A stretch of 64,000 nt of DNA from Candidatus Omnitrophota bacterium (GCA_023143685.1 JAGLHE010000023.1:700-64699); one strand, 5' to 3'. Counted from the first letter of the stretch, positions 1-64,000 are shown. Numbers and translations: made by a program. The notes: generated from the sequence alone by a model not told the origin.

Positions 1-46
1 TCTCCATAGGAGACGCACTACTAGCCGCCCCCGATACTGTCCTTCC

Positions 47-1270
47 CTACTGTGTTCCAAACCACCACAAAAGCGGTGTCAGCTCAATCTTTCCGCTTAA
101 AAAGGAATACGACAGCTGAACTGCAATAAAACTTAAGAATACAAAAAAACTAACAAAAACAAATCTATAAAGATACACATTTATCTTTTTAACCGCGGTA
201 ATTCCCTGAATTGTCAAATAAAGAATAATCGGGCAAAAAAACAAAGATGTCCTCAGGACAGAAAACGGATAAGACTTAAACGACCCCATAATAAATAACT
301 CAAAAAAAACAATCAACCCGACGGTGTTCATCGACTTCAGCCGATAACCATCTTTCTTGATACGCGCAAAAAAACTGCCAAACATGTTAAGGAATCCAAA
401 TGTAAAGAAAAAGAATGCAATACGCTTAAGCACCCGGGGCCGCTCAACCAACCATCGCGAAAAAAGATTCCGCGTCCCCTCACCGAATGTTTTAAAGAAA
501 TCCCTGACCGAGGCATAGGACACAAAATAATCATTGTATCCATGAACATCGCGCAAACGCATATCAAAATAATACGCCAAAAATCCACACACCAACAATG
601 ACACAGAATAAATCACAATATATCCAATAACCGGGCGCTTCTCTTTCGCCGAAACAACAAGGTTATATAACGGAAAAATAAAAAAGAAAAATGCGGTATA
701 AGAAAAGAAGATAACTGCGGGTAAAACAGCCAGAATCAAAGCATACCGTAAACGCCGGCCGCTTTTTTCCAGACGATCCTGGTTGTAAATAAACAACAGA
801 AATACAGCACTGCTTAAAACATCCATCGAATACTGTTTTAACTCGGATGAGTAATAAATCAGAGCGTTCGATGCCAACCAGCAAAGAACATACATCAAAA
901 AATGAACATTGTTTTTCAACTCATAACGCGCTACACGCATCCAGGCACAAAAAGCCGTCAACATAAAAACAAACGACAGAAAACGAAGGCTTAATAAGGA
1001 AAACTGGAATGGTTGGGAAATCTTTTGAATCAAACAGAGATACAACCGGGGGAAATTTTGGCCATTAATGAGGACTTTCGTAAAATAATCCACGCCCTCA
1101 TAAACTTCAACACTTTGAAACACGGCTCTTTCATCATTCCACAACGGCCGTTGATGAAAATAATTGGCAACACACAGAAAAACATACCAACCCATCAGGC
1201 CGAGAATCACATATGACAAAACCTTCTGTCTACGTGTGTCATCCCAACGCCTGTTTTCGAGAAAATTCAT
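47..1270 (-). CDS. Polytopic integral membrane protein, GT-C-like glycosyltransferase candidate
   Basis: The long ORF 47..1360 is almost entirely hydrophobic helices, with the acidic motif PLWNDERAVF in the first hydrophilic loop. I moved the start to Met31 (ATG at 1270, ACGGAG about 10 nt upstream) because Met1 would overlap glgC by 35 nt; the start remains uncertain. The family call rests on topology and this motif only. Confidence 0.5.
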   Translation of the reverse strand: MNFLENRRWDDTRRQKVLSYVILGLMGWYVFLCVANYFHQRPLWNDERAVFQSVEVYEGVDYFTKVLINGQNFPRLYLCLIQKISQPFQFSLLSLRFLSFVFMLTAFCAWMRVARYELKNNVHFLMYVLCWLASNALIYYSSELKQYSMDVLSSAVFLLFIYNQDRLEKSGRRLRYALILAVLPAVIFFSYTAFFFFIFPLYNLVVSAKEKRPVIGYIVIYSVSLLVCGFLAYYFDMRLRDVHGYNDYFVSYASVRDFFKTFGEGTRNLFSRWLVERPRVLKRIAFFFFTFGFLNMFGSFFARIKKDGYRLKSMNTVGLIVFFELFIMGSFKSYPFSVLRTSLFFCPIILYLTIQGITAVKKINVYLYRFVFVSFFVFLSFIAVQLSYSFLSGKIELTPLLWWFGTQ

Positions 1271-1325
1271 CTGAAGAAAAACTCCGTAGATTTTACTATA
1301 CTGCGGACAATTCAGGCACACAATT

Positions 1326-2549
1326 TTATCGAATTGCTGCCTTTTTAGCAACAATGACAATTCCTGATGCTGTCACATCAAACCGCTTACGGTCCTGCTG
1401 AAGATCATACCCGATCCTGATCCCATCAGGGATGATGACTTGTTTATCAATGATAGCATTCTTGATCTTAACACCCTCACCAATTGTCACGCCTTCCATA
1501 ATGACAGAATCTAAAACTTCAGCATCTTTCTCAATCTTAACATTTTGTGAAAGGACTGAACCCTTAACCACAGCCCCGTGGATAACACACCCTCCGGAGA
1601 TCAGGGAATCCACAACAACCCCTTCATGTTCCCGGCCATCCTGACATTGGGCACTCAACATCCTCGACGGCGGATACTGCGCGTGATAGGTCCGGACAGG
1701 CCATTCCCGGTCATACAAATCAAACGCCGGTGCCGGCCTTACCAAGGCCATATTCGCTTCATAATACGCGTCCCTGGTTCCGATATCCCTCCAATAAAAC
1801 GGTTCCCCTTGCTCATCCACAAAATTATGCACATAAACCTTTTTCTTATTTTTCAACATCTGGGGAATAATGTTACGCCCAAAATCATGGTCTGATAAAT
1901 TTCGGGCATCTAGTTCCAGCTCTTCTAAAAGGATGTCCTTTTTAAATAAATATATTCCCATAGACGCAAAAATTCTTGATGGATCATTAGGGATCGTTTT
2001 AGGTTTTTTCGGTTTTTCCTGAAACCCCTTAACGCGATTCTCTTCATCGACCTCAATGACACCAAACCCGGCAGACGTCTCAGCCGGCATTGGGATACAA
2101 GCCACCACCATATCCGCATCCAGCTTCTTCTGACAATCCATCATCTTCTGATAATTCATTTTATAAATATGGTCCCCGGCCAAAACCAAAATAAATTCGG
2201 GATCATGGTCATGGATCGCGTAAACATTTTGGTGAATAGCATCCGCAGTACCACGATACCAATCAGAACTAATCCGCTGCTGAGGAGGGATTACATCAAT
2301 AAATTCCCCCAGCTGACTCGAAACAATATCATGCCATCCCGCCAACAAATGTTTCTGAAGTGAAAAGGATTTATACTGAATCAAAACATAAATCCGTCTT
2401 AAGCCCGAATTGATACAATTACTTAGCGTAAAATCAATGATACGGTAAATCCCCCCAAACGGAACCGCGGGTTTTGCCCGGTCTCGAGTCAGGGGATTTA
2501 ACCTTTCCCCTTTTCCTCCTGCTAAAATAAATGTTAAAACGTCTCGCAT
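1326..2549 (-). CDS. glgC: Glucose-1-phosphate adenylyltransferase (ADP-glucose pyrophosphorylase)
   Basis: The N-terminus FILAGGKGERLNPLTRDRAKPAVPFGG..RIIDFTLSNCINSG is the textbook GlgC pattern. The C-terminal part has left-handed beta-helix-type repeats (GAVVKGSVLSQNVKIEKDAEVLDSVIMEGVTIGEGVKI). A GAGGAG Shine-Dalgarno (SD) site lies upstream of the ATG at 2549. Confidence 0.93.
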   Translation of the reverse strand: MRDVLTFILAGGKGERLNPLTRDRAKPAVPFGGIYRIIDFTLSNCINSGLRRIYVLIQYKSFSLQKHLLAGWHDIVSSQLGEFIDVIPPQQRISSDWYRGTADAIHQNVYAIHDHDPEFILVLAGDHIYKMNYQKMMDCQKKLDADMVVACIPMPAETSAGFGVIEVDEENRVKGFQEKPKKPKTIPNDPSRIFASMGIYLFKKDILLEELELDARNLSDHDFGRNIIPQMLKNKKKVYVHNFVDEQGEPFYWRDIGTRDAYYEANMALVRPAPAFDLYDREWPVRTYHAQYPPSRMLSAQCQDGREHEGVVVDSLISGGCVIHGAVVKGSVLSQNVKIEKDAEVLDSVIMEGVTIGEGVKIKNAIIDKQVIIPDGIRIGYDLQQDRKRFDVTASGIVIVAKKAAIR

Positions 2550-2616
2550 AAAAAATATCTCCTCACTTCACTTATATTATTAAATTTTATATTCTTTAAA
2601 TGTTCAAACCAAACGA

Positions 2617-4968
2617 CTATAACTGGCCTTGCGCGGGTTGGGTTTCATCTTCTGCTTCAGACGGCCCTGTTTCTTTCTTTATCTCTTCATTCTCAGGATT
2701 TATATCTAACCCTTTTTTGAAAGCTTCCACAGCTTTCTGCTCTTCACCCATCTTACGATGAATTTGCCCCAATTTCAAATAAACCTTATCCCCATCCTTT
2801 TTCGATTGCAATGCCAAATGATACACGTCTTTAGCCAACGCGTGCTGTTGAACATCACTCAATAGGTCCCCGATCTCCAGGGTATCTTTCACATTTTTAT
2901 TATCCAACGACCGGGCCTTCTTTAAAGCAAGAACGGCTTTGTCATATTTCTGATCTTTCACCAATGCCCTGCTTATCAAAAAATACCCCCGAGGATCACC
3001 CGGCCAACGATTAATAAATTTCCGGTATTGCTTTACCGCATACCCGTACTCCTCCATATCATAATAGGCTAACGCTAAATTAAGTTTGATTTGCTTATCG
3101 TTCGGGGCAAAGGTTGAGGCAATCCTGAAATTCTCAAAGGCCTTGCGATACTCTTTTCTTTTTCCATAAATCTTTCCTCGCAGCTTGTACGGCTCCCGAT
3201 AATTTGGCGCGATCTTAAGCACTTCCTCGACCTCGGCTAACACAGCATCATCCAAATCCAGGGCCATCAAGGAATACGCCCTGTTCACATTCCGATATGG
3301 CGTTACTTTTTGCGACCCTAATTTCAAAAGGTCAAATGACGGCGGTGCCCAATTAACTAAATCAATCTCGTGCTTATCAATCACCGATTTATTTTTTGGC
3401 ACATCTTTTAAAAAGATCACTGCATCAAAATCAAAGTATACGACTTTCCATTCTTCCTTCGCATAAAGTAACTTTAAAATATTTTTAGGAGCTGGATGTT
3501 GCACAGTATTTACCAAGACCCCTGTCATTTGATATTTATCAAGCATTTCTTCAAACAACGCCGCATCATCATCTTCCCCCAGCGAGGAATAGTACTTAAA
3601 AAATTCCGGCCCATACACCTCGGTCCGTCCGTCAATAAAAACCTTAATATCCGGCGAACAACGGCCAACAAGATACGCTCCGGAATTAAAATCATTAAAG
3701 AAATTTCCCTTAACCTTGTTTTCAACCAGAAAATCAACAGCCTTATACGGATAAGTCCTTAACGAGACCCCGCCAAACTCACTTTTGCGTTCATATTTAT
3801 CAAAATCAAAATATCCGTTCAAGGAAACCTTAGCGCCATACTGAACCACCCAAATAATAACAATCACCTTCGCAAATGTTGAAGCAATGTACCCAAACTT
3901 TTTGTCCGTCATCCTTAAAGGAAAAACATCACGCAACGAAACCGTCAAAATATTTGTGACAAAAATGAGATAAGCCGCAAAAGCAAAGAAGATTAAATTC
4001 CGGACCGCGGCTAAAGAAAAGAAAAGAAAAACCAACCAGAACATGACACCGCCGATATCGAGCTTACGGCGGTTATAAAAGCAACTCAAGAAAGAAAGCA
4101 CAATCAATAATTTATAAAACGGATAATGTGCCGCGGAAAAAAGCGTGGCCCGGGTAATCGGGTTCCTCAATTCAACAATCTTGTCAAAAAAGATCTTCGA
4201 CTCCCCTGAGATCTGAAAAAACACACCGATCGGATACCAGGCCCCTTTAAATGTCATCGGGTTAAAGATGCAAGCCAAAACCACAACTCCAAATATAACC
4301 TTCATCCGTTTATATTCCGCATCCGTTAACCGTCCGACCTTATTCCATTCATATGGCAACTTAACGTGACGTTTCACCCATTCCGCGCCCAGGCCAATCA
4401 GAACAAACAGCGGGCCAAAAAAGAAAAACCCGTGCATGTTCGTCCATAAAAGCTGAATAATAAAAATAGCAGGCACCGACCCCTTGCGGTCAATGTAAAA
4501 AGAAAGGATAAATATATAGAGTGCGAAAAATAACAGGCTAAACAAATCCGGACGGGTCGTAAACCTGCCTTGATAAACAAGAGACACAAGGAGCAAAATA
4601 AAAACAACTCCCAGCTGCTTATCCTTGCTATACCCCAGCAAAAGAAGCACCAACATCGTGACAGCAACAAGAATGACTTGCATTGTAATCAGGCCGTCAA
4701 ACCCTGCGAATTTATGAATAGTATAAACAATAACTTGAAAAAGCCACTCATGGTTTACCCATGGGCTCCCCGCAACGGTACACGACAACATATCAACATC
4801 AGGCACCTGAAACCCATTATTGACAATGTGCCGGCCCATTCCTAAATGCAGCCAAAGGTCTAAATCTTTGATCTCAAGGTTTGCCACAAAAACGAGCAAA
4901 CTAAAAATTGCCAACAAAGCCAAACACCCGAATGAAAGGCTCAGTCTTCTGTAAAAATCGTCACTCAT
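2617..4968 (-). CDS. Large membrane protein with C-terminal TPR repeats (GT-C-like membrane domain candidate)
   Basis: 783 aa. The N-terminal two thirds are many hydrophobic helices with an acidic loop, EIKDLDLW, after the first helix. The C-terminal part of roughly 230 aa has TPR-like repeats (LALAYYDMEEYGYAVKQYRKFI, YFLISRALVKDQKYDKAVLALKKA, YLKLGQIHRKMGEEQKAVEAFKKGL). An AAGGGG SD-like site precedes the ATG at 4968. Confidence 0.7.
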   Translation of the reverse strand: MSDDFYRRLSLSFGCLALLAIFSLLVFVANLEIKDLDLWLHLGMGRHIVNNGFQVPDVDMLSCTVAGSPWVNHEWLFQVIVYTIHKFAGFDGLITMQVILVAVTMLVLLLLGYSKDKQLGVVFILLLVSLVYQGRFTTRPDLFSLLFFALYIFILSFYIDRKGSVPAIFIIQLLWTNMHGFFFFGPLFVLIGLGAEWVKRHVKLPYEWNKVGRLTDAEYKRMKVIFGVVVLACIFNPMTFKGAWYPIGVFFQISGESKIFFDKIVELRNPITRATLFSAAHYPFYKLLIVLSFLSCFYNRRKLDIGGVMFWLVFLFFSLAAVRNLIFFAFAAYLIFVTNILTVSLRDVFPLRMTDKKFGYIASTFAKVIVIIWVVQYGAKVSLNGYFDFDKYERKSEFGGVSLRTYPYKAVDFLVENKVKGNFFNDFNSGAYLVGRCSPDIKVFIDGRTEVYGPEFFKYYSSLGEDDDAALFEEMLDKYQMTGVLVNTVQHPAPKNILKLLYAKEEWKVVYFDFDAVIFLKDVPKNKSVIDKHEIDLVNWAPPSFDLLKLGSQKVTPYRNVNRAYSLMALDLDDAVLAEVEEVLKIAPNYREPYKLRGKIYGKRKEYRKAFENFRIASTFAPNDKQIKLNLALAYYDMEEYGYAVKQYRKFINRWPGDPRGYFLISRALVKDQKYDKAVLALKKARSLDNKNVKDTLEIGDLLSDVQQHALAKDVYHLALQSKKDGDKVYLKLGQIHRKMGEEQKAVEAFKKGLDINPENEEIKKETGPSEAEDETQPAQGQL

Positions 4969-5147
4969 AGGTGCCCCTTATAATAGTGATTACACAGATT
5001 AAAAAAATGATTACACAAATAACACCCTGCAAACATCAGTATATTTATTCTTTTTTATAATGCCTTAAAATTCTGTACTTAACAATACTTTTACTGCAAT
5101 TCTTCCAGCACAAAATGTCCTTGCCCGTTATCGTTTAAACAAGCATT

Positions 5148-5277
5148 TTGTAACCGGTGAGTTACTGAGGGGGCGAATAGTGTGGGGTGTCCCGCGCGCA
5201 GTTACAAAGCGAAGCGGAGTTGTTTGAGCATGGGATACCTTGCACTGTTCGCCCCCTCAGTAACTCACCGGTTACAG
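5148..5277. other. 130-nt near-perfect inverted repeat (long hairpin), possible structured RNA or terminator
   Basis: Perfect 28-bp arms at 5150-5177 and 5248-5275 (GTAACCGGTGAGTTACTGAGGGGGCGAA and its reverse complement). The stem extends inward 17 more pairs to 5194/5231. The apical loop is 5195-5230. The element sits 4 nt beyond the oppF-like stop codon. See the finding on strand asymmetry. Confidence 0.6.
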
Positions 5278-5281
5278 CATT

Positions 5282-6097
5282 TTATTTAATTTCAAACTCA
5301 TCCTCTTGATAATTTGCTTTATAATCCAAAGCCGCAGCCAACAATTTTTTTGTATAAGGATGGATGGGGTTACTGAAAACCTCTTCTGTCCCTGCCAACT
5401 CAACGATCTTTCCTTTATACATAACCGCGATTTTTTGGCACAACTTTCGTACGACCCTCAGATTATGCGTAATAAATAAATATGTTAAGTCATATTTATC
5501 CTGCAATTCCTTTAACAGATCAATAACCTGTTCCTGGATCAAAACATCCAAAGATGAAACCGCTTCATCCAGGATCAAAAGTTTCGGATTCATAATAAGG
5601 GCTCGCGCGATAGCAATTCGCTGACGTTCGCCCCCGCTGAACTCATGAGGATATTTATCCAAAGATGAAACCGAAAGCCCCACTGCCCTTAAAACACCTT
5701 TCATCCTTTTGATTCTTTCTTCAAAGACAACCTTTCCCTCCAGGACAAACGCCTCATTAAGCACATTACGTATTGTGCACCGTGGATCCAGGCTGCTATA
5801 AGGGTCCTGAAAAACCATCTGGATATTTTTACGCAAAGGCCGCATTTCTTTGTTAGATAATGATGTGATATCTTTTCCCTCCAAGAAGACTGCCCCTTCT
5901 GTTGCTGGATAGAGCTTTAAAATAATCCGACCTAAAGTTGTCTTTCCTGACCCTGACTCACCGACAAGGCCAAGGTTCTCCCCTGCGTTGATGGTAAGGT
6001 CAACATTATCCACAGCACGGACATATTCCCGCTCTTTCTGAAACAACTCTTGAGGGAGAGGAAAATATTTTTTAACTTTTTTAAGTTCTAGTAACAT
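5282..6097 (-). CDS. Oligopeptide/dipeptide ABC transporter ATP-binding protein (OppF/DppF type)
   Basis: Walker [15 protein letters not shown] signature [15 protein letters not shown], Walker [13 protein letters not shown], and a C-terminal oligopeptide-type tail ([11 protein letters not shown]). Confidence 0.9.
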
Positions 6098-6115
6098 GTT
6101 TCGCGTAATTTAGCG

Positions 6116-6301
6116 TAAAATAAGCTCGCTTGACACTTTTGATTGCTCCCATCTATTTCATGCCCGTGTAGGAATTTCGTTTGGAGTCTTTGAAATTCCT
6201 ATACTATAAAATAAGCTCGCTTGACACTTTTGATTGCTCCCATCTATTTCATGCCCGTGTAGGAATTTCGTTTGGAGTCTTTGAAATTCCTATACTATAA
6301 A
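6116..6301. repeat. Perfect tandem duplication, 91-bp unit x about 2.04
   Basis: Positions 6116-6210 are identical to 6207-6301 (period 91). Each unit carries a TTGACA hexamer and a 9-bp-stem hairpin, AGGAATTTC-N13-GAAATTCCT (6170-6200 in copy 1). It lies in the 224-bp gap between the two opp ATPase genes. Confidence 0.95.
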
Positions 6302-6321
6302 GTTTAGCGTGGTTTAGCGAA

Positions 6322-7095
6322 TCAATTAATTGCTTCCATCAATTTCTTCGTGTATTCATGCCCCGGTTTGGTTAATATACTTTCTGTCATACCAGACTCC
6401 ACAACCTGCCCCTCTTTCATCACAACCACATCATCTGCCAAATGCTGAACAACGCCCAAATCATGTGTGATCAAAAGAACAGATAAATTAATCTTATCTT
6501 TTAATTCTTTAAAAAGATCCATAATGCGCGCTTGCAGCGTAACATCCAAATTACTGGTCGGTTCATCCGCGATCAGCAACGACGGGTTACCGGCAATCGC
6601 TTGAGCAATCATGGCCCGCTGGCGCATCCCACCGCTTAACTGATGCGGATATGCTTTGGCCATTATTTTTGGTTCTTTCATTCCAACAATATCCAATAAT
6701 TCCAAAACGCGGGCTTTCCTCTGTTTAGACGATAAATCCAAATGATACTGCAAGACCTCATCGATCTGGTTGCCAATCCGAAATACCGGATTAAAAGCAT
6801 TTAGGGGTTCCTGAAAAACCATGCCGATTTCTTTGCCTCTTAAAATCCGCATCGCGCCCTCGGGCAAAGAACGCAAATTGCGTTTCTTGAAAAATATCGC
6901 TCCTTTTGTCACCCGCAGTTCAGGACTTAACAACCCCAGGATAGAAAGGCCTATGGTCGTCTTGCCACTTCCAGACCCGCCGACAAGAGCAACGACACGC
7001 TTCTCCCCCACATTAAAACTGACATCATCCACAATCACCTTTTTCTCGATGTGCGTGGAAACATGGATTGATAAATTTTTGATTGCTAATAGCAT
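6322..7095 (-). CDS. Oligopeptide/dipeptide ABC transporter ATP-binding protein (OppD/DppD type)
   Basis: Walker A GGSGSGKTT, signature LSGGMRQRAMIAQAI, Walker B LLIADEPTSNLD, C-terminal HEYTKKLM tail. Confidence 0.9.
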   Translation of the reverse strand: MLLAIKNLSIHVSTHIEKKVIVDDVSFNVGEKRVVALVGGSGSGKTTIGLSILGLLSPELRVTKGAIFFKKRNLRSLPEGAMRILRGKEIGMVFQEPLNAFNPVFRIGNQIDEVLQYHLDLSSKQRKARVLELLDIVGMKEPKIMAKAYPHQLSGGMRQRAMIAQAIAGNPSLLIADEPTSNLDVTLQARIMDLFKELKDKINLSVLLITHDLGVVQHLADDVVVMKEGQVVESGMTESILTKPGHEYTKKLMEAIN

Positions 7096-7096
7096 A

Positions 7097-7140
7097 TTTA
7101 GCGTAGCTTTGCGTAAAGTTTAGCGTAGTTTTGCGCTTCT
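7097..7140. repeat. Four phased 11-nt repeats TTT(A)GCG(T)NNN filling the oppC-oppD spacer
   Basis: TTTAGCGTAGC / TTTGCGTAAAG / TTTAGCGTAGT / TTTGCGCTTCT, read directly from the sequence. Related 10-nt copies occur at 6099-6118, 6303-6322 and 16752-16771. Confidence 0.85.
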
Positions 7141-7145
7141 TTTCT

Positions 7146-8240
7146 TTATATTTCTTCCATTTTAAACTTCGGATCCAAACAATCCCTTAACGCATCCCCA
7201 ATCACGTTAAAACACATAACTGTAATAAAAATCAAGATCCCTGGTAAAAGGATCCATGGCGCAAAGGTGATATGCACGACACTCATCGCATCAGAAAGCA
7301 TATTCCCCCAACTCGCATACGGGTCAACAATCCCCAACCCCAACAAACTCAGGCCTGATTCTCCCAAAATATATCCCGGGATGCTGAGCATGATCGCGAT
7401 AATTGAATAAGACAAGGTATGCGGTAAAATGTGATGAACAATAATCCTGATATCAGAAACCCCCATAGCCTTGGCTGCCAAAACATATTCTCTTGTCTTT
7501 AAAGACAAACACATTCCCCGAATAATACGCGCCAATCCTGCCCACCCGATAAAGGACAGAATAATCACAATCGAAAAATATACCTGTATAGAATTAAAAT
7601 CATCCGGCACCGCGGCTCGCAATGCCAGCAAAAGATAAAACCCCGGGATCATCATCATCATTTCACAAATCCTCATAATAATTTCATCCGTTAGTCCACC
7701 GTAATACCCTGCGATCCCCCCGAGCAAAAGCCCAATCGAAAAAGAGATCGCAACCCCAATCACCCCGATCGAAAGCGATATTCGCCCTCCATACAAAAGG
7801 CGGGAAAAAAGATCCCGACCACGCGCGTCCGCACCGAACAAATAAATCCGTCCTGGATCTTCCACACCAAACAAATGATAAGAACATGGAATCAAGCCAA
7901 GAATTTTATATTCATCCCCTTTTATAAAAAGTCGTATCGGATATTTCTTTTGTGCATCTACCTGATAAACGCGCTTATGATATTCATCAAAAGTCAACTG
8001 CATCGCATTCACATACGGACGCGATAACCGCCCCTCGTCAACAAACCGAACGACCGTTGGCCGGCAATACGAATAATTCCTCTCCTCATTCTTAAATGAA
8101 TACGGCGCCAGAAAATCCGCAAAGATAGCACAAAAATAAAAAATCCCGAGGATCCACGCGCACACAACCGCTAAACGGTTCTGCTTAAACCCTTGCATGG
8201 CTAATTGAAATTGGCTTAATGATTTAATTTTTTTGGACAT
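7146..8240 (-). CDS. Oligopeptide/dipeptide ABC transporter permease (OppC/DppC type)
   Basis: Multi-helix permease with a long first periplasmic loop typical of OppC. The EAA-type loop reads YVLAAKAMGVSDIRIIVHHILPH. Operon context with the other opp genes. Confidence 0.88.
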   Translation of the reverse strand: MSKKIKSLSQFQLAMQGFKQNRLAVVCAWILGIFYFCAIFADFLAPYSFKNEERNYSYCRPTVVRFVDEGRLSRPYVNAMQLTFDEYHKRVYQVDAQKKYPIRLFIKGDEYKILGLIPCSYHLFGVEDPGRIYLFGADARGRDLFSRLLYGGRISLSIGVIGVAISFSIGLLLGGIAGYYGGLTDEIIMRICEMMMMIPGFYLLLALRAAVPDDFNSIQVYFSIVIILSFIGWAGLARIIRGMCLSLKTREYVLAAKAMGVSDIRIIVHHILPHTLSYSIIAIMLSIPGYILGESGLSLLGLGIVDPYASWGNMLSDAMSVVHITFAPWILLPGILIFITVMCFNVIGDALRDCLDPKFKMEEI

Positions 8241-8306
8241 AATAAACGTCGTATTTCATATCCCGTATTTCGCATTTTGTTTCTCTTGCGAATACGTTTC
8301 ATGTAG

Positions 8307-9272
8307 TTAATCATACCTGATTCTTGGATCCACAAACGCCAACAAAATATCGGCTAACAAATTCCCGATTAAAATAAGAATCCCACCCATCATCATGCTC
8401 GCCATAACAAGGTAAAGATCTTTAGACCGTACCGCAGTTAGCATCAAAGACCCTAATCCCGGCCAGCTATAGATAATTTCTACCAAAGCTGCCCCGCTTA
8501 AAAGGGCTGAAAATTCATATCCTAATAGCGTGACCATTGGATTAATCGCGTTACGCAATGCATGCTTATATATCACACAATTTTCAGGCAAGCCTTTAGC
8601 ACGCGCGGTTAAGACATATTGCTGACGCATGACTTCTAACATATTGCCTCGCATGATCCGCTGCAATGCTCCGATCGACCCGATCGAAATCGCCAGCATC
8701 GGGATAACCAAATGCCTGAGAAGGTCAAAGGACTTCCCCAAAAAACTCAAATCATCATAATGCGCGCTGTGCATCCCCCCTAACGGCAACCCCCCAATGC
8801 GGCTAAAAATAAAAAGCAACAGCATAGCGTAAAGAAAACTTGGTGAGGACAAGGCCATGTGAGAAAAAAACTGAACCAACCTATCACTCAAACGGTTACG
8901 CCGCACTGCGGCCCACACCCCCAACGGCAAGGCCACGGACCATGTAAATAAAAATCCCGCCAACGAAAGGATAAAAGTATTGAATAATCGTGAGGAAATA
9001 ATTTTCGCGACAGGGACATTATAAAAAAATGAATGCCCTAAATCTCCCTGGATAAAATTCCACAACCATGCGCCATATTGTTCCCAAAACGGGCTGTTCA
9101 AACGATAAAGCTTTTCATAACGCTCGATGGTTTGTTGAGAAATCTGCGGATCGAGTTTCAAGGTGTCAAAAAAATTGCCCGGCGTCAACTGAATCAACGC
9201 GAATGTGATCAAAGAGATCCCGATTAATTGAGGAATGGCAATTAATAATCGTCTAATAATTAATTTTAACAT
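8307..9272 (-). CDS. Oligopeptide/dipeptide ABC transporter permease (OppB/DppB type)
   Basis: Starts MLKLIIRRLLIAIPQLIGISLITF, the typical OppB N-terminus, with EAA loop YVLTARAKGLPENCVIYKHALRNAINP. I moved the start to Met34 of the ORF (ATG at 9272) because the 33-aa leader is non-homologous and runs into the repeat-rich spacer. Confidence 0.88.
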   Translation of the reverse strand: MLKLIIRRLLIAIPQLIGISLITFALIQLTPGNFFDTLKLDPQISQQTIERYEKLYRLNSPFWEQYGAWLWNFIQGDLGHSFFYNVPVAKIISSRLFNTFILSLAGFLFTWSVALPLGVWAAVRRNRLSDRLVQFFSHMALSSPSFLYAMLLLFIFSRIGGLPLGGMHSAHYDDLSFLGKSFDLLRHLVIPMLAISIGSIGALQRIMRGNMLEVMRQQYVLTARAKGLPENCVIYKHALRNAINPMVTLLGYEFSALLSGAALVEIIYSWPGLGSLMLTAVRSKDLYLVMASMMMGGILILIGNLLADILLAFVDPRIRYD

Positions 9273-9300
9273 AACATTATTCCGTGGCTCGCATCTGCGC

Positions 9301-11070
9301 TCATCTGCGCTTTTTATCTGCGTTGATCTGTGTTTCCATATAAATATGTTCCAAATTATGAAATGCTCCACCCAGGCTCGTGGGATTCAAACCCACGACA
9401 CGATTGCGGGTCGCAAACACACTACTCCCCAACACCGTATAAATCACTGGCAATTCTTTCGAAACAATCCTCTGATGTTGATCATACAATTTTTTTCGTT
9501 TATTTTCATTCAGCTCCTGAACACCTTTATTAAAAATCTCATCAATCTTTTTTTCCCACGATGTCGCCGGACTTTCTTGCCGGGGATACCACATATGCAG
9601 TCCACCGCTTGAATCCCAAACATTCTTCCCGAAATGCGGCTCTACCCCGCCGGTTAACCCGATGATCATCGCATCCCATTCAAAAGTCGCGGTTAACTTA
9701 CTTACCAAATTATTAAACTCTAACGGCAAAAAATTAACTTTCATCCCAAGCTTTTGTAGATCATGACGAATGATTGAAGCAATCTGAACCCTTTCTGTCC
9801 CGCCTGAATTCGTATATAAATTAAATTCCAATTTATGACCCTGCTTATCCTCAAGAACCCCGTCTCCATCCCGATCACGAAACCCTTGTTTATCCAAAAT
9901 CTTTTTAGCTTTCTCTAAATCATAATCATATTGATGAACATCCTCATTATAAAAAAAGCCCGCGCTCGGACTCATGGCTGAAGACTGGGGATACCCTAAC
10001 CCATTCATGACAATTTCAATAATTTTATCTTTATCTATCGCATGCGCGACCGCTCGACGAAAATCGCGATTCACAAACCATGCTAATTTATGTTCACAGA
10101 CAAACGGTTTATCTGTTTCCGGATTCATTCCGCGATTTTGATTAAAAGTAATAAAATTGGTTCCGAATGCCGGGCCTACATCATAAACCGTAAAATTGCC
10201 GTGCTTCTCTAACGGCTTAATCAACGGGAAATCAGCTCCACGTAAACTTAAATAATCCAATTCGCCATCCATAAATTTCAACAATGTCACATCCGGATTC
10301 TGAATAATCAGATAAACTATCTTCTCAATAAATGGAAGCTGTTCTCCTTCATCATTGGTCTGCCAATAACGAGGATTCCTGTGAAAGGACAGGCGTTCTC
10401 CCGGTCGATATTCCGTCAGCTTATACGGGCCTGTTCCAACAATATTTACCGGCGGGGTATCGATACCCCATGTAAAATTAAATTTTCCCTCTTCTACTGA
10501 TTTTCGCAAAAGATGTCCCGGAAGAATCTCTTGAGTCATACCCCGCAAAAACGGAGCAAACTTCACCGGTAAAGTAAACTTAACCGTAAAATCATCCAGC
10601 TTTTCAACCACAAACTCTTTTTCTTCAATCGTAAAGATATCCCGTGCCGAACTTGGAATATCATCATTATAAATAAGTTCATTAAAGGTAAAGACCACGT
10701 CATCTGCCGTAAAAGGATGCCCATCTGTCCACAATACATCTTGCCGCAGATAAAACGTCCACGTCAACCCATCGCCAGAGGCCTCCCACCGCTCTGCCAA
10801 CAAAGGTTCCACCTGGCCTGTGACACCGCTGGTTGTGGTCAGTCCTTCAAAAATATGACCAGTCACCATAGTTGTTGAGGTTTCTTTTGCTGTGATCGCG
10901 TTAAAAGATTTTGGATCAGACGTGGTTGAAAGCACTAACGTCCCTCCATATTTAGAGGAAGGCTGACTTTCGGCATAAACAGAATTTACCCCCAGGAGAA
11001 ACAGAATAATTAAAGGATAAATTTTAGATACACGAAGAAGGGATTTCAAGAAAAGATTTTTTTTTGCCAT
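9301..11070 (-). CDS. ABC transporter substrate-binding protein, family 5 (peptide/nickel, OppA/DppA-like)
   Basis: Signal peptide MAKKNLFLKSLLRVSKIYPLIILFLLGVNSVYA. 589 aa, the usual size for this family, and first gene of the opp operon. Family-5 style segments include LVLSTTSDPKSFN and WTDGHPFTADDVVFTF. The last roughly 12 codons are encoded by the ATCTGCG repeat tract. Confidence 0.85.
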   Translation of the reverse strand: MAKKNLFLKSLLRVSKIYPLIILFLLGVNSVYAESQPSSKYGGTLVLSTTSDPKSFNAITAKETSTTMVTGHIFEGLTTTSGVTGQVEPLLAERWEASGDGLTWTFYLRQDVLWTDGHPFTADDVVFTFNELIYNDDIPSSARDIFTIEEKEFVVEKLDDFTVKFTLPVKFAPFLRGMTQEILPGHLLRKSVEEGKFNFTWGIDTPPVNIVGTGPYKLTEYRPGERLSFHRNPRYWQTNDEGEQLPFIEKIVYLIIQNPDVTLLKFMDGELDYLSLRGADFPLIKPLEKHGNFTVYDVGPAFGTNFITFNQNRGMNPETDKPFVCEHKLAWFVNRDFRRAVAHAIDKDKIIEIVMNGLGYPQSSAMSPSAGFFYNEDVHQYDYDLEKAKKILDKQGFRDRDGDGVLEDKQGHKLEFNLYTNSGGTERVQIASIIRHDLQKLGMKVNFLPLEFNNLVSKLTATFEWDAMIIGLTGGVEPHFGKNVWDSSGGLHMWYPRQESPATSWEKKIDEIFNKGVQELNENKRKKLYDQHQRIVSKELPVIYTVLGSSVFATRNRVVGLNPTSLGGAFHNLEHIYMETQINADKKRR

Positions 11071-11086
11071 TCAATTTCCATACTAC

Positions 11087-11137
11087 AAAAAATTGATCCC
11101 ACATGAATCCTTAAACGATTAAAAATTCACATGGGAT
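11087..11137 (-). terminator. Rho-independent terminator after secG
   Basis: On the minus-strand RNA a 13-bp stem, AUCCCAUGUGAAU / AUUCAUGUGGGAU (11125-11137 with 11096-11108), forms with two central G-U pairs. These pair only in the minus sense. The loop is 16 nt, followed by CAAUUUUUUG (plus-strand A-run 11087-11092). Confidence 0.75.
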
Positions 11138-11154
11138 ATAATAATCATTTAAAA

Positions 11155-11523
11155 CTATTCTTCTTTTGCTTCCGGAGTCGCGATAGCAGGCTCTTGTTCC
11201 GGCGCCTCCTTTTGAACAGTTTCTTCCGGGCCTGGCAACTCTTCAGACTTTTCCTGCCCAACAACATCCTCGACAGTTGTCGGCGAAATCAAGGACTGAT
11301 CTTTTTTGGCTGAAAGACGAGCCAGTGTCACACTCGTAGCCAAAAAAACGCATGTCAAAATTGTTGTTGCCCGAACCATAAACTCATTTGTCTTTGCGCC
11401 AAACATGGATTCCGCTGACGCGAAACTTTCTGTCAATCCACCGCCACGGCCGGATTGCATTAAAATCACAACTATCAGCAATACAGCTGCTGCGGTATGA
11501 ACAAAAATAAATAACCCCGTCAT
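11155..11523 (-). CDS. secG: Preprotein translocase subunit SecG, with an extended acidic C-terminal tail
   Basis: HTAAAVLLIVVILMQSGRGGGL..FGA, followed by a second TM helix (TTILTCVFLATSVTLARL), is the SecG pattern. Conserved pgk-tpiA-secG synteny. The roughly 45-aa tail is rich in E, P and K. Confidence 0.88.
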   Translation of the reverse strand: MTGLFIFVHTAAAVLLIVVILMQSGRGGGLTESFASAESMFGAKTNEFMVRATTILTCVFLATSVTLARLSAKKDQSLISPTTVEDVVGQEKSEELPGPEETVQKEAPEQEPAIATPEAKEE

Positions 11524-11593
11524 CTTCTTCTCTCTTTCGTTAAGCTCTCTATTTCACTTTTTCCGTTGCCCGTAGCACGTAGCTCGTAGCCCG

Positions 11594-12361
11594 TTACTTC
11601 TCAATCCCGCATGAATTCTTCACAATCGCCGCAAAAGAATCCGCCTTTAAACTCGCGCCTCCAACCAACGCACCATCAATATCCGGCTGGCCCATCAACT
11701 CTTTTGTGTTTTCCGACTTAACACTTCCGCCATACTGGATACGTGTTGCACCCGCGATCTCTCCGTTAAACATCTCTGCCAAGAGATCCCGAATAAATCT
11801 ATGAACTTCCTGCGCCTGATCCGGTGTCGCTGTTTTTCCTGTTCCGATCGCCCATACCGGCTCATAAGCAATAATGATTTTTCCCATTTCCTCAGCAGTC
11901 AAATCCTTCAAACCACCCTGGCATTGAGCCTTAATCACATCAAAAGTCTTATCAGCCTCGCGTTCTTCCAGCATTTCGCCTACACAAACAATAGGAAGAA
12001 GATCGCTCTTTAACGCGGCCTTAATTCTTTTATTAACAGTCTCATCCGTCTCTCCAAAAAACTGACGCCTCTCAGAATGTCCGATAATAACATATTGAAC
12101 ACCTAAATCTTTAAGCATAGGCCCTGAAATCTCGCCGGTAAAAGCACCGGAATCTTCCCAATAAATATTTTGTGCACCCAGCCCTATTCCTGATTCATCC
12201 AGTGCGTCGCGTGCATCAGCTAACGCAATAAATGTCGGACAAACAACTGAATCAACTTCTGAAATATCACTTAAATCTCTTTTCAACAAATTAATCAATT
12301 CAGTTGTTTCCTTTGCGGTTTTGTTTAATTTCCAATTTCCTGCAATGATGATTTTTCTCAT
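11594..12361 (-). CDS. tpiA: Triosephosphate isomerase
   Basis: MRKIIIAGNWKLNKT, IIGHSERR, AYEPVWAIGTGKTATP and YGGSVK are canonical TIM motifs. AAAGGA SD upstream. Confidence 0.96.
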   Translation of the reverse strand: MRKIIIAGNWKLNKTAKETTELINLLKRDLSDISEVDSVVCPTFIALADARDALDESGIGLGAQNIYWEDSGAFTGEISGPMLKDLGVQYVIIGHSERRQFFGETDETVNKRIKAALKSDLLPIVCVGEMLEEREADKTFDVIKAQCQGGLKDLTAEEMGKIIIAYEPVWAIGTGKTATPDQAQEVHRFIRDLLAEMFNGEIAGATRIQYGGSVKSENTKELMGQPDIDGALVGGASLKADSFAAIVKNSCGIEK

Positions 12362-12434
12362 TTTTTATTCCTTTCGATTAACACAGATGAACACTGATAC
12401 TAAAACGCTGACGAGCACAAATAGTTATGCTCAA

Positions 12435-13619
12435 TTATTTATCCCCAAGAGCCGCGATACCCGGCAACTCTTTACCTTCTAACAACTCCAATGACGCGCC
12501 ACCACCGGTTGAGATGTGCGTCATACCTTCTTCACAATTAAACTTGCCAACTGCTGCGGCTGTATCCCCGCCACCAACAATCGAAGTTACTTGATCTAAT
12601 CCGGAGATGTATTGTGCCAAATCCTTAGTCCCCTCCGCATACGCGTCATACTCAAAAACCCCGACAGGCCCATTCCAAACAATAGTCTTGGCAGTAGATA
12701 AAATATCCTTAAATTTCTTTCGTGTATCAGGACCGATATCCACCCCTTCCCATCCATCATCAATATCACCAGAGACTATCCTGGCTTCTTCCTGTTTGGC
12801 AAAATCCGTCACAACCACATAATCCCGTGAAATCTCAATATTGACCCCTGCTTCCTGCGCCTTTGCAAGAATGGACTTTGCTGTATCAATCTTATCTTCC
12901 TCTAAAAGAGAAATCCCGATTTGTGTTCCTTGTGCCTTTAAAAATGTATACGCCATCCCGCCACCAATCAAAATCGCATCAACCTTAGACAACATGTTTT
13001 CAATCAACATAATCTTGTCAGAAACCTTTGCCCCGCCCAAAATCAAAACAAAAGGTTTTTCAGGGTTCTCTACAACCTGCCCCAAATAATTAATCTCTTT
13101 CTCCAAAAGAAACCCTGCCGCAGCAGGGAGATACTTAGCCGTCCCCTCTGTAGAAGCATGCGCGCGATGAGCTGTTCCAAAGGCATCATTAACATACACA
13201 TCTGCTAAAGAAGCAAGTTCTTTCGCAAACTCCGGATCATTTTTTGTTTCTTCCTTATGGAACCTCAAATTCTCTAAAAGGATAACCTTCTCTTCACTGG
13301 AATCCACAGCTTCTTTAACACTAGCGCCGATACAGTCATCCAGCTTCAAAACCTTTTGCCCTAAAAGTTCCTCCAGTTTTGCAGCAACAGGGGTTAAGCG
13401 CATTTTCTCAACTACTTCCCCTTTAGGACGCCCTAAATGACTCATCAAAATTATTTTTGCCGGATCTTGCTCTAAAATGTACTGAATAGTTGGTAATGCG
13501 GCTGCTATCCGCCTGTCATCTGTAATATTCAAATTTTCATCCAACGGCACGTTAAAGTCAACGCGCACAATAACTTTCTTCCCTTTCAAATCCAAATCTT
13601 TAACTGTTAATTTATTCAT
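12435..13619 (-). CDS. pgk: Phosphoglycerate kinase
   Basis: [43 protein letters not shown] and [10 protein letters not shown] are canonical PGK motifs. I moved the start to Met24 of the ORF (ATG at 13619), which is preceded by GGCAGAGGAAAA. Confidence 0.96.
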
Positions 13620-13673
13620 TTTTCCTCTGCCTTGTTCTAATATTACTATATTATTTAAACTAAATTTATTTCT

Positions 13674-13701
13674 ATTATATATATCCACTGCCCTTTGTCA
13701 A
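13674..13701 (-). promoter_or_regulatory. Sigma-70-type promoter candidate for pgk-tpiA-secG
   Basis: The minus strand reads TTGACA (13701-13696), a 16-nt spacer, then TATAAT (13679-13674). It lies about 55 nt upstream of the pgk ATG, immediately after the stop of the preceding TPR gene. Confidence 0.55.
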
Positions 13702-13734
13702 CGTTGGCGAATCAAAAACTCACAATAAAATTCC

Positions 13735-14340
13735 TCACACCCCATCCGGCTTCATTTCTTTCAACTTCTTCCTCAATTCTTCTGCCAGCGAAGGGTCGCC
13801 TCTTGCACTTATTAATGCAGCCTGGTACAAAGCTTTTTCTCCCTCCCCCATCATCTGATATGTCACCCCTAATTCATACCAATACCCAAAAGGACAACCA
13901 TAGTGCGAATAACACCGATTTTGTCCTAGCTCTATCGCTTTCTGAAAAGATTTCTCTGCTCTCGTATAGGCTCCGATTTCCCGATACGTCAACCCTAACT
14001 GATGATACGCCCCATGCAAATCTCCCCCATACTGAGAGATCGCCATTTGCAATAACTGAATAGCTCTTTGATAATCTCTTTTCTCAAAATAAATTTTACC
14101 CTGTTCATAATAAACATCTGCTAACCCTGGATCAAAATAAGATGCTTTTTCATAAGCTATCAACGCTTTCTGTTTTTTGTCTTGTAGCCCATATTTTTGC
14201 CCTAACCTATAAAAGGCTTTCCCATAATGGGCAACAGGTGTCATGGCTTCGGATAAGCGCAAACACCCAAATCCCAAGATAACCACAACAAAAAACACTA
14301 TTTTTTTATAATTTTTAGAACCGTTGGGGCTGTGTAACAT
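13735..14340 (-). CDS. TPR repeat protein with N-terminal membrane anchor or signal sequence
   Basis: 201 aa with a hydrophobic N-terminus (IVFFVVVILGFGCL). About four TPR-like units follow (ALIAYEKASYFDPGLADVYYEQGKIYF, YQRAIQLLQMAI, AYHQLGLTYREIGAYTRAEKSFQKAIEL). Confidence 0.75.
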   Translation of the reverse strand: MLHSPNGSKNYKKIVFFVVVILGFGCLRLSEAMTPVAHYGKAFYRLGQKYGLQDKKQKALIAYEKASYFDPGLADVYYEQGKIYFEKRDYQRAIQLLQMAISQYGGDLHGAYHQLGLTYREIGAYTRAEKSFQKAIELGQNRCYSHYGCPFGYWYELGVTYQMMGEGEKALYQAALISARGDPSLAEELRKKLKEMKPDGV

Positions 14341-14358
14341 AAAATCTTTTTCCTCAAG

Positions 14359-15795
14359 CTACACGACTTTCTCTTCTCTGCGGGCAATATACGAAGGCAC
14401 AATAATCATTCCCATCAAAATCCACATCAAAACACCAAGCCTAACGGAATAAAAATTAGTGTCAAAAAAACTGTGGATGAGAAAACCCACAAAACTGGCC
14501 ATACTGCCAAATGACAATATCGAAAGAAAAGAACTTTCAATCTCTTTTGATCTTTTTAAAGCCGTTCGAATCAGCCTCGAAACAAGCCACAAAAATGAAA
14601 CCAAACCTAAAATACCTATCTCTGCAGCCATCTGAAGATAACAATTATGCGGATACCCTCCCCAGCTTTCTTTATAATCTTGTACCACTTTTGAGTACGT
14701 ATTTACCCCGACACCCACAACAGGGAAAGCCCGAATAATTCCCAACGCCTCTTTCCAAAATCCATCTCGGCCCATCCCACCACCACCATTAAACCTTAAA
14801 CTCTCTTTCAACATTAAGATTTTTCTATCCATCCATGAAGAAGATATGGACGCATCCTCTTGCTCATATTGATTCACAACCCTTTCAATATTTTTTGTAT
14901 TGTCTGACAAAAACGCAACATTCCGTGTTTCCGCTAATTCTGATGAAAACATTATCAAAAAAACAACGCTGATTAAAAAAAGCTGTACACTTATTTTAGG
15001 CCTCTGAATACCCAAGAATACAATGCCGCACAAAAATCCAACCCATGCTCCACGAGAAAATGTTAAACCAAGACACAGCCCAGCCCCAACAAACAAAACA
15101 ACCACACATATCTTCACAAACCATAACACCACACGTCGTCTACGAGGATCTCGCGAAGAGTCCCCATAGCCACGCGGGCTCTTAAATACCCAAAGCATTA
15201 AAAAACTTACCAAAATTAAAACAGCAACAACAAGATATGCCCCAAAATCATTAGGATGTTTAAAAACAGAAGAAACTCTACCTTCAACCAAAGAATAACC
15301 TCGAATAAAACCTGTTCCATGGAAATATTGAGTTAAGCCGTTAACAATAGTAATAAACACACCCGCAAAAAATATAACCAAAAAAATACGCATCTGCTTC
15401 TTTGTTTTCATGCACTCCACAAACGCCCAGAGCAACACCACGCCCTCAAACCATTTAGTAACAAAGCCCTTCATACTAATCCATGGATATTGACTAAAAA
15501 CAACTGACAATATATTCATCAAAACAAAGGCACCTATCGCGATATTAAGATAATTCTTGGGAGGACGTACAGAAGAAATGAAAATATTTATTTTTTGCGA
15601 AAAAGAAAGCCGTCCTTGTAATGATTTTTCTCTAAGCTCAAACGCATACAAAAAACCTCTTTTCACAAAAAAAATAAAAATAACCATAGTCGCGACGGAT
15701 TCAACCAAAGCTGTCGAGCCAGGCAAAATACCGATCAGCGAATAAAAGGAATAAACCATTATCTGGTCACACCAAAATAGTATTTTTTTACGCAT
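14359..15795 (-). CDS. O-antigen ligase/polymerase family (Wzy_C) membrane protein, paralogue 1
   Basis: Polytopic membrane protein with FSRGAWVGFLCGIVFLG and, after a hydrophilic loop, YPHNCYLQMAAEIGILGL, the Wzy_C-type H-N-x-Y/F-L motif. I moved the start to Met29 (ATG 15795) to avoid overlapping fcl. Confidence 0.75.
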   Translation of the reverse strand: MRKKILFWCDQIMVYSFYSLIGILPGSTALVESVATMVIFIFFVKRGFLYAFELREKSLQGRLSFSQKINIFISSVRPPKNYLNIAIGAFVLMNILSVVFSQYPWISMKGFVTKWFEGVVLLWAFVECMKTKKQMRIFLVIFFAGVFITIVNGLTQYFHGTGFIRGYSLVEGRVSSVFKHPNDFGAYLVVAVLILVSFLMLWVFKSPRGYGDSSRDPRRRRVVLWFVKICVVVLFVGAGLCLGLTFSRGAWVGFLCGIVFLGIQRPKISVQLFLISVVFLIMFSSELAETRNVAFLSDNTKNIERVVNQYEQEDASISSSWMDRKILMLKESLRFNGGGGMGRDGFWKEALGIIRAFPVVGVGVNTYSKVVQDYKESWGGYPHNCYLQMAAEIGILGLVSFLWLVSRLIRTALKRSKEIESSFLSILSFGSMASFVGFLIHSFFDTNFYSVRLGVLMWILMGMIIVPSYIARREEKVV

Positions 15796-15802
15796 AAAGA
15801 AA

Positions 15803-16747
<945 letters not shown>

Positions 16748-16752
16748 TTATT

Positions 16753-17778
16753 TTAGCGTGGTTTCGCGCTATTTAAAGTACCGTGCAACTCTTTCTTGAC
16801 CAAATCCATATCCGCGTCCACCATCATTCGCACTAGCTCTTTAAATTTCACCTTTGGTTTCCATTTTAATTTTTTTTGAGCCTTTGAACTGTCCCCAATC
16901 AAAATATCAACTTCTGATGGCCGAAAATATCTCTCATCAATTTCAACATATTTTTTCCAATCAAGGCCAGCATAACCGAACGCTTCCTGCAAAAACTGTT
17001 TAACCGAATAAGTTTCTCCTGTCGCAATCACATAATCATCAGGCTTATCCTGCTGCAACATTAACCACATCGCTTCCACATAATCTCCGGCAAAACCCCA
17101 ATCTCTTTTCGCGTCTAAATTCCCCAAATAGAGCCTGTCTTGAACACCATGCTGGATACGCGCCAAGGCCGTCGTGATTTTTCGCGTCACAAAAGTCTCA
17201 CCCCGACGAGGAGATTCGTGGTTAAAAAGAATTCCATTACAGGCAAAAAAATCATACGCCTCGCGATAATTAACGGTCATCCAATAAGAATAGACCTTGG
17301 CAGCGCCATAAGGACTTCGTGGATAAAAAGGTGTTTTCTCACTCTGGGGGCATTCAAAAACTTTTCCAAACATTTCAGAACTTGACGCCTGGTAAAACTT
17401 CGTCTTAATCCCTGAATCCCTTATCGCTTCCAGCAACCGGGTTGTCCCCAAAGCTGTAATTTCTCCGGTATATTCCGGGATGTCGAAACTGACACGCACA
17501 TGACTTTGCGCGCCTAAATTATAAATTTCATCAGGCTTAATTGTTTTTAAAATGCGGTTTAAGGAACTCGCATCATTCAGGTCTCCATAAACCAATTTAA
17601 GACGAACATTCCTGGCATGCGGATCCTGGTAAAAATGATCAATGCGCTCTGTATTAAAAGAACTCGACCGGCGGATAATGCCATAGACCTCATAGCCTTT
17701 TTCCAACAAAAATTCTGCTAAATATGAGCCATCTTGTCCGGTAATCCCTGTGATAAGAGCTCTTTTTCGCCGTGCCAT
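16753..17778 (-). CDS. gmd: GDP-mannose 4,6-dehydratase
   Basis: [65 protein letters not shown] and [17 protein letters not shown] are canonical Gmd motifs. Confidence 0.95.
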
Positions 17779-17805
17779 ATACTTTTCCCTTTGGTATCAA
17801 TATAT

Positions 17806-19116
17806 TTAAGTCTCTTTTGTAACACAAATACTACTATGTTTCAATATATTATTATATATAGCGACTGCCGCCCCCAACAAAAGCCAGAAAAAGGCCACAA
17901 GCTGCAAAGAATAAAAATTGGTATCGAAAAAGCTATGTACGAGAAAAATAAAAAGCCCAACCGTCAACCCTACAAAAACAACCCCCTCCTCTCCAGATTG
18001 CCAAAAAACTTCCAACCTTTCCCCTGCCTTCTTAAAAAACAAACCTATTATCCACAAAAAACAACTTAAGCCCACAACTCCTGTTTCTGCCGCAATCTGG
18101 ATATAACAATTATGAGCGTAAGAAGGCCAATATTCAAATTGCCCGGAGAGTTTTGTGCGGTATTCTTGAAAAAGATTCATGTAAATATTCAAACCATGCC
18201 CAAAGAAAGGGCGGTCTTTGATCATTTTAAAGCTCCCTTTCCACAAATCAACCCGCCACCGGGCTGTTGCCGTAATATTATCCGGATCAACACGAAACCG
18301 ATGCTTCATCTCTGCAGACAAAAAACTGTAGGAAAAAAACATCAATACCAATAAGCCCACAATTCCCATCACAGCAACTTTTCTCTTAGTTATCCACAGG
18401 CCAAACACCAATCCAGCTCCAAGCCCCACCCATGCTCCTCGCGAAAAACTAATAAAAACACCCCACAAAGCAAACACAAAAAACACAGCCATAAAATATC
18501 GCGCACATGATTTCTTTCTCATCACATAAAGAGCGGAAAAAACTAACGGACTGACACAGGCCAGATACCCCCCTAACATGTTGGCCTGCTTAAAAGGCCC
18601 GGTAGCCCTGCCCCCAAAAACTTCCCTGCCGCGAAATATATCATGTCCGGTAATATAAAATTGGATCAATACATCTATGCACGTTAAAAAAGTTGTCAAA
18701 AGAACAACACACAAAAATCGACGGATATATTTATCGCTAGTAAAAACCTCTAAAACTAAAAAATAAATTGCAAACCACTCTAAGGTTTTCCGTATAAACC
18801 CCTGGAGAGAAACTTCAAAAAAAGCACTTCCAACGGTCGATAACAGACAAGCACCAAGGAAAAAAGCAATAGGGACATTCAAGAAATTATCTTTAGGGCA
18901 AAATGATTTTAAAGATGAAAAAACTTTTTCTTTCAAATCAGGACGCTGACTAATCTCTTGTCTTGCAAGGATTGATCGTTTTATTATCCAGAGCAATGAC
19001 GCGGCGATAACACAACATTCAACAGCCGCTGTGCTGTATGGCAAAACAAAAACAAGTGTATAAATAAAAAATCGAATAGCTTTATCTATTCGATCCATAA
19101 CAGCAAGTGTATTCAT
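17806..19116 (-). CDS. O-antigen ligase/polymerase family (Wzy_C) membrane protein, paralogue 2
   Basis: Polytopic; FSRGAWVGLGAGLVFG and YAHNCYIQIAAETGVVGL motifs; overall layout parallels 14359-15795. Confidence 0.75.
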   Translation of the reverse strand: MNTLAVMDRIDKAIRFFIYTLVFVLPYSTAAVECCVIAASLLWIIKRSILARQEISQRPDLKEKVFSSLKSFCPKDNFLNVPIAFFLGACLLSTVGSAFFEVSLQGFIRKTLEWFAIYFLVLEVFTSDKYIRRFLCVVLLTTFLTCIDVLIQFYITGHDIFRGREVFGGRATGPFKQANMLGGYLACVSPLVFSALYVMRKKSCARYFMAVFFVFALWGVFISFSRGAWVGLGAGLVFGLWITKRKVAVMGIVGLLVLMFFSYSFLSAEMKHRFRVDPDNITATARWRVDLWKGSFKMIKDRPFFGHGLNIYMNLFQEYRTKLSGQFEYWPSYAHNCYIQIAAETGVVGLSCFLWIIGLFFKKAGERLEVFWQSGEEGVVFVGLTVGLFIFLVHSFFDTNFYSLQLVAFFWLLLGAAVAIYNNILKHSSICVTKET

Positions 19117-19179
19117 GATGAGTTAATCTTCTATCCTCCGTCTTCTGTCCTCTGTTATCCGTCCTCCGTCTTCTGTCCT

Positions 19180-20604
19180 CTAATAAGCCCCCTTCCCTTT
19201 TAAAACAACCGGGATAGTTTGTAGAAGAATATTCAAATCCAACCAGAATGACCAATTATTAATATACCAAATATCCCATTTCACAAGACGCGCGAAAGAA
19301 ATATCACTTCGCCCACGGATCTGCCATAATCCGGTGATCCCCGGTCGAACAGCAAGTCTTTTTAATTGTCGAAGGTCTTCTTTTTCAATCTGCTCAATTG
19401 GAAGAGGCCTTGGACCCACAAGACTCATATCGCCTTTAAAAACATTAAATATTTGCGGCAATTCATCTAAACTATACCTACGCAAAAACTTCCCAGTCTT
19501 TGTAATACGCGGGTCTTTTTTAATCTTAAAAATAGGGCCGTCAACCTCGTTGGCATCCTGAAGCTGTTCTAAACCCGTATCGGCATCCGCCACCATACTA
19601 CGGAACTTATACATGTTAAACTTCCGTCCCCGTCGGCCATAACGCTTTGAGGAATAAAGAACCGGGCCTGGGCTGTCTTTTTTAATCAGGATGGCCAACC
19701 AAAGAAAAACAGGAGAAAGCAGAACCAGCAAAAAGAAGGAAGCCAGCAGATCAAAAATCCTTTTCCCTGTCTGCTTAATGATATTTTCTTCATTGGAATA
19801 CTCTAAAACAGGGATCAATCCAACATTATATTTAAAAAGCTCCCCTGTCGTAAATTCAAAGCCTTGCGGGACTACACGCACAGCCACATTCATATCTCGA
19901 GCCTGTTCCAATAACTGCAAAAAAACCTTACTGTCGTGATGAATGGTGATAAAAATCTTATTAATAAATTCTTCTCTGACAATCTTCGGCAAATCTGACA
20001 ACTTACCAAGAATCGGATGCCCCGCGCATCTTTCATTGTATGGTTTAAAATCATCAAGGAACCCAATCACTTTCATTCCAAACCCGGGATGCTTTTCAAT
20101 TTCCTGAGCCAAGACTTCACCGACTTTTCCAGCACCAATAACAAGAACATTAAAATTATTATATCCATGAACAACCAGAAAGTTCACAAATAGCCTTTTA
20201 AACCAACGCCAAACAGAAAGCAGAATATTAATAAACACCCCTGTTAAAATCAAAATACTTCGAGGAAACCCTTCAATCTTAAGAATATAAATCACAACAA
20301 TCGTTACAATCCCGGACAAAAGCACGGATTTTGTAACCTGCCAGATCTCAACTCCCTCGAGGATTTCTCGACGGGTATGGTACAATCCATGTATATGGTT
20401 AAAAAACACGACAGCAAAAACCCAAAAAACAAAAACAAACTGAAAAGGATGTGTTTGCCCCAAAAAAAGGTTCTGAAAAGTCGGTTCAAACGGCAATGTG
20501 CCTCTACGGATAACACATGCCAGCAAGACAGACAGGCTGACACACACAATATCCAGAAAAAGATACGCGATGCGGATAAAGATTATTCGTTTTCTACGCC
20601 ACAT
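19180..20604 (-). CDS. Initiating polyprenyl-phosphate glycosyl-1-phosphate transferase (WbaP/EpsB-type bacterial sugar transferase)
   Basis: N-terminal TM helices, then a central Rossmann-like segment (VLVIGAGKVGEVLAQEI). The C-terminal catalytic domain reads KRIFDLLASFFLLVLLSPVFLWLAILIKKDSPGPVLY...YKFRSM...DPRITKTGKFLRRYSLDELPQIFNVFKGDMSLVGPRP. Confidence 0.9.
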   Translation of the reverse strand: MWRRKRIIFIRIAYLFLDIVCVSLSVLLACVIRRGTLPFEPTFQNLFLGQTHPFQFVFVFWVFAVVFFNHIHGLYHTRREILEGVEIWQVTKSVLLSGIVTIVVIYILKIEGFPRSILILTGVFINILLSVWRWFKRLFVNFLVVHGYNNFNVLVIGAGKVGEVLAQEIEKHPGFGMKVIGFLDDFKPYNERCAGHPILGKLSDLPKIVREEFINKIFITIHHDSKVFLQLLEQARDMNVAVRVVPQGFEFTTGELFKYNVGLIPVLEYSNEENIIKQTGKRIFDLLASFFLLVLLSPVFLWLAILIKKDSPGPVLYSSKRYGRRGRKFNMYKFRSMVADADTGLEQLQDANEVDGPIFKIKKDPRITKTGKFLRRYSLDELPQIFNVFKGDMSLVGPRPLPIEQIEKEDLRQLKRLAVRPGITGLWQIRGRSDISFARLVKWDIWYINNWSFWLDLNILLQTIPVVLKGKGAY

Positions 20605-20637
20605 AAATCACCTTTTGAATTATAAAATTCTTAACGC

Positions 20638-21672
20638 CTACAGACACTTCTTAACCAGTCCAAGGATACCCTGTTTCCAGGCTACGCGATGCGTAATCCC
20701 CTCGGTGGCGACTTCTTCTTTATGTTCCATGTACCATTTATACGAACGGATTAACGCATCGGCATTACTATACCGTGCCGTCCATCCGAGTTGGTTCTTA
20801 ATCTTATCAACCGAAACAAATGAATCTTTTCCTGCTGTTCCATACACCCATTTGTAAAGGGGCGAAAGTTTCAAGAATTCAAAAAAAGCAAGAATCGGGA
20901 CAACAACCTTTGCAGGCGTCGGCATCACCCTTGCCCCTGTCCCGGCATATTGGCATAACGCGCCGACGTCCTCTTCAACAGTGTGAAACGTTTCTGCCCC
21001 GACATTAAAAACATCGTTCGCCTTATCCGCATCAGCTGTGAGTGTCAATCTAATCGCCTGCACTAAATCTTCAACCTCAAGAAGCTGATAACGATTTTTC
21101 CCTGAACCGATAATCGGAATCTTACGGCCTTCTTCAACCCAATTATATAAAATCTGAAAAACCCCCAGCCGCCCTGTTCCAATAAATGTCTTCGGACGAA
21201 TAACCGGCACACACATCCCTTGCTTTTGATACTTCAAACACACATTTTCAGCTTCAATCTTGCTTTCCCCGTAAGGGCCAACACCAACCATCTCATCAGA
21301 TTCATAAAGGGGATGTTTTTCCGGAACCCCATAAACCGCTGTTGAAGAAATAGCGACAACCCTTTGAATATTATTCGTTTTTGCGGCTTCAAGCACATTT
21401 TCCGTGCCCTGAATATTAATCGCATAAATCTCTTCTTTTTTCCAAAGAGGCAAGGCTGCCGCGCCATGAACAACACAATCAACATCTTTAAAGATTTCTT
21501 CTAATTTAGCTTTGTCCCGGACATCCGCCTGAACATATTGCGCATTTTGTGGATATTCTTTTTCATCAATCGGGGCAATATCCAAAACATAGATCTCATC
21601 ATATAAATCCTTTAATTGGTGACAGATATGGTATCCCAGAAACCCTGCCCCACCCGTAACCGCTAATTTCAT
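20638..21672 (-). CDS. NAD-dependent epimerase/dehydratase family SDR
   Basis: [16 protein letters not shown] glycine-rich loop and GPYGESK (YxxxK). I moved the start to Met23 of the ORF (ATG 21672) so the gene begins after the stop of the UbiA-like gene at 21696. Confidence 0.8.
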   Translation of the reverse strand: MKLAVTGGAGFLGYHICHQLKDLYDEIYVLDIAPIDEKEYPQNAQYVQADVRDKAKLEEIFKDVDCVVHGAAALPLWKKEEIYAINIQGTENVLEAAKTNNIQRVVAISSTAVYGVPEKHPLYESDEMVGVGPYGESKIEAENVCLKYQKQGMCVPVIRPKTFIGTGRLGVFQILYNWVEEGRKIPIIGSGKNRYQLLEVEDLVQAIRLTLTADADKANDVFNVGAETFHTVEEDVGALCQYAGTGARVMPTPAKVVVPILAFFEFLKLSPLYKWVYGTAGKDSFVSVDKIKNQLGWTARYSNADALIRSYKWYMEHKEEVATEGITHRVAWKQGILGLVKKCL

Positions 21673-21695
21673 AGAAAACTCTCCTCTTGGTATAT

Positions 21696-22577
21696 TTAAC
21701 GACTTCCGTAAATAATGACACAACAAACCAGCACCCATATTATCAGGTTTACCAACATTTTTCTATCAGAAAGTAATATGTTGGTTGGGTCGCCATCTTC
21801 CTCTCTTTCATGAATCAGATAAAGATAACGGAATATCCCGTAATAAACAAACGGAACCGTATAAAGCAGGTTCGTCGTTCCAAATTCCTGAACCGTGCGC
21901 GCATCTACCGTATAAAGCATATAAGCAACCACAATCGATGAGGTAGTCACCGATAGCATCTGATCAATAAAATAAACATTGTATTTATCCAATACTTGCC
22001 GATGCGCGATGGCCCCCTCCTCTAAAAGATGAAGCTCCTGACGTCTTTTATTAAACCCTAAAAACAGGGCCAAGAGAGCCGTCATCGCGATCATCCAATG
22101 AGACAAAGTGACATCCGCAACAACACTCCCTGCCATGATACGCAGGATAAAAAAGAAACTTATACAAAAAACATCAATAATTACGGCGTGCTTCAACACC
22201 TTTGAATATAAAATATTAAAGACTATATATGTTATGCATATTAAGCCAAACACCATATTAAGGCAAAAGGCTCCTGTAAGAGATACACCAAGCAAAACAA
22301 CCGCTGCCACAATGGCTTGTTTTTTCCCAATCTTACCGGAAGCAATCGGACGGTTTTTCTTCTTAGGGTGAACACGGTCCCTCTCGGCATCCACAATATC
22401 ATTAATTAAGTACATGCTCCCGGAAACCAGGCAAAAAAGTAAAAAGGCTATACCCGTGCGAAAATTCGCAGGAAACGAAAAAATCTTTTCACCAAAGACC
22501 AACGGCAAGAGAATAAAAAAGTTTTTAATCCACTGCCATGGGCGTAAGGAATAAATCAAGCCAACCAAAATATTCAT
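21696..22577 (-). CDS. UbiA-family prenyl-phosphate phosphoribosyltransferase-like enzyme (decaprenyl-phosphate 5-phosphoribosyltransferase family)
   Basis: Polytopic protein. YLINDIVDAERDRVHPKKKNRPIASGKI matches the NDxxDxxxD ... HP-K--RPIA-G signature I recall for Rv3806c-type enzymes. Start taken at Met19 (ATG 22577) with AGGGGA SD. Confidence 0.72.
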   Translation of the reverse strand: MNILVGLIYSLRPWQWIKNFFILLPLVFGEKIFSFPANFRTGIAFLLFCLVSGSMYLINDIVDAERDRVHPKKKNRPIASGKIGKKQAIVAAVVLLGVSLTGAFCLNMVFGLICITYIVFNILYSKVLKHAVIIDVFCISFFFILRIMAGSVVADVTLSHWMIAMTALLALFLGFNKRRQELHLLEEGAIAHRQVLDKYNVYFIDQMLSVTTSSIVVAYMLYTVDARTVQEFGTTNLLYTVPFVYYGIFRYLYLIHEREEDGDPTNILLSDRKMLVNLIIWVLVCCVIIYGSR

Positions 22578-22591
22578 TTCGGTATCCCCTG

Positions 22592-24070
22592 TTATAGATT
22601 TTTGATCTTTTGTTTCAACTTTTGCATACAAGTTTTTGGAAATTCAAGAAGAAATGGTGCCTCTTCCCCATCCGCTTGAACCAAACGCATGATTCGCCAT
22701 GTCCCGTTAGCAAAAATTTCCTTTTCCGGGCGGACATCCTTCAGCTGAATGGCTGTGCAGGCATCATTCACAAGAAGATAGTTTTTTCCATCAGCACGCA
22801 ACATCTCTTTTCGGAGTTGCCTATCCCCTAAATAAACGATATCTTGTTTCGTGAAATAGATCAACGCGTGAAACGACTCTTCAAAGGGGGGCGGAAAAAA
22901 GTATCGACTGGCCTCTCCTGTCCTCGTTTTTTCTTTTATAAACCGTTCGGCCTTGGCAATATCCCCCACCTTGGATATCCGTGGATTAATAATCCCCGTA
23001 AAAACAAACCCCAAAAGAACAATGAGCACCCCATTCGCCAAAACCCGCGTGATCATATGCTTTCGATTGAACCACGCATAAACGGGAAAAAACAATCCCA
23101 AAACAAATGGTGTCACCGGCGGTAAAAGATACGTCTGAGAACCCCACGGGATAAGAATCGATAAATAAGCGAGCATCCCTAACGGCATCATCAGATAAAA
23201 AGGGACGCCTTCCTTTTTTTTCATTAAAACCCTCACCGCCGAAAAAATAAAAACAACCAATCCAAGAATAAACAATAATTTAATAATGGCCGGAACCATC
23301 ATAATCTTTCCAGCCAAATTTGTGCCATAAGACTTTGTGTAACCGCCCTGCAGCTGAACAGCTGTCGTGAACCAGGCATACAGGACCCCTGCTCCGGCAT
23401 TCAGGAAAAAATATAAACGCGAAAGTTTGGGCTCCCTTTTAAAAAACAACCAATCACAAAAGGCAAATACCGTATAGGTCCCCAAAAGATAAATCCCGGT
23501 TGGTTTTGAAAAAAGACCGATAAGACAAAAAACAAAAGCCCACACAATATCCTTTTTCTTCATGGTCTCATAAGACTTCTGAAAGAAATACAGAGATACC
23601 GCCGTAAAAAAAACCAGAAACTTCTCCTTCACCGAAATATACATAAAGATATTCCAAAACGGCGTAAACAGAAAAAAACTCAAAGGGAACAAAAAAACCG
23701 TAAGCGAAAAATCTTCCTTTCGGACATTAATCATTTTATAAAAAACCATCCCCCATATAAGCAGCGCACCCATATTCACAACAGCAATAACCAAATACAA
23801 ACCCAGCGGCATATTATAAAAAACCGAATACGCCCCAATAACCCACAAGCGATAAACAGGACGAAAAGCACCCCAAGACGTTAAATCTCGCCAAAGACTT
23901 TCAAAAAACCACTGCACGGGATTCGCTGCCGCACGCATTTCACTAACAATCTGAAGATTCGCGTGGTCATCCATTAACCCAAACCCTGGATCATGGTAAA
24001 TCGTTGCGCCTAAAATCAAACCTAGAAAGATCACAAAAATGATGATCGGGATTATCTTCTCCTTCGACAT
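22592..24070 (-). CDS. Polytopic membrane protein, GT-C-like glycosyltransferase candidate
   Basis: 492 aa, hydrophobic throughout. Acidic first loop YHDPGFGLMDDHANL after TM1. A soluble C-terminal segment of about 120 aa. Adjacent to the UbiA-like gene. The call is by topology and motif only. Confidence 0.55.
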   Translation of the reverse strand: MSKEKIIPIIIFVIFLGLILGATIYHDPGFGLMDDHANLQIVSEMRAAANPVQWFFESLWRDLTSWGAFRPVYRLWVIGAYSVFYNMPLGLYLVIAVVNMGALLIWGMVFYKMINVRKEDFSLTVFLFPLSFFLFTPFWNIFMYISVKEKFLVFFTAVSLYFFQKSYETMKKKDIVWAFVFCLIGLFSKPTGIYLLGTYTVFAFCDWLFFKREPKLSRLYFFLNAGAGVLYAWFTTAVQLQGGYTKSYGTNLAGKIMMVPAIIKLLFILGLVVFIFSAVRVLMKKKEGVPFYLMMPLGMLAYLSILIPWGSQTYLLPPVTPFVLGLFFPVYAWFNRKHMITRVLANGVLIVLLGFVFTGIINPRISKVGDIAKAERFIKEKTRTGEASRYFFPPPFEESFHALIYFTKQDIVYLGDRQLRKEMLRADGKNYLLVNDACTAIQLKDVRPEKEIFANGTWRIMRLVQADGEEAPFLLEFPKTCMQKLKQKIKNL

Positions 24071-24086
24071 ATACTTCCCCTTCGTT

Positions 24087-24845
24087 CTAACGTTGCCTTC
24101 TTAAACCCAATTTTTCTTTTATAACTAAATAAACAAACCGTGCATTCCCGATCAAATATCGTTTCCACAACCGACCCGGCTCACAGCATAACCGAAACAA
24201 CCACTCCAAACCGCTTTTCTGCATCCATCCCGGGGCCTGCGGCTTAACGCCAGCCAGGAAATCAAAAGCTGCTCCTACGCCAACAATAACCGGCACATTG
24301 AGTTTATCGCGATGTTGCGACATCCAATAATCTTGCTTAGGAGACCCTAACCCAACCCATAAAATATCCGGGGCAAAACTATTGATTTCCTCTAAAACGG
24401 TATCTTTTTCTATTTCTTGAATTTTTCGAAACGGAGGGGAATATTTACCAACAATATTAATGTCCGGAAATTGCTCTTTTAATCTCTGCTCTAAAATTTG
24501 CAAGGTATCCGATGTCCCGCCATAGAAATAATGTCTGTACCCTCGCTTCTGCCCGACATCACACGTCTGGCGCATAAGATCAGGACCGTAAGTCCTTTGA
24601 ATTGTTTTATTTCCGCTTAATTTCCCCAACCAGACAACCGGCATTCCATCAGGCGTAACCATCCCCGCATTATTAACGATCTTCCGGTATTCGGGATCAT
24701 CTTGGCAATCCATAATTGTTGAAACCGGGGCAACACAAACATAAACCTTCTGCCTATTCTGAATCCAGCGATCAATTTCTTGACCCGCCAATTCAAGATT
24801 AACAGCAGAAATGTTAACACCTAATATATCAACAACTTCTGTCAT
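24087..24845 (-). CDS. WecB/TagA/CpsF family glycosyltransferase (GT26)
   Basis: ILGVNISAVNLELAGQEI...VCVAPVSTIM...MVTPDGMPVVW...WVGLGSPKQDYW...GVGAAFDFLAGVKPQAP.WMQKSGLEWLFRL is the family pattern. Confidence 0.88.
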   Translation of the reverse strand: MTEVVDILGVNISAVNLELAGQEIDRWIQNRQKVYVCVAPVSTIMDCQDDPEYRKIVNNAGMVTPDGMPVVWLGKLSGNKTIQRTYGPDLMRQTCDVGQKRGYRHYFYGGTSDTLQILEQRLKEQFPDINIVGKYSPPFRKIQEIEKDTVLEEINSFAPDILWVGLGSPKQDYWMSQHRDKLNVPVIVGVGAAFDFLAGVKPQAPGWMQKSGLEWLFRLCCEPGRLWKRYLIGNARFVYLVIKEKLGLRRQR

Positions 24846-25002
24846 TTTTAGAATTCTATATTATTTATATTAATTATAATAGGGTTAGATTACCACAAAG
24901 TTAATTGGCGGGAAAGCACTTTATTGCAGATAACACTTAAGACAGGAAACGATTTCTCCCCGCAAACCCAGGGTTCAAAAATAAAAGGTGAGGACAATCC
25001 CT

Positions 25003-25722
25003 CTATTTCTTAACCTGAAAGCAGAATACATTATATTTAAAAATACAAACTAACGCCCACACACCATCTTTCCAATTAATTTTCTTGCCCTGTACGTAAG
25101 TCCGTCCGTAATAACTCACCCCGACCTCATAAATCCGGCACTGCAATTTCGCCACTTTGGCGGTAATTTCAGGTTCGAGCCCAAACCTGTTCTCCCGCAA
25201 TGTAATCTGATCTAATATTTCTTTTCGAAAAACCTTATAACATGTTTCCATGTCGGTTAAATTCAAATTGGTAAACATATTCGATAAGAATGTCAAAAAC
25301 TTATTCCCCATCATATGCCAAAAATAAAGGACCCGGTGTTCCGAAGAACCGCCGAAACGTGTTCCAAAAACCACATCCGCACGATTTTTTAAAATGGGGT
25401 TCAATAGTCTCCCATACTCAGCCGGGTCATATTCAAAATCAGCATCTTGCACAAGAATAATATCTCCGGTAGCCTTATTGATGGCTGTCCGGATAGCAGC
25501 TCCCTTTCCTTTATTTTCCTCATGACAAGCAACAATAATCTCTTGAGGGAACATTTCCCCCAACGATTGGATAATTGCAGCTGTCCCATCAGTAGAACCG
25601 TCATCCACAATAATCAGTTCCTTTTCACTTATACCCTCCACCTCTTGTTGCAGAACCTTGCGCACAATTTCCCCAACCCACTCTTTTTCATTGTACACAG
25701 GCATCAGGATGCTTAATTTCAT
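25003..25722 (-). CDS. Glycosyltransferase family 2, soluble Dpm1/Ppm1-like (polyprenyl-phosphate sugar synthase candidate)
   Basis: LSILMPVYNEKEWV, IIVDDGSTDGT and LVQDADFEYDP (DxD) motifs. 239 aa with no C-terminal TM helices. Confidence 0.8.
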   Translation of the reverse strand: MKLSILMPVYNEKEWVGEIVRKVLQQEVEGISEKELIIVDDGSTDGTAAIIQSLGEMFPQEIIVACHEENKGKGAAIRTAINKATGDIILVQDADFEYDPAEYGRLLNPILKNRADVVFGTRFGGSSEHRVLYFWHMMGNKFLTFLSNMFTNLNLTDMETCYKVFRKEILDQITLRENRFGLEPEITAKVAKLQCRIYEVGVSYYGRTYVQGKKINWKDGVWALVCIFKYNVFCFQVKK

Positions 25723-25801
25723 TATGATACACCTCCCTGAAAATTACAGGCCATACACAGCATGCCCTGCCACCAACAATTTTTCAAAAAAACTACCTGC
25801 A

Positions 25802-26560
25802 TTAGTATTCAATATTGTATTTTTTTAAATACGGCTGCAAAGCCTCTGCCCAGACATAATAAGCGTTAAAGGACAAGTGGATTCCATCGACCGAATATTT
25901 ATCCATAAGAGTACCATCTTTGCAGAAATAATGGTTCAAATCAATAAAGTCTATACCATTATCCAAGGCATATTTTTTTAATAATTTATTTAGTTTTCTT
26001 ATTTCCCGATTACGATATGGATGGCCTTCGGAAGACGTATATATCGTCGACTGGATTATTGGAACAATACCATTGTTTCTTAACTGAACAATAAGCTTAA
26101 CATAATCTTCATAAATACTTTCAACGGGGAGCTGCGTAACACTATTGACCCCGCCCATAATAAAACAAATTTCAGGCTTTAACGCAACGATCTCATCAAC
26201 CCTCTGGAGAAATCCATAGACTGTGTCTGCCCCGATCGCGTGATTAGCAACACGAATACCTCCCAACAATTCATGCCAGGGCCGTCCACTTCCTGTAATT
26301 GAATCTCCCAGCATGACAACATCTGCGGTTTTCATTAAATATTGTTTACGTTGTTCTATTAATTGTTTATACGCCACATTGTTATCAAATTTGTTCCTAA
26401 CCGCCAAAACAGCCAACTCTTTTTCTTTTTTTGTCATCTGCATTTCGACAACAAAGCGTTTAATACCAAACTGGTAAACATGCTTATTCAACAAAAACAA
26501 CACACACAAAACCATTAACACATTACCCAACAATGAAATTTTCAAGCTGATGTTTTTCAT
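25802..26560 (-). CDS. SGNH/GDSL hydrolase-family esterase with N-terminal membrane anchor
   Basis: N-terminal TM helix (LLGNVLMVLCVLFLL), block I VVMLGDSITGSG, FIMGGVN, and a DGIHLS block. Confidence 0.8.
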   Translation of the reverse strand: MKNISLKISLLGNVLMVLCVLFLLNKHVYQFGIKRFVVEMQMTKKEKELAVLAVRNKFDNNVAYKQLIEQRKQYLMKTADVVMLGDSITGSGRPWHELLGGIRVANHAIGADTVYGFLQRVDEIVALKPEICFIMGGVNSVTQLPVESIYEDYVKLIVQLRNNGIVPIIQSTIYTSSEGHPYRNREIRKLNKLLKKYALDNGIDFIDLNHYFCKDGTLMDKYSVDGIHLSFNAYYVWAEALQPYLKKYNIEY

Positions 26561-26587
26561 ATATTCCCCTTGTAAATATTACATTCT

Positions 26588-28150
26588 TCATTTGCCAACC
26601 TCTTGACTGGAATCAGTCTTCTTAAAACGTGCGGTAACGCACCCCAGCACTGACACCCAATCTCTTCCGCTCACCCAATACAAGACAAACGGTAGAAAAT
26701 AAATAATCACCATCTTTATAAAAACGGAAAGATCAAAAACCGGATACCTCGAAAGGACAACAGCCGGAAGCTTGCTATCAACACGAAAAATCAAAGATGC
26801 AAGATAAACAAGATATAGAACTCCACCTTTAAATATAGCAATTGAAAATTGTATCGGATGAAAAAGCACTGTTTTCCAAACCTCTAATTGATATGTAAGG
26901 TTATCCGACCCTCCCCGCCCAAAATATCCATCGTTCAGTGGCTTTAATGTCAAGTTTGTATTATTTCCATCAAAGCATATCATCGATAAGAATGGAAAAA
27001 TAGCGATAAAAAATAACAGAATATACATTTTGTTGCCCATTTTTTTATAAAGCGCCCGGAATAAAAATGCTAACGGATAAGCAAAAACCGGGACTGATGA
27101 AAAAACAAGATAACGATAGCCATACCATCCACCTTGTGCCAACCATTGCACAACAACAACAAAATTAACCAGAAGGGGTAAAGAAATCAGGACAAGAGCC
27201 TTTCTTAATGGAAAACGAAAATACAAAAGGCTTCCTAAGCCTAAAATTATAAACGGCGCAGTAAAAACAAGTCCCCAATCAATACCAAAAAAGATATGCA
27301 TAATCCTTCTCATGTAAAACAAGGGGTCATGAACCGCCAACAAGTAACCTTTAGCAAAGCTCGCGCCTTCCATTCCGGCTGAATGATCAAGCACAAGCTC
27401 TGGTAAAAACTTGAACAAAAAAATCGTCAAAACAAAAACGCCATAAACCACAAACAAATTTAAAATATTTTTACGCCAAGGCCGCCCGATTAAAACTAAA
27501 GGCCAAGCAATAGCCATGATAATATTATTGTAACGAACAAGCCCCATTAATGCGATTACAATGCCAATAAGGAACAACTTTAAATATTTTCTTCGATTCA
27601 AAGAAATCCCCCCTCTATACTTCAACAGAAGAAAGATCAACAGCGACTGCAAAAAAAGTTCATACACATGGGAAAAAACAGGCCTACGAAAAGCAAATAA
27701 CGGCAAACCCTGCATAAAAACCAGGGCAACAATTGACAAAAACGCGAACTTTTCTTCGAAATGGAATCGCAACCCTTTGTACAATAGCCAACACGACACC
27801 CAAAAGTAAAAAATGGTGGCAAAAACAAAACCAAACAATGACCAACTTGATGAAATATTTGCTCGCGTCCTTTGAATCACAATATCTGACCCAAGAACCC
27901 GGTCAACAAGTGAAAAAACATAAACAAACGGAGCCGCCAAAAGGCTTGGCCCGAGAGGATGTTCCGGCCGCTCCTTGCCCATTGTAAAAAATTCTTTATC
28001 ATAATGCGGGTATTGCTGAAAAACGATTGCGGTAGCGTGCGCAAAATAAGACTGATCATCTCCAGAATAACATAACCCCGAATGCTGCAATTGATATGGG
28101 CGGCACAAAAAAAATGCGCAGACAAAAATGCAGATAGAAATTTTCTTCAT
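26588..28150 (-). CDS. Polytopic membrane protein, GT-C-like glycosyltransferase candidate
   Basis: 520 aa, hydrophobic throughout. The first loop, CYSGDDQSYFAHA, resembles the D-D/E-x-x-Y motif of ArnT/PMT-type GT-C enzymes. Confidence 0.6.
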   Translation of the reverse strand: MKKISICIFVCAFFLCRPYQLQHSGLCYSGDDQSYFAHATAIVFQQYPHYDKEFFTMGKERPEHPLGPSLLAAPFVYVFSLVDRVLGSDIVIQRTRANISSSWSLFGFVFATIFYFWVSCWLLYKGLRFHFEEKFAFLSIVALVFMQGLPLFAFRRPVFSHVYELFLQSLLIFLLLKYRGGISLNRRKYLKLFLIGIVIALMGLVRYNNIIMAIAWPLVLIGRPWRKNILNLFVVYGVFVLTIFLFKFLPELVLDHSAGMEGASFAKGYLLAVHDPLFYMRRIMHIFFGIDWGLVFTAPFIILGLGSLLYFRFPLRKALVLISLPLLVNFVVVVQWLAQGGWYGYRYLVFSSVPVFAYPLAFLFRALYKKMGNKMYILLFFIAIFPFLSMICFDGNNTNLTLKPLNDGYFGRGGSDNLTYQLEVWKTVLFHPIQFSIAIFKGGVLYLVYLASLIFRVDSKLPAVVLSRYPVFDLSVFIKMVIIYFLPFVLYWVSGRDWVSVLGCVTARFKKTDSSQEVGK

Positions 28151-28223
28151 TATTTTATTTTCTATATATACGTTTTAATAAGATCAATTTAACATACATG
28201 GCATCTAGCTCAATCGATTTGTT

Positions 28224-29162
28224 TCAAGTAAGAGCTTTTTTTATAAATGGGATCCCCAAAATTGCAAGCAGCCAATATCCAAAAAAAGAATACAACAAAC
28301 CAACGGCAAGCGATTGCGATTCCGTTGCAACCCCATGGAACAATACGACCATGGCACTCTCACGGACTCCCATGCCTCCTAATGTGATGGGCAACAACCC
28401 GGCAAGAATAGAAATAGGCAAGGCGGCCATAATGAACCCGAAAGGAACCGTTGCCCCGACGCCGCGAAACAAAATTGCGGCCTGAGCGAAAACAGCAACC
28501 CATTTAAGTATTGTCAAAAGGACAATCGCAGTTAACAATACCGGCTGTTTTCTTAACATGCGGATTGACTGCAATAAATTTTCTAATTGCACACCTACCT
28601 TCTGTCCAAAGGGTATCCTAATATTTTTTCCGGTTATCCAAACCGACACAACAACACAAAAAATCACTGCAGAAGCGATACTAATTATATCAAACCTGCG
28701 AAAAAGCAATCCCCCCATTAAAGCAAATACGGCGATCATAAGAAAATCAAGCATCCTTTCCGTCAACACGCTTCCCGCCACAACCATGGGCTTAATCTTC
28801 TTGCGCAAACTAATAGCTCTTAATAAATCACCTGATTTGGAGGGAGAGATTGTGCTGATTGGCCAAACCCCTAAAATAATAACACACGATTCTCTCAGCG
28901 AAATGTGAAATCCCATACTAAGCAATACAATCCTCCACCGAACAGCAATAATGACAAAAAATGATAATGTCAGTGTCGAGGCTAACACCCAATGCACACA
29001 AGAAATGTTCTTTAGCAAAAAAACAACATTAACGATATCGATTTGACGGAATAGAAAAAAAAAGACAAGCGCGGTGATGCCGACAAGGATAGCAATATGC
29101 AGCCCGCTGTTTGAAGAGTTCTCTTCCAAAGAACTTAAGTCAAGATTTGAATCATTAGACAT
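28224..29162 (-). CDS. Flippase-like / lysylphosphatidylglycerol-synthase-TM-domain (UPF0104) membrane protein
   Basis: ALVFFFLFRQIDIVNVVFLLKNI...IIAVRWRIVLLSMGFHISLRESCVIILGVWPISTISPSKSGDLLRAISLRK matches the family pattern. Start at Met6 (ATG 29162), one base after the upstream stop codon. Confidence 0.72.
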   Translation of the reverse strand: MSNDSNLDLSSLEENSSNSGLHIAILVGITALVFFFLFRQIDIVNVVFLLKNISCVHWVLASTLTLSFFVIIAVRWRIVLLSMGFHISLRESCVIILGVWPISTISPSKSGDLLRAISLRKKIKPMVVAGSVLTERMLDFLMIAVFALMGGLLFRRFDIISIASAVIFCVVVSVWITGKNIRIPFGQKVGVQLENLLQSIRMLRKQPVLLTAIVLLTILKWVAVFAQAAILFRGVGATVPFGFIMAALPISILAGLLPITLGGMGVRESAMVVLFHGVATESQSLAVGLLYSFFGYWLLAILGIPFIKKALT

Positions 29163-29163
29163 T

Positions 29164-29976
29164 CTAAAGACACCCATGTTTCTTTCTTAAAACAAACGTC
29201 CTCCTGAGGCCGAAACATCTTTTAATGATAACCGGCAATGATTTTTCTAAAAATTTGTCTATTTTAATTGAGAACTTCTTGTTAAAAGGTAAAAAGATCG
29301 TAGTATTTTCTTCAAGGATTTCCAAATTATTAGCTTCGAAACATTTAACGAGCGCTTTTCGACGAAGGAAACGATGGGGTCCCTCACTATGATTAATATT
29401 AATAATCGCACAGAACCAATGCACCCATTCCCATACCACGTTCGGGCACGTTATCAACATAATTCCATCGTCAGTCATGACCCGGCTTAATTCCCTCACA
29501 AAATCATGATATTCGCAAACATGTTCGATGGTCTCATAAGAACAGACAAAATTAAATTCTTTATCGTCAAACGGCAACGGAAATTTCAAGACTTTAACGA
29601 GAGAATATTGGAGCCCTGAATTATTCAGCCGTTTCTCAGCAAGAGACATTAAGTAGTCAGAAAAATCAACACAAACGGAAGTTTTTATCTTTCTTTTTTT
29701 ATGCCAGAATAAACTGGCATGCCCTGATCTTGCCTGGATATCCAGCATACCATAATCATCTCTGGGTAAATATTTAATCGCCAACTCATAAGAATTTATA
29801 AATCTGCGATAATATGGATATATCGAATCATTGACTTCATCATAATCCGTAACCGTATCCCAAAACTCACCAACTTGATTAAGATCCCACGGACGTTTTG
29901 TATAATAATCATATTCCTGCCTGGCCCGCCGAAAAGCACCTTTTAAGTCAAAATAGTATTGTTTTGTCGCCATCAA
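29164..29976 (-). CDS. Class I SAM-dependent methyltransferase
   Basis: MLDIQARSGHASL (motif I region) and FNFVCSYETIEHVCEYHDFVRELSRVMTDDGIMLITCPN (methyltransferase type-11-like core). Confidence 0.7.
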   Translation of the reverse strand: MMATKQYYFDLKGAFRRARQEYDYYTKRPWDLNQVGEFWDTVTDYDEVNDSIYPYYRRFINSYELAIKYLPRDDYGMLDIQARSGHASLFWHKKRKIKTSVCVDFSDYLMSLAEKRLNNSGLQYSLVKVLKFPLPFDDKEFNFVCSYETIEHVCEYHDFVRELSRVMTDDGIMLITCPNVVWEWVHWFCAIININHSEGPHRFLRRKALVKCFEANNLEILEENTTIFLPFNKKFSIKIDKFLEKSLPVIIKRCFGLRRTFVLRKKHGCL

Positions 29977-30956
29977 TAATACACCTCTATTTTTTTCAAA
30001 TCTTTCTTTATTCCGATTTTAAAATGTCTCCGTATGCGGGATAAAAAACTGAAAAAATAAAACGGTGCTAACTTCCGGGCTGCTTTATTATTAAATATTT
30101 TTACAATAAATTTCATAAACGGCGAATGACCATAATTTTTATATTTTAAATTATGACTATGCATTTCCAACAATTCCTCTTCGTCAAGGCCATACAATGA
30201 AATCAACTTTTCATGATGCATGCTTCTAATAACATCGTCGCCATTTTGTGTGTTTATCAGAACAACTGTTTTATTCTTTACACCTTTTATCCAGGCATCC
30301 CCCAGGACAATATCCGCACTGTCAGAAATATAATATTTACATTTACTGCATTCTTTCCTTAAAAACAGTAAATCGATGAGCTCATAACACTCTTTTCCAA
30401 AACTCCGAACAGAGCCATCTTTTTTAAAAACAGTAAATCCTCCAGGATACTCTCCCCCGCGATATTCAATAGCACTAACATCGTCTTCTTTAATTCTTGC
30501 TTTATGCAACAAATAAGCAGTTGCCGCATATTCTATATTGTATCCACAAAAAAAACTGATAACACATATTACATTCTTGAATTTTCTTCTTATAAACTTA
30601 ACAAAACACGGTTGAACAACCACCGCAATCTTTTTATCTGAATGCGCCTCCAATAACCTTATCAGCGGAGGCAATTCCATAAACACATATTTTGATCCAC
30701 TTAACTTCTGAATTTCTGCAGCGTTATTGATGATTCTATAAACCGGCCGGACTTTGTCACAACCATCATAACCCACACCGACAACCATATCCACTTTCCT
30801 GCTATTCAAGAGGTACTCTAATATTTCAGTGCCAACCCCGCCGGATGCCCCGCTATTTCTATTAATTTTATTGTTACTTTCTCCAACAAAAAGGTTGATA
30901 TGTTTGGATATCATGCCCCCATCCCCATTTCTCATGCTCCCGCCTACCCCAATCAC
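29973..30956 (-). CDS. Coenzyme F420 hydrogenase/dehydrogenase beta-subunit-like (FrhB/FdhB C-terminal domain) protein
   Basis: GASGGVGTEILEYLL...VDMVVGVGYD...SGSKYV...VVVQPCFVKFIRR...ISFFCGYN...IEYRGGEYPGGF...SDSADIVLGDAW follows the FrhB_FdhB pattern seen in polysaccharide loci. Start uncertain; Met1, Met8 and Met15 are all possible. Confidence 0.65.
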   Translation of the reverse strand: MIGVGGSMRNGDGGMISKHINLFVGESNNKINRNSGASGGVGTEILEYLLNSRKVDMVVGVGYDGCDKVRPVYRIINNAAEIQKLSGSKYVFMELPPLIRLLEAHSDKKIAVVVQPCFVKFIRRKFKNVICVISFFCGYNIEYAATAYLLHKARIKEDDVSAIEYRGGEYPGGFTVFKKDGSVRSFGKECYELIDLLFLRKECSKCKYYISDSADIVLGDAWIKGVKNKTVVLINTQNGDDVIRSMHHEKLISLYGLDEEELLEMHSHNLKYKNYGHSPFMKFIVKIFNNKAARKLAPFYFFSFLSRIRRHFKIGIKKDLKKIEVYY

Positions 30957-30997
30957 ATCTCAATCAATTTACAATTTCTTTATTTATCATATCCGTA

Positions 30998-31025
30998 ATT
31001 ATACCCAAAACCGGAAAATACACAA
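30998..31025 (-). promoter_or_regulatory. Weak sigma-70-type promoter candidate downstream of the terminator
   Basis: The minus strand reads TTGTGT (31025-31020), a 16-nt spacer, then TATAAT (31003-30998), about 40 nt upstream of the first ATG of the FrhB-like gene. The -35 hexamer matches only 4 of 6 positions. Confidence 0.35.
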
Positions 31026-31065
31026 AAAGCCGATTGCGCCTTAACAGCATTTCTTGCGCAATCGG
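31024..31065 (-). terminator. Rho-independent terminator after the GtrB-like GT2 gene
   Basis: Perfect 10-bp GC-rich stem CCGATTGCGC / GCGCAATCGG (31030-31039 with 31056-31065) and a 16-nt loop. On the minus strand it is followed by CUUUUUGUGUAUUUU. Confidence 0.75.
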
Positions 31066-31095
31066 GACGGCAAGTTTAGATATTTTTTCATCATA

Positions 31096-31989
31096 CTACT
31101 GCATTCTTTTATCGATTAAATCAGCCAACAGCCCGATAGCCAAAATCACAAATGCGCCGACAAACACCGTTATCGTTGTTGAGATTAATATTTTTCCGAC
31201 TAAGAGCCGGACAAGAAGCAGAGAAAACCCTACAAGAAACAAACCCATACTCATCGGCAAAAAAACCTTCAGCGGATTAAAATACATGACCGTACGAAAA
31301 ACCAACATGATAAAATTCAAAGTATCATGGACCGGCCTTATCTTTGACTTGCCTTCCCTGACATTATAATTTATCGAGATATAATCCACCTTATAATCAT
31401 TTGTAAGCATCGCTAATGTAATCGTTGTTGTAAATGAAAAACCGCTTGGCAATATATTGAAAAATTTCTCAACTATATCCTTTCGCATAACACGAAGGCC
31501 GGAGTTAAGGTCGGGTATTCTAAAACCAGTAAGATAATTTGCCAACAGGCCTATCATCTTTTTGGCGGGTTTACGGATTGCCGGAATTTTCACATCCGCA
31601 CCTAACCTTGCCGCGACCACCATGTCAGATTTCTCAGCAATCAATTTCTTAATCATCCCGGGGATCTCGTCTTTGGGATATGTCCCGTCGGCATCAATAA
31701 TACCGACAAGGTCGTATTTTGCATTTCGAATACCGTATTTAAGAGACGCTCCATATCCCCTATTTTGCTGATGATTCAATACCCTAATATCCCTTATCCG
31801 ACGCAAAGCCTCGCCAGTCCCGTCTGTTGACCCGTCATCGACCACAATGACTTCCTGCGGCATGGCAACTTTCTTTAAGACATTAAGGACATTTCTTACC
31901 TCAACTTCAATGGATTGAATCTCATTGTATGCAGGGATAATAATACTAATGCCCTGAAAAGAAGATTTTGTATCAAGATTACTCATCAC
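31096..31989 (-). CDS. Glycosyltransferase family 2, GtrB/ArnC-like polyprenyl-phosphate glycosyltransferase
   Basis: ISIIIPAYNE, VIVVDDGSTDGT, IIDADGTYP and NSGLRVMRK motifs, plus two C-terminal TM helices (FNPLKVFLPMSMGLFLVGFSLLL, TITVFVGAFVILAIGLLADLI) typical of GtrB/ArnC. Confidence 0.82.
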   Translation of the reverse strand: MMSNLDTKSSFQGISIIIPAYNEIQSIEVEVRNVLNVLKKVAMPQEVIVVDDGSTDGTGEALRRIRDIRVLNHQQNRGYGASLKYGIRNAKYDLVGIIDADGTYPKDEIPGMIKKLIAEKSDMVVAARLGADVKIPAIRKPAKKMIGLLANYLTGFRIPDLNSGLRVMRKDIVEKFFNILPSGFSFTTTITLAMLTNDYKVDYISINYNVREGKSKIRPVHDTLNFIMLVFRTVMYFNPLKVFLPMSMGLFLVGFSLLLVRLLVGKILISTTITVFVGAFVILAIGLLADLIDKRMQ

Positions 31990-32034
31990 GACTCTCTTTT
32001 TGGTTGTTTAATAATTCACAAACTCATCCTTATA

Positions 32035-33255
32035 TCATATATATCTGCTAAACTTTTGTCTTTGAGAATCTTTACTTTCCTCGTTCTTCCCCTGCTTCAA
32101 AGCCTCTTGATAAATCTTTAATAAAAAATCGTAATTTTTTTCCGTCGTATACTTAGACTCAAACTCTTGTCGGGCCTTACGCCCCATCTCCTGACACAAT
32201 GCGTCATCTTCTAAAAGAGAATTAATCTTATGAGATAAATCTTTAGCATCACCTGGCCTAAAAACAAAACCTGTTTGGCCAACCGACACCAGTTCCGCCA
32301 ACGCGCCAATATCACTGACAACAACCGGCACTCCACAGGCAAAGGCTTCAACAATCACACGCCCAAAGGTTTCGTAACATTCCGACGGCAGAACAAGAAA
32401 ACGCGCACCCTGCAGGCACTCCAAGGTTTCTTTAAAGGATTTTGGACCTAAAATCTCAATATTCTGATTAGCAATATTTTCTTGAATCTCCTCTCGCAAC
32501 GGACCTCCACCAATCATTTTCAAAGGCACATCTGCGTTCACATTTTTCCACGCCTGCAACAATGTTCGAACGCCTTTATATTCCCTAAGAGACCCCACAT
32601 ACAACACATATTTTCCATCACCATAGGAGACGCAGGGATCAACATCCAGAAAATTAGGTTTAACAATAATCTTCTCATCCACAAACCCGTTTTCAATATA
32701 CTTCTGACGGCTAAACTGGCTAAGTGCGATAAACTTATTAACGTGTTTAAGAAGACTTTTTTTTCTTATCGAACGGACAACTTGCGCGATAAGAAAAGAT
32801 AACAGGCGTGAACCTCGCCAACACTTATGGACAACAGCAGCCTTCATCCCTTCCCTCAAGCAATCTTCACAAATATGTCCGTCCCGATAAAACACCCCAT
32901 TAGGACACAAAAAACGATAATTATGCAGGGTCTGAACAACCGCAAGATTCTCATCATAACACGCGTCATAAACAGAAGGGCTTATGCCCAAAAAAGTATT
33001 ATGAATATGTGCCAGATCGGGTTTCTCTTTTTGAATGAGGCTCCGAATTTCATGATACGTTTTTTTCGACCAGCGAATATCCTTAAAACTAAACTTTATT
33101 TTCCGATATAAGGATTTCTCCTTAATCTCAGTATTTGAACGTTCATAAAAAATAACGTCGTGCCCATATTTACGAAGCATTTGGACTTCGGCTTCAACTG
33201 CCTCGTCCTCGCCTCCGCGCTCAAGGTAATGGTTGTGGACAACAAGTATTTTCAT
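32035..33255 (-). CDS. Glycosyltransferase family 4 (GT-B, RfaB-like)
   Basis: Begins MKILVVHNHYLERGGEDE. The C-terminal domain reads YVGSLREYKGV...LVLPSECYETFGRVIVEAFACGVPVVVSDIGALAELV (E-x7-E region). Start at Met43 of the ORF (ATG 33255), forming a TAATG overlap with the upstream stop. Confidence 0.85.
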   Translation of the reverse strand: MKILVVHNHYLERGGEDEAVEAEVQMLRKYGHDVIFYERSNTEIKEKSLYRKIKFSFKDIRWSKKTYHEIRSLIQKEKPDLAHIHNTFLGISPSVYDACYDENLAVVQTLHNYRFLCPNGVFYRDGHICEDCLREGMKAAVVHKCWRGSRLLSFLIAQVVRSIRKKSLLKHVNKFIALSQFSRQKYIENGFVDEKIIVKPNFLDVDPCVSYGDGKYVLYVGSLREYKGVRTLLQAWKNVNADVPLKMIGGGPLREEIQENIANQNIEILGPKSFKETLECLQGARFLVLPSECYETFGRVIVEAFACGVPVVVSDIGALAELVSVGQTGFVFRPGDAKDLSHKINSLLEDDALCQEMGRKARQEFESKYTTEKNYDFLLKIYQEALKQGKNEESKDSQRQKFSRYI

Positions 33256-34856
33256 TAAACTCGCACGGGTTTTTTCTTTAACTTTCCACAGAAAGCAATC
33301 GTCATCCCCAGGAATGTCCAGAAAGGAATGGCATTGTGAGGAAATTCTAAAAACACTAAAAAGTTTGAAATCGTCATCCAATAAAAAAGAACACTGATCA
33401 GCAACGCTCCTTTAAACGATCTCGAACGATACGACTTTTTGATTAAATTAACAAGAAGAACAAAAACGCCAAGGACTAACCCTATCCCAACAATTCCTCC
33501 ACGATAAATCATATGAAGAAATGAATTATGCGGGGTAATCCATCCATCCCTCTCCCACTCTGTAAAACCCCAATTTAAAATTTCCAGAGACCGTGATCGT
33601 TGCGGTTTACCAAAATTAATCCCAAAGATAGTTTTGGCCTCAAGCAATTCAACAAGCATGTCCCGCCAGATAAAAAGACGAAAAATACTGTTGGAATAAG
33701 CCGTATCAATACTTCTTTCTGTTCGCTGCTTAGAGCGAGGGCTCAAATCAAAGAGAGGTGGAACAGCCGCAAGGGCCAAGACTTGCCCGGATTTCTTGTC
33801 AGGGCGCGGGACTACATCCACAAGAGCCAAGACTTGCCCGGATTTCTTGTCAGGGCGCGGGACTACATCCGCAAGAGCCAAGACTTGCCCGGATTTCTTG
33901 TTTTGATCAACAGATTTATGACTTTTCGATATCAGGGCCTTTTCCTCTGCTTTATTAACCGGGAAAAAACCAATCTTTCTCTTATTGCTATGATACAGAT
34001 TCGTAGATAATTGCCTGAACTCAAAATTCTTTCCTTTTTCCTGGACTTGAGCGTCATACTCCTTAAAAAGCTCGATTACTCTTCCCGGAGTTATTAATGT
34101 TTTCAGCCCTGCTTTGTCCGCGAACCCACAAATACTCATACTGATACCCAACACAGACAAAAACACAATGCCCCATTTATAATATGCTTTCAAATTCTTC
34201 AACAAAAACACGGAATAAAAAACAAGGAATAATAATGAAACAAACATCCCTACAAGGTGCGACCGGTTTCCGTCAAAAAGGTACCGGTAAACAAAAAAAA
34301 GAATGGCTATACCTGTGATAACTCCTATTTTCCTTAAACGCGGTTCCTTCACGCTTAAAAAAAGAATAATAAAAATCATACTATACGCAAACAGATAATA
34401 TATCTCAACCCATTGCATCAACAAAATCACTACAAAAATCAAGAAAAGAGAAATTTTATGCTTCTGAGGTAGGAATCCCTCTTCGTAAAAATAATACCCA
34501 ATAAGGGCAAACAAAGGATAATAAAAAAGCGCCGCATTGCGAAAAGCTAATGGCCCATAAGTCACAAATCCATGAAACGCCTTAATCAAAAGCCAACAAA
34601 AATACATCCCTAAAACACCATGCCACCGATTCCATTTTACAGGAACATACTTTATTTTTAATAAAAAAAAGATGAAGCATATAAATAGAAGAAATTCACC
34701 TACAAACACAGGGAAATTCAAGAAAGGCAAGCGGATATGGATCTCAGCAAAATTTGATGTAAAGGAAGAATAAAGAAAACAGAACGTGCCTAACAAGGCT
34801 AAAACAACGCCATTCAAGAAATGCACGACATAACTCTGTGGCCGGTCAGCAGACAT
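33255..34856 (-). CDS. O-antigen ligase/polymerase family (Wzy_C) membrane protein, paralogue 3, with an internal 17-aa tandem repeat
   Basis: Polytopic protein with WITPHNSFLHMIYRGGIVGIGL, a Wzy_C-type H-N motif. A long hydrophilic insert contains KKSGQVLAL(A/V)DVVPRPD repeated. Confidence 0.7.
   Translation of the reverse strand: MSADRPQSYVVHFLNGVVLALLGTFCFLYSSFTSNFAEIHIRLPFLNFPVFVGEFLLFICFIFFLLKIKYVPVKWNRWHGVLGMYFCWLLIKAFHGFVTYGPLAFRNAALFYYPLFALIGYYFYEEGFLPQKHKISLFLIFVVILLMQWVEIYYLFAYSMIFIILFLSVKEPRLRKIGVITGIAILFFVYRYLFDGNRSHLVGMFVSLLFLVFYSVFLLKNLKAYYKWGIVFLSVLGISMSICGFADKAGLKTLITPGRVIELFKEYDAQVQEKGKNFEFRQLSTNLYHSNKRKIGFFPVNKAEEKALISKSHKSVDQNKKSGQVLALADVVPRPDKKSGQVLALVDVVPRPDKKSGQVLALAAVPPLFDLSPRSKQRTERSIDTAYSNSIFRLFIWRDMLVELLEAKTIFGINFGKPQRSRSLEILNWGFTEWERDGWITPHNSFLHMIYRGGIVGIGLVLGVFVLLVNLIKKSYRSRSFKGALLISVLFYWMTISNFLVFLEFPHNAIPFWTFLGMTIAFCGKLKKKPVRV
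33764..33901. repeat. 51-bp in-frame tandem repeat, two full copies plus partial copies at each end (about 2.7 in total)
   Basis: GCCAAGACTTGCCCGGATTTCTTGTCAGGGCGCGGGACTACATCC(A/G)CAAGA at 33775-33825 and 33826-33876 differ at 1 nt. A partial third copy lies at 33877-33901 and a partial leading copy starts at about 33764. Confidence 0.95.
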
Positions 34857-34858
34857 AT

Positions 34859-35746
34859 TTATGATTTTATAAATAATCCAACAACATTCCCATAAGCACG
34901 GACTAAATACCCTTTATTCAACGTAAAAACTCCACGCACGATATTTTCAATCAATTGACCAATTCCTGCCCATAGACACAGGCCAACCGAAAGTTCCAAG
35001 TTTTTTTTCACAAAATATAACCGATTATGAATCTGTGTTACCCCAAAATCAAAATTATACCCTTTTCTCTCTTTGACAGGAATAGTCAAATGCAAAACCT
35101 TAGAATCAGCGACAACCGCTAACTGATACTTTTTGCTAACACGGTAACTAAAATCCAAATCTTCACACAGCCCTGTTTTCTCATACCATTCATCGAATAA
35201 AAATTCATCAAAGATCTTCCGCCGCCAAACTGTGGCACAACCAATCCATTGGACCATCCGCGTCTCTTGGGTCGGGTACCCAAGCGTGCAATAACCCGAA
35301 CGCAAAACAACCCCCCTTTTCGAAGTTCCAGTGTAGAACAAGAGCTTTAGAAAAACAAGGGGAGTCGGCCTCTTCTCATTGATAATATTAAAAGCCGTTG
35401 CTCCCATCTCTTGTGGGGCCTCTTTCCAAAAAGACAACATATTCTTGATGGCATCTTCACAAAAAACAATATCATCATCAAGAAAACCGACGAACTCAAT
35501 ACTTTCATCCAAAAGAGTTAAGCCCAGGTTGCGCTGTTTCGTTAACTGCGGATTTAAGATATGTTTATACTTTATCCGAACACCAGAAAATTCCTCAATG
35601 TTAAGCGCTGCATTCGGAGTCCCGCTCCCATCAACGATAATAATTTCATCGGGCTTGACGCTTTGCTCCTTAACACTCTCAAGCAAACGCATCACTTCTG
35701 CAGGTCGATCTTTAGTTGGGATAATCAGCGCAAGCTTATGTTTCAT
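34859..35746 (-). CDS. Glycosyltransferase family 2
   Basis: LALIIPTKDRPAEV, IIIVDGSG and FLDDDIVF (DxD) motifs. 295 aa, soluble. Confidence 0.82.
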   Translation of the reverse strand: MKHKLALIIPTKDRPAEVMRLLESVKEQSVKPDEIIIVDGSGTPNAALNIEEFSGVRIKYKHILNPQLTKQRNLGLTLLDESIEFVGFLDDDIVFCEDAIKNMLSFWKEAPQEMGATAFNIINEKRPTPLVFLKLLFYTGTSKRGVVLRSGYCTLGYPTQETRMVQWIGCATVWRRKIFDEFLFDEWYEKTGLCEDLDFSYRVSKKYQLAVVADSKVLHLTIPVKERKGYNFDFGVTQIHNRLYFVKKNLELSVGLCLWAGIGQLIENIVRGVFTLNKGYLVRAYGNVVGLFIKS

Positions 35747-36872
35747 CGTTAGAAGGTGTATATATACCTTTTCTTGTTTTAGGAGAAATTCTATACCGCA
35801 TTTCTGTACACAGGTGCCTGGCCGAATATCTCAAATTCATCGGATATCCGCACGCACAACCCGGACACTTTTTGAAAAACATATTCTTATGAACTTTGCG
35901 GTATTTCTCTGACTCGACAACTTCCCGGAGTCTCTGCTCTTTCAAATTCCCATACGTTCCCATTGCCCAGCATCCGCCGAAGACATTGCCTTGAGGGTCA
36001 ATGCAAATCCTCACTTGAGATGCCGTGCATGGGAGATTTTTTTGCAATGGATCCACAAAATAATCCGCGAAATAATTAATTTCTGAAAAGGAATGATAAG
36101 AAAATTGTTTTACTGTTTCTTTATTCTTAATCATGCATTCCTGAAACGTTTTCAAGGCCTTTTGGTCTTCTCTCTTGACCCAGAACTTATCCTTAATGTC
36201 TTCTTTCTTAAAAAAATACGGTGCGACATCAAACAAATTAACCGCAACAGGAAGATCAAAACCCTTAGCTACTTCCACCACACGTTGATAATATTCTAAT
36301 GTGTCTTTCATTAATAAAAAAGATAAAAACACAGAGAGTTGCCCTTTACGTTTATACTCTGATAAAATTTCACACGCCGCATATAACTTCTGATATGCGC
36401 CCGGCACCCCGCGAATACGATCATAATCGTCACCCACGGCATCCATAGACACAGAAATCGTTTTAACCCCAGCGCCCATAAGTTCCCTGACTTTTTCCTT
36501 GGTTAAAAGGTACCCATTCGTTGTAACCCCAACAGTTAAACCTAACGATGTGGCATGCTGGGCTAAAACCGCAAGGTCTTTGCGCATCAAAGGCTCCCCT
36601 CCGGTCAGATTTATATCTCTGACTCCGCAGACCCTAAGCTGAGATAAGATATCTTTCCATTGATCGGTGGAAAGTTCTCCAGGATGCGAATTCTCCCATT
36701 CATTGCACATGACACACTTCAAACAGCAATTATCAGTCACATTCAGCGATGCCAAATAAGGTCTTATCCGAAGCATCGGATACAAAAAAGAAAACATTTT
36801 AATCAACGTTGCCCTTAAAAAGACCGGGATATTCAGAGTAAAAATTCTTTTTAATTTTTTGATAATCCACAT
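35736..36872 (-). CDS. Radical SAM protein with C-terminal SPASM/twitch-like Cys cluster
   Basis: CX3CX2C motif in NVTDNCCLKCVMCNEW, GGEPL motif (NLTGGEPLMRKD), and C-terminal cysteines CIDPQGNVFGGC ... CPGCACGY. Start uncertain, since Met1 overlaps the upstream gene by 22 nt. Confidence 0.8.
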   Translation of the reverse strand: MWIIKKLKRIFTLNIPVFLRATLIKMFSFLYPMLRIRPYLASLNVTDNCCLKCVMCNEWENSHPGELSTDQWKDILSQLRVCGVRDINLTGGEPLMRKDLAVLAQHATSLGLTVGVTTNGYLLTKEKVRELMGAGVKTISVSMDAVGDDYDRIRGVPGAYQKLYAACEILSEYKRKGQLSVFLSFLLMKDTLEYYQRVVEVAKGFDLPVAVNLFDVAPYFFKKEDIKDKFWVKREDQKALKTFQECMIKNKETVKQFSYHSFSEINYFADYFVDPLQKNLPCTASQVRICIDPQGNVFGGCWAMGTYGNLKEQRLREVVESEKYRKVHKNMFFKKCPGCACGYPMNLRYSARHLCTEMRYRISPKTRKGIYTPSNDET

Positions 36873-38680
36873 GATAAAAATTTCTCCAACTCTTCGTCGG
36901 TTGTTTTACGCATAAACCTCTCAGCAAAGACACGGCCTTTCTTCTGGCGCTCAGCATATTCTTCATCGGGCAAACGGCTGATTTGCTCTATCGTAGTACT
37001 AAATTGCGAAGGCTCAAAGGCTTCCCACTTAAAATCCTGAAAATCCATCAGAGGATCCGGATTCAATGGATTTTCCACATCAATCCGCACAAGAGGAACT
37101 CCGTGCATTAATCCTTCTGCCGAAACCATCGAATGAACATAAACAAGCACATCCGCCCAAGCATAACTTTCTGCTAATGACTCTTGATCTGCCTTATAAA
37201 ACCTGAAAGACGGTTGCCCTGCGATCGCGATAGCCTTTTCCAGGGAATACACCGGATGCGGCCTGATCCATATCTCAAAAGGATCTTGATCCTTTACTGC
37301 AGCATCCAAAAAATGCAAGGTTTTCACATACTCATCCAAGTCGGTTGCTAATGCCACTAAAATACGCGTAGTGTCCTGCTTCTGCCTTCTTTTGTTCAAT
37401 CGTCCCTCATAAGGCTTTTGGCGTAACGCACACCCTGAATGCAAAAGCCCCTTTGGGAAATTGCCTTCTTGTTCTAAAAAATCCTTTGACGCCTCACCGA
37501 GAGTCAAGATACGATCCGGCAACGGGATCGACTTATGCTCCTGGGGGCCTAACAAAAAATTTGTATGTCTTAAAGAAAATGAGGCATGTTGATACCCGAC
37601 AACCTTTGTTGCAGACGAAAATTTACGCAAGGCCATAACCATCATCTTTTCAAATGACCTATTCTCAAACGGATAATAAAACACCTCCACATCAACCGCC
37701 GCACAGACATCTTTAACAGCATAATACGTCAAAAGATTCGCCAGACAATGGGTTGAGGTATACTCATAGCGCATAAACCGATTAACCAAAAGGCTAACAT
37801 CCACGTCCTTGACAAGAGGACAGCCCTTAATCTTTTCTCTTTTTATAAACCCAGCCAAGGCCTTAACAAAGCCTTTAAAGATATGCTTAAATGAGAGAAA
37901 ATATTCCTTAGGATAAATATGACAACCTGCGGCAAAATTCCTGGTTTTTCTCATCATGTCGCTATAAGGCGCACAAACCTCCATAAAGTTGATAAACGCA
38001 CGGCCTTTCTTTTTTAAGAACTCCGGAAATTCGCCAAAATACACATCCTGATAAGACTCTCCTTTAAATGAAGGATTATAAAGAAGCGACATAATCACGA
38101 TATGCTTATCCAGGCGTTTCCCAAACTTAGGCAGATAAAAATGCGCAAGCAATTTTCCTTTTATCACGACAAGCATCTTGTAAATAGCCGCCACAGGAAG
38201 AATTTCTTTTATGATCTTTTTAACATTAACACCTGTTATGCAATTAATGACCTTTACGTCATCACGGTCAGCACAATTCTCCTGCACCTGATGACAAATA
38301 TCAACATCATCACAGATCACAACCAAATGCTCAACGGCATCCTCTTTTAAAATAGCGTTAACCAACAAAGCATAAAACACGCAATTACATAATTTGGTTG
38401 TAATGGGATTCTTGTTAGTAAAATCATATGTCCACCACATCAACCCGGCATGCTTAATGTTAAGCTCTCCGATAAACTCTGCGTATATCTTCTCAAAACC
38501 TTGAATATATTTCTTCCCCTCAATGCTATGAATTTCAGGATACGTTACCCCTAAATAATCCAGAATATCTTTTGACGCGGCATCATATGTTATTTGCAAA
38601 ACAGACACAGATGGTAAGCTAACCCCTGCAATAACCTTTTGAAGTTTTTTGCGATTATTTACAAATATAACATGCTTCAT
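36851..38680 (-). CDS. Large uncharacterised protein with GT-B-like C-terminal domain (surface-carbohydrate biosynthesis candidate)
   Basis: About 609 aa from Met17 (ATG 38680, abutting the upstream stop). I see no family motif except the C-terminal pattern ILVALATD...[10 protein letters not shown]...[23 protein letters not shown], reminiscent of GT-B C-domains and of the HP motif of CMP-sugar transferases. Confidence 0.4.
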
Positions 38681-39255
38681 ATTTTTTGATTTAACTCTCT
38701 GATAAGACGCGCAGGGTTCCCGGCCCAAACCGTAAAAGGAGGAATATTTTTTGTCACAACACTTCCAGCCCCTACTACGGCCCCCCTTCCAATGGTCACC
38801 CCTTTAAGGATAATGGAATGCCCTCCAATCCAGACATCATCTTCAATAACAACGGGCTTAGCCTGCTCATCAACTCCTTGACCTTGACGACGTTTCTGGA
38901 AATCCAGGGAATGAAAGTCTGTATCATAAATACACGTGTTAGCGCCGATATTAACGTGGTTACCAATTGTCACAGAATCAGCCGCATAGATCACTCCACC
39001 GGACATCCCCGAGTTATTTCCGATATGAATTTGACTATTGGAATAAGGTGCCGCGAGGATCACAGAATGATCGATTCCCGCCAAATTCACCCGTGAATCA
39101 CTATTCAAAACGACATGATCCTCGCAGATGATCCTGGCTTGCGGATGTTTACGGATCAGAGGGCGGCCAAAAGTCCTCAAGCCCTTCCCGAAGGAAACTC
39201 CTCTTAACCAACAATACATCCTCCCCAAAATAAAATAGACAATATACTTACTCAA
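38677..39255 (-). CDS. Hexapeptide-repeat (LbH) acetyltransferase
   Basis: [22 protein letters not shown]...[51 protein letters not shown] is the typical WbbJ/LacA-type O-acetyltransferase core. Confidence 0.88.
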
Positions 39256-39285
39256 GATATCTCCCTCCTAAAAAACACACGCGTT

Positions 39286-40278
39286 TCATTGGTCTAATTC
39301 TTTAATCAACGGGATAAGAACTTTCGCCCATTGAGCATAAGCTTTCTTATTTAAATGGACCCCATCCTTGGTATACTTTAAACTTAATTTCTTATCAACG
39401 GATAGCACCTGATTAAGATCACAAAAAGTGATATCCTGCGCTAACGCATACGACTTCAACATGCCGTTAAGCTTTTCAACACTGATATTAACCTGCTCCC
39501 ATCCCTCCTTATTTGTATACAAGGTCGACTGAATCACCGGGATAATATTTTTCTCTTTTAGCCGTTCTATCATCAATTGAAAATTCGCAAAGATTTGTTC
39601 TGGTTCGTACATCCTCAAATCGTTGACCCCCCCCATCACAAAACACAACCGAGGCGAATGCGCATGAATATCATCCAACCGCAACAGAAACCCTTCGGTC
39701 ATATCGCCGCCAACACCATAATTAAAAACATCATCAAGGTTAAGAAGCGTCGACCAGTCGCCATTGCGGGTCAAAGAATCCCCCAGCATGACAATCCGAA
39801 TTTTCTTCTTATGCAAACGAATCGCATCAACAGCTTCATAAAACACCGTGGAAATAAACGGCTTTAAGATAGGAATCTTTATCTTTTCATGAACGCTAAA
39901 GCGAAAAATCATGTCCTTACCGGCCAAGGGACCAGCATTAAAACGCATCTTCATATCTTTCTGTTCGCCGCGGCCTATCCCCAATATCCCCTTCTCTAAA
40001 AAAGAAAACGGTGAAGAATACCCTTCTAACAGGATCGCCGGTTCCTTACCGCGTGATGTCTCTAAAAGTTTTTCACTCGCATAGATTTCATAATCAAAAA
40101 CAACATAATCGACCAGTTTCCAAGCATCTTTTTTATCCGCAAATTCCGAACTCGTATTATATAAAACAGTCTCCTCAGATACGGCAGATCCCGTCCCGGC
40201 AAAAAAAAGCAAGAAAATCAGCCCCCCCCGAAAAAAACAACGCGTAAAAAACTTTTCTATTATCCCTCTATACATCAT
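39286..40278 (-). CDS. SGNH/GDSL hydrolase-family esterase with N-terminal signal or anchor
   Basis: Block I RIVMLGDSLTRNGDW, then FVMGGVND and KDGVHLN. Hydrophobic N-terminus. Start taken at ATG 40278, forming an ATGA overlap with the upstream stop. Confidence 0.8.
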   Translation of the reverse strand: MMYRGIIEKFFTRCFFRGGLIFLLFFAGTGSAVSEETVLYNTSSEFADKKDAWKLVDYVVFDYEIYASEKLLETSRGKEPAILLEGYSSPFSFLEKGILGIGRGEQKDMKMRFNAGPLAGKDMIFRFSVHEKIKIPILKPFISTVFYEAVDAIRLHKKKIRIVMLGDSLTRNGDWSTLLNLDDVFNYGVGGDMTEGFLLRLDDIHAHSPRLCFVMGGVNDLRMYEPEQIFANFQLMIERLKEKNIIPVIQSTLYTNKEGWEQVNISVEKLNGMLKSYALAQDITFCDLNQVLSVDKKLSLKYTKDGVHLNKKAYAQWAKVLIPLIKELDQ

Positions 40279-41243
40279 AGACTTTTTCTTCCCTCCGATC
40301 TCTTTGCTAAAGCCCGAATCCAAATTCCTTGTGGATTCCGAAAACTCGCACCCAAGTGACGGTCAAAAAACCATACAGAAAAAGATGCCGGCAACCATTT
40401 GCGCAATTTATAGACAATCCGTACAATTAACTTCTCTTTGGGCGAGGTTCCTTTGCTATTGATAAAGGCTTTGGCTCCATCTTTCCCAAACCGCTCAACA
40501 ACCTCTGCGCGCAAACCAACTGCTTTAAATAACTTTCGCAAATTTTCTTCATTAAAAAACAAAAGATGTGGGAATACATTACTTTTGAAACGGTAATCCT
40601 GATACGGGACATCGACAAATAAAACCCCATCAGGATTAAGACGACCGACAACTTCTTTCAAAAACATTTTGGGATCCGGCAAATGTTCAATAATATGCGA
40701 AAGGATCACAACATCAAAAGTCCCTTCAAGTGTAGACACAGATTCCGAGGCCTCAAATCGAACATACGAAAAAGATTTTTCCCACGTTTTAATAAGAGAA
40801 CCGCGCAAATACGGGTCCGCCTCAACCGCGCAATATCGTTCCAGACGAAGCTGTTTATCTTTTGCGGCAGCCATACCAAGAAATCCTTGCCCCGCGCCAA
40901 CATCCAAAACAGAAATCTCTTTTTTATTTCCCTGATTATTTAAATATATGCTGATAAACTTCCACTGTGCCTGCGCGACCGCGCATCTTCCTGGATACTC
41001 GCGTGCTGTTAAAATCTTCGTTTCGCTATCCTGCCAATACTGTCCTTTTTGATACAATTTTTCTAATTGCTCGTCAGATAATAAAGGATACGCTACCCCA
41101 AGCCCGCACTGCTGACAAAAACGAATTTCTTGAGGACACGCATCCAGCGATTCATCACATGGATAAGATATGGTCTCATCGGATGCGCCCTCAAATTCCC
41201 AAGCACACGCAGGGCATGTCAAAAGCATGGTTTCATTTATCAT
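40275..41243 (-). CDS. Class I SAM-dependent methyltransferase with N-terminal zinc-ribbon
   Basis: CPAC...CQQC cysteine pairs at the N-terminus, motif I VLDVGAGQGFLG, and FDVVILSHIIEHLPDPKMFLKEVVGRLNPDGVLFV. Confidence 0.78.
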   Translation of the reverse strand: MINETMLLTCPACAWEFEGASDETISYPCDESLDACPQEIRFCQQCGLGVAYPLLSDEQLEKLYQKGQYWQDSETKILTAREYPGRCAVAQAQWKFISIYLNNQGNKKEISVLDVGAGQGFLGMAAAKDKQLRLERYCAVEADPYLRGSLIKTWEKSFSYVRFEASESVSTLEGTFDVVILSHIIEHLPDPKMFLKEVVGRLNPDGVLFVDVPYQDYRFKSNVFPHLLFFNEENLRKLFKAVGLRAEVVERFGKDGAKAFINSKGTSPKEKLIVRIVYKLRKWLPASFSVWFFDRHLGASFRNPQGIWIRALAKRSEGRKSL

Positions 41244-42165
41244 CGGACAGATAATCCACTAAATTCTTAACCGCCTCTGTTTCCATCTGAAGACGGGATT
41301 CTTTTGTCAAAGTCGCCACATGTGGCGTTAAAATGACGTTATCACATTCACACAACAGGCCGGTATAGGGCTCCTGAGAATAAACATCCAATGCGGCTCC
41401 GGCTAAATGCCCGTTTTTAAGAGCTTCATGCAAAGCTGTCTCATCCAAAAAATTTCCTCGGGCAACATTAATCACAAAAGATCCTTGTTTCATCATAGCA
41501 ATCTCCTCTTTGCCAAGCTGAAAAGGATTATCTGCTGAAAAGCTAAGATGAATACTTAAGATATCGGATATTTTCAAAAGCTCGTTTAAGGACACTAACT
41601 TGACACCTGCTTTTTCAACCCATGCATGGTCTGGTGCAATATCCGCGCCGTAAACATCAGCCCCTAACGCCAGCATCATCTCCGCCACTCTTTTTCCGAT
41701 CCGCCCTAACCCGAGGACGCCCACCTTCTTACCTTGCAGCAAAAACCCTGTCATACGTTGCCATTTTTTTTCCCTCATAAGCAGTGTATATTGTGTCACA
41801 TTCCTTAAAAGATCAAAGGCAAAAGCAACTGTCAATTCCGCCACTGGCGGGACAATCACATCTGGAGTATTACAGACCACAATCCCTCTTTCTTTTGCCA
41901 TGGCCAAATTAATGCTATCGATGCCGACACCACACCGGCTGATACACTGCAAATTCGGCAAGTGGTCAAAAACTTCCTTATCATAAGGCTCCACTCCGGC
42001 AACAACGCCGGTACAATCTTTTCCCTGCGCAATCAGTTCTTCTTTCGTGATCCTCTTCCCCGATTCGTTAACGATAAAAGGAATTCCGCTTTCCTTGAGG
42101 ATATTAAGCGGCTCATCCCCTTGCTGTGCAAAGGTTGATAACGTAACAAATATTTTATGATCCAT
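41233..42165 (-). CDS. D-isomer-specific 2-hydroxyacid dehydrogenase (phosphoglycerate dehydrogenase-like)
   Basis: GKKVGVLGLGRIGKRVAEMM NAD-binding loop, NVARGNFLDE, and AALDVYSQEP...VILTPHVA motifs. Confidence 0.85.
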   Translation of the reverse strand: MDHKIFVTLSTFAQQGDEPLNILKESGIPFIVNESGKRITKEELIAQGKDCTGVVAGVEPYDKEVFDHLPNLQCISRCGVGIDSINLAMAKERGIVVCNTPDVIVPPVAELTVAFAFDLLRNVTQYTLLMREKKWQRMTGFLLQGKKVGVLGLGRIGKRVAEMMLALGADVYGADIAPDHAWVEKAGVKLVSLNELLKISDILSIHLSFSADNPFQLGKEEIAMMKQGSFVINVARGNFLDETALHEALKNGHLAGAALDVYSQEPYTGLLCECDNVILTPHVATLTKESRLQMETEAVKNLVDYLSDDK

Positions 42166-42192
42166 TTTGAAATTTCCTCTTAAGCTTCATTC

Positions 42193-44085
42193 TTATCCCG
42201 GGACCTTAACGTTTTCAGGCTGTTTTTTGACAAACAAAAACTCAAACTTCTTTTTTACATAAGAGAGACACGGAAACCGTTTATAAAAATTCCGCAACTT
42301 TGTGTAAGAAATCCGTTTAATATCCTGCGGCCAGGTTTTCAATATCAAACATCGCAACGGATGTTTCCGTAAAATAATATCACCTAAAACTAAATAATTA
42401 ATATTCGTGCTGATAAAACAATAAATCGCATCTTCGGGTGTTTCAACAATCGGCTCTCCCGCAACATTAAATGATGTATTAAGGATCACAGGAACCCCGG
42501 TCAATTCGTAATAAGCCTTGACCACCTCATAATATATCCCATTATCCGCTTGTGTTATCGTCTGAACGCGTGCTGTGTTATCTACGTGGGTAATCGCAGG
42601 TAACGGTTGTTTGGCCACGACCTTGGCAATCAACAGCATAAACGGGCTCGGACAATCCAGTTCAAAATAGTCACTATTATGTTCGGCCAAAATCACCGGG
42701 GCAAAAGGACGGAACATCTCACGGTGCTTCACACGCCGGTTTAAAACATCTTTCATATCCGGAAACCGCGTATCACACAAAATACTTCGATGCCCTAACG
42801 CCCGCGGGCCAAATTCAGACCCGCCTTGAAACCAGCCGATAATATTCTTTTTAGAAAGAAGTTCACTTGTTTTCTTAACAACGTTCTCCGCCTTGATCGG
42901 CGAACACCAAAACCGGTTCTTTTCAATAGCCTTGACAATTTCTTCGTCGGAATATGACCTTCCTAAATAGGCATTTCTCATCTCCCAGACACTGGGGTTA
43001 TTTTGATATTTCACCCACCCTAATAGGGCATTGCCAAGCGCGCATCCATCGTCGCTCGCCGCAGGCTGGACAAAAATATTCTCAAAAGGCGTATTATCTA
43101 AAATCTTCTTATTCGCTACACTGTTTAATGCAATCCCACCTGCCAGGCAAAGATTTTTTGATTGTGTCTTTTGATACGCATCATTAGCGATCTTGATCAA
43201 GACCTCTTCAAGAACATATTGCACGGCGGCAGCAACGTCTTTATCGACCTGCCGCAAAGGCTCCCAAGGTTTACGCGGCTGCCCGAACCGGCCGGAATAG
43301 AATTCTTTAGAAATATCATTCCATTTATTAAATTGATAATCTTCCTGAATACTTAATTCACCATTTTCATAATGGACCGCATCCATAAAATCTTTATACA
43401 ATCGATCCGTGCCATACGGGGCCAACCCCATGGTCTTGCCTTCATCCCCAGTTTTAAAACCTATGAACATCGTTGCTGACTGATAAAAATCACCCAACGA
43501 ACAATGTTTTTTATTCGAAAGATATCCGCTTGACGGGACTCCATCTAAACACTGCATCAGCAAATCAATATCTTTGTCATGCCCATGGTAAATTGAAACA
43601 CGTTCTTCATATTGCTCTTCTTGACCGGTCTGGTCATTTTTCTTTGAAAACAAGTTGCCCCCACCATCAGCGATAATGATCGCGGCATCTTTAAATCCCG
43701 ACGGGTAAAATGCGCTCGCCGCATGGCCCAGATGATGACCGACAATATGAACTTTTTGCGGATCCACTTCTTCAGGAAACTGACGCAAAATCTCTTCCCG
43801 TTCAAGATCGCGGGTCCGATAATCCAGATAACTCGCCACTATACTGGTTGAGACAACAAACAAATCAACATCCGTAATATGAACCTTCGCGGCATCCAGG
43901 CAATATTGAATAGATTCTTTCGGCAAATGTTTACTCGTCATCCCCTCGGCATCAATCCCCCCGGTATATCTCTTAATACGATTGAGCCGCTCTTCGGAAA
44001 TAGCATAAAGAACCTGACCATTCTTTAAAAGAGCCGCTGAGATATCATGGCTCACATTAATCCCTAAAATATAAACATCACTCAT
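42193..44085 (-). CDS. Carbamoyltransferase (NodU/CmcH family)
   Basis: YILGINVSHDISAALLKNGQVLYAISEERLNRIK, HHLGHAASAFYPSGF, LAGGIALN and NTSFNVAGEPIV. 630 aa is typical for the family. Confidence 0.9.
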   Translation of the reverse strand: MSDVYILGINVSHDISAALLKNGQVLYAISEERLNRIKRYTGGIDAEGMTSKHLPKESIQYCLDAAKVHITDVDLFVVSTSIVASYLDYRTRDLEREEILRQFPEEVDPQKVHIVGHHLGHAASAFYPSGFKDAAIIIADGGGNLFSKKNDQTGQEEQYEERVSIYHGHDKDIDLLMQCLDGVPSSGYLSNKKHCSLGDFYQSATMFIGFKTGDEGKTMGLAPYGTDRLYKDFMDAVHYENGELSIQEDYQFNKWNDISKEFYSGRFGQPRKPWEPLRQVDKDVAAAVQYVLEEVLIKIANDAYQKTQSKNLCLAGGIALNSVANKKILDNTPFENIFVQPAASDDGCALGNALLGWVKYQNNPSVWEMRNAYLGRSYSDEEIVKAIEKNRFWCSPIKAENVVKKTSELLSKKNIIGWFQGGSEFGPRALGHRSILCDTRFPDMKDVLNRRVKHREMFRPFAPVILAEHNSDYFELDCPSPFMLLIAKVVAKQPLPAITHVDNTARVQTITQADNGIYYEVVKAYYELTGVPVILNTSFNVAGEPIVETPEDAIYCFISTNINYLVLGDIILRKHPLRCLILKTWPQDIKRISYTKLRNFYKRFPCLSYVKKKFEFLFVKKQPENVKVPG

Positions 44086-44188
44086 TGTATTCCTTTCTGC
44101 GAGAAACTTTTATTTTGCATTTTCTGAACGAGCATAAAAGCCCTACGCGTATTATTCAGTGTTGCTAAGGTCACAAAAACCTTGCTCA

Positions 44189-44920
44189 TCATTTTTTCTC
44201 TTCAACACAAAGAAACGACTGTCCAGTGTAGGCATAAGAAAACCATGGCTCAAATACCAGGTTAGAATTTCCTGAAAACTCCCGAAAAGCCCTGCGCTCT
44301 CCTTTATTATTATCTGCTGAAAAGGTATTATAATCATCCATCAATAAAACCGTTCCTGTTTGGATGAACTTTCCACAAATTTCCAGCACATCTTTTGCAG
44401 ATTCATACAAATCGCAATCAATATTAATAATTGCTGCTTTCTTGTCACCAACATTTGTATAAAGCTTATCTTGTGTATCTTTAAACAACCCCTGATATAG
44501 CTGCAACTGTGGAGCTTTTAACCCATTCCTTTGACATCGATTGGAGACAACGTCATATTCCGCAAGAAAATTTCCTTTAGCAAAAGTGGGATTATCCTCC
44601 TGGTTTTCCGGCATACCCGCAAAAGTATCCAACGCATGAAAACACGGAACATGGCCGCTGTAGTTCTTGGCGGTTTCCCGACGCCAAAATTCATCACTGA
44701 CCAACTGATGATCAATCCAATTCTTAGCTATTTTATAATTCTTAAAACTTTCAATTAAAGAATCACCTGTATACACCCCGAACTCAAAATAATCTCCTTC
44801 AATAAAACTTGTATATATATATCCCCACGCCCGATGCAAAGCGCCAGAGCGGTCATTTTTATTAATGTTTCCCCTAACAAATTTCTGATTTATATAATCC
44901 CGAAGCCATCTTCTCAGCAT
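44189..44920 (-). CDS. TylF/MycF-like class I SAM-dependent (O-)methyltransferase
   Basis: GDYFEFGVYTGDSL and AIINIDCDLYESAKDVLEICGKFIQTGTVLLMDDY resemble the macrocin-O-methyltransferase family. Confidence 0.65.
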   Translation of the reverse strand: MLRRWLRDYINQKFVRGNINKNDRSGALHRAWGYIYTSFIEGDYFEFGVYTGDSLIESFKNYKIAKNWIDHQLVSDEFWRRETAKNYSGHVPCFHALDTFAGMPENQEDNPTFAKGNFLAEYDVVSNRCQRNGLKAPQLQLYQGLFKDTQDKLYTNVGDKKAAIINIDCDLYESAKDVLEICGKFIQTGTVLLMDDYNTFSADNNKGERRAFREFSGNSNLVFEPWFSYAYTGQSFLCVEEKK

Positions 44921-45705
44921 CAGCCTCCTCCTCTTTTTAAAATCTGATTGTAGATGTTTTTCTGCTCGTGCTCTCTTTCTAAAATTTTTTCTACGATATC
45001 GACATCTCCGGGATTATCTACTCCATACAATTCTTTATCATAAATAACACCGCGGATTGCGAATCCATGTTCAAGGGTACGAAAAAAATCCACCGACTCT
45101 GTGATTTCAAGCGGTGTAGGGGCTAAACGGGAAAACTCAACCAAAAATTTTTTCGTGAAGGCCGACAACCCTGTTTGCCGGTACAACGGGACATCCTCCC
45201 CTTTTACACGACGATAAGGAACCGATGCTCGAGAAAAATAGAGCACATTACTCTTTTGGTCTAACAAGGCCTTAACAATATCTGTATTCTGGATGTCTTC
45301 TTCCTTTTTAATTGTCGAAAGTAAATTCGTGCAGACGATTTCCTCATCCTGAAACATCGGTTCAACGAGTTGCTTAGCTACTTCCGGCATAAACAACGGC
45401 TCATCCCCCTGAACAATAATAACGATATCCGCATCAATATCCTGGGTCGCTTCTTCAACGCGATCTGTACACCGCTCATGCGTATTAGCGGTCATCACAG
45501 CTTTGCCGCCATGGGCTTGAACCGCATCAACAATCTCTTGGTCGCATGTCGCGACCACAACATCATCAACGACATCCGACAAAATAACCCGTCGTCGCAC
45601 ATGCTCGATCATCGGCAAATCCAAAATTTGCGCCAAAGGTTTTCCTGGAAACCGCGAGGCCCCCATCCGGGCCGGAATGACCGCAATAACTTTTTTTTGC
45701 GACAT
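44920..45705 (-). CDS. KdsB-like cytidylyltransferase (CMP-3-deoxy-ulosonic acid synthetase family)
   Basis: VIAVIPARMGASRFPGKPLAQILDLPMIEHV, VVVATCDQEIVDAV..GGKAVMT, TDRVEEA and IVQGDEPL follow the KdsB pattern closely. Confidence 0.82.
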   Translation of the reverse strand: MSQKKVIAVIPARMGASRFPGKPLAQILDLPMIEHVRRRVILSDVVDDVVVATCDQEIVDAVQAHGGKAVMTANTHERCTDRVEEATQDIDADIVIIVQGDEPLFMPEVAKQLVEPMFQDEEIVCTNLLSTIKKEEDIQNTDIVKALLDQKSNVLYFSRASVPYRRVKGEDVPLYRQTGLSAFTKKFLVEFSRLAPTPLEITESVDFFRTLEHGFAIRGVIYDKELYGVDNPGDVDIVEKILEREHEQKNIYNQILKRGGG

Positions 45706-45728
45706 ATATACAACCTATTCTAAAATGA

Positions 45729-46496
45729 TTACTGTGGTAAAACTCCGCAATCGACATTCAGTGACTGCCCTGTAATGGCTGACGCCTCATCCGAAGCAAA
45801 AAACAAGCATGTCTGCGCGACTTCACGTCCTAAAGGAAGCCGTTTAAGCGCTGCTTGTTGTGCTGCAAAATCCTTTAAGTATTTTTGTGTATTTTTCCCT
45901 TGAGTTGGAGACTGGTTGTTATCCAAAGCATCCAACAAACCCTTTGTCTGAACATACACAGGACAAATCGCGTTGACACGGATCCCCGATGGCCCTAATT
46001 CCTTAGCCAATGCCTGTGTTAACCCGGTTACACCAAACTTTGACGCGCAATAAACGGAATTATTCGCGCTTCCTCGCCTACCGGCAAGGCTTGAAATATT
46101 AATAATGCTCCCGCCCTTTTTTAATTTTGTTGACGCGATTTTGCACCCCCAAAAAGTCCCTTTAAGGTTCGTATCAATCATCTCATCCCAAAAAAGCTCA
46201 TCAATTTCCTTAACCGGCCTCCAGGAGGAGAACCCAGCACAGTTAATATAAACATCTAACTGTTTTGTCCACTGGATTGCCATTTTCACAAGGGCCTGAT
46301 GGCCTTCTTCCTCTCGCACATCCATAGGACAAAACTTCGCACGCTGCCCCAGTCTTTTTGCCAAGCCATTATCTTTACGAGATCCAACAACAACATGATA
46401 ACCTGCCGCATAAAATTCCTTGGCAATCGCCGCACCGATCCCCTTCGTCCCACCCGTAATAATAACTGTTTTATTCTTTAACTTTTTCATACACAC
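45729..46496 (-). CDS. Short-chain dehydrogenase/reductase (SDR)
   Basis: TGGTKGIGAAIAKEF, NISS and YCASKFGV (YxxxK). Confidence 0.88.
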   Translation of the reverse strand: MCMKKLKNKTVIITGGTKGIGAAIAKEFYAAGYHVVVGSRKDNGLAKRLGQRAKFCPMDVREEEGHQALVKMAIQWTKQLDVYINCAGFSSWRPVKEIDELFWDEMIDTNLKGTFWGCKIASTKLKKGGSIINISSLAGRRGSANNSVYCASKFGVTGLTQALAKELGPSGIRVNAICPVYVQTKGLLDALDNNQSPTQGKNTQKYLKDFAAQQAALKRLPLGREVAQTCLFFASDEASAITGQSLNVDCGVLPQ

Positions 46497-46512
46497 ATTC
46501 CTTTAAAAGTTT

Positions 46513-48090
46513 TTAATGATTCTTAATGACAACCTCTGAAACATCAAAATCATTTAATACAGGTGCCGAATCAGCAATCTCAGGGATAGGATCATAACGC
46601 TCATCATTCTTTCTAAAATTCTTATCCCTGAAATATTTAACCAATTTACAATATAGCCAATAGGACACTTGGTTGGGGAGTTCACAAAAACGGACGATCG
46701 GATACATCCATTTGGGAACAGACACATAAAGTATAAATGTCTTTAAAAGCCCATACTGCTCTTGTTTGCTGATCCTGTCATTGCGGATAACCGTATCAAC
46801 GTCATAATTCACCATCGGGACATCTTCATCAATATATCCCTTCTTTAGGCAATACTCCCTTAAGACCGTTCCCGCAAAAGGATAAACAAACCCGGCACAT
46901 GTCACGCCGGGGTCAGACTGCCGGTTGGCCTCGATAGTATCAAAAATCTCCTTGCGTCCTTCTTCCGGTAAGCCCAACAGATTAAAAGCAGTCGTTCTTA
47001 AACGCTTGCGATTGCATAACTGAAACGTCTCAACAATCTGCTTGTTAGTCATATGACGGTTTAAAATCTTTTTTCTTAAATGATCATTTCCTGATTCAAG
47101 CCCGAAGCTTAAAGAAATACACCCCATGTCTTTTAAAATATCCACCTTTTCCTCATTAAGGTAACCGACCTTGCCAAAGGCAATGAATGGCAGACCGATT
47201 TCCTTTTTATAAAACTCGGCAAATTCCCGCATTTTCGACACATTCCACGGCATCATGATCTCATCCATGAACCTGAGGATATCCGGCTTATAATTTTCCT
47301 TAATGAACTTCAGATCCGCGATCGCTTTGGGAAAACTCTTTTCTCTATGATACCGACAATCTTTTTTGTAGAGTTTTCTCAAATAGAAATTGATGCACTC
47401 AAAACAATTGAAGTGGCATCCCCTGCTCATCTCAACATCCATGATGCGATAGACCTTACCCCAGAATGGTCGATAAAGATGTTTTTGGCTGAAACCGGTA
47501 CAATCAGGGACCGGGATATTGTCCAGATCAACGAACGGCCGCACCTCATTACGAATAATCTTGCCGTTTTTCTTCATCCAGACATTCTTAACCGCGGTAA
47601 TATCCTGTCCCTTCTCTATCCGGTCGACCAGTTCGACCAAGGCCTCTTCCCCTTCCCCGACACAAAGCATGTCCACACAATCAAGGTTGATCGTGTCTTC
47701 CGGGTCAACCGTCGGGTGGATGCCGCCGAAGATAGTCAACAAGTCAGGATATTTTTTCTTGATCAGTTCCGCGAGCCGTTTTGAATAAAGAAAATCATTG
47801 GACATCAACGAGAACGCAACAATGTCCGGATGAAAATCATCAATGACGCTCATTAGTTCCTCACCAACGTCACAATCCTTTGACCGGATATAACTGGAGA
47901 TATCCACCGGCTTAAAGAAACCCATGGCCTGATAACGCTCGGTGATCTCCTGAAAATTCGAAGAAAGAAATGTCGTATCAAAAACAAGGACATCATGTCC
48001 TGCTTTCTTTAAACATGCCTGTAGAACCGTTATCCCGATAGGGATGGACTGCGCGCCAACTTCGTTAGGTCTTACAAATAAAACTTTCAT
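46513..48090 (-). CDS. B12-binding-domain radical SAM protein
   Basis: N-terminal cobalamin-binding-like Rossmann segment (MKVLFVRPNE..IPIGITVLQACLKKAGHDVLVFD ... GGIHPT). Radical SAM CX3CX2C motif in MSRGCHFNCFEC. Confidence 0.82.
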   Translation of the reverse strand: MKVLFVRPNEVGAQSIPIGITVLQACLKKAGHDVLVFDTTFLSSNFQEITERYQAMGFFKPVDISSYIRSKDCDVGEELMSVIDDFHPDIVAFSLMSNDFLYSKRLAELIKKKYPDLLTIFGGIHPTVDPEDTINLDCVDMLCVGEGEEALVELVDRIEKGQDITAVKNVWMKKNGKIIRNEVRPFVDLDNIPVPDCTGFSQKHLYRPFWGKVYRIMDVEMSRGCHFNCFECINFYLRKLYKKDCRYHREKSFPKAIADLKFIKENYKPDILRFMDEIMMPWNVSKMREFAEFYKKEIGLPFIAFGKVGYLNEEKVDILKDMGCISLSFGLESGNDHLRKKILNRHMTNKQIVETFQLCNRKRLRTTAFNLLGLPEEGRKEIFDTIEANRQSDPGVTCAGFVYPFAGTVLREYCLKKGYIDEDVPMVNYDVDTVIRNDRISKQEQYGLLKTFILYVSVPKWMYPIVRFCELPNQVSYWLYCKLVKYFRDKNFRKNDERYDPIPEIADSAPVLNDFDVSEVVIKNH

Positions 48091-48115
48091 TTGATCTAAT
48101 TTCCATTTATTAATG

Positions 48116-48910
48116 TTAAATCGTCATACACGAAAAACCGCCGTCAACAGCAACCTCTGCTCCGGTGGCAAACCCTGCCGCATCCGAACATAACCACAAA
48201 ACAGCTCCGACAAGTTCTTTAGGCTTTCCATACCGCCCCATCGGTGTATGCCCTAAGATCGCATTCTCCCGCTGTTTAGTAATAAAATTCTTCATACTCC
48301 AGTTTGTTGGAAAAAATCCAGGACGCAAAGCATTCACGCGCACATTAAGCGGCGCCCATTCACGTGCTAAATTTTGCGTTAAATTCTTTACCCCTGCCTT
48401 AGCCACTGAATACGTAAAGGCCTTTGATAATGGGGGGCCAGACGAGGCCGAGGACATATTAATGATGCATCCTTTTTTTCGTTTCACCATATATCCGCCA
48501 AAAACCTGGCACCCTAAAAACGTTGCCTTAATATGTGAATCTAAAATCGCGCTCCATTCGTCTTCTGGAATTTCTAAAAATGGCGTTGGCGCGTTAATTC
48601 CCGCGCCATTAATAAGAATATCTACTTTCTTAAATTGCTTTAACACCTCTTCAAGCATCTGTTGATGACTATTTTTATCCGTTGCTTCAAACGCGAGCCC
48701 TATGGCCTTGCCCCCAGCCTTTTGAATCTGCTTAACAACCTTATCCGCTTTTTCCTGCCGCAAATCCAAAACCGCAACCGACACACCCGCCTTCGCTAAC
48801 CCACGCGCCATCTCCCCGCACAAATGACCTCCGCCACCGATCACGACCGCCACTTTCCCCTCTAAATTAAAAAAGTCTTTCAAATAATCTTTTTTCGCCA
48901 TTTCATTCAC
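48116..48910 (-). CDS. Short-chain dehydrogenase/reductase (SDR, gluconate-5-dehydrogenase-like)
   Basis: VIGGGGHLCGEMARGLAKAG, NGAGIN, NMSS and YSVAKAGV (YxxxK). Confidence 0.86.
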   Translation of the reverse strand: MNEMAKKDYLKDFFNLEGKVAVVIGGGGHLCGEMARGLAKAGVSVAVLDLRQEKADKVVKQIQKAGGKAIGLAFEATDKNSHQQMLEEVLKQFKKVDILINGAGINAPTPFLEIPEDEWSAILDSHIKATFLGCQVFGGYMVKRKKGCIINMSSASSGPPLSKAFTYSVAKAGVKNLTQNLAREWAPLNVRVNALRPGFFPTNWSMKNFITKQRENAILGHTPMGRYGKPKELVGAVLWLCSDAAGFATGAEVAVDGGFSCMTI

Positions 48911-48913
48911 CTT

Positions 48914-49888
48914 TTATTTTTTCGTCATAACATTTAACTTTGAAAATCGATGAAACATTTCTCCATCAAAATAATTCACCAAAGGAATACGCCATTTTCC
49001 TAATTGCGGCCCCTTTTCGGTACGATGATGACTTAAAACATATTTATACCACGGACATTTCCCATCAACAAAATGTTGATCTTCCGCCTGCCAAGGATAC
49101 GATAAAAACCTTGAAATCTCACCTTGCGCCATACGCTTTTCTTCCCGATTACAACAATAAAACCTATTCTCCTGATGAAGATGTGTTCGTAAGAACTGAA
49201 AATACTGATTAACTGTTTCCTCATTCATCTCCTGCATCGAGGCAATATTAACCGCGAAATCAAATTTCTGATCATCAAGCTCTGAGAGAAGCTCACTTGG
49301 ACAATAAATAAAATCTGCCTGGTTATCAACGAGTTCGCCCGCTTTGACCAACACATGTTTTGCTTGGGGAAAAACCTTTTGACAATAATAGGACTGAAAA
49401 AGAAGCGTCTTGCCTAAATCCACCAAAACAATTTTTGCCTCGGGATATATTTCTTTTAACATCGAGGAAAAGAAACCATAGCCATCTCCAATATTAATAA
49501 TCTTCTTCGGGGGCTGTGCTGAAAAATGTTCCGACAAAAAACTTAACGCGCAGGCCTGGCGAAAACAATCATACGAAAAAGGAAAACCCATCTTTTTTGC
49601 TATCGGACGCGCCACCTTCTTCATCTTTAAAATTTCACCACGATTTTTCAAATGGCACAAATAACTTAAAATCGTCAGCCACGAAAAAATCCGTGTCGGC
49701 AAAGACCGATACTCCATATCCCCGAACCCGAATCCTTGCAGCGCGTCAATCTTGCCCTCGGCCATATGCACATTCACTTTTTGATGAAACTCCTGCCAAT
49801 GGGATGAAACCAATTCCTGAGGGGTCACATCAGACTCATAATAGTCACAGTAAAGATCTTGTATTATCATACCCTGACTATCTGACAT
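48914..49888 (-). CDS. Putative sugar O-methyltransferase-like protein
   Basis: IINIGDGYGFFSSMLKEIYPEAKIVLVDL is a motif-I-like Rossmann segment, and the overall size matches the putative sugar O-methyltransferase family. Start moved to Met51 (ATG 49888, ACGGAG SD), which overlaps the HAD gene by 11 nt. Confidence 0.55.
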   Translation of the reverse strand: MSDSQGMIIQDLYCDYYESDVTPQELVSSHWQEFHQKVNVHMAEGKIDALQGFGFGDMEYRSLPTRIFSWLTILSYLCHLKNRGEILKMKKVARPIAKKMGFPFSYDCFRQACALSFLSEHFSAQPPKKIINIGDGYGFFSSMLKEIYPEAKIVLVDLGKTLLFQSYYCQKVFPQAKHVLVKAGELVDNQADFIYCPSELLSELDDQKFDFAVNIASMQEMNEETVNQYFQFLRTHLHQENRFYCCNREEKRMAQGEISRFLSYPWQAEDQHFVDGKCPWYKYVLSHHRTEKGPQLGKWRIPLVNYFDGEMFHRFSKLNVMTKK

Positions 49889-50531
49889 ACGCACTCCGTT
49901 GAATAGCCTGCTTGATTTCACAGAAATCCTTACAAACCAAAACATTCGCATCTTCAAAGGGCCGCCCGCTATCTCTCCCGATAAAATGAACACCTGTTTC
50001 CTTTGCAGCAAGGTAATCCTGCTGTGTGTCCCCGACATAAATAACCTGCTCCGCGCTAAAACCTTCCTGCTTTAAAATCTCCCTAAAAGCATCCACCTTT
50101 TTCCAGGGATAGGTATACACTTTTTTAAAATATTGCGCGATTTTTTTAGCGATGAGAATTCTTTGGAATTCATCTTCCGGATTAACTGTGGCAATATAAA
50201 AAGTCATCTGAGGGGCATACTCTTTTAAGAAATCTTCCAACCCTTCCACAAACGGCGCGGCAATAATTTTCCCAACAATATAATTCGAATAATCCTGACA
50301 CAGCTGCGCCTCTCTCTCCGGTGTAAAAGGCTGCTTTAAAATATTCTCCGTAATATGTTTAAACTTTTCAAAACGGATCGTCGCGTTATTCTCTATATGA
50401 TACGCTATAATCTCGTCAAACTGCTGCGGATAACCTTTAAAAAGCTCTTTAAAAGCCGCGTCCTTAATCCCAACTGACTCAACAATTACGCCGTCAAAAT
50501 CTAAAATAATCGCTTTAATATTCATCCCCAA
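49878..50531 (-). CDS. HAD-superfamily hydrolase (phosphatase, subfamily IA-like)
   Basis: Motif I AIILDFDGVIVES, a cap-domain-length insert, and motif IV YVGDTQQDYLAAKETG. Confidence 0.85.
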   Translation of the reverse strand: MGMNIKAIILDFDGVIVESVGIKDAAFKELFKGYPQQFDEIIAYHIENNATIRFEKFKHITENILKQPFTPEREAQLCQDYSNYIVGKIIAAPFVEGLEDFLKEYAPQMTFYIATVNPEDEFQRILIAKKIAQYFKKVYTYPWKKVDAFREILKQEGFSAEQVIYVGDTQQDYLAAKETGVHFIGRDSGRPFEDANVLVCKDFCEIKQAIQRSAYVR

Positions 50532-50534
50532 AAC

Positions 50535-51323
50535 CTACTTCCTTAATTTCGCGACACAAACCTTCATCTTTTCAGCCCATTTCCAAAGAACAAAAATATC
50601 CGACGCCAAAATGACAAATGTAAACCCTGCCTTAAAATTCTTTTTAAGACTATTTAAATCCGGCTCAATGTTCTGCGTACCGCAAGCCTTCTTATGTTTC
50701 TTACATGAGGCAATCACATGCTGACAAAGATCCTTCACCTTTTTATGATGGATCTGCCCTGGAATCCCTAACGACCCTGACATATCGTACGGTCCGATCA
50801 TAACCCCATCAATATCCGGACGTTTAAGAATACTTTCAATATTTTCAGCCGCTTCCCTCGACTCAATCTGAGGGATAATCACCGAAGACTCATTCCAGGT
50901 TCTGGCATTTTTATCGAAATCAAAACCGTATCCTTGCCCCCGAGCGATCCCGAAACTGCGATTTCCTTTCGGCACATATTTTGTCCACTCAATAATGCTA
51001 TCCGCTTCACCCGCATTATTAACCATCGGCGCAATAATCCCATCCGCGCCAGAATCCAAAAGACGTTTGATCATTGGCATATTATGAGAATCAATACGCG
51101 GCAGACATAACGACCCTTCCGCCTGAGCCGCGGTAATTATTGCCTGTGACTGTTCCAAGCTGATCGTGCTATGCTCAATATCAATCCCCACAAAATCAAC
51201 GCCTGACTTCGCGAAGATCTCAGTGATCCCGGGAGACGCAAATGATGTCCACGCGCCTAAAACCTTCTCGCGAGAACGCAACTTCTTTTTTAATTTTCGT
51301 CGTCTTTGAACAAGTTGATCCAT
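50535..51323 (-). CDS. HpcH/HpaI-family class II (pyruvate) aldolase
   Basis: LGAWTSFASPGITEIFAKSGVDFVGIDIEHS, PRIDSHNMPMIKRLLDSGADGIIAPMV and GPYDMSGSLG follow the HpcH/HpaI aldolase pattern. Confidence 0.8.
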   Translation of the reverse strand: MDQLVQRRRKLKKKLRSREKVLGAWTSFASPGITEIFAKSGVDFVGIDIEHSTISLEQSQAIITAAQAEGSLCLPRIDSHNMPMIKRLLDSGADGIIAPMVNNAGEADSIIEWTKYVPKGNRSFGIARGQGYGFDFDKNARTWNESSVIIPQIESREAAENIESILKRPDIDGVMIGPYDMSGSLGIPGQIHHKKVKDLCQHVIASCKKHKKACGTQNIEPDLNSLKKNFKAGFTFVILASDIFVLWKWAEKMKVCVAKLRK

Positions 51324-52006
51324 TAGGCCTTCTCCCCTTTTGCCGCATCTTCAAGAAACATCTGAACCGTTTCCTTTGTATACGGGTGCACCAACATTCC
51401 TTCAATCAATTTTGGAACAGCTGTAACAATATGCGCCCCGGCATTAAGCCATTCAACAATATTTAAAACTTCCCGCGTTGATCCCACAATAATTTCTGCC
51501 TTTAAACCAAAATTATCAATCAAGTCACGAATCTTCTCGATCTCTTCAATCACGTTATATCCCATATTATTCACGCGTCCACCGAAAATCGAAACATACG
51601 TGGCTCCCGCCATCGCCGCCAGCAAACACTGCTGCGCGCTCATCATCGCGGTCACATTCACTCGGATATCATGTTTTGTTTCCAGCTCATGGATTACTTC
51701 CATATTATCCAATTCCCCGTTAGGGCCATGAACCGTGATCTTCACATTAATATTCTTTGCCCACCCCGCCATCTCTTTGGCTTGCACAATCATTTCCTCT
51801 TTATCATTACTCGTCACTTCAACCGAAAGCGGCAACGGAGCAATCAATTTTGCCATTTCGATCGTGTGCGCTTTGACCGCAGCCATCCCGCCCGTAACGC
51901 CATCTTTAAGAAGAATCGTTGGATTAGTCGTTACTCCTCGAATGATCCCCATTTTATGGTATTTCTTGATTTCTTCAATATTCCCGGTATCCAAAAAAAT
52001 AGCCAT
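51323..52006 (-). CDS. Short transaldolase / fructose-6-phosphate aldolase (TalC/FSA) family enzyme
   Basis: MAIFLDTGNIEEIKKY..GIIRGVTTNPTIL, NVKIT (Schiff-base lysine context) and SIFGGR. 227 aa, the FSA/TalC size class. Confidence 0.85.
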   Translation of the reverse strand: MAIFLDTGNIEEIKKYHKMGIIRGVTTNPTILLKDGVTGGMAAVKAHTIEMAKLIAPLPLSVEVTSNDKEEMIVQAKEMAGWAKNINVKITVHGPNGELDNMEVIHELETKHDIRVNVTAMMSAQQCLLAAMAGATYVSIFGGRVNNMGYNVIEEIEKIRDLIDNFGLKAEIIVGSTREVLNIVEWLNAGAHIVTAVPKLIEGMLVHPYTKETVQMFLEDAAKGEKA

Positions 52007-52040
52007 ACAATTTTCCTTTCCTTTAGAAATATTCTTTCAC

Positions 52041-52913
52041 TTAAAATCTTGTAAAAACATAATTAAACATCTTTAATTCCTCTGGCCCACACTGATGCTG
52101 AGAATGAATACGAAACCCATTTTCTATCAAACACTTCACAATATCATCTTTATCATCCCCTGCCTCGACAAGAACACTCTTCAACGCGGGATTTAATAAA
52201 GTTTTTTGCGCCCCATCCAAAATTTCCTTTTCAATCCCATCCACATCCAGCTTAATATGGTTCGGGACAGGAAGGTCAAAACTTTCAATCAAGTCGTCCA
52301 TCGCATAACTCAAGACCGTTTGTTTAAAGGCCGCGTCAAATGTTTCATGCTTGTAATCAATCGCCTCACCCAAATTATGCAAAGCCCCTCCGGGGATAAG
52401 GTTCTGATAATAAAAATAATCGACTGTTGTCCGCCCGGCAAGCGCGATATTTAAAGGAATGATAGCCTCTCCGCATTTATTTAAATGAATATTTTTGCAC
52501 AACTGCGGAAAATTCAAAAAAGACGGCTCAAAGGCATATACTTGAACATCATCCTTAAGATGCTTTGACGTTACCAAGGAATACGCGCCAACATTTGCGC
52601 CAATATCAAAAAGAACATCGCCAGGCTTTATAAAGGTCTCAATCCATTCAATTGTTTCAGGCTCTTTCACACAAGAATGCAATCGCACATCTTTTTCGAT
52701 AGAGGACGAAAGATCCAGAAAAATATCCGCCTTCCCATAATCCATCTTTTTAACAACGCGTATTCGACTCTTAAGATAAACCCTAAAAGACGATGGCAAA
52801 ACATTAACAAAAGCATTATTCATTCGATCAACAAAAGACAGCCATTTCCTTTTTAACCCCTTAAGTCGATTCCACTGATTCTTAGACAACTTATTTCTTA
52901 ATATTCTTCTCAT
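52041..52913 (-). CDS. FkbM-family methyltransferase
   Basis: VLFDIGANVGAYSLV, VYAFEPSFLNFPQLCKNI and IKLDVDGIEKEIL are the FkbM family pattern. Confidence 0.82.
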   Translation of the reverse strand: MRRILRNKLSKNQWNRLKGLKRKWLSFVDRMNNAFVNVLPSSFRVYLKSRIRVVKKMDYGKADIFLDLSSSIEKDVRLHSCVKEPETIEWIETFIKPGDVLFDIGANVGAYSLVTSKHLKDDVQVYAFEPSFLNFPQLCKNIHLNKCGEAIIPLNIALAGRTTVDYFYYQNLIPGGALHNLGEAIDYKHETFDAAFKQTVLSYAMDDLIESFDLPVPNHIKLDVDGIEKEILDGAQKTLLNPALKSVLVEAGDDKDDIVKCLIENGFRIHSQHQCGPEELKMFNYVFTRF

Positions 52914-52930
52914 ATCAGGTATTAATCGTT

Positions 52931-54319
52931 TTATGATTGACGAAAACCTCGGAAACTCGCGTCGCGTTCCAAATAAAGTTTGCGTGTCTGTTCTTTAAAA
53001 GATAAACTTTTATTCTTAAAATAATTTTCCAACAATCTTTCGTTGGCCTCAGAAAGAGCCTCATAAAATTCATCATCTGTTAACTCTGTAAAATTAATTG
53101 CCATAAGGTCGGAATTAAGATGTTTATTTTCATAAAAATCTTCACAATCTTTCAACAATCCCTTCTCAATCGCATGATAATACAGCGGAGAACCAGGATA
53201 CGGAGTAACTGGACGAATCGTACGCAACTGAGCGCCGTCGTCATACTTCAATAAAAATTCAACTCCCTTATTAAGAGTTTCTCGATTCTCTCCGATATTA
53301 CCATAAATAATGTTATAACCCGGACTAATCCCTGCCGCTAACGTTGCTTCAATTCCCTTAACGATCTGCTTTGTTGTTAATGCCTTATTCATATTTTTTA
53401 ATATCTGATCATCCATCGCCTCAATACCATAATTAATAAAAACGCAGCCCGATTCTTTCATAAGCTTCAGCACATCCGCACGCGCATAATTCAACCGGCC
53501 ATTACAGTTCCATTTAATCTTTAACTGTGCTTTCAAAAAATCTTTACACAAGCTCTCAACCCGATCAATAGAGGACATGAGAAGTTCATCAGAAAAACTA
53601 ATATATGTAATATTATATTCTTTCTGTAAAAATTTAATCTCATCAATAATCGCCTCATTCCTTCGAGGACGAAACCCCTCATCCATACGATAACAAAAGT
53701 TACACTTAAACGTACAGCCCCTCCCGGAAAGCATACGCGCCGTAAAATCCGTTTTAGATGAATTCGGCATCGGTAATAACCGATAGTATTCCATAGGAAA
53801 CAAATCATATGCCGGCAGGGAAATAGTATCAATATCTTTTATTAACGGTTCTCGTTCATTAACAAAAACATCGTTTCCATCCCGATAAGCAATCCCTTTA
53901 ACGTGCGATAAAGAGGATTTTTGAGAGACAGCATTAACCAAGTTAACAACAATTTCTTCACCTTCTCCAAGAACCGCGACATCGGCCTGTGTCTTTTTCA
54001 GAAAATACTCAGGCTCTGGGGCTGGACCATGTCCGCCAATAATACAAAATGGCCGATTTTTCGACTTATTAATCGCATCCGAAAGGGCAAGAAGTTTACG
54101 GTACTGATAATACCCTCCAATAACGCTAACGCCAACAAAATCAAATTTATTATTATCCAAATATTCCGTAAGATGCTCATCCGGATAATGATGAAGATCC
54201 TGATTATAGATCTCAACATCAACACCATTATTACGAAGAACCGCCGCAATATACGCTAATCCTAAAGGAATATCATGGATATAAGATTTATTATCATAAA
54301 CAACGAGTAAAAATCGCAT
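52931..54319 (-). CDS. B12-binding-domain radical SAM protein
   Basis: N-terminal cobalamin-binding-like segment (MRFLLVVYDN..PLGLAYIAAVLRNNGVDVEIYNQD ... GGHGP). Radical SAM CX3CX2C motif in SGRGCTFKCNFC. Confidence 0.82.
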   Translation of the reverse strand: MRFLLVVYDNKSYIHDIPLGLAYIAAVLRNNGVDVEIYNQDLHHYPDEHLTEYLDNNKFDFVGVSVIGGYYQYRKLLALSDAINKSKNRPFCIIGGHGPAPEPEYFLKKTQADVAVLGEGEEIVVNLVNAVSQKSSLSHVKGIAYRDGNDVFVNEREPLIKDIDTISLPAYDLFPMEYYRLLPMPNSSKTDFTARMLSGRGCTFKCNFCYRMDEGFRPRRNEAIIDEIKFLQKEYNITYISFSDELLMSSIDRVESLCKDFLKAQLKIKWNCNGRLNYARADVLKLMKESGCVFINYGIEAMDDQILKNMNKALTTKQIVKGIEATLAAGISPGYNIIYGNIGENRETLNKGVEFLLKYDDGAQLRTIRPVTPYPGSPLYYHAIEKGLLKDCEDFYENKHLNSDLMAINFTELTDDEFYEALSEANERLLENYFKNKSLSFKEQTRKLYLERDASFRGFRQS

Positions 54320-54346
54320 TAAAACATCTCCTTTACTGCACCCTAT

Positions 54347-54949
54347 TTATACATTTGTCACGGATTCCCATTTATTGCTGATCTGCATAATCCGTGGATC
54401 CGAAACGATCAAATGCCAGACAACACCCTGAAACGCTTCGGAGTGAGGTGTAATCGTCGCTGAATTAACCGGTGGAACAATGACACAGGCATCAGCAACT
54501 TTTGCCGTATACCCCCCATCACGGCCAACAACACCAACAATTTTTGCCTTTTGTTCTTTGGCATACTCCAAGGCATATACCAGATTAGCACTTATATTTC
54601 TTTCCTTATTGCCTCCGCCCACAGAAAACACAAAAATAGCATCATTTTCATTTAAACGAGAGCTCTTAAGCCACTCAGCAAATACCGTATGCCACCCCTC
54701 ATCGTTCGTGCGCGCTGTTAGCTCTGACACATTATCTGTCGGGGCGTAGGACTCAAACCCACCTATCTTACGAAAATCATTGACGGCATGAGAGCAGTTG
54801 CCCGCACTTCCGCCAACGCCTAAGAAAAAAAGACGCCCCTCCTGAGAACGAATATTCAACAAAATCTCAATGATCTTCTCAATCTGTGACTGGTCGATCT
54901 TTTTAATAATCTCGACCGCTTCCTCAAAATAACGGCTGATGTATGACAT
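54347..54949 (-). CDS. SIS-domain sugar-phosphate isomerase (GmhA-like)
   Basis: RLFFLGVGGSAGNCSHAVNDF, DAIFVFSVGGGN and AKIVGVVGRDGG fit a single SIS domain of GmhA size (200 aa), with no CBS pair as in KdsD. Confidence 0.78.
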   Translation of the reverse strand: MSYISRYFEEAVEIIKKIDQSQIEKIIEILLNIRSQEGRLFFLGVGGSAGNCSHAVNDFRKIGGFESYAPTDNVSELTARTNDEGWHTVFAEWLKSSRLNENDAIFVFSVGGGNKERNISANLVYALEYAKEQKAKIVGVVGRDGGYTAKVADACVIVPPVNSATITPHSEAFQGVVWHLIVSDPRIMQISNKWESVTNV

Positions 54950-54961
54950 CCTGCACCTCTT

Positions 54962-55984
54962 TCAATTATCTTTTTTCCTAATTAAAATACGGCCATAAGA
55001 GCTCAATAAATTCACTTGCAGGAATTCCTGAAAAGCTCTTTTGACATTTTCATCTTTATTATTAATCAACCCTCGCGTAAATCGCGAAAGTTCAAAATCA
55101 GGATTGTCGTTTGCGACCTTTTCTACAATCTCTAAATCTAAAATACCCGGTGTACTGAATTCGATGCATTCAAAACCGCAACGCTCAAACAATTTCTTCA
55201 ACCCCTCAACAGAAAAAACATTGAGGCGGTCCGGAGGATAAAGACTTTCCGATCTTCCCCACAACACTTGAATATCAAAACCCGATGAAAGAATCGCCGT
55301 AATAAAGCATAGTCCGCTGGGCTTAAGCATCTTACCAATGTTCTCAAAAATATTCTCAACATCAGAAGTGTGATCCAGGACTTCAAAAAGAGAAACGACA
55401 TCCACTTGATTTTCAAGCTTTGCCCCCCACCCTTTGTCCCTTAAAACAGATACTGTGCTGTCACTTTTGATATTTTCGCCATTCAAATAAGGATTCAGTA
55501 ATGTTTTTTTCTCAAAGAATGGTGTTTCCAACATCTCGTCGATATACCCATATTGACTCGTATGGACATCTACCCAGTGCTTCGCACCTGAGAGAAACTC
55601 CTGCGTCGAATCTAATATCCATTCACAGCGAGGCTTAAAAATCTTTTCTTTCCGTTTTTGCTCTGTGGCCTTAAAAAGTTTCTCTTGCCAAAATTTTCGT
55701 GAAGGGCTCTCATTGTAATAATAACTTAACGTTTCTTCATCAGGACGAGGAGAGACATAAAGCGTCTGACACTCAAGACATTCCTTAAATTGCATACCCA
55801 ACTTCTTGAAGGCTTCCTGGGCCTTGCTGGCACCACACCCAGGGCAGGAACACTCCTTTAGGGAAGGTGATTTTACTAAGAGGGACTGTACATCCTCCTC
55901 TGTCATCTGGATATACTGTTCTAACAATTCAGACGGTTTTAAGTCTAACTCATTGTACTCATCAAAAATGACAATGTTTTTCAT
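54962..55984 (-). CDS. Class I SAM-dependent methyltransferase with N-terminal zinc-ribbon
   Basis: CPGC...CLEC cysteine pairs and VDVVSLFEVLDHTSDVENIFENIGKMLKPSGLCFIT core. Confidence 0.7.
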   Translation of the reverse strand: MKNIVIFDEYNELDLKPSELLEQYIQMTEEDVQSLLVKSPSLKECSCPGCGASKAQEAFKKLGMQFKECLECQTLYVSPRPDEETLSYYYNESPSRKFWQEKLFKATEQKRKEKIFKPRCEWILDSTQEFLSGAKHWVDVHTSQYGYIDEMLETPFFEKKTLLNPYLNGENIKSDSTVSVLRDKGWGAKLENQVDVVSLFEVLDHTSDVENIFENIGKMLKPSGLCFITAILSSGFDIQVLWGRSESLYPPDRLNVFSVEGLKKLFERCGFECIEFSTPGILDLEIVEKVANDNPDFELSRFTRGLINNKDENVKRAFQEFLQVNLLSSYGRILIRKKDN

Positions 55985-57008
55985 CGTCGCCCTCGCTTAC
56001 TAAATTGGATTCTGCATCTTTGTAGGCCTGCTCAATGATTTCCATAACCCTTAACGCGTCATGAGAAGAACTCATCGTAACAGCTTTATTTTCTTGTATA
56101 CATTTCACGAACTCATCAACTTCAATATCCCAGGAAAGATCCCTGTCAAAATACGTAACCTCCTCCGACGGATTGCCGACCGCTTCGGCCTCATCTTCAA
56201 ATTGGCGTTTCGCGACAATCAGTTTTTCCCGTCCATAACTCCCTGTTTTAGAAAGCAATCCTTCCACGATCATATACCCTTCTTCTAAAATAATATTCAT
56301 CTGGAAAGTATGTCTCCACAATGTTGCTGAGGAATGCAAAGAAGCCGTCTGGCCTTTATGGTTCTGAAGAATCACGAAGGCATTGTCTTCTAAATCAAAC
56401 TTCCAGAAAGCGGTATTAACAAAACATTTCACATGTTCAAAGTCATCGCAGAAATACCGGAACAAATCCAACATATGAATGCCCTGGTCCAAAAGGATGC
56501 CTCCCCCTGAAATTTCTTTCTTATTACGCCATGACTCATGGTATTTGGCCCCACCGGATTTCCCATAAACACCCCTCAATCCGATAATCTTTCCAACCCG
56601 CCCACTTTCAATAAGCACCTTGGCCTTGGCAATCCCGGGATGATATCGGTGATTAAAACCGAACATCAACTTTACGCCCTTTTTTTCATGCGCGCGCATG
56701 TCTAAAATATCCTGGACGTTACGGCCCGGCGGCTTCTCGCAAAAAACATGTTTGCCCAAATCCATGGCCCTCATGGCAATCTCCGGCGAAAAGCAGTTCG
56801 GAGTACACACAAAAATAATATCTACATCTTGTTTGAGAAGTTCCTCATAAGATTTAAACGCAGGAACATCCTGAATTTTTTCTCTGACATCATCCTGAAC
56901 TTCACAGATGCCAACCAATTTTAGACCGGGAAGGCTCTCGACAACACGCCGTCGGATTTCCCCCATATACCCATACCCTATAATCCCACATTTCAAGACA
57001 TCCTTCAT
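55962..57008 (-). CDS. Gfo/Idh/MocA-family NAD(P)-dependent sugar oxidoreductase
   Basis: KCGIIGYGYMG, VFCEKP and GFNHRYHP motifs. The ORF-track Met1 is a TTG codon, so I took ATG 57008, which is preceded by GAGGTGGAG. Confidence 0.85.
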   Translation of the reverse strand: MKDVLKCGIIGYGYMGEIRRRVVESLPGLKLVGICEVQDDVREKIQDVPAFKSYEELLKQDVDIIFVCTPNCFSPEIAMRAMDLGKHVFCEKPPGRNVQDILDMRAHEKKGVKLMFGFNHRYHPGIAKAKVLIESGRVGKIIGLRGVYGKSGGAKYHESWRNKKEISGGGILLDQGIHMLDLFRYFCDDFEHVKCFVNTAFWKFDLEDNAFVILQNHKGQTASLHSSATLWRHTFQMNIILEEGYMIVEGLLSKTGSYGREKLIVAKRQFEDEAEAVGNPSEEVTYFDRDLSWDIEVDEFVKCIQENKAVTMSSSHDALRVMEIIEQAYKDAESNLVSEGDDEKHCHF

Positions 57009-57183
57009 CTCTATTTTCTCCACCTCAATCAATTTAATTTATTGATCAATCCTTATTTTCAAAATTACATTTTAACAGCAATAATGCCTTAAAAATTATA
57101 CTATTTATAAAAAATATCGACATATCTAAAGTCATTTCTTTGCAGCCTTTGTTCACCCATCCTCCGACAAAGGGTCAAAGTCC

Positions 57184-58113
57184 TTATTTCTCAAAAACCG
57201 AAAGAAAAACAGAACTCCACACTAGACTGACCGGAAGTTGCTCCAATGGCTCTAACGAACACGATATCCGATTATATACATCCGGTGGAAGAAGGCGGTT
57301 GACTCTCGGATCCATCAAATGCGGATGAACACCAAAACAATGTGTATTCTTAAACCCAAATTCCGCAGCCTTTTCCGTAAGCCTTTTCGGTGTATGCTGC
57401 CGCGCTTCAAGAGCATTGTCATCTTTTCCAAGACGAATACTTGCAGACTCTTCACCGAAACTATCCGACAAAGCCTCGACCTCTATCCCCTGCACAGATT
57501 CTTTAAGACAGTCCAGGAAATCTTCAATTTCTTGCTTCGGTATGCCTTGATACAACTCATCAATTTCATAAAGCAACGGCACCGCCTCACCCTGCTCGAT
57601 TTCCTTTACCGTCCGATAGGACAAACTAACCATATTAAATAACCGATTACGGCAGGAAACCAAAAAAGTTCCCTCGGGTCTAAGAAGATCATCGGCTAAC
57701 CGAAAAAGGATATCGTCATTAGGTAAGTACCCAATCAGTCCCATAGCAGTCACCGCATCAAAATGATTTTCCTGAAGATCAATTTTTTCCAAGTCAGACA
57801 GAACAAAACGAACCCGGTATTGCTCTTCCTTAGGAAGATTCCCTCGAGACTCATTGGCAATATCAATCATTTTTGAGGATTGATCTACGCCAACGACATT
57901 GTGCCCATTTTTAGCAAGCAGTATCGAAAGGTTACCACCACCACAACCCAAATCAAGGATATTAAGATTAGGGCCTTTCTCTGCAAGCACGGAACTTACG
58001 ATACGCGCCCGATGAAAAGCGACGGGATAAGAGTACTTGTCCTCATCATACCCAGACTTGATCCATTCTTCCGCATTCTTATTAAAATAATTTCTAACGC
58101 ATTGTTTATCCAT
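57184..58113 (-). CDS. Class I SAM-dependent methyltransferase
   Basis: Motif I ILDLGCGGGNLSILLAKNGHNVVGVDQS, then FDAVTAMGLIGYL and PEGTFLVS. Confidence 0.82.
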   Translation of the reverse strand: MDKQCVRNYFNKNAEEWIKSGYDEDKYSYPVAFHRARIVSSVLAEKGPNLNILDLGCGGGNLSILLAKNGHNVVGVDQSSKMIDIANESRGNLPKEEQYRVRFVLSDLEKIDLQENHFDAVTAMGLIGYLPNDDILFRLADDLLRPEGTFLVSCRNRLFNMVSLSYRTVKEIEQGEAVPLLYEIDELYQGIPKQEIEDFLDCLKESVQGIEVEALSDSFGEESASIRLGKDDNALEARQHTPKRLTEKAAEFGFKNTHCFGVHPHLMDPRVNRLLPPDVYNRISCSLEPLEQLPVSLVWSSVFLSVFEK

Positions 58114-59082
58114 TTACCATTCCCTTTCATAACCAGCAATCATTTCATCCAAATACTTCAAACACTCTTTATTGGCAATCGCCTTAATCTTTTCCCATCG
58201 ATCGGCACGCCCCTCTTCTGACACATCCCAGGGCAGACGCATTTTCTTAACCTCTTTATTTGTATAACGCGTGGTGCGTGTCCCTAAAAAATCCGCCATT
58301 TTTTCTGAAATTCCCAGAGGGTTAACGACCAATTCCTCGAATCGTAACAACAGGATCCGGCTCTGTATTTCAGAAGACAGCTTTTCATATCCTTTTCTTA
58401 TTTTTTCATTAAGAACATAAAGCATGCGAATAACCCGATCAACCGGTGATGCCTTTAAATATTCTTCTTCCCATCCTGCACCAAGGTAATACACCGCAGC
58501 ATCCTTGTGTTCAAGGCATATCGAAAAATCTCTCGCGGTTGAGCACATCCTTTGCCCATGCCCACGGTTCATCCAAGCATCAATTGTATCAATAGGATTA
58601 CGCATCAACTCGATCACATGAAGTTTTTCCCCATAGGCATCAAAATGAAGATCCATATGTTCCATCTGATGATGCGTTCCTACTTGGAAAATGGGTATTT
58701 CTTTCTTTATTTTCGCGACACACGCATCGCCATCCTGGTCAAAAAGGCGTCGCAAATATTTCTTCCAATCAGGATACCGGAAAATACTAGTGCTGTCTTT
58801 CCATCGGAAATTCGAATTGCGCGCCAGGCAAGCATGATAACAAAAAATATCAGCTTCCAACCGCAGAAGCGTTGCAGCAGCATCCCTTTGTATTTTTCCA
58901 AACCCGTAAAGAACCCCGACGTAATCAAAAATTTCTTCAACACGCTCGGACTCCACTCGTTCCATGGTCGCAAGCATCCTTGAAGTAACAGTTTTTCCGC
59001 TTCGTGAAGGACCATCAACGAGGACAATCTCTTGCGGCATAGAACATGGGCGACAAATTTTGACATCATGAATCTTTTCCAT
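58114..59082 (-). CDS. Sulfotransferase-family protein (candidate)
   Basis: LVDGPSRSGKT resembles a 5-prime-PSB loop, ELMRNPIDTIDAW a 3-prime-PB-like R-x-P-x-D motif, and LLLRFEELVVNPLGISEKMADFLG the typical sulfotransferase C-terminal block. Confidence 0.6.
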   Translation of the reverse strand: MEKIHDVKICRPCSMPQEIVLVDGPSRSGKTVTSRMLATMERVESERVEEIFDYVGVLYGFGKIQRDAAATLLRLEADIFCYHACLARNSNFRWKDSTSIFRYPDWKKYLRRLFDQDGDACVAKIKKEIPIFQVGTHHQMEHMDLHFDAYGEKLHVIELMRNPIDTIDAWMNRGHGQRMCSTARDFSICLEHKDAAVYYLGAGWEEEYLKASPVDRVIRMLYVLNEKIRKGYEKLSSEIQSRILLLRFEELVVNPLGISEKMADFLGTRTTRYTNKEVKKMRLPWDVSEEGRADRWEKIKAIANKECLKYLDEMIAGYEREW

Positions 59083-59123
59083 TACAAAAACTCCTTTAAA
59101 ATTTACTAGCAGTGGAACACATT

Positions 59124-61256
59124 TCAGGCATTATTACAAAAAGTCTTAAAAGTATCCACAGTTCTGACTTTATCTTCTCCCCACAATTTTTTATAACGTT
59201 GTGCCGCGTCCGCCAAAATCGTATCCTTTGACAAACCGGCTTTATGTCCATCCAGAATCCATTCGAAATACGTGCTGACCCTTTCGACGGCACGGCCATC
59301 ACGAAAAGGATCAAAGTCATTAATAACAGGCGACCAGTCCCCAAAACCAGAAACCCCTCGGCCAGGCATCCGCCAATGTTCTTCCATAGCCGTCCAAAGA
59401 TCTTCCCATGCATCAAAAACAATTTTCCCTTTACCAAATTTATACATCTTACTTACAGGCCACCCCTCCCTGTCTAATAATAGAGTAGGCACCCCGTTAA
59501 GTGCTGGCTCGAGCCCGGCAGAAACCGCCATCGCATGCCCATGAACAACAACATCAGCAGCAAACCCGGCAATCGCTGTGGGATAACACTTGTCAAAAAT
59601 ATAACACCGTCCCGTTGCCAGCGCCGCGTCAAGAAGCTTCGAAACCTCCCCCAATCTCTTGACAAGCGTTTCGGACACCTTGGGCTTTAAGATAAGGCCT
59701 ATCTCAGGATTCTCTAACACCTTGTTCAATATGAATATATAATTTTCCCGCATAAATTCATGCCCGCTATGCCAACGCGCATCATCAATAGAATTTTCGT
59801 CCAGATACGCGAAGATTCTTTTAGCACCATTCTTCATCAAATGTTCTCGCCCCTCTCGCGCAGGGTCTTTAAGAAGAGGAAACCGATAATCGCCAATATA
59901 TCCGACGATAACATAATACGGGATATAAGAGTTGGATGCCAACCCCGCTTCATACCCCATCGATGAAAATCCGAAAGCCAAGTCGACAGCCACTGTCAAC
60001 TCCGGGCAGCCCATTTCTTCATGCGAACGCTGATAAATAGCGCTCACGCCTCCCACACGGTTTAAGGCATGCGAAATAATACAATGACGCGTGTCCCAGT
60101 TATACCAAGAAATATACGCCTTAACATTATTCTTCACAAAAAAATCATACCAATATCTATACTCTTGCTCAAAATTTCTTGTCTGCTCCAAGAGCCATGC
60201 CCTCGTTTCCTTAGACCCTCGCCAGCCATTCCCCTTCTTCAAATCTTTAATCTCTAAAAATAACGGATCCATTAAATCTGCTCTTTGTCCTAGAGAGTTT
60301 AAAAAAAGCGGAACTTGGGGGACACGGCTTGCTTTTGGGTTAAGAGCCACACAGCCTATCTGCTGCCGCTGAAGCTCTAAGAATTTTTGTTCATCCAAAG
60401 GATCCGCTGGCAGGTTAAACGTCATCAAGATATCCTGTCCTTTCAACCCGGACTTCCCAAAGAAAAACAGGTCAGAAATATTTTCCGGTCTGTCCAAATT
60501 TAAAAAGCCACAATACTCCACCATCAATTTAGGGCCATCGCCCTGCATCTCCGACAAGCTACCATCAGGTTTATCCTTCAATAGCTTCTGAAAAAAAGCT
60601 GTCGCATGGTAATACAAATTACGAGAAAAAGTTTCCCCTAAGAAATAAGCGAAAACTCTTTTAACGCTGAACTTCCGAAACTTCGAAAAGACAATATCTG
60701 TTTGATACCCCTGCGCGTAATCCAACAACTCCTTCTTCCCGAACCGCGGATACGCGAAAATAATATTAAAATACTCTTCCCCCAGTTTCTGCTTCACAAA
60801 CCACCTGCCCACATGGATCAAAAACAATATCCGCCAAGTGGTGTCCTGGGCAAACCACGCGAACCCAACGCTTTGTTTTTGCAGATATACACAAAACCGT
60901 GGGTTGTTTTGTTGTTGAACGCGAAAAACCTCCTGCAGTAAAGGATCATTCAGAAGAATATCCTTCTGCACCTGCGCCAACTTCTCATACGATATCTTAA
61001 GCCGCATCAACTGCCCATTGTCCGCCCTGACATCAATGAGCCGAAAATTTAATTTCTCGATCGATAACCCACAAAGAAAAAAAATCCCCTTTGAAAGATA
61101 AAGGCCAAGATGTGTTGCATCAATATAATAAAACACGCACTTACCCTCACCCTGCTTATTCTGCCGCTTTAAAAGAAACGGGACAACCGTAAAAAGAAAT
61201 ACAGGAACCGTTAAGTTCTCAACAAGGTAAAGGTATTTTTTATTCTGAATATTCAT
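59124..61256 (-). CDS. Large uncharacterised protein with GT-B-like C-terminal domain
   Basis: 710 aa. I recognise no family motif. The C-terminal pattern RIFAYLDEN...GLILKPK...AADVVVHGHAMAVSAGLEPALNGVPTLLLD resembles the C-domain of GT-B transferases and parallels 36851-38680. Confidence 0.4.
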   Translation of the reverse strand: MNIQNKKYLYLVENLTVPVFLFTVVPFLLKRQNKQGEGKCVFYYIDATHLGLYLSKGIFFLCGLSIEKLNFRLIDVRADNGQLMRLKISYEKLAQVQKDILLNDPLLQEVFRVQQQNNPRFCVYLQKQSVGFAWFAQDTTWRILFLIHVGRWFVKQKLGEEYFNIIFAYPRFGKKELLDYAQGYQTDIVFSKFRKFSVKRVFAYFLGETFSRNLYYHATAFFQKLLKDKPDGSLSEMQGDGPKLMVEYCGFLNLDRPENISDLFFFGKSGLKGQDILMTFNLPADPLDEQKFLELQRQQIGCVALNPKASRVPQVPLFLNSLGQRADLMDPLFLEIKDLKKGNGWRGSKETRAWLLEQTRNFEQEYRYWYDFFVKNNVKAYISWYNWDTRHCIISHALNRVGGVSAIYQRSHEEMGCPELTVAVDLAFGFSSMGYEAGLASNSYIPYYVIVGYIGDYRFPLLKDPAREGREHLMKNGAKRIFAYLDENSIDDARWHSGHEFMRENYIFILNKVLENPEIGLILKPKVSETLVKRLGEVSKLLDAALATGRCYIFDKCYPTAIAGFAADVVVHGHAMAVSAGLEPALNGVPTLLLDREGWPVSKMYKFGKGKIVFDAWEDLWTAMEEHWRMPGRGVSGFGDWSPVINDFDPFRDGRAVERVSTYFEWILDGHKAGLSKDTILADAAQRYKKLWGEDKVRTVDTFKTFCNNA

Positions 61257-62422
61257 CCCTTAAAAGCCCCTTGAATAATCTCGATCACCCTTTGCTGACT
61301 GTCCACGCTTAGTTCAATTGAAGAAGGAATACTCAAGGCCTTGGTATAAAGATCATCTGCCACACAAATATCATAAGCATAACAATCTTTAAACGGGGCA
61401 AGCCGATGCAACGGATGCCATAAAGGACGCGTTTCAATCCCGCATTCAGAAAATTTCTTAAGCAAATCACGGCTTGTCATGCCGTATTTATTCTGATCAA
61501 TAAGAACCGTATACAGCCAATAAATTGACTGTGCCCACTCTTTTTCTTGTGGCAGAGTTATCCCTGCGACATCTGCCAATCCTTCAAAGTAACGCTCGGC
61601 TATAGCGCGTTTGACTTCAATATATTTATCCAAACACTCCATTTGCGCCACACCCATCGCTGCCTGAATATTTGTTAGACGATAGTTATATCCAATCGCG
61701 TTATGAATCGACTCAACAGGCTCATCTTTGGCTTGCGTTGTCAAATATCGCGCTTTTTCAGCCCATTGCTGGTTATTCGTAACCAACATCCCTCCCCCGC
61801 CTGCTGTAATAATCTTATTTCCATTAAAACTGAAACAACCGATATCCCCAATCGCACCGACCTTCTTCTCTTTATATATAGCCCCGATACTTTCTGCCGC
61901 GTCCTCAATTACAATAAGATTAAACTTTTTGGCTAGTTCCAAAATTGGATCTATATCAACCGGATGACCTAAAATATGTACCGGTAAAATGGCCTTAACA
62001 TTCCTTTGGGTATGCTTATTAACACACTGCCCATCCTTAACATCACATTCTTTTAGTAAAAAATCTTTAACCTTATTAGTATCCAGCTGCCAAGTATCCG
62101 GCTGAATATCCATAAAGACCGGATACGCACCTGTGTAACGGACAGCATTAGCCGGAGCCACAAAGGTAATCGTCGGCATAAGTACTTCATCGTCTGCTCC
62201 GATCCCCGCGACCATCAATGCCGTGTGTAAAGCGGCGGTTCCGCTAGAACAGGCAACCGCATGATTACAGCCAACATACTCTGCCACGACCTGCTCAAAT
62301 TTATTCACATACGATCCTGCCGAAGAGACCCACCCGGTATCAAGACAGTCTTTAATATACTCCCACTCCTTGCCTTGAATAGCCGGAATCGCGAGCGGGA
62401 TAAACTTTTTATTATCAGTCAT
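61253..62422 (-). CDS. DegT/DnrJ/EryC1/StrS-family PLP-dependent sugar aminotransferase
   Basis: IPLAIPAIQGKEWEYIKDCLDTGWVSS, SGTAALHTAL, IEDAAESIGA, FSFNGNKIITAGGGGM (Lys) and NYRLTNIQAAMG. Start taken at ATG 62422, an 8-nt overlap with the upstream gene. Confidence 0.9.
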   Translation of the reverse strand: MTDNKKFIPLAIPAIQGKEWEYIKDCLDTGWVSSAGSYVNKFEQVVAEYVGCNHAVACSSGTAALHTALMVAGIGADDEVLMPTITFVAPANAVRYTGAYPVFMDIQPDTWQLDTNKVKDFLLKECDVKDGQCVNKHTQRNVKAILPVHILGHPVDIDPILELAKKFNLIVIEDAAESIGAIYKEKKVGAIGDIGCFSFNGNKIITAGGGGMLVTNNQQWAEKARYLTTQAKDEPVESIHNAIGYNYRLTNIQAAMGVAQMECLDKYIEVKRAIAERYFEGLADVAGITLPQEKEWAQSIYWLYTVLIDQNKYGMTSRDLLKKFSECGIETRPLWHPLHRLAPFKDCYAYDICVADDLYTKALSIPSSIELSVDSQQRVIEIIQGAFKG

Positions 62423-63695
62423 CAACACCATCCCCATTAACCGTATGTCGCCGCTTCCATTCTCCGTTAACCTTGGCCCAAAGATGCTCAGAACGAAACT
62501 TGTCACAAAGCTGACGAAACTCTTCATCTTCCATATCAATATACGACAAAAACTCCTTATAGTATCGTTTAGGAAATTCGCCGTCAAACTTCTTGATTAA
62601 CGCTTTGCCTTCTTCGGTGGTAATCTTTTTATTTCGGATTTCCTGCGCAGCATCCTGCATCGCACGCCCCATCCCAAACTTAATAAACCCGGTATAATAA
62701 TTAAACCCGTCAATTTTATCATCAAGACTATTATATTTAGAGTACGTCCCTTCTGTGCGAACCGGATTCGCTTCAAACCCTGCATTCTCAACCGAATAGT
62801 AATAGCATTCTTGTGGGTCCCACTTAATAAAATACCCCAAATAATACACATCAATTTCCTTTTCTTCATAGACAGAATAGTCCAGCGGGAAATAGGCCAA
62901 CAAATCATTCATATCGACATCATACTTTTCGATAATCTCGCCAGATTGAACACCACCTAAATACAAATCGCGCACATCTTTTCCGTTCGCCACATCCTTA
63001 CTAAATCCAGAACCCGGCTTATCAGAAAACTTCTTTTCAGAACCCCCATCACTTGCCTCCGTTGTCCCATACTCCCCCGGCATCTCCCCATAAAACGCTA
63101 ACGGGATATCAAACTTGGCGCACATCTTAGCGACAAATGTTTTTTGCCCCATAATAAACGGCTGAAATGGATGCAGAAGGTTAATCACTGATAGCCGTGT
63201 CAAAAGCCGATGCACGCGGCCATTGGGGGTAAAAAGAAAATTATCAAAGCCACCAATATGAAGCCAATTCTGAAAATTCTTCCATCCGATATCCGTATAC
63301 AAATGTGGTGACCACGTTACGGTCAACGGATGCATCCCATACTTATATTTCAACAAATGCGCCGCAAAAATACTATCCTTGCCTCCACTGCCAGGAGCAA
63401 TGCAATCATAGGATCCATCTGTTTTACGGTATCGGTCACAAATGTCCATCAGCTCTTTTTCTCTTTGCTTCCAATCAATATTTTCGTGCTGCGTCTCTTT
63501 ATTACGACAAGCGGAGCAAATACCGTCCTCATCAAACCCAATTGTTTTCTTCTGCGACTTCGGATTGTGTTCATATTCATTAACAGAATTAGGTCGCTGA
63601 TTGATGATATTACAAATTTTGCAAAATTTCACCTCGCTGGGCAACCCATATTTAACTTCTAATTCTTTCACGTTCATTCCCTTCCCTATCCTCAT
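62415..63695 (-). CDS. N-acetyl sugar amidotransferase (WbpG/WbuX/PseA-type PP-loop enzyme)
   Basis: N-terminal CKIC...CSAC zinc-ribbon and PP-loop APGSGGKDS. Paired with a HisH-like gene immediately upstream via an ATGA overlap at 63692-63695. Confidence 0.8.
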   Translation of the reverse strand: MRIGKGMNVKELEVKYGLPSEVKFCKICNIINQRPNSVNEYEHNPKSQKKTIGFDEDGICSACRNKETQHENIDWKQREKELMDICDRYRKTDGSYDCIAPGSGGKDSIFAAHLLKYKYGMHPLTVTWSPHLYTDIGWKNFQNWLHIGGFDNFLFTPNGRVHRLLTRLSVINLLHPFQPFIMGQKTFVAKMCAKFDIPLAFYGEMPGEYGTTEASDGGSEKKFSDKPGSGFSKDVANGKDVRDLYLGGVQSGEIIEKYDVDMNDLLAYFPLDYSVYEEKEIDVYYLGYFIKWDPQECYYYSVENAGFEANPVRTEGTYSKYNSLDDKIDGFNYYTGFIKFGMGRAMQDAAQEIRNKKITTEEGKALIKKFDGEFPKRYYKEFLSYIDMEDEEFRQLCDKFRSEHLWAKVNGEWKRRHTVNGDGVDD

Positions 63696-64000
63696 TTTAA
63701 TTTTATAAAATTATCTAAAATCTTTAATCCAAGTTTAGAACTTTTCTCGGGATGAAATTGACATCCATAAACATTATCTTTAAAAACAACAGAACAAAAA
63801 TTCTTTTCCCCATATTCTGTTTCTGCCAAAACATGAGCAGAGTTCTTAGGCTGCACATAAAAAGAATGCACAAAATACACCTCACTCTTATCCTGAATAC
63901 CTGCTAAAGGTGTCCCCTCCCATGGGGCATCCTTTTTTTGAAGACCGCTCCATCCTACGTGAGGGACTTTAAGAATGTATTCATCACCTTCTTTCTGTGC
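63692..64000 (-). CDS. HisH-like glutamine amidotransferase subunit (partial; 5-prime end beyond the window)
   Basis: The frame is open to the window edge: ..KVPHVGWSGL..VYFVHSFYV..GCQFHPEKSSKLGLKILDNFIKL. These are canonical imidazole-glycerol-phosphate-synthase HisH motifs. The Met in the ORF track is an internal GTG. Confidence 0.85.
   Translation of the reverse strand, partial: AQKEGDEYILKVPHVGWSGLQKKDAPWEGTPLAGIQDKSEVYFVHSFYVQPKNSAHVLAETEYGEKNFCSVVFKDNVYGCQFHPEKSSKLGLKILDNFIKLK

Follow-up and report, generated by a model that had tools for sequence, protein, structure and literature searches.

The CX3CX2C motif is the ligand of the [4Fe-4S] cluster in radical SAM enzymes. Of these, BchE is a cyclase, and AprD4, whose N-terminal domain is B12-like, is a radical SAM 1,2-diol dehydratase, not a methylase. 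We take AprD4 also to illustrate that a cobalamin-type fold alone is no proof of cobalamin binding. The majority of characterised class B (B12-binding) enzymes are methylases; their substrates include cytidylyl-2-hydroxyethylphosphonate for Fom3 and sugars for GenK and MoeK5 (PMC9204698). The motifs of base-off, His-off cobalamin binding are G/A-x-S/T-x-X in the beta3 loop, Gly-Gly at beta4 and Gly-Glu at the start of alpha5 (PMC9204698).

A window of 64,000 nucleotides from an uncultured Candidatus Omnitrophota bacterium (GCA_023143685.1 JAGLHE010000023.1:700-64699) was analyzed, for which a preliminary description had proposed two such enzymes within a sugar-nucleotide pathway. Both open reading frames were recovered on the minus strand, rSAM_A at 46513-48090 (525 aa) and rSAM_B at 52931-54319 (462 aa), with the domains and CX3CX2C motifs that had been quoted for them. 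In Pfam searches rSAM_A matched the B12-binding family PF02310 at 1.4e-21 (77 bits, cutoff 32.1) and the Radical_SAM family PF04055 at 8e-15, and rSAM_B matched the same families at 1.9e-17 (63.6 bits, cutoff 32.1) and 4.6e-21, scores far above chance. The cluster motif reads CHFNCFEC in rSAM_A (C225, C229 and C232) and CTFKCNFC in rSAM_B (C202, C206 and C209), all three cysteines being invariant in 60 and 50 homologues, respectively. The base-off motifs are A92-x-S94-x-M96, G122-G123 and G145-E146-G147-E148 in rSAM_A, and G63-x-S65-x-I67, G95-G96 and G118-E119-G120-E121 in rSAM_B; the GG and GE(GE) elements are invariant or almost so in both families. AlphaFold models (pLDDT 94.2 for rSAM_A and 89.8 for rSAM_B) superposed full-length in Foldseek on TsrM, OxsB, TokK, CysS and MgmA and also matched AprD4. 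Both proteins thus show the hallmarks of class B enzymes, with CX3CX2C in the PF04055 core, an N-terminal cobalamin-type Rossmann domain and the base-off motifs. The preliminary description had made its case depend on an N-terminal cobalamin-binding fold; both proteins have the Rossmann fold with its motifs, and the class B architecture of both proteins holds on Pfam domains, motifs and AlphaFold/Foldseek comparison alike. Motifs and fold together suggest that rSAM_A and rSAM_B bind cobalamin.

On balance, we favour a reading in which both enzymes tailor CMP-activated ulosonic acids for a surface glycan, most likely by C-methylation, rSAM_B serving as an accessory of the legionaminic acid (Leg) pathway and rSAM_A acting on a Kdo-like sugar. 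Sequence identity to every solved class B enzyme was below 20%, and neither protein reached a curated NCBIfam cutoff among the models for BchE, PhpK, HpnJ, HpnR, BzaD, MgmA, KedN5/GenK-type enzymes, TsrM, the ladderane radical SAM enzyme and AprD4. The best score of rSAM_B was to BchE (137.6 bits, cutoff 481), the ladderane-lipid enzyme also ranking among its best. For rSAM_A the best scores were to an uncharacterised B12/radical SAM family and to RiPP enzymes, headed by TIGR04013 (91.6 bits, cutoff 251), the remaining models lying lower relative to their cutoffs. The KedN5/GenK-type model NF033712 gave 71 and 54 bits for the two proteins against a cutoff of 700. Because the curated cutoffs were not reached and the best scores went to BchE-, ladderane- and RiPP-type models, a chemistry is not assignable from these sequences.

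Somewhat unlikely, in our estimate, is that one or both enzymes perform non-methylating radical chemistry on the sugar, such as AprD4-like 1,2-diol dehydration followed by SDR reduction (a net deoxygenation), epimerisation, or a carbon-skeleton rearrangement (OxsB, BchE, HpnJ). AprD4 (6fd2) is the best PDB sequence match of both proteins (2.8e-17 and 1e-8) and is among their top structural matches (TM 0.73 and 0.64), but with 73 and 43 bits its family model stays far below the cutoff of 500. In phmmer, AprD4 aligned over the radical SAM core only, leaving the N-terminal domains unaligned by sequence, whereas the alignments with OxsB, MgmA and TokK reach into the cobalamin domain. The position of rSAM_A directly between two SDR genes recalls AprD4 with its reductase AprD3, and the best-scoring families are not sugar methylases: rSAM_B scores best with BchE and the ladderane enzyme, and HpnJ ranks high for both proteins. 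Against non-methylating chemistry speak the strict conservation of the three base-off motifs in both families and the predominance of methylases among the characterised members of this enzyme class. By analogy with these methylases, C-methylation would be the likeliest chemistry of rSAM_A and rSAM_B.

The neighbouring genes agree with what had been described: SDRs, aldolases (HpcH and FSA/TAL) and several methyltransferases were all identified with Pfam. As had been proposed, the setting is that of a surface glycan and not of a cofactor or antibiotic cluster; the generic sugar-nucleotide pathway is refined into a pair of CMP-activated ulosonic acid pathways, recognized by a leg gene set and a KdsB-like module. 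The first is a Campylobacter-type CMP-legionaminic acid set. Within the window it comprises a WbuX/PtmG-type N-acetyl sugar amidotransferase for an acetamidino group (62415-63695, TIGR03573 338.6 bits, over the cutoff of 203) and a DegT/LegC-type aminotransferase of the legionaminic acid pathway (61253-62422, PF01041 7.6e-107). The remainder lies just upstream of window position 64000, on the same contig, with genes for LegB-like, PtmA-like SDR, NeuB (LegI), NeuC (LegG), PglD-like (LegH), GFO (PtmF), CTP_transf_3 (LegF), PtmE, HisF/WbuZ and HisH proteins. The contig therefore holds the LegB, LegC, LegH, LegG, LegI and LegF that define a legionaminic acid locus, plus PtmE for the GDP-linked route. 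The gene at 59124-61256 encodes a 710-aa protein that matched no Pfam or NCBIfam family; its homologues in loci L005/L086 and L092 stand beside sulfotransferase and leg genes, and it is possibly a GT-B-like ulosonic acid transferase. A short C-terminal motif is common to this protein and a 625-aa protein (36851-38728) that matched no Pfam family and whose weak homologues (20-26% identity) adjoin rSAM_A relatives in 7 of 40 long loci.

The second is a putative Kdo-like pathway, whose module is encoded, like the whole array, on the minus strand. The module includes a SIS-domain, GmhA-like sugar-phosphate isomerase (54347-54949, PF13580 9.7e-10, gmhA matches under cutoff) and a fructose-6-phosphate aldolase/transaldolase-family (FSA/TAL) enzyme (51323-52006, PF00923 6.1e-41, TIGR00875 159 bits, under cutoff), which have homologues of 72% and 69% identity, respectively, in locus L129. 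It further includes an HpcH/HpaI class II pyruvate aldolase (50535-51323, PF03328 2.6e-26), recurring with KdsB-like genes in L066, L074, L092 and L129, a HAD-family phosphatase (49878-50531, PF13419 4.6e-17), and a KdsB-like CMP-ulosonic acid cytidylyltransferase (44920-45705, PF02348 7.5e-43, NF009905 274 bits, over the cutoff of 255). Of the KdsD-, KdsA-, KdsC- and KdsB-type functions that make up a Kdo-type pathway, the KdsA step is without a counterpart: no KdsA or NeuB-type PEP synthase was found in the module, the HpcH and FSA aldolases standing in its place. We propose the HpcH aldolase as the former of the 2-keto-3-deoxy acid, and the HAD phosphatase could have a KdsC-like role. rSAM_A lies two genes upstream of the KdsB-like gene, and its flanking SDR oxidoreductases are encoded upstream at 48116-48910 (PF13561 5.7e-51) and downstream at 45729-46496 (PF13561 5.8e-56). 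The array also contains a weak methyltransferase-like protein of 324 aa (48914-49888, a database gene call; PF05175 1.9e-4, under cutoff), a TylF-like O-methyltransferase (44189-44920, PF05711 1.1e-12), a NodU/CmcH-type carbamoyltransferase (42193-44085, PF16861 6.3e-66 and PF02543 2.3e-52) and a D-2-hydroxyacid dehydrogenase (41233-42165, PF02826 2.5e-50).

More than 4300 close homologues of rSAM_B were found. Its orthologues, of 63-79% identity and almost all of 462 aa, occur in Omnitrophota, Nitrospirota, Desulfobacterota, Planctomycetota, Bacillota, Campylobacterales, Methanolobus, and Asgard and Woesearchaeota MAGs; Iocasia fonsfrigidae and Wukongibacter baidiensis are isolates that bear the gene. 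A library of representatives at 50% identity held two from this group (63-64%) and some 15-20 near-full-length sequences at 39-57%, beyond which mostly paralogues of 28-40% were found; the orthogroup is discrete in this library. It is tightly conserved and apparently undescribed, and we found no paper tying these enzymes to nonulosonic acids. Clustering of the neighbours at 80 rSAM_B loci, with families named by NCBIfam (for example LegB, TIGR04180, 511 bits), revealed LegF in 51, LegI in 48, LegB, LegC and PtmE in 43 each, LegG in 42 and LegH in 25. A leg gene lay within 200 nt of rSAM_B in 30 of 63 loci, LegF, the CMP-transferase, being the commonest direct neighbour (12 times upstream, 7 downstream), and rSAM_B was also found in flagellin glycosylation islands. 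Additional class B paralogues occurred in 18 of the 69 long loci, and L088 has four such enzymes in all. The earlier view that such enzymes are rare in a glycan locus was not borne out for anaerobes, given the number of these homologues, their range over many bacterial and archaeal phyla, their position mostly in leg operons, and the frequency of paralogues.

The Leg context also raises the reading, quite improbable in our view, that rSAM_B has the function of PtmH, converting the 5-acetamidino group of Leg to N-methylacetimidoyl by TsrM-like polar methyl transfer from methylcobalamin. TsrM is indeed the top structural match of rSAM_B, the contig has WbuX, HisH and HisF, and in seven loci the gene directly upstream of rSAM_B encodes a WbuX/PtmG-type amidotransferase. 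All three amidotransferase genes occur in 22 of 69 long loci, but about two thirds of rSAM_B loci are without these genes. By the homology stated in PMC3766260, PtmH (Cj1325) has as its L. pneumophila homologue ORF 8, a putative methyltransferase of 228-239 aa and so roughly half as long as rSAM_B. In a Clostridium study the PtmH orthologue is entered as 'methyltransferase', with radical SAM proteins separate, and some of the same leg clusters contain class I methyltransferases of some 227 aa. Compared by size and annotation, rSAM_B does not fit a PtmH-type N-methyltransferase: it has 462 aa with two unrelated domains, against some 230 aa for ORF 8.

The family of rSAM_A is looser and tied to glycan loci, as judged from gene neighbourhoods. 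Relatives at 62% and 55% identity lie in nonulosonic acid glycan loci, and one at 57% has a sulfotransferase, an ABC transporter and more radical SAM genes as neighbours. Among 40 long loci, rSAM_A relatives are repeatedly accompanied by genes for 2-hydroxyacid dehydrogenases (present in 9), HAD phosphatases (directly next to them in 9) and SDR epimerases. The 60% relative P0124, in contrast, is on an archaeal contig among ribosomal, prefoldin and diphthamide genes, with no sugar genes. P0124, and the fact that HMM likeness to lipid- and tetrapyrrole-modifying class B enzymes equals that to any other family, would fit a non-glycan substrate (lipid, peptide or cofactor) with the sugar genes as mere neighbours. 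We regard this as highly improbable: at least three leg families are kept across phyla in 51 of 69 long rSAM_B loci, and two rSAM_A relatives are fused to sugar enzymes, P0202 to an SDR epimerase/dehydratase and P0223 to NeuB, the latter adjoining CTP_transf_3 and DegT genes. The genes of the array are moreover co-directional, with gaps of only 16-27 nt flanking the two radical SAM genes, and terminator-like sites are not in excess in the window (15, against 17.1 expected from shuffled sequence).

In the present genome, rSAM_B lies inside the Kdo-like module, some 7 kb away from the closest leg gene in the window, and could thus act on a different substrate here than its orthologues do. [quoted passage not shown] In L129 the SIS gene directly adjoins that for FSA, with no rSAM_B between them, and the FkbM homologue is elsewhere in the array. 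rSAM_B and the FkbM gene were probably inserted together into the second ulosonic acid module.

Within the tailoring scheme favoured here, rSAM_B would be a horizontally mobile accessory of the Leg pathway, most likely acting on Leg, CMP-Leg or a late precursor, and rSAM_A would probably modify the Kdo-like sugar made by the module of FSA, SIS, HpcH, HAD and KdsB-like enzymes, or one of the side chains of this sugar. Reductive cleavage of SAM would yield a 5'-deoxyadenosyl radical, which would take hydrogen from an unactivated sp3 carbon; methylcobalamin would then supply a methyl group to that carbon, giving a C-methyl-branched or chain-extended ulosonic acid. More tentatively, the rSAM_B orthologues may be the first radical cobalamin-dependent C-methylases of nonulosonic acids, converting Leg or CMP-Leg into an ulosonic acid of ten carbons, C-methyl-branched or chain-extended, that many anaerobic bacteria and archaea would carry on their surfaces and flagella. 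Mass spectrometry of Magnetospirillum gryphiswaldense has revealed 'C10' CMP-ulosonic acids of unexplained origin (bioRxiv 10.64898/2026.04.20.719630); if the proposal is true, C-methylation of the rSAM_B type would be a candidate for their genetic basis.

Compared with described systems, both proteins share with Fom3 the B12-binding Rossmann domain and the radical SAM core. The substrate of Fom3 has a cytidylyl (CMP) handle and is methylated at an sp3 carbon (PMC9204698), and the gene found most often next to rSAM_B is that of the CMP-transferase LegF; Fom3, however, acts on a phosphonate instead of an ulosonic acid, and neither putative methylase matched a Fom3 family model. GenK, GenD1 and MoeK5 belong to the same class and C-methylate sugar carbons, but they serve secondary-metabolite (antibiotic) pathways of Actinomycetes, in contrast to the cell-surface or flagellin glycan in this case. 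AprD4, the nearest PDB sequence, acts on an aminosugar together with an SDR-type reductase, and rSAM_A is likewise flanked by SDRs; the cutoff of the AprD4 family model is nevertheless far from being reached, the N-terminal domains do not align with AprD4 by sequence, and the cobalamin motifs are conserved in the rSAM_A and rSAM_B families. The Campylobacter-type CMP-legionaminic acid pathway (LegB/C/H/G/I/F, PtmA/E/F and PtmG) is the same set that surrounds the rSAM_B orthologues and is present on this contig; as described, it has no radical SAM step, and its methylase PtmH, judged from ORF 8, is a small protein of about 230 aa.

The two radical SAM genes of the locus, rSAM_A (minus-strand ORF 46513-48090, 525 aa) and rSAM_B (minus-strand ORF 52931-54319, 462 aa), were initially described as combining a B12-binding-like segment with a CX3CX2C radical SAM motif, and this class B architecture was confirmed by Pfam matches, invariant cysteines, cobalamin motifs and structural models. 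The B12-binding family (PF02310) is matched with 77 bits by rSAM_A and with 63.6 bits by rSAM_B (cutoff 32.1), and the Radical_SAM family (PF04055) with scores well over the curated cutoffs in both. The cysteines of the CHFNCFEC motif in rSAM_A and of CTFKCNFC in rSAM_B are invariant across 60 and 50 aligned homologues, respectively. AlphaFold2 models were confident (pLDDT 94.2 for rSAM_A and 89.8 for rSAM_B), and Foldseek aligned both over their full length to the class B enzymes of solved structure TsrM, OxsB, TokK, CysS and MgmA, and also to AprD4. A check for a missing cobalamin fold in the N-terminal domains, using the features defined for OxsB, TsrM and TokK (PMC9204698), found the fold and all three motifs in both proteins, and the assignment stands. 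These motifs are the G/A-x-S-x-X of the beta3-loop (A92-x-S94-x-M96 in rSAM_A, G63-x-S65-x-I67 in rSAM_B), the Gly-Gly of beta4 (G122-G123 and G95-G96) and the Gly-Glu at the start of alpha5, which reads GEGE at 145-148 and 118-121; the GG and GEGE motifs are invariant or nearly so in the alignments of both families. Identical proteins occur in the Candidatus Omnitrophica MAG GCA_030641635.1 (contig DAOWHB010000038.1). By coordinate arithmetic this contig would begin near window position 13761, and matches to the protein at 9301-11070 came only from other assemblies of that population, so the contig behind the window extends beyond the NCBI record.

The rSAM_B orthogroup is well defined. Homologues number more than 4300 at E <1e-10, and the best 120 of these share 70-79% identity and are almost all exactly 462 aa long. 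In a library of representatives at 50% identity, the orthogroup comprises two representatives (63-64% identity), followed by a tail of about 15-20 representatives of nearly full length (39-57%), past which the full-length matches are mostly paralogues at 28-40%. Gene neighbours were surveyed in 80 genome loci carrying orthologues at 63-75% identity, by calling and clustering ORFs and naming the largest families by NCBIfam. These loci belong to Omnitrophota, Nitrospirota, Desulfobacterota, Planctomycetota, Bacillota, Campylobacterales, Spirochaetes and CPR bacteria, as well as to the archaeal Methanolobus and Asgard and Woesearchaeota MAGs, and intact orthologues are also present in the cultured isolates Iocasia fonsfrigidae (P0051/L085) and Wukongibacter baidiensis (L082).

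Most of the recurrent neighbours are legionaminic acid (leg) genes: a LegF-type CMP-transferase in 51 of the 80 loci, NeuB/LegI in 48, LegB (TIGR04180, 511 bits), DegT/LegC and PtmE in 43 each, NeuC/LegG in 42, NeuD/LegH in 25, and the WbuX/HisH/WbuZ amidotransferase trio in 20-23. Among the 69 loci that span 8 kb or more, 51 contain at least three leg families, and a leg gene lies no more than 200 nt from rSAM_B in 30 of 63. LegF is the most frequent immediate neighbour, the typical order being LegB-LegC-LegH-LegI-LegG-PtmE-LegF-rSAM_B, then a transferase and a flippase. Judged from this synteny, rSAM_B appears to serve the legionaminic acid pathway as a conserved accessory gene, and no earlier description of it was found. 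Since gene families with flagellin or Maf-type (MptE-like) domains, as detected on family representatives, adjoin the cluster in Wukongibacter baidiensis (L082), Marinospirillum (L084) and a Marinamargulisbacteria MAG (L009), rSAM_B goes with the sugar rather than with a particular acceptor. The orthologue of Marinospirillum perlucidum (L084, 10001-11386) has two in-frame stops, where W16 and Y359 are otherwise conserved, beside intact leg genes and flagellins, and is thus probably a pseudogene.

The sugar-pathway setting assigned to both genes in the preliminary description was essentially right: they lie in a surface-polysaccharide locus, and the window and its flank encode two CMP-ulosonic acid routes. 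The first is the leg set, with WbuX/PtmG (62415-63695) and DegT/LegC (61253-62422) inside the window and, just upstream of position 64000, a LegB-like dehydratase, a PtmA-like SDR, NeuB/LegI, NeuC/LegG, a PglD-like LegH, a GFO-family PtmF-like enzyme, CTP_transf_3/LegF, the CBS-NTP transferase PtmE, HisF/WbuZ and HisH. The second module (41233-57032, minus strand) comprises a GFO oxidoreductase, a methyltransferase, a SIS isomerase, an FSA/transaldolase-type aldolase, an HpcH class II pyruvate aldolase, a HAD phosphatase, two SDRs, a TylF-like methyltransferase, a carbamoyltransferase, a 2-hydroxyacid dehydrogenase and a KdsB-like cytidylyltransferase (NF009905, 274 bits vs a cutoff of 255). 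No NeuB- or KdsA-type PEP synthase was found among its genes, the FSA/transaldolase-type and HpcH aldolases being present instead. The module would lead to a Kdo-like 2-keto-3-deoxy acid through aldol addition of pyruvate, presumably followed by dephosphorylation and then CMP activation. Its core recurs at 43-72% identity on the metagenome contig L129, and parts of it in the loci L066, L074 and L092.

Within the window, rSAM_B is not adjacent to leg genes; it and an FkbM methyltransferase gene are flanked by SIS and FSA, which belong to the second module. The module as a whole was rejected as a conserved rSAM_B neighbourhood. Because only DegT and WbuX recur around the orthologues, and the KdsB/HpcH module accompanies one in L066 and L074 only, rSAM_B is treated here as a leg accessory gene that entered the second module by insertion. 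The GC content of rSAM_B (0.372; GC3 0.322) is the lowest of the locus, that of the FkbM gene is 0.384, and the flanking SIS and FSA genes are at about 0.44; in L129 SIS and FSA are directly adjacent with nothing between them. Low GC and the intact SIS-FSA pair of L129 thus suggest that rSAM_B/FkbM (52041-54319) is a mobile, recently inserted cassette.

rSAM_A belongs to a looser family than rSAM_B, with 487 homologues, and only eight of its top matches reach at least 50% identity. P0123 (62% identity) is encoded in a glycan locus with NeuB, CTP_transf_3, DegT, GNAT and flippase genes; P0124 (60%) on an archaeal contig where no sugar genes lie close by; P0126 (57%) beside genes for a sulfotransferase, an ABC transporter and further radical SAM proteins; and P0127 (55%) with leg genes, HpcH, a 2-hydroxyacid dehydrogenase, HAD, a KdsB-like transferase and a 704-aa homologue of a 710-aa protein of the window. 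Two relatives are fusion proteins: P0223, a B12-radical SAM protein fused to NeuB beside CTP_transf_3 and DegT genes, and P0202, in which such a protein is fused to an SDR epimerase/dehydratase. Around relatives at 30-39% identity, in 40 long metagenome loci, the recurrent neighbours are extended SDRs (19 loci), DegT (12), HAD (9) and 2-hydroxyacid dehydrogenases (9), and in 7 of these loci a weak homologue of a 625-aa protein of the window lies beside the rSAM_A relative.

All genes of the 64-kb window are on the minus strand, and the gaps on either side of the two radical SAM genes measure 16-27 nt. A terminator and promoter scan of the window found no enrichment of terminator-like sites, with counts near those of shuffled sequence, and the array looks co-transcribed. 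From about 20 kb onward the window forms a surface-polysaccharide locus with an initiating transferase, Wzy-like proteins, GT1, GT2 and WecG transferases, acyl- and methyltransferases and a carbamoyltransferase. The 710-aa protein (59124-61256, minus strand) and the 625-aa protein (36851-38728, minus strand) have no Pfam or NCBIfam match; they have a short GT-B-like C-terminal motif in common and are candidate transferases for the two ulosonic acids. Proteins of the 710-aa type recur beside a sulfotransferase and leg genes (L005/L086, L092). After the 710-aa gene comes a weak sulfotransferase-like gene (58114-59082, minus strand). In a related Omnitrophota locus (L086, 14168-17870), a pyruvate-kinase/ATP-sulfurylase fusion and an APS kinase come after its counterpart, a context that hints at a sulfated glycan. 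Other minus-strand genes of the polysaccharide locus encode an FrhB/FdhB-like protein (29973-30956) and a UbiA-family prenyltransferase beside a 492-aa protein without family match (21696-24070).

The glycan array also encodes a third radical SAM enzyme (35736-36872, minus strand; PF04055 1.4e-24, PF13186 1.1e-4), which is of the SPASM/twitch type. SPASM-type enzymes also occur in several related loci (L021, L037, L088, L175). The view that cobalamin-binding radical SAM enzymes are rare in cell-surface polysaccharide loci proved wrong, as glycan loci of anaerobes commonly contain them. A single glycan-type locus can have three to five class B paralogues together with SPASM-type ones, as seen in a Thermodesulfovibrionales MAG (L088) and in L175, L161 and L108, suggesting extensive radical tailoring of anaerobe surface glycans.

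Neither protein could be assigned to a characterised family. No curated NCBIfam cutoff was reached by either, and the sub-cutoff matches (BchE, the ladderane-lipid enzyme, PhpK, HpnJ, HpnR, BzaD, RiPP C-methylases, MgmA, KedN5 and AprD4) cover cyclases, lipid enzymes, P- and C-methylases and AprD4; PDB sequence and structure searches did not separate methylases from AprD4. We lean slightly towards class B tailoring of CMP-ulosonic acids, with methylation as the likeliest reaction. Radical C-methylation is favoured because most characterised class B enzymes are methylases, because the substrate of Fom3 is CMP-linked, and because GenK and MoeK5 have sugars as substrates (PMC9204698). Methylation by either protein is plausible on these grounds; for rSAM_B we give a methylase function roughly even chances, and for rSAM_A it is a more tentative prediction. 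The main rival, which we regard as less likely, is an AprD4-like dehydration with SDR reduction, or another rearrangement; it applies above all to rSAM_A, which has an SDR on each side. The diol dehydratase AprD4 is the top PDB sequence match of both proteins, but that alignment covers the radical SAM core only, whereas those to OxsB, MgmA and TokK reach into the cobalamin domain. An N-methylation role like that of the legionaminic acid methylase PtmH (Cj1325) is unlikely for rSAM_B, as amidotransferase genes are absent from two thirds of its loci, the L. pneumophila PtmH homologue has only 228-239 aa and the Clostridium orthologue is listed as a plain methyltransferase; an identification of rSAM_B with PtmH was rejected by size and annotation.

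Flagella, capsules and O-antigens bear legionaminic and pseudaminic acids, which affect motility, phage recognition and immune evasion. As far as is known, these sugars are modified with N-acyl and O-linked groups that conventional enzymes add. In full-text literature searches, no paper connected radical SAM or cobalamin enzymes with the pathways of nonulosonic, legionaminic or pseudaminic acids, and no relevant one turned up for flagellin glycosylation or capsular polysaccharide; glycans and sugars go unmentioned in a 2026 review of B12-radical SAM enzymes. A 2026 preprint (bioRxiv 10.64898/2026.04.20.719630) describes, in M. gryphiswaldense, CMP-activated ulosonic acids that carry a C10 backbone marker and are of unknown biosynthesis. 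They would be the kind of product expected from a C-methylating rSAM_B, although this is only a lead.

If the leg operons of anaerobes in many phyla do include a conserved radical SAM/B12 step, a carbon-modified nonulosonic acid would so far have gone unrecognised. Class B radical SAM chemistry, known from antibiotics, lipids and cofactors, would then also reach mainstream cell-surface glycans. rSAM_A and rSAM_B are best regarded as further members of a known group, the class B radical SAM tailoring enzymes, in which Fom3, with its CMP-linked substrate, and the sugar-modifying GenK and MoeK5 are their precedents.
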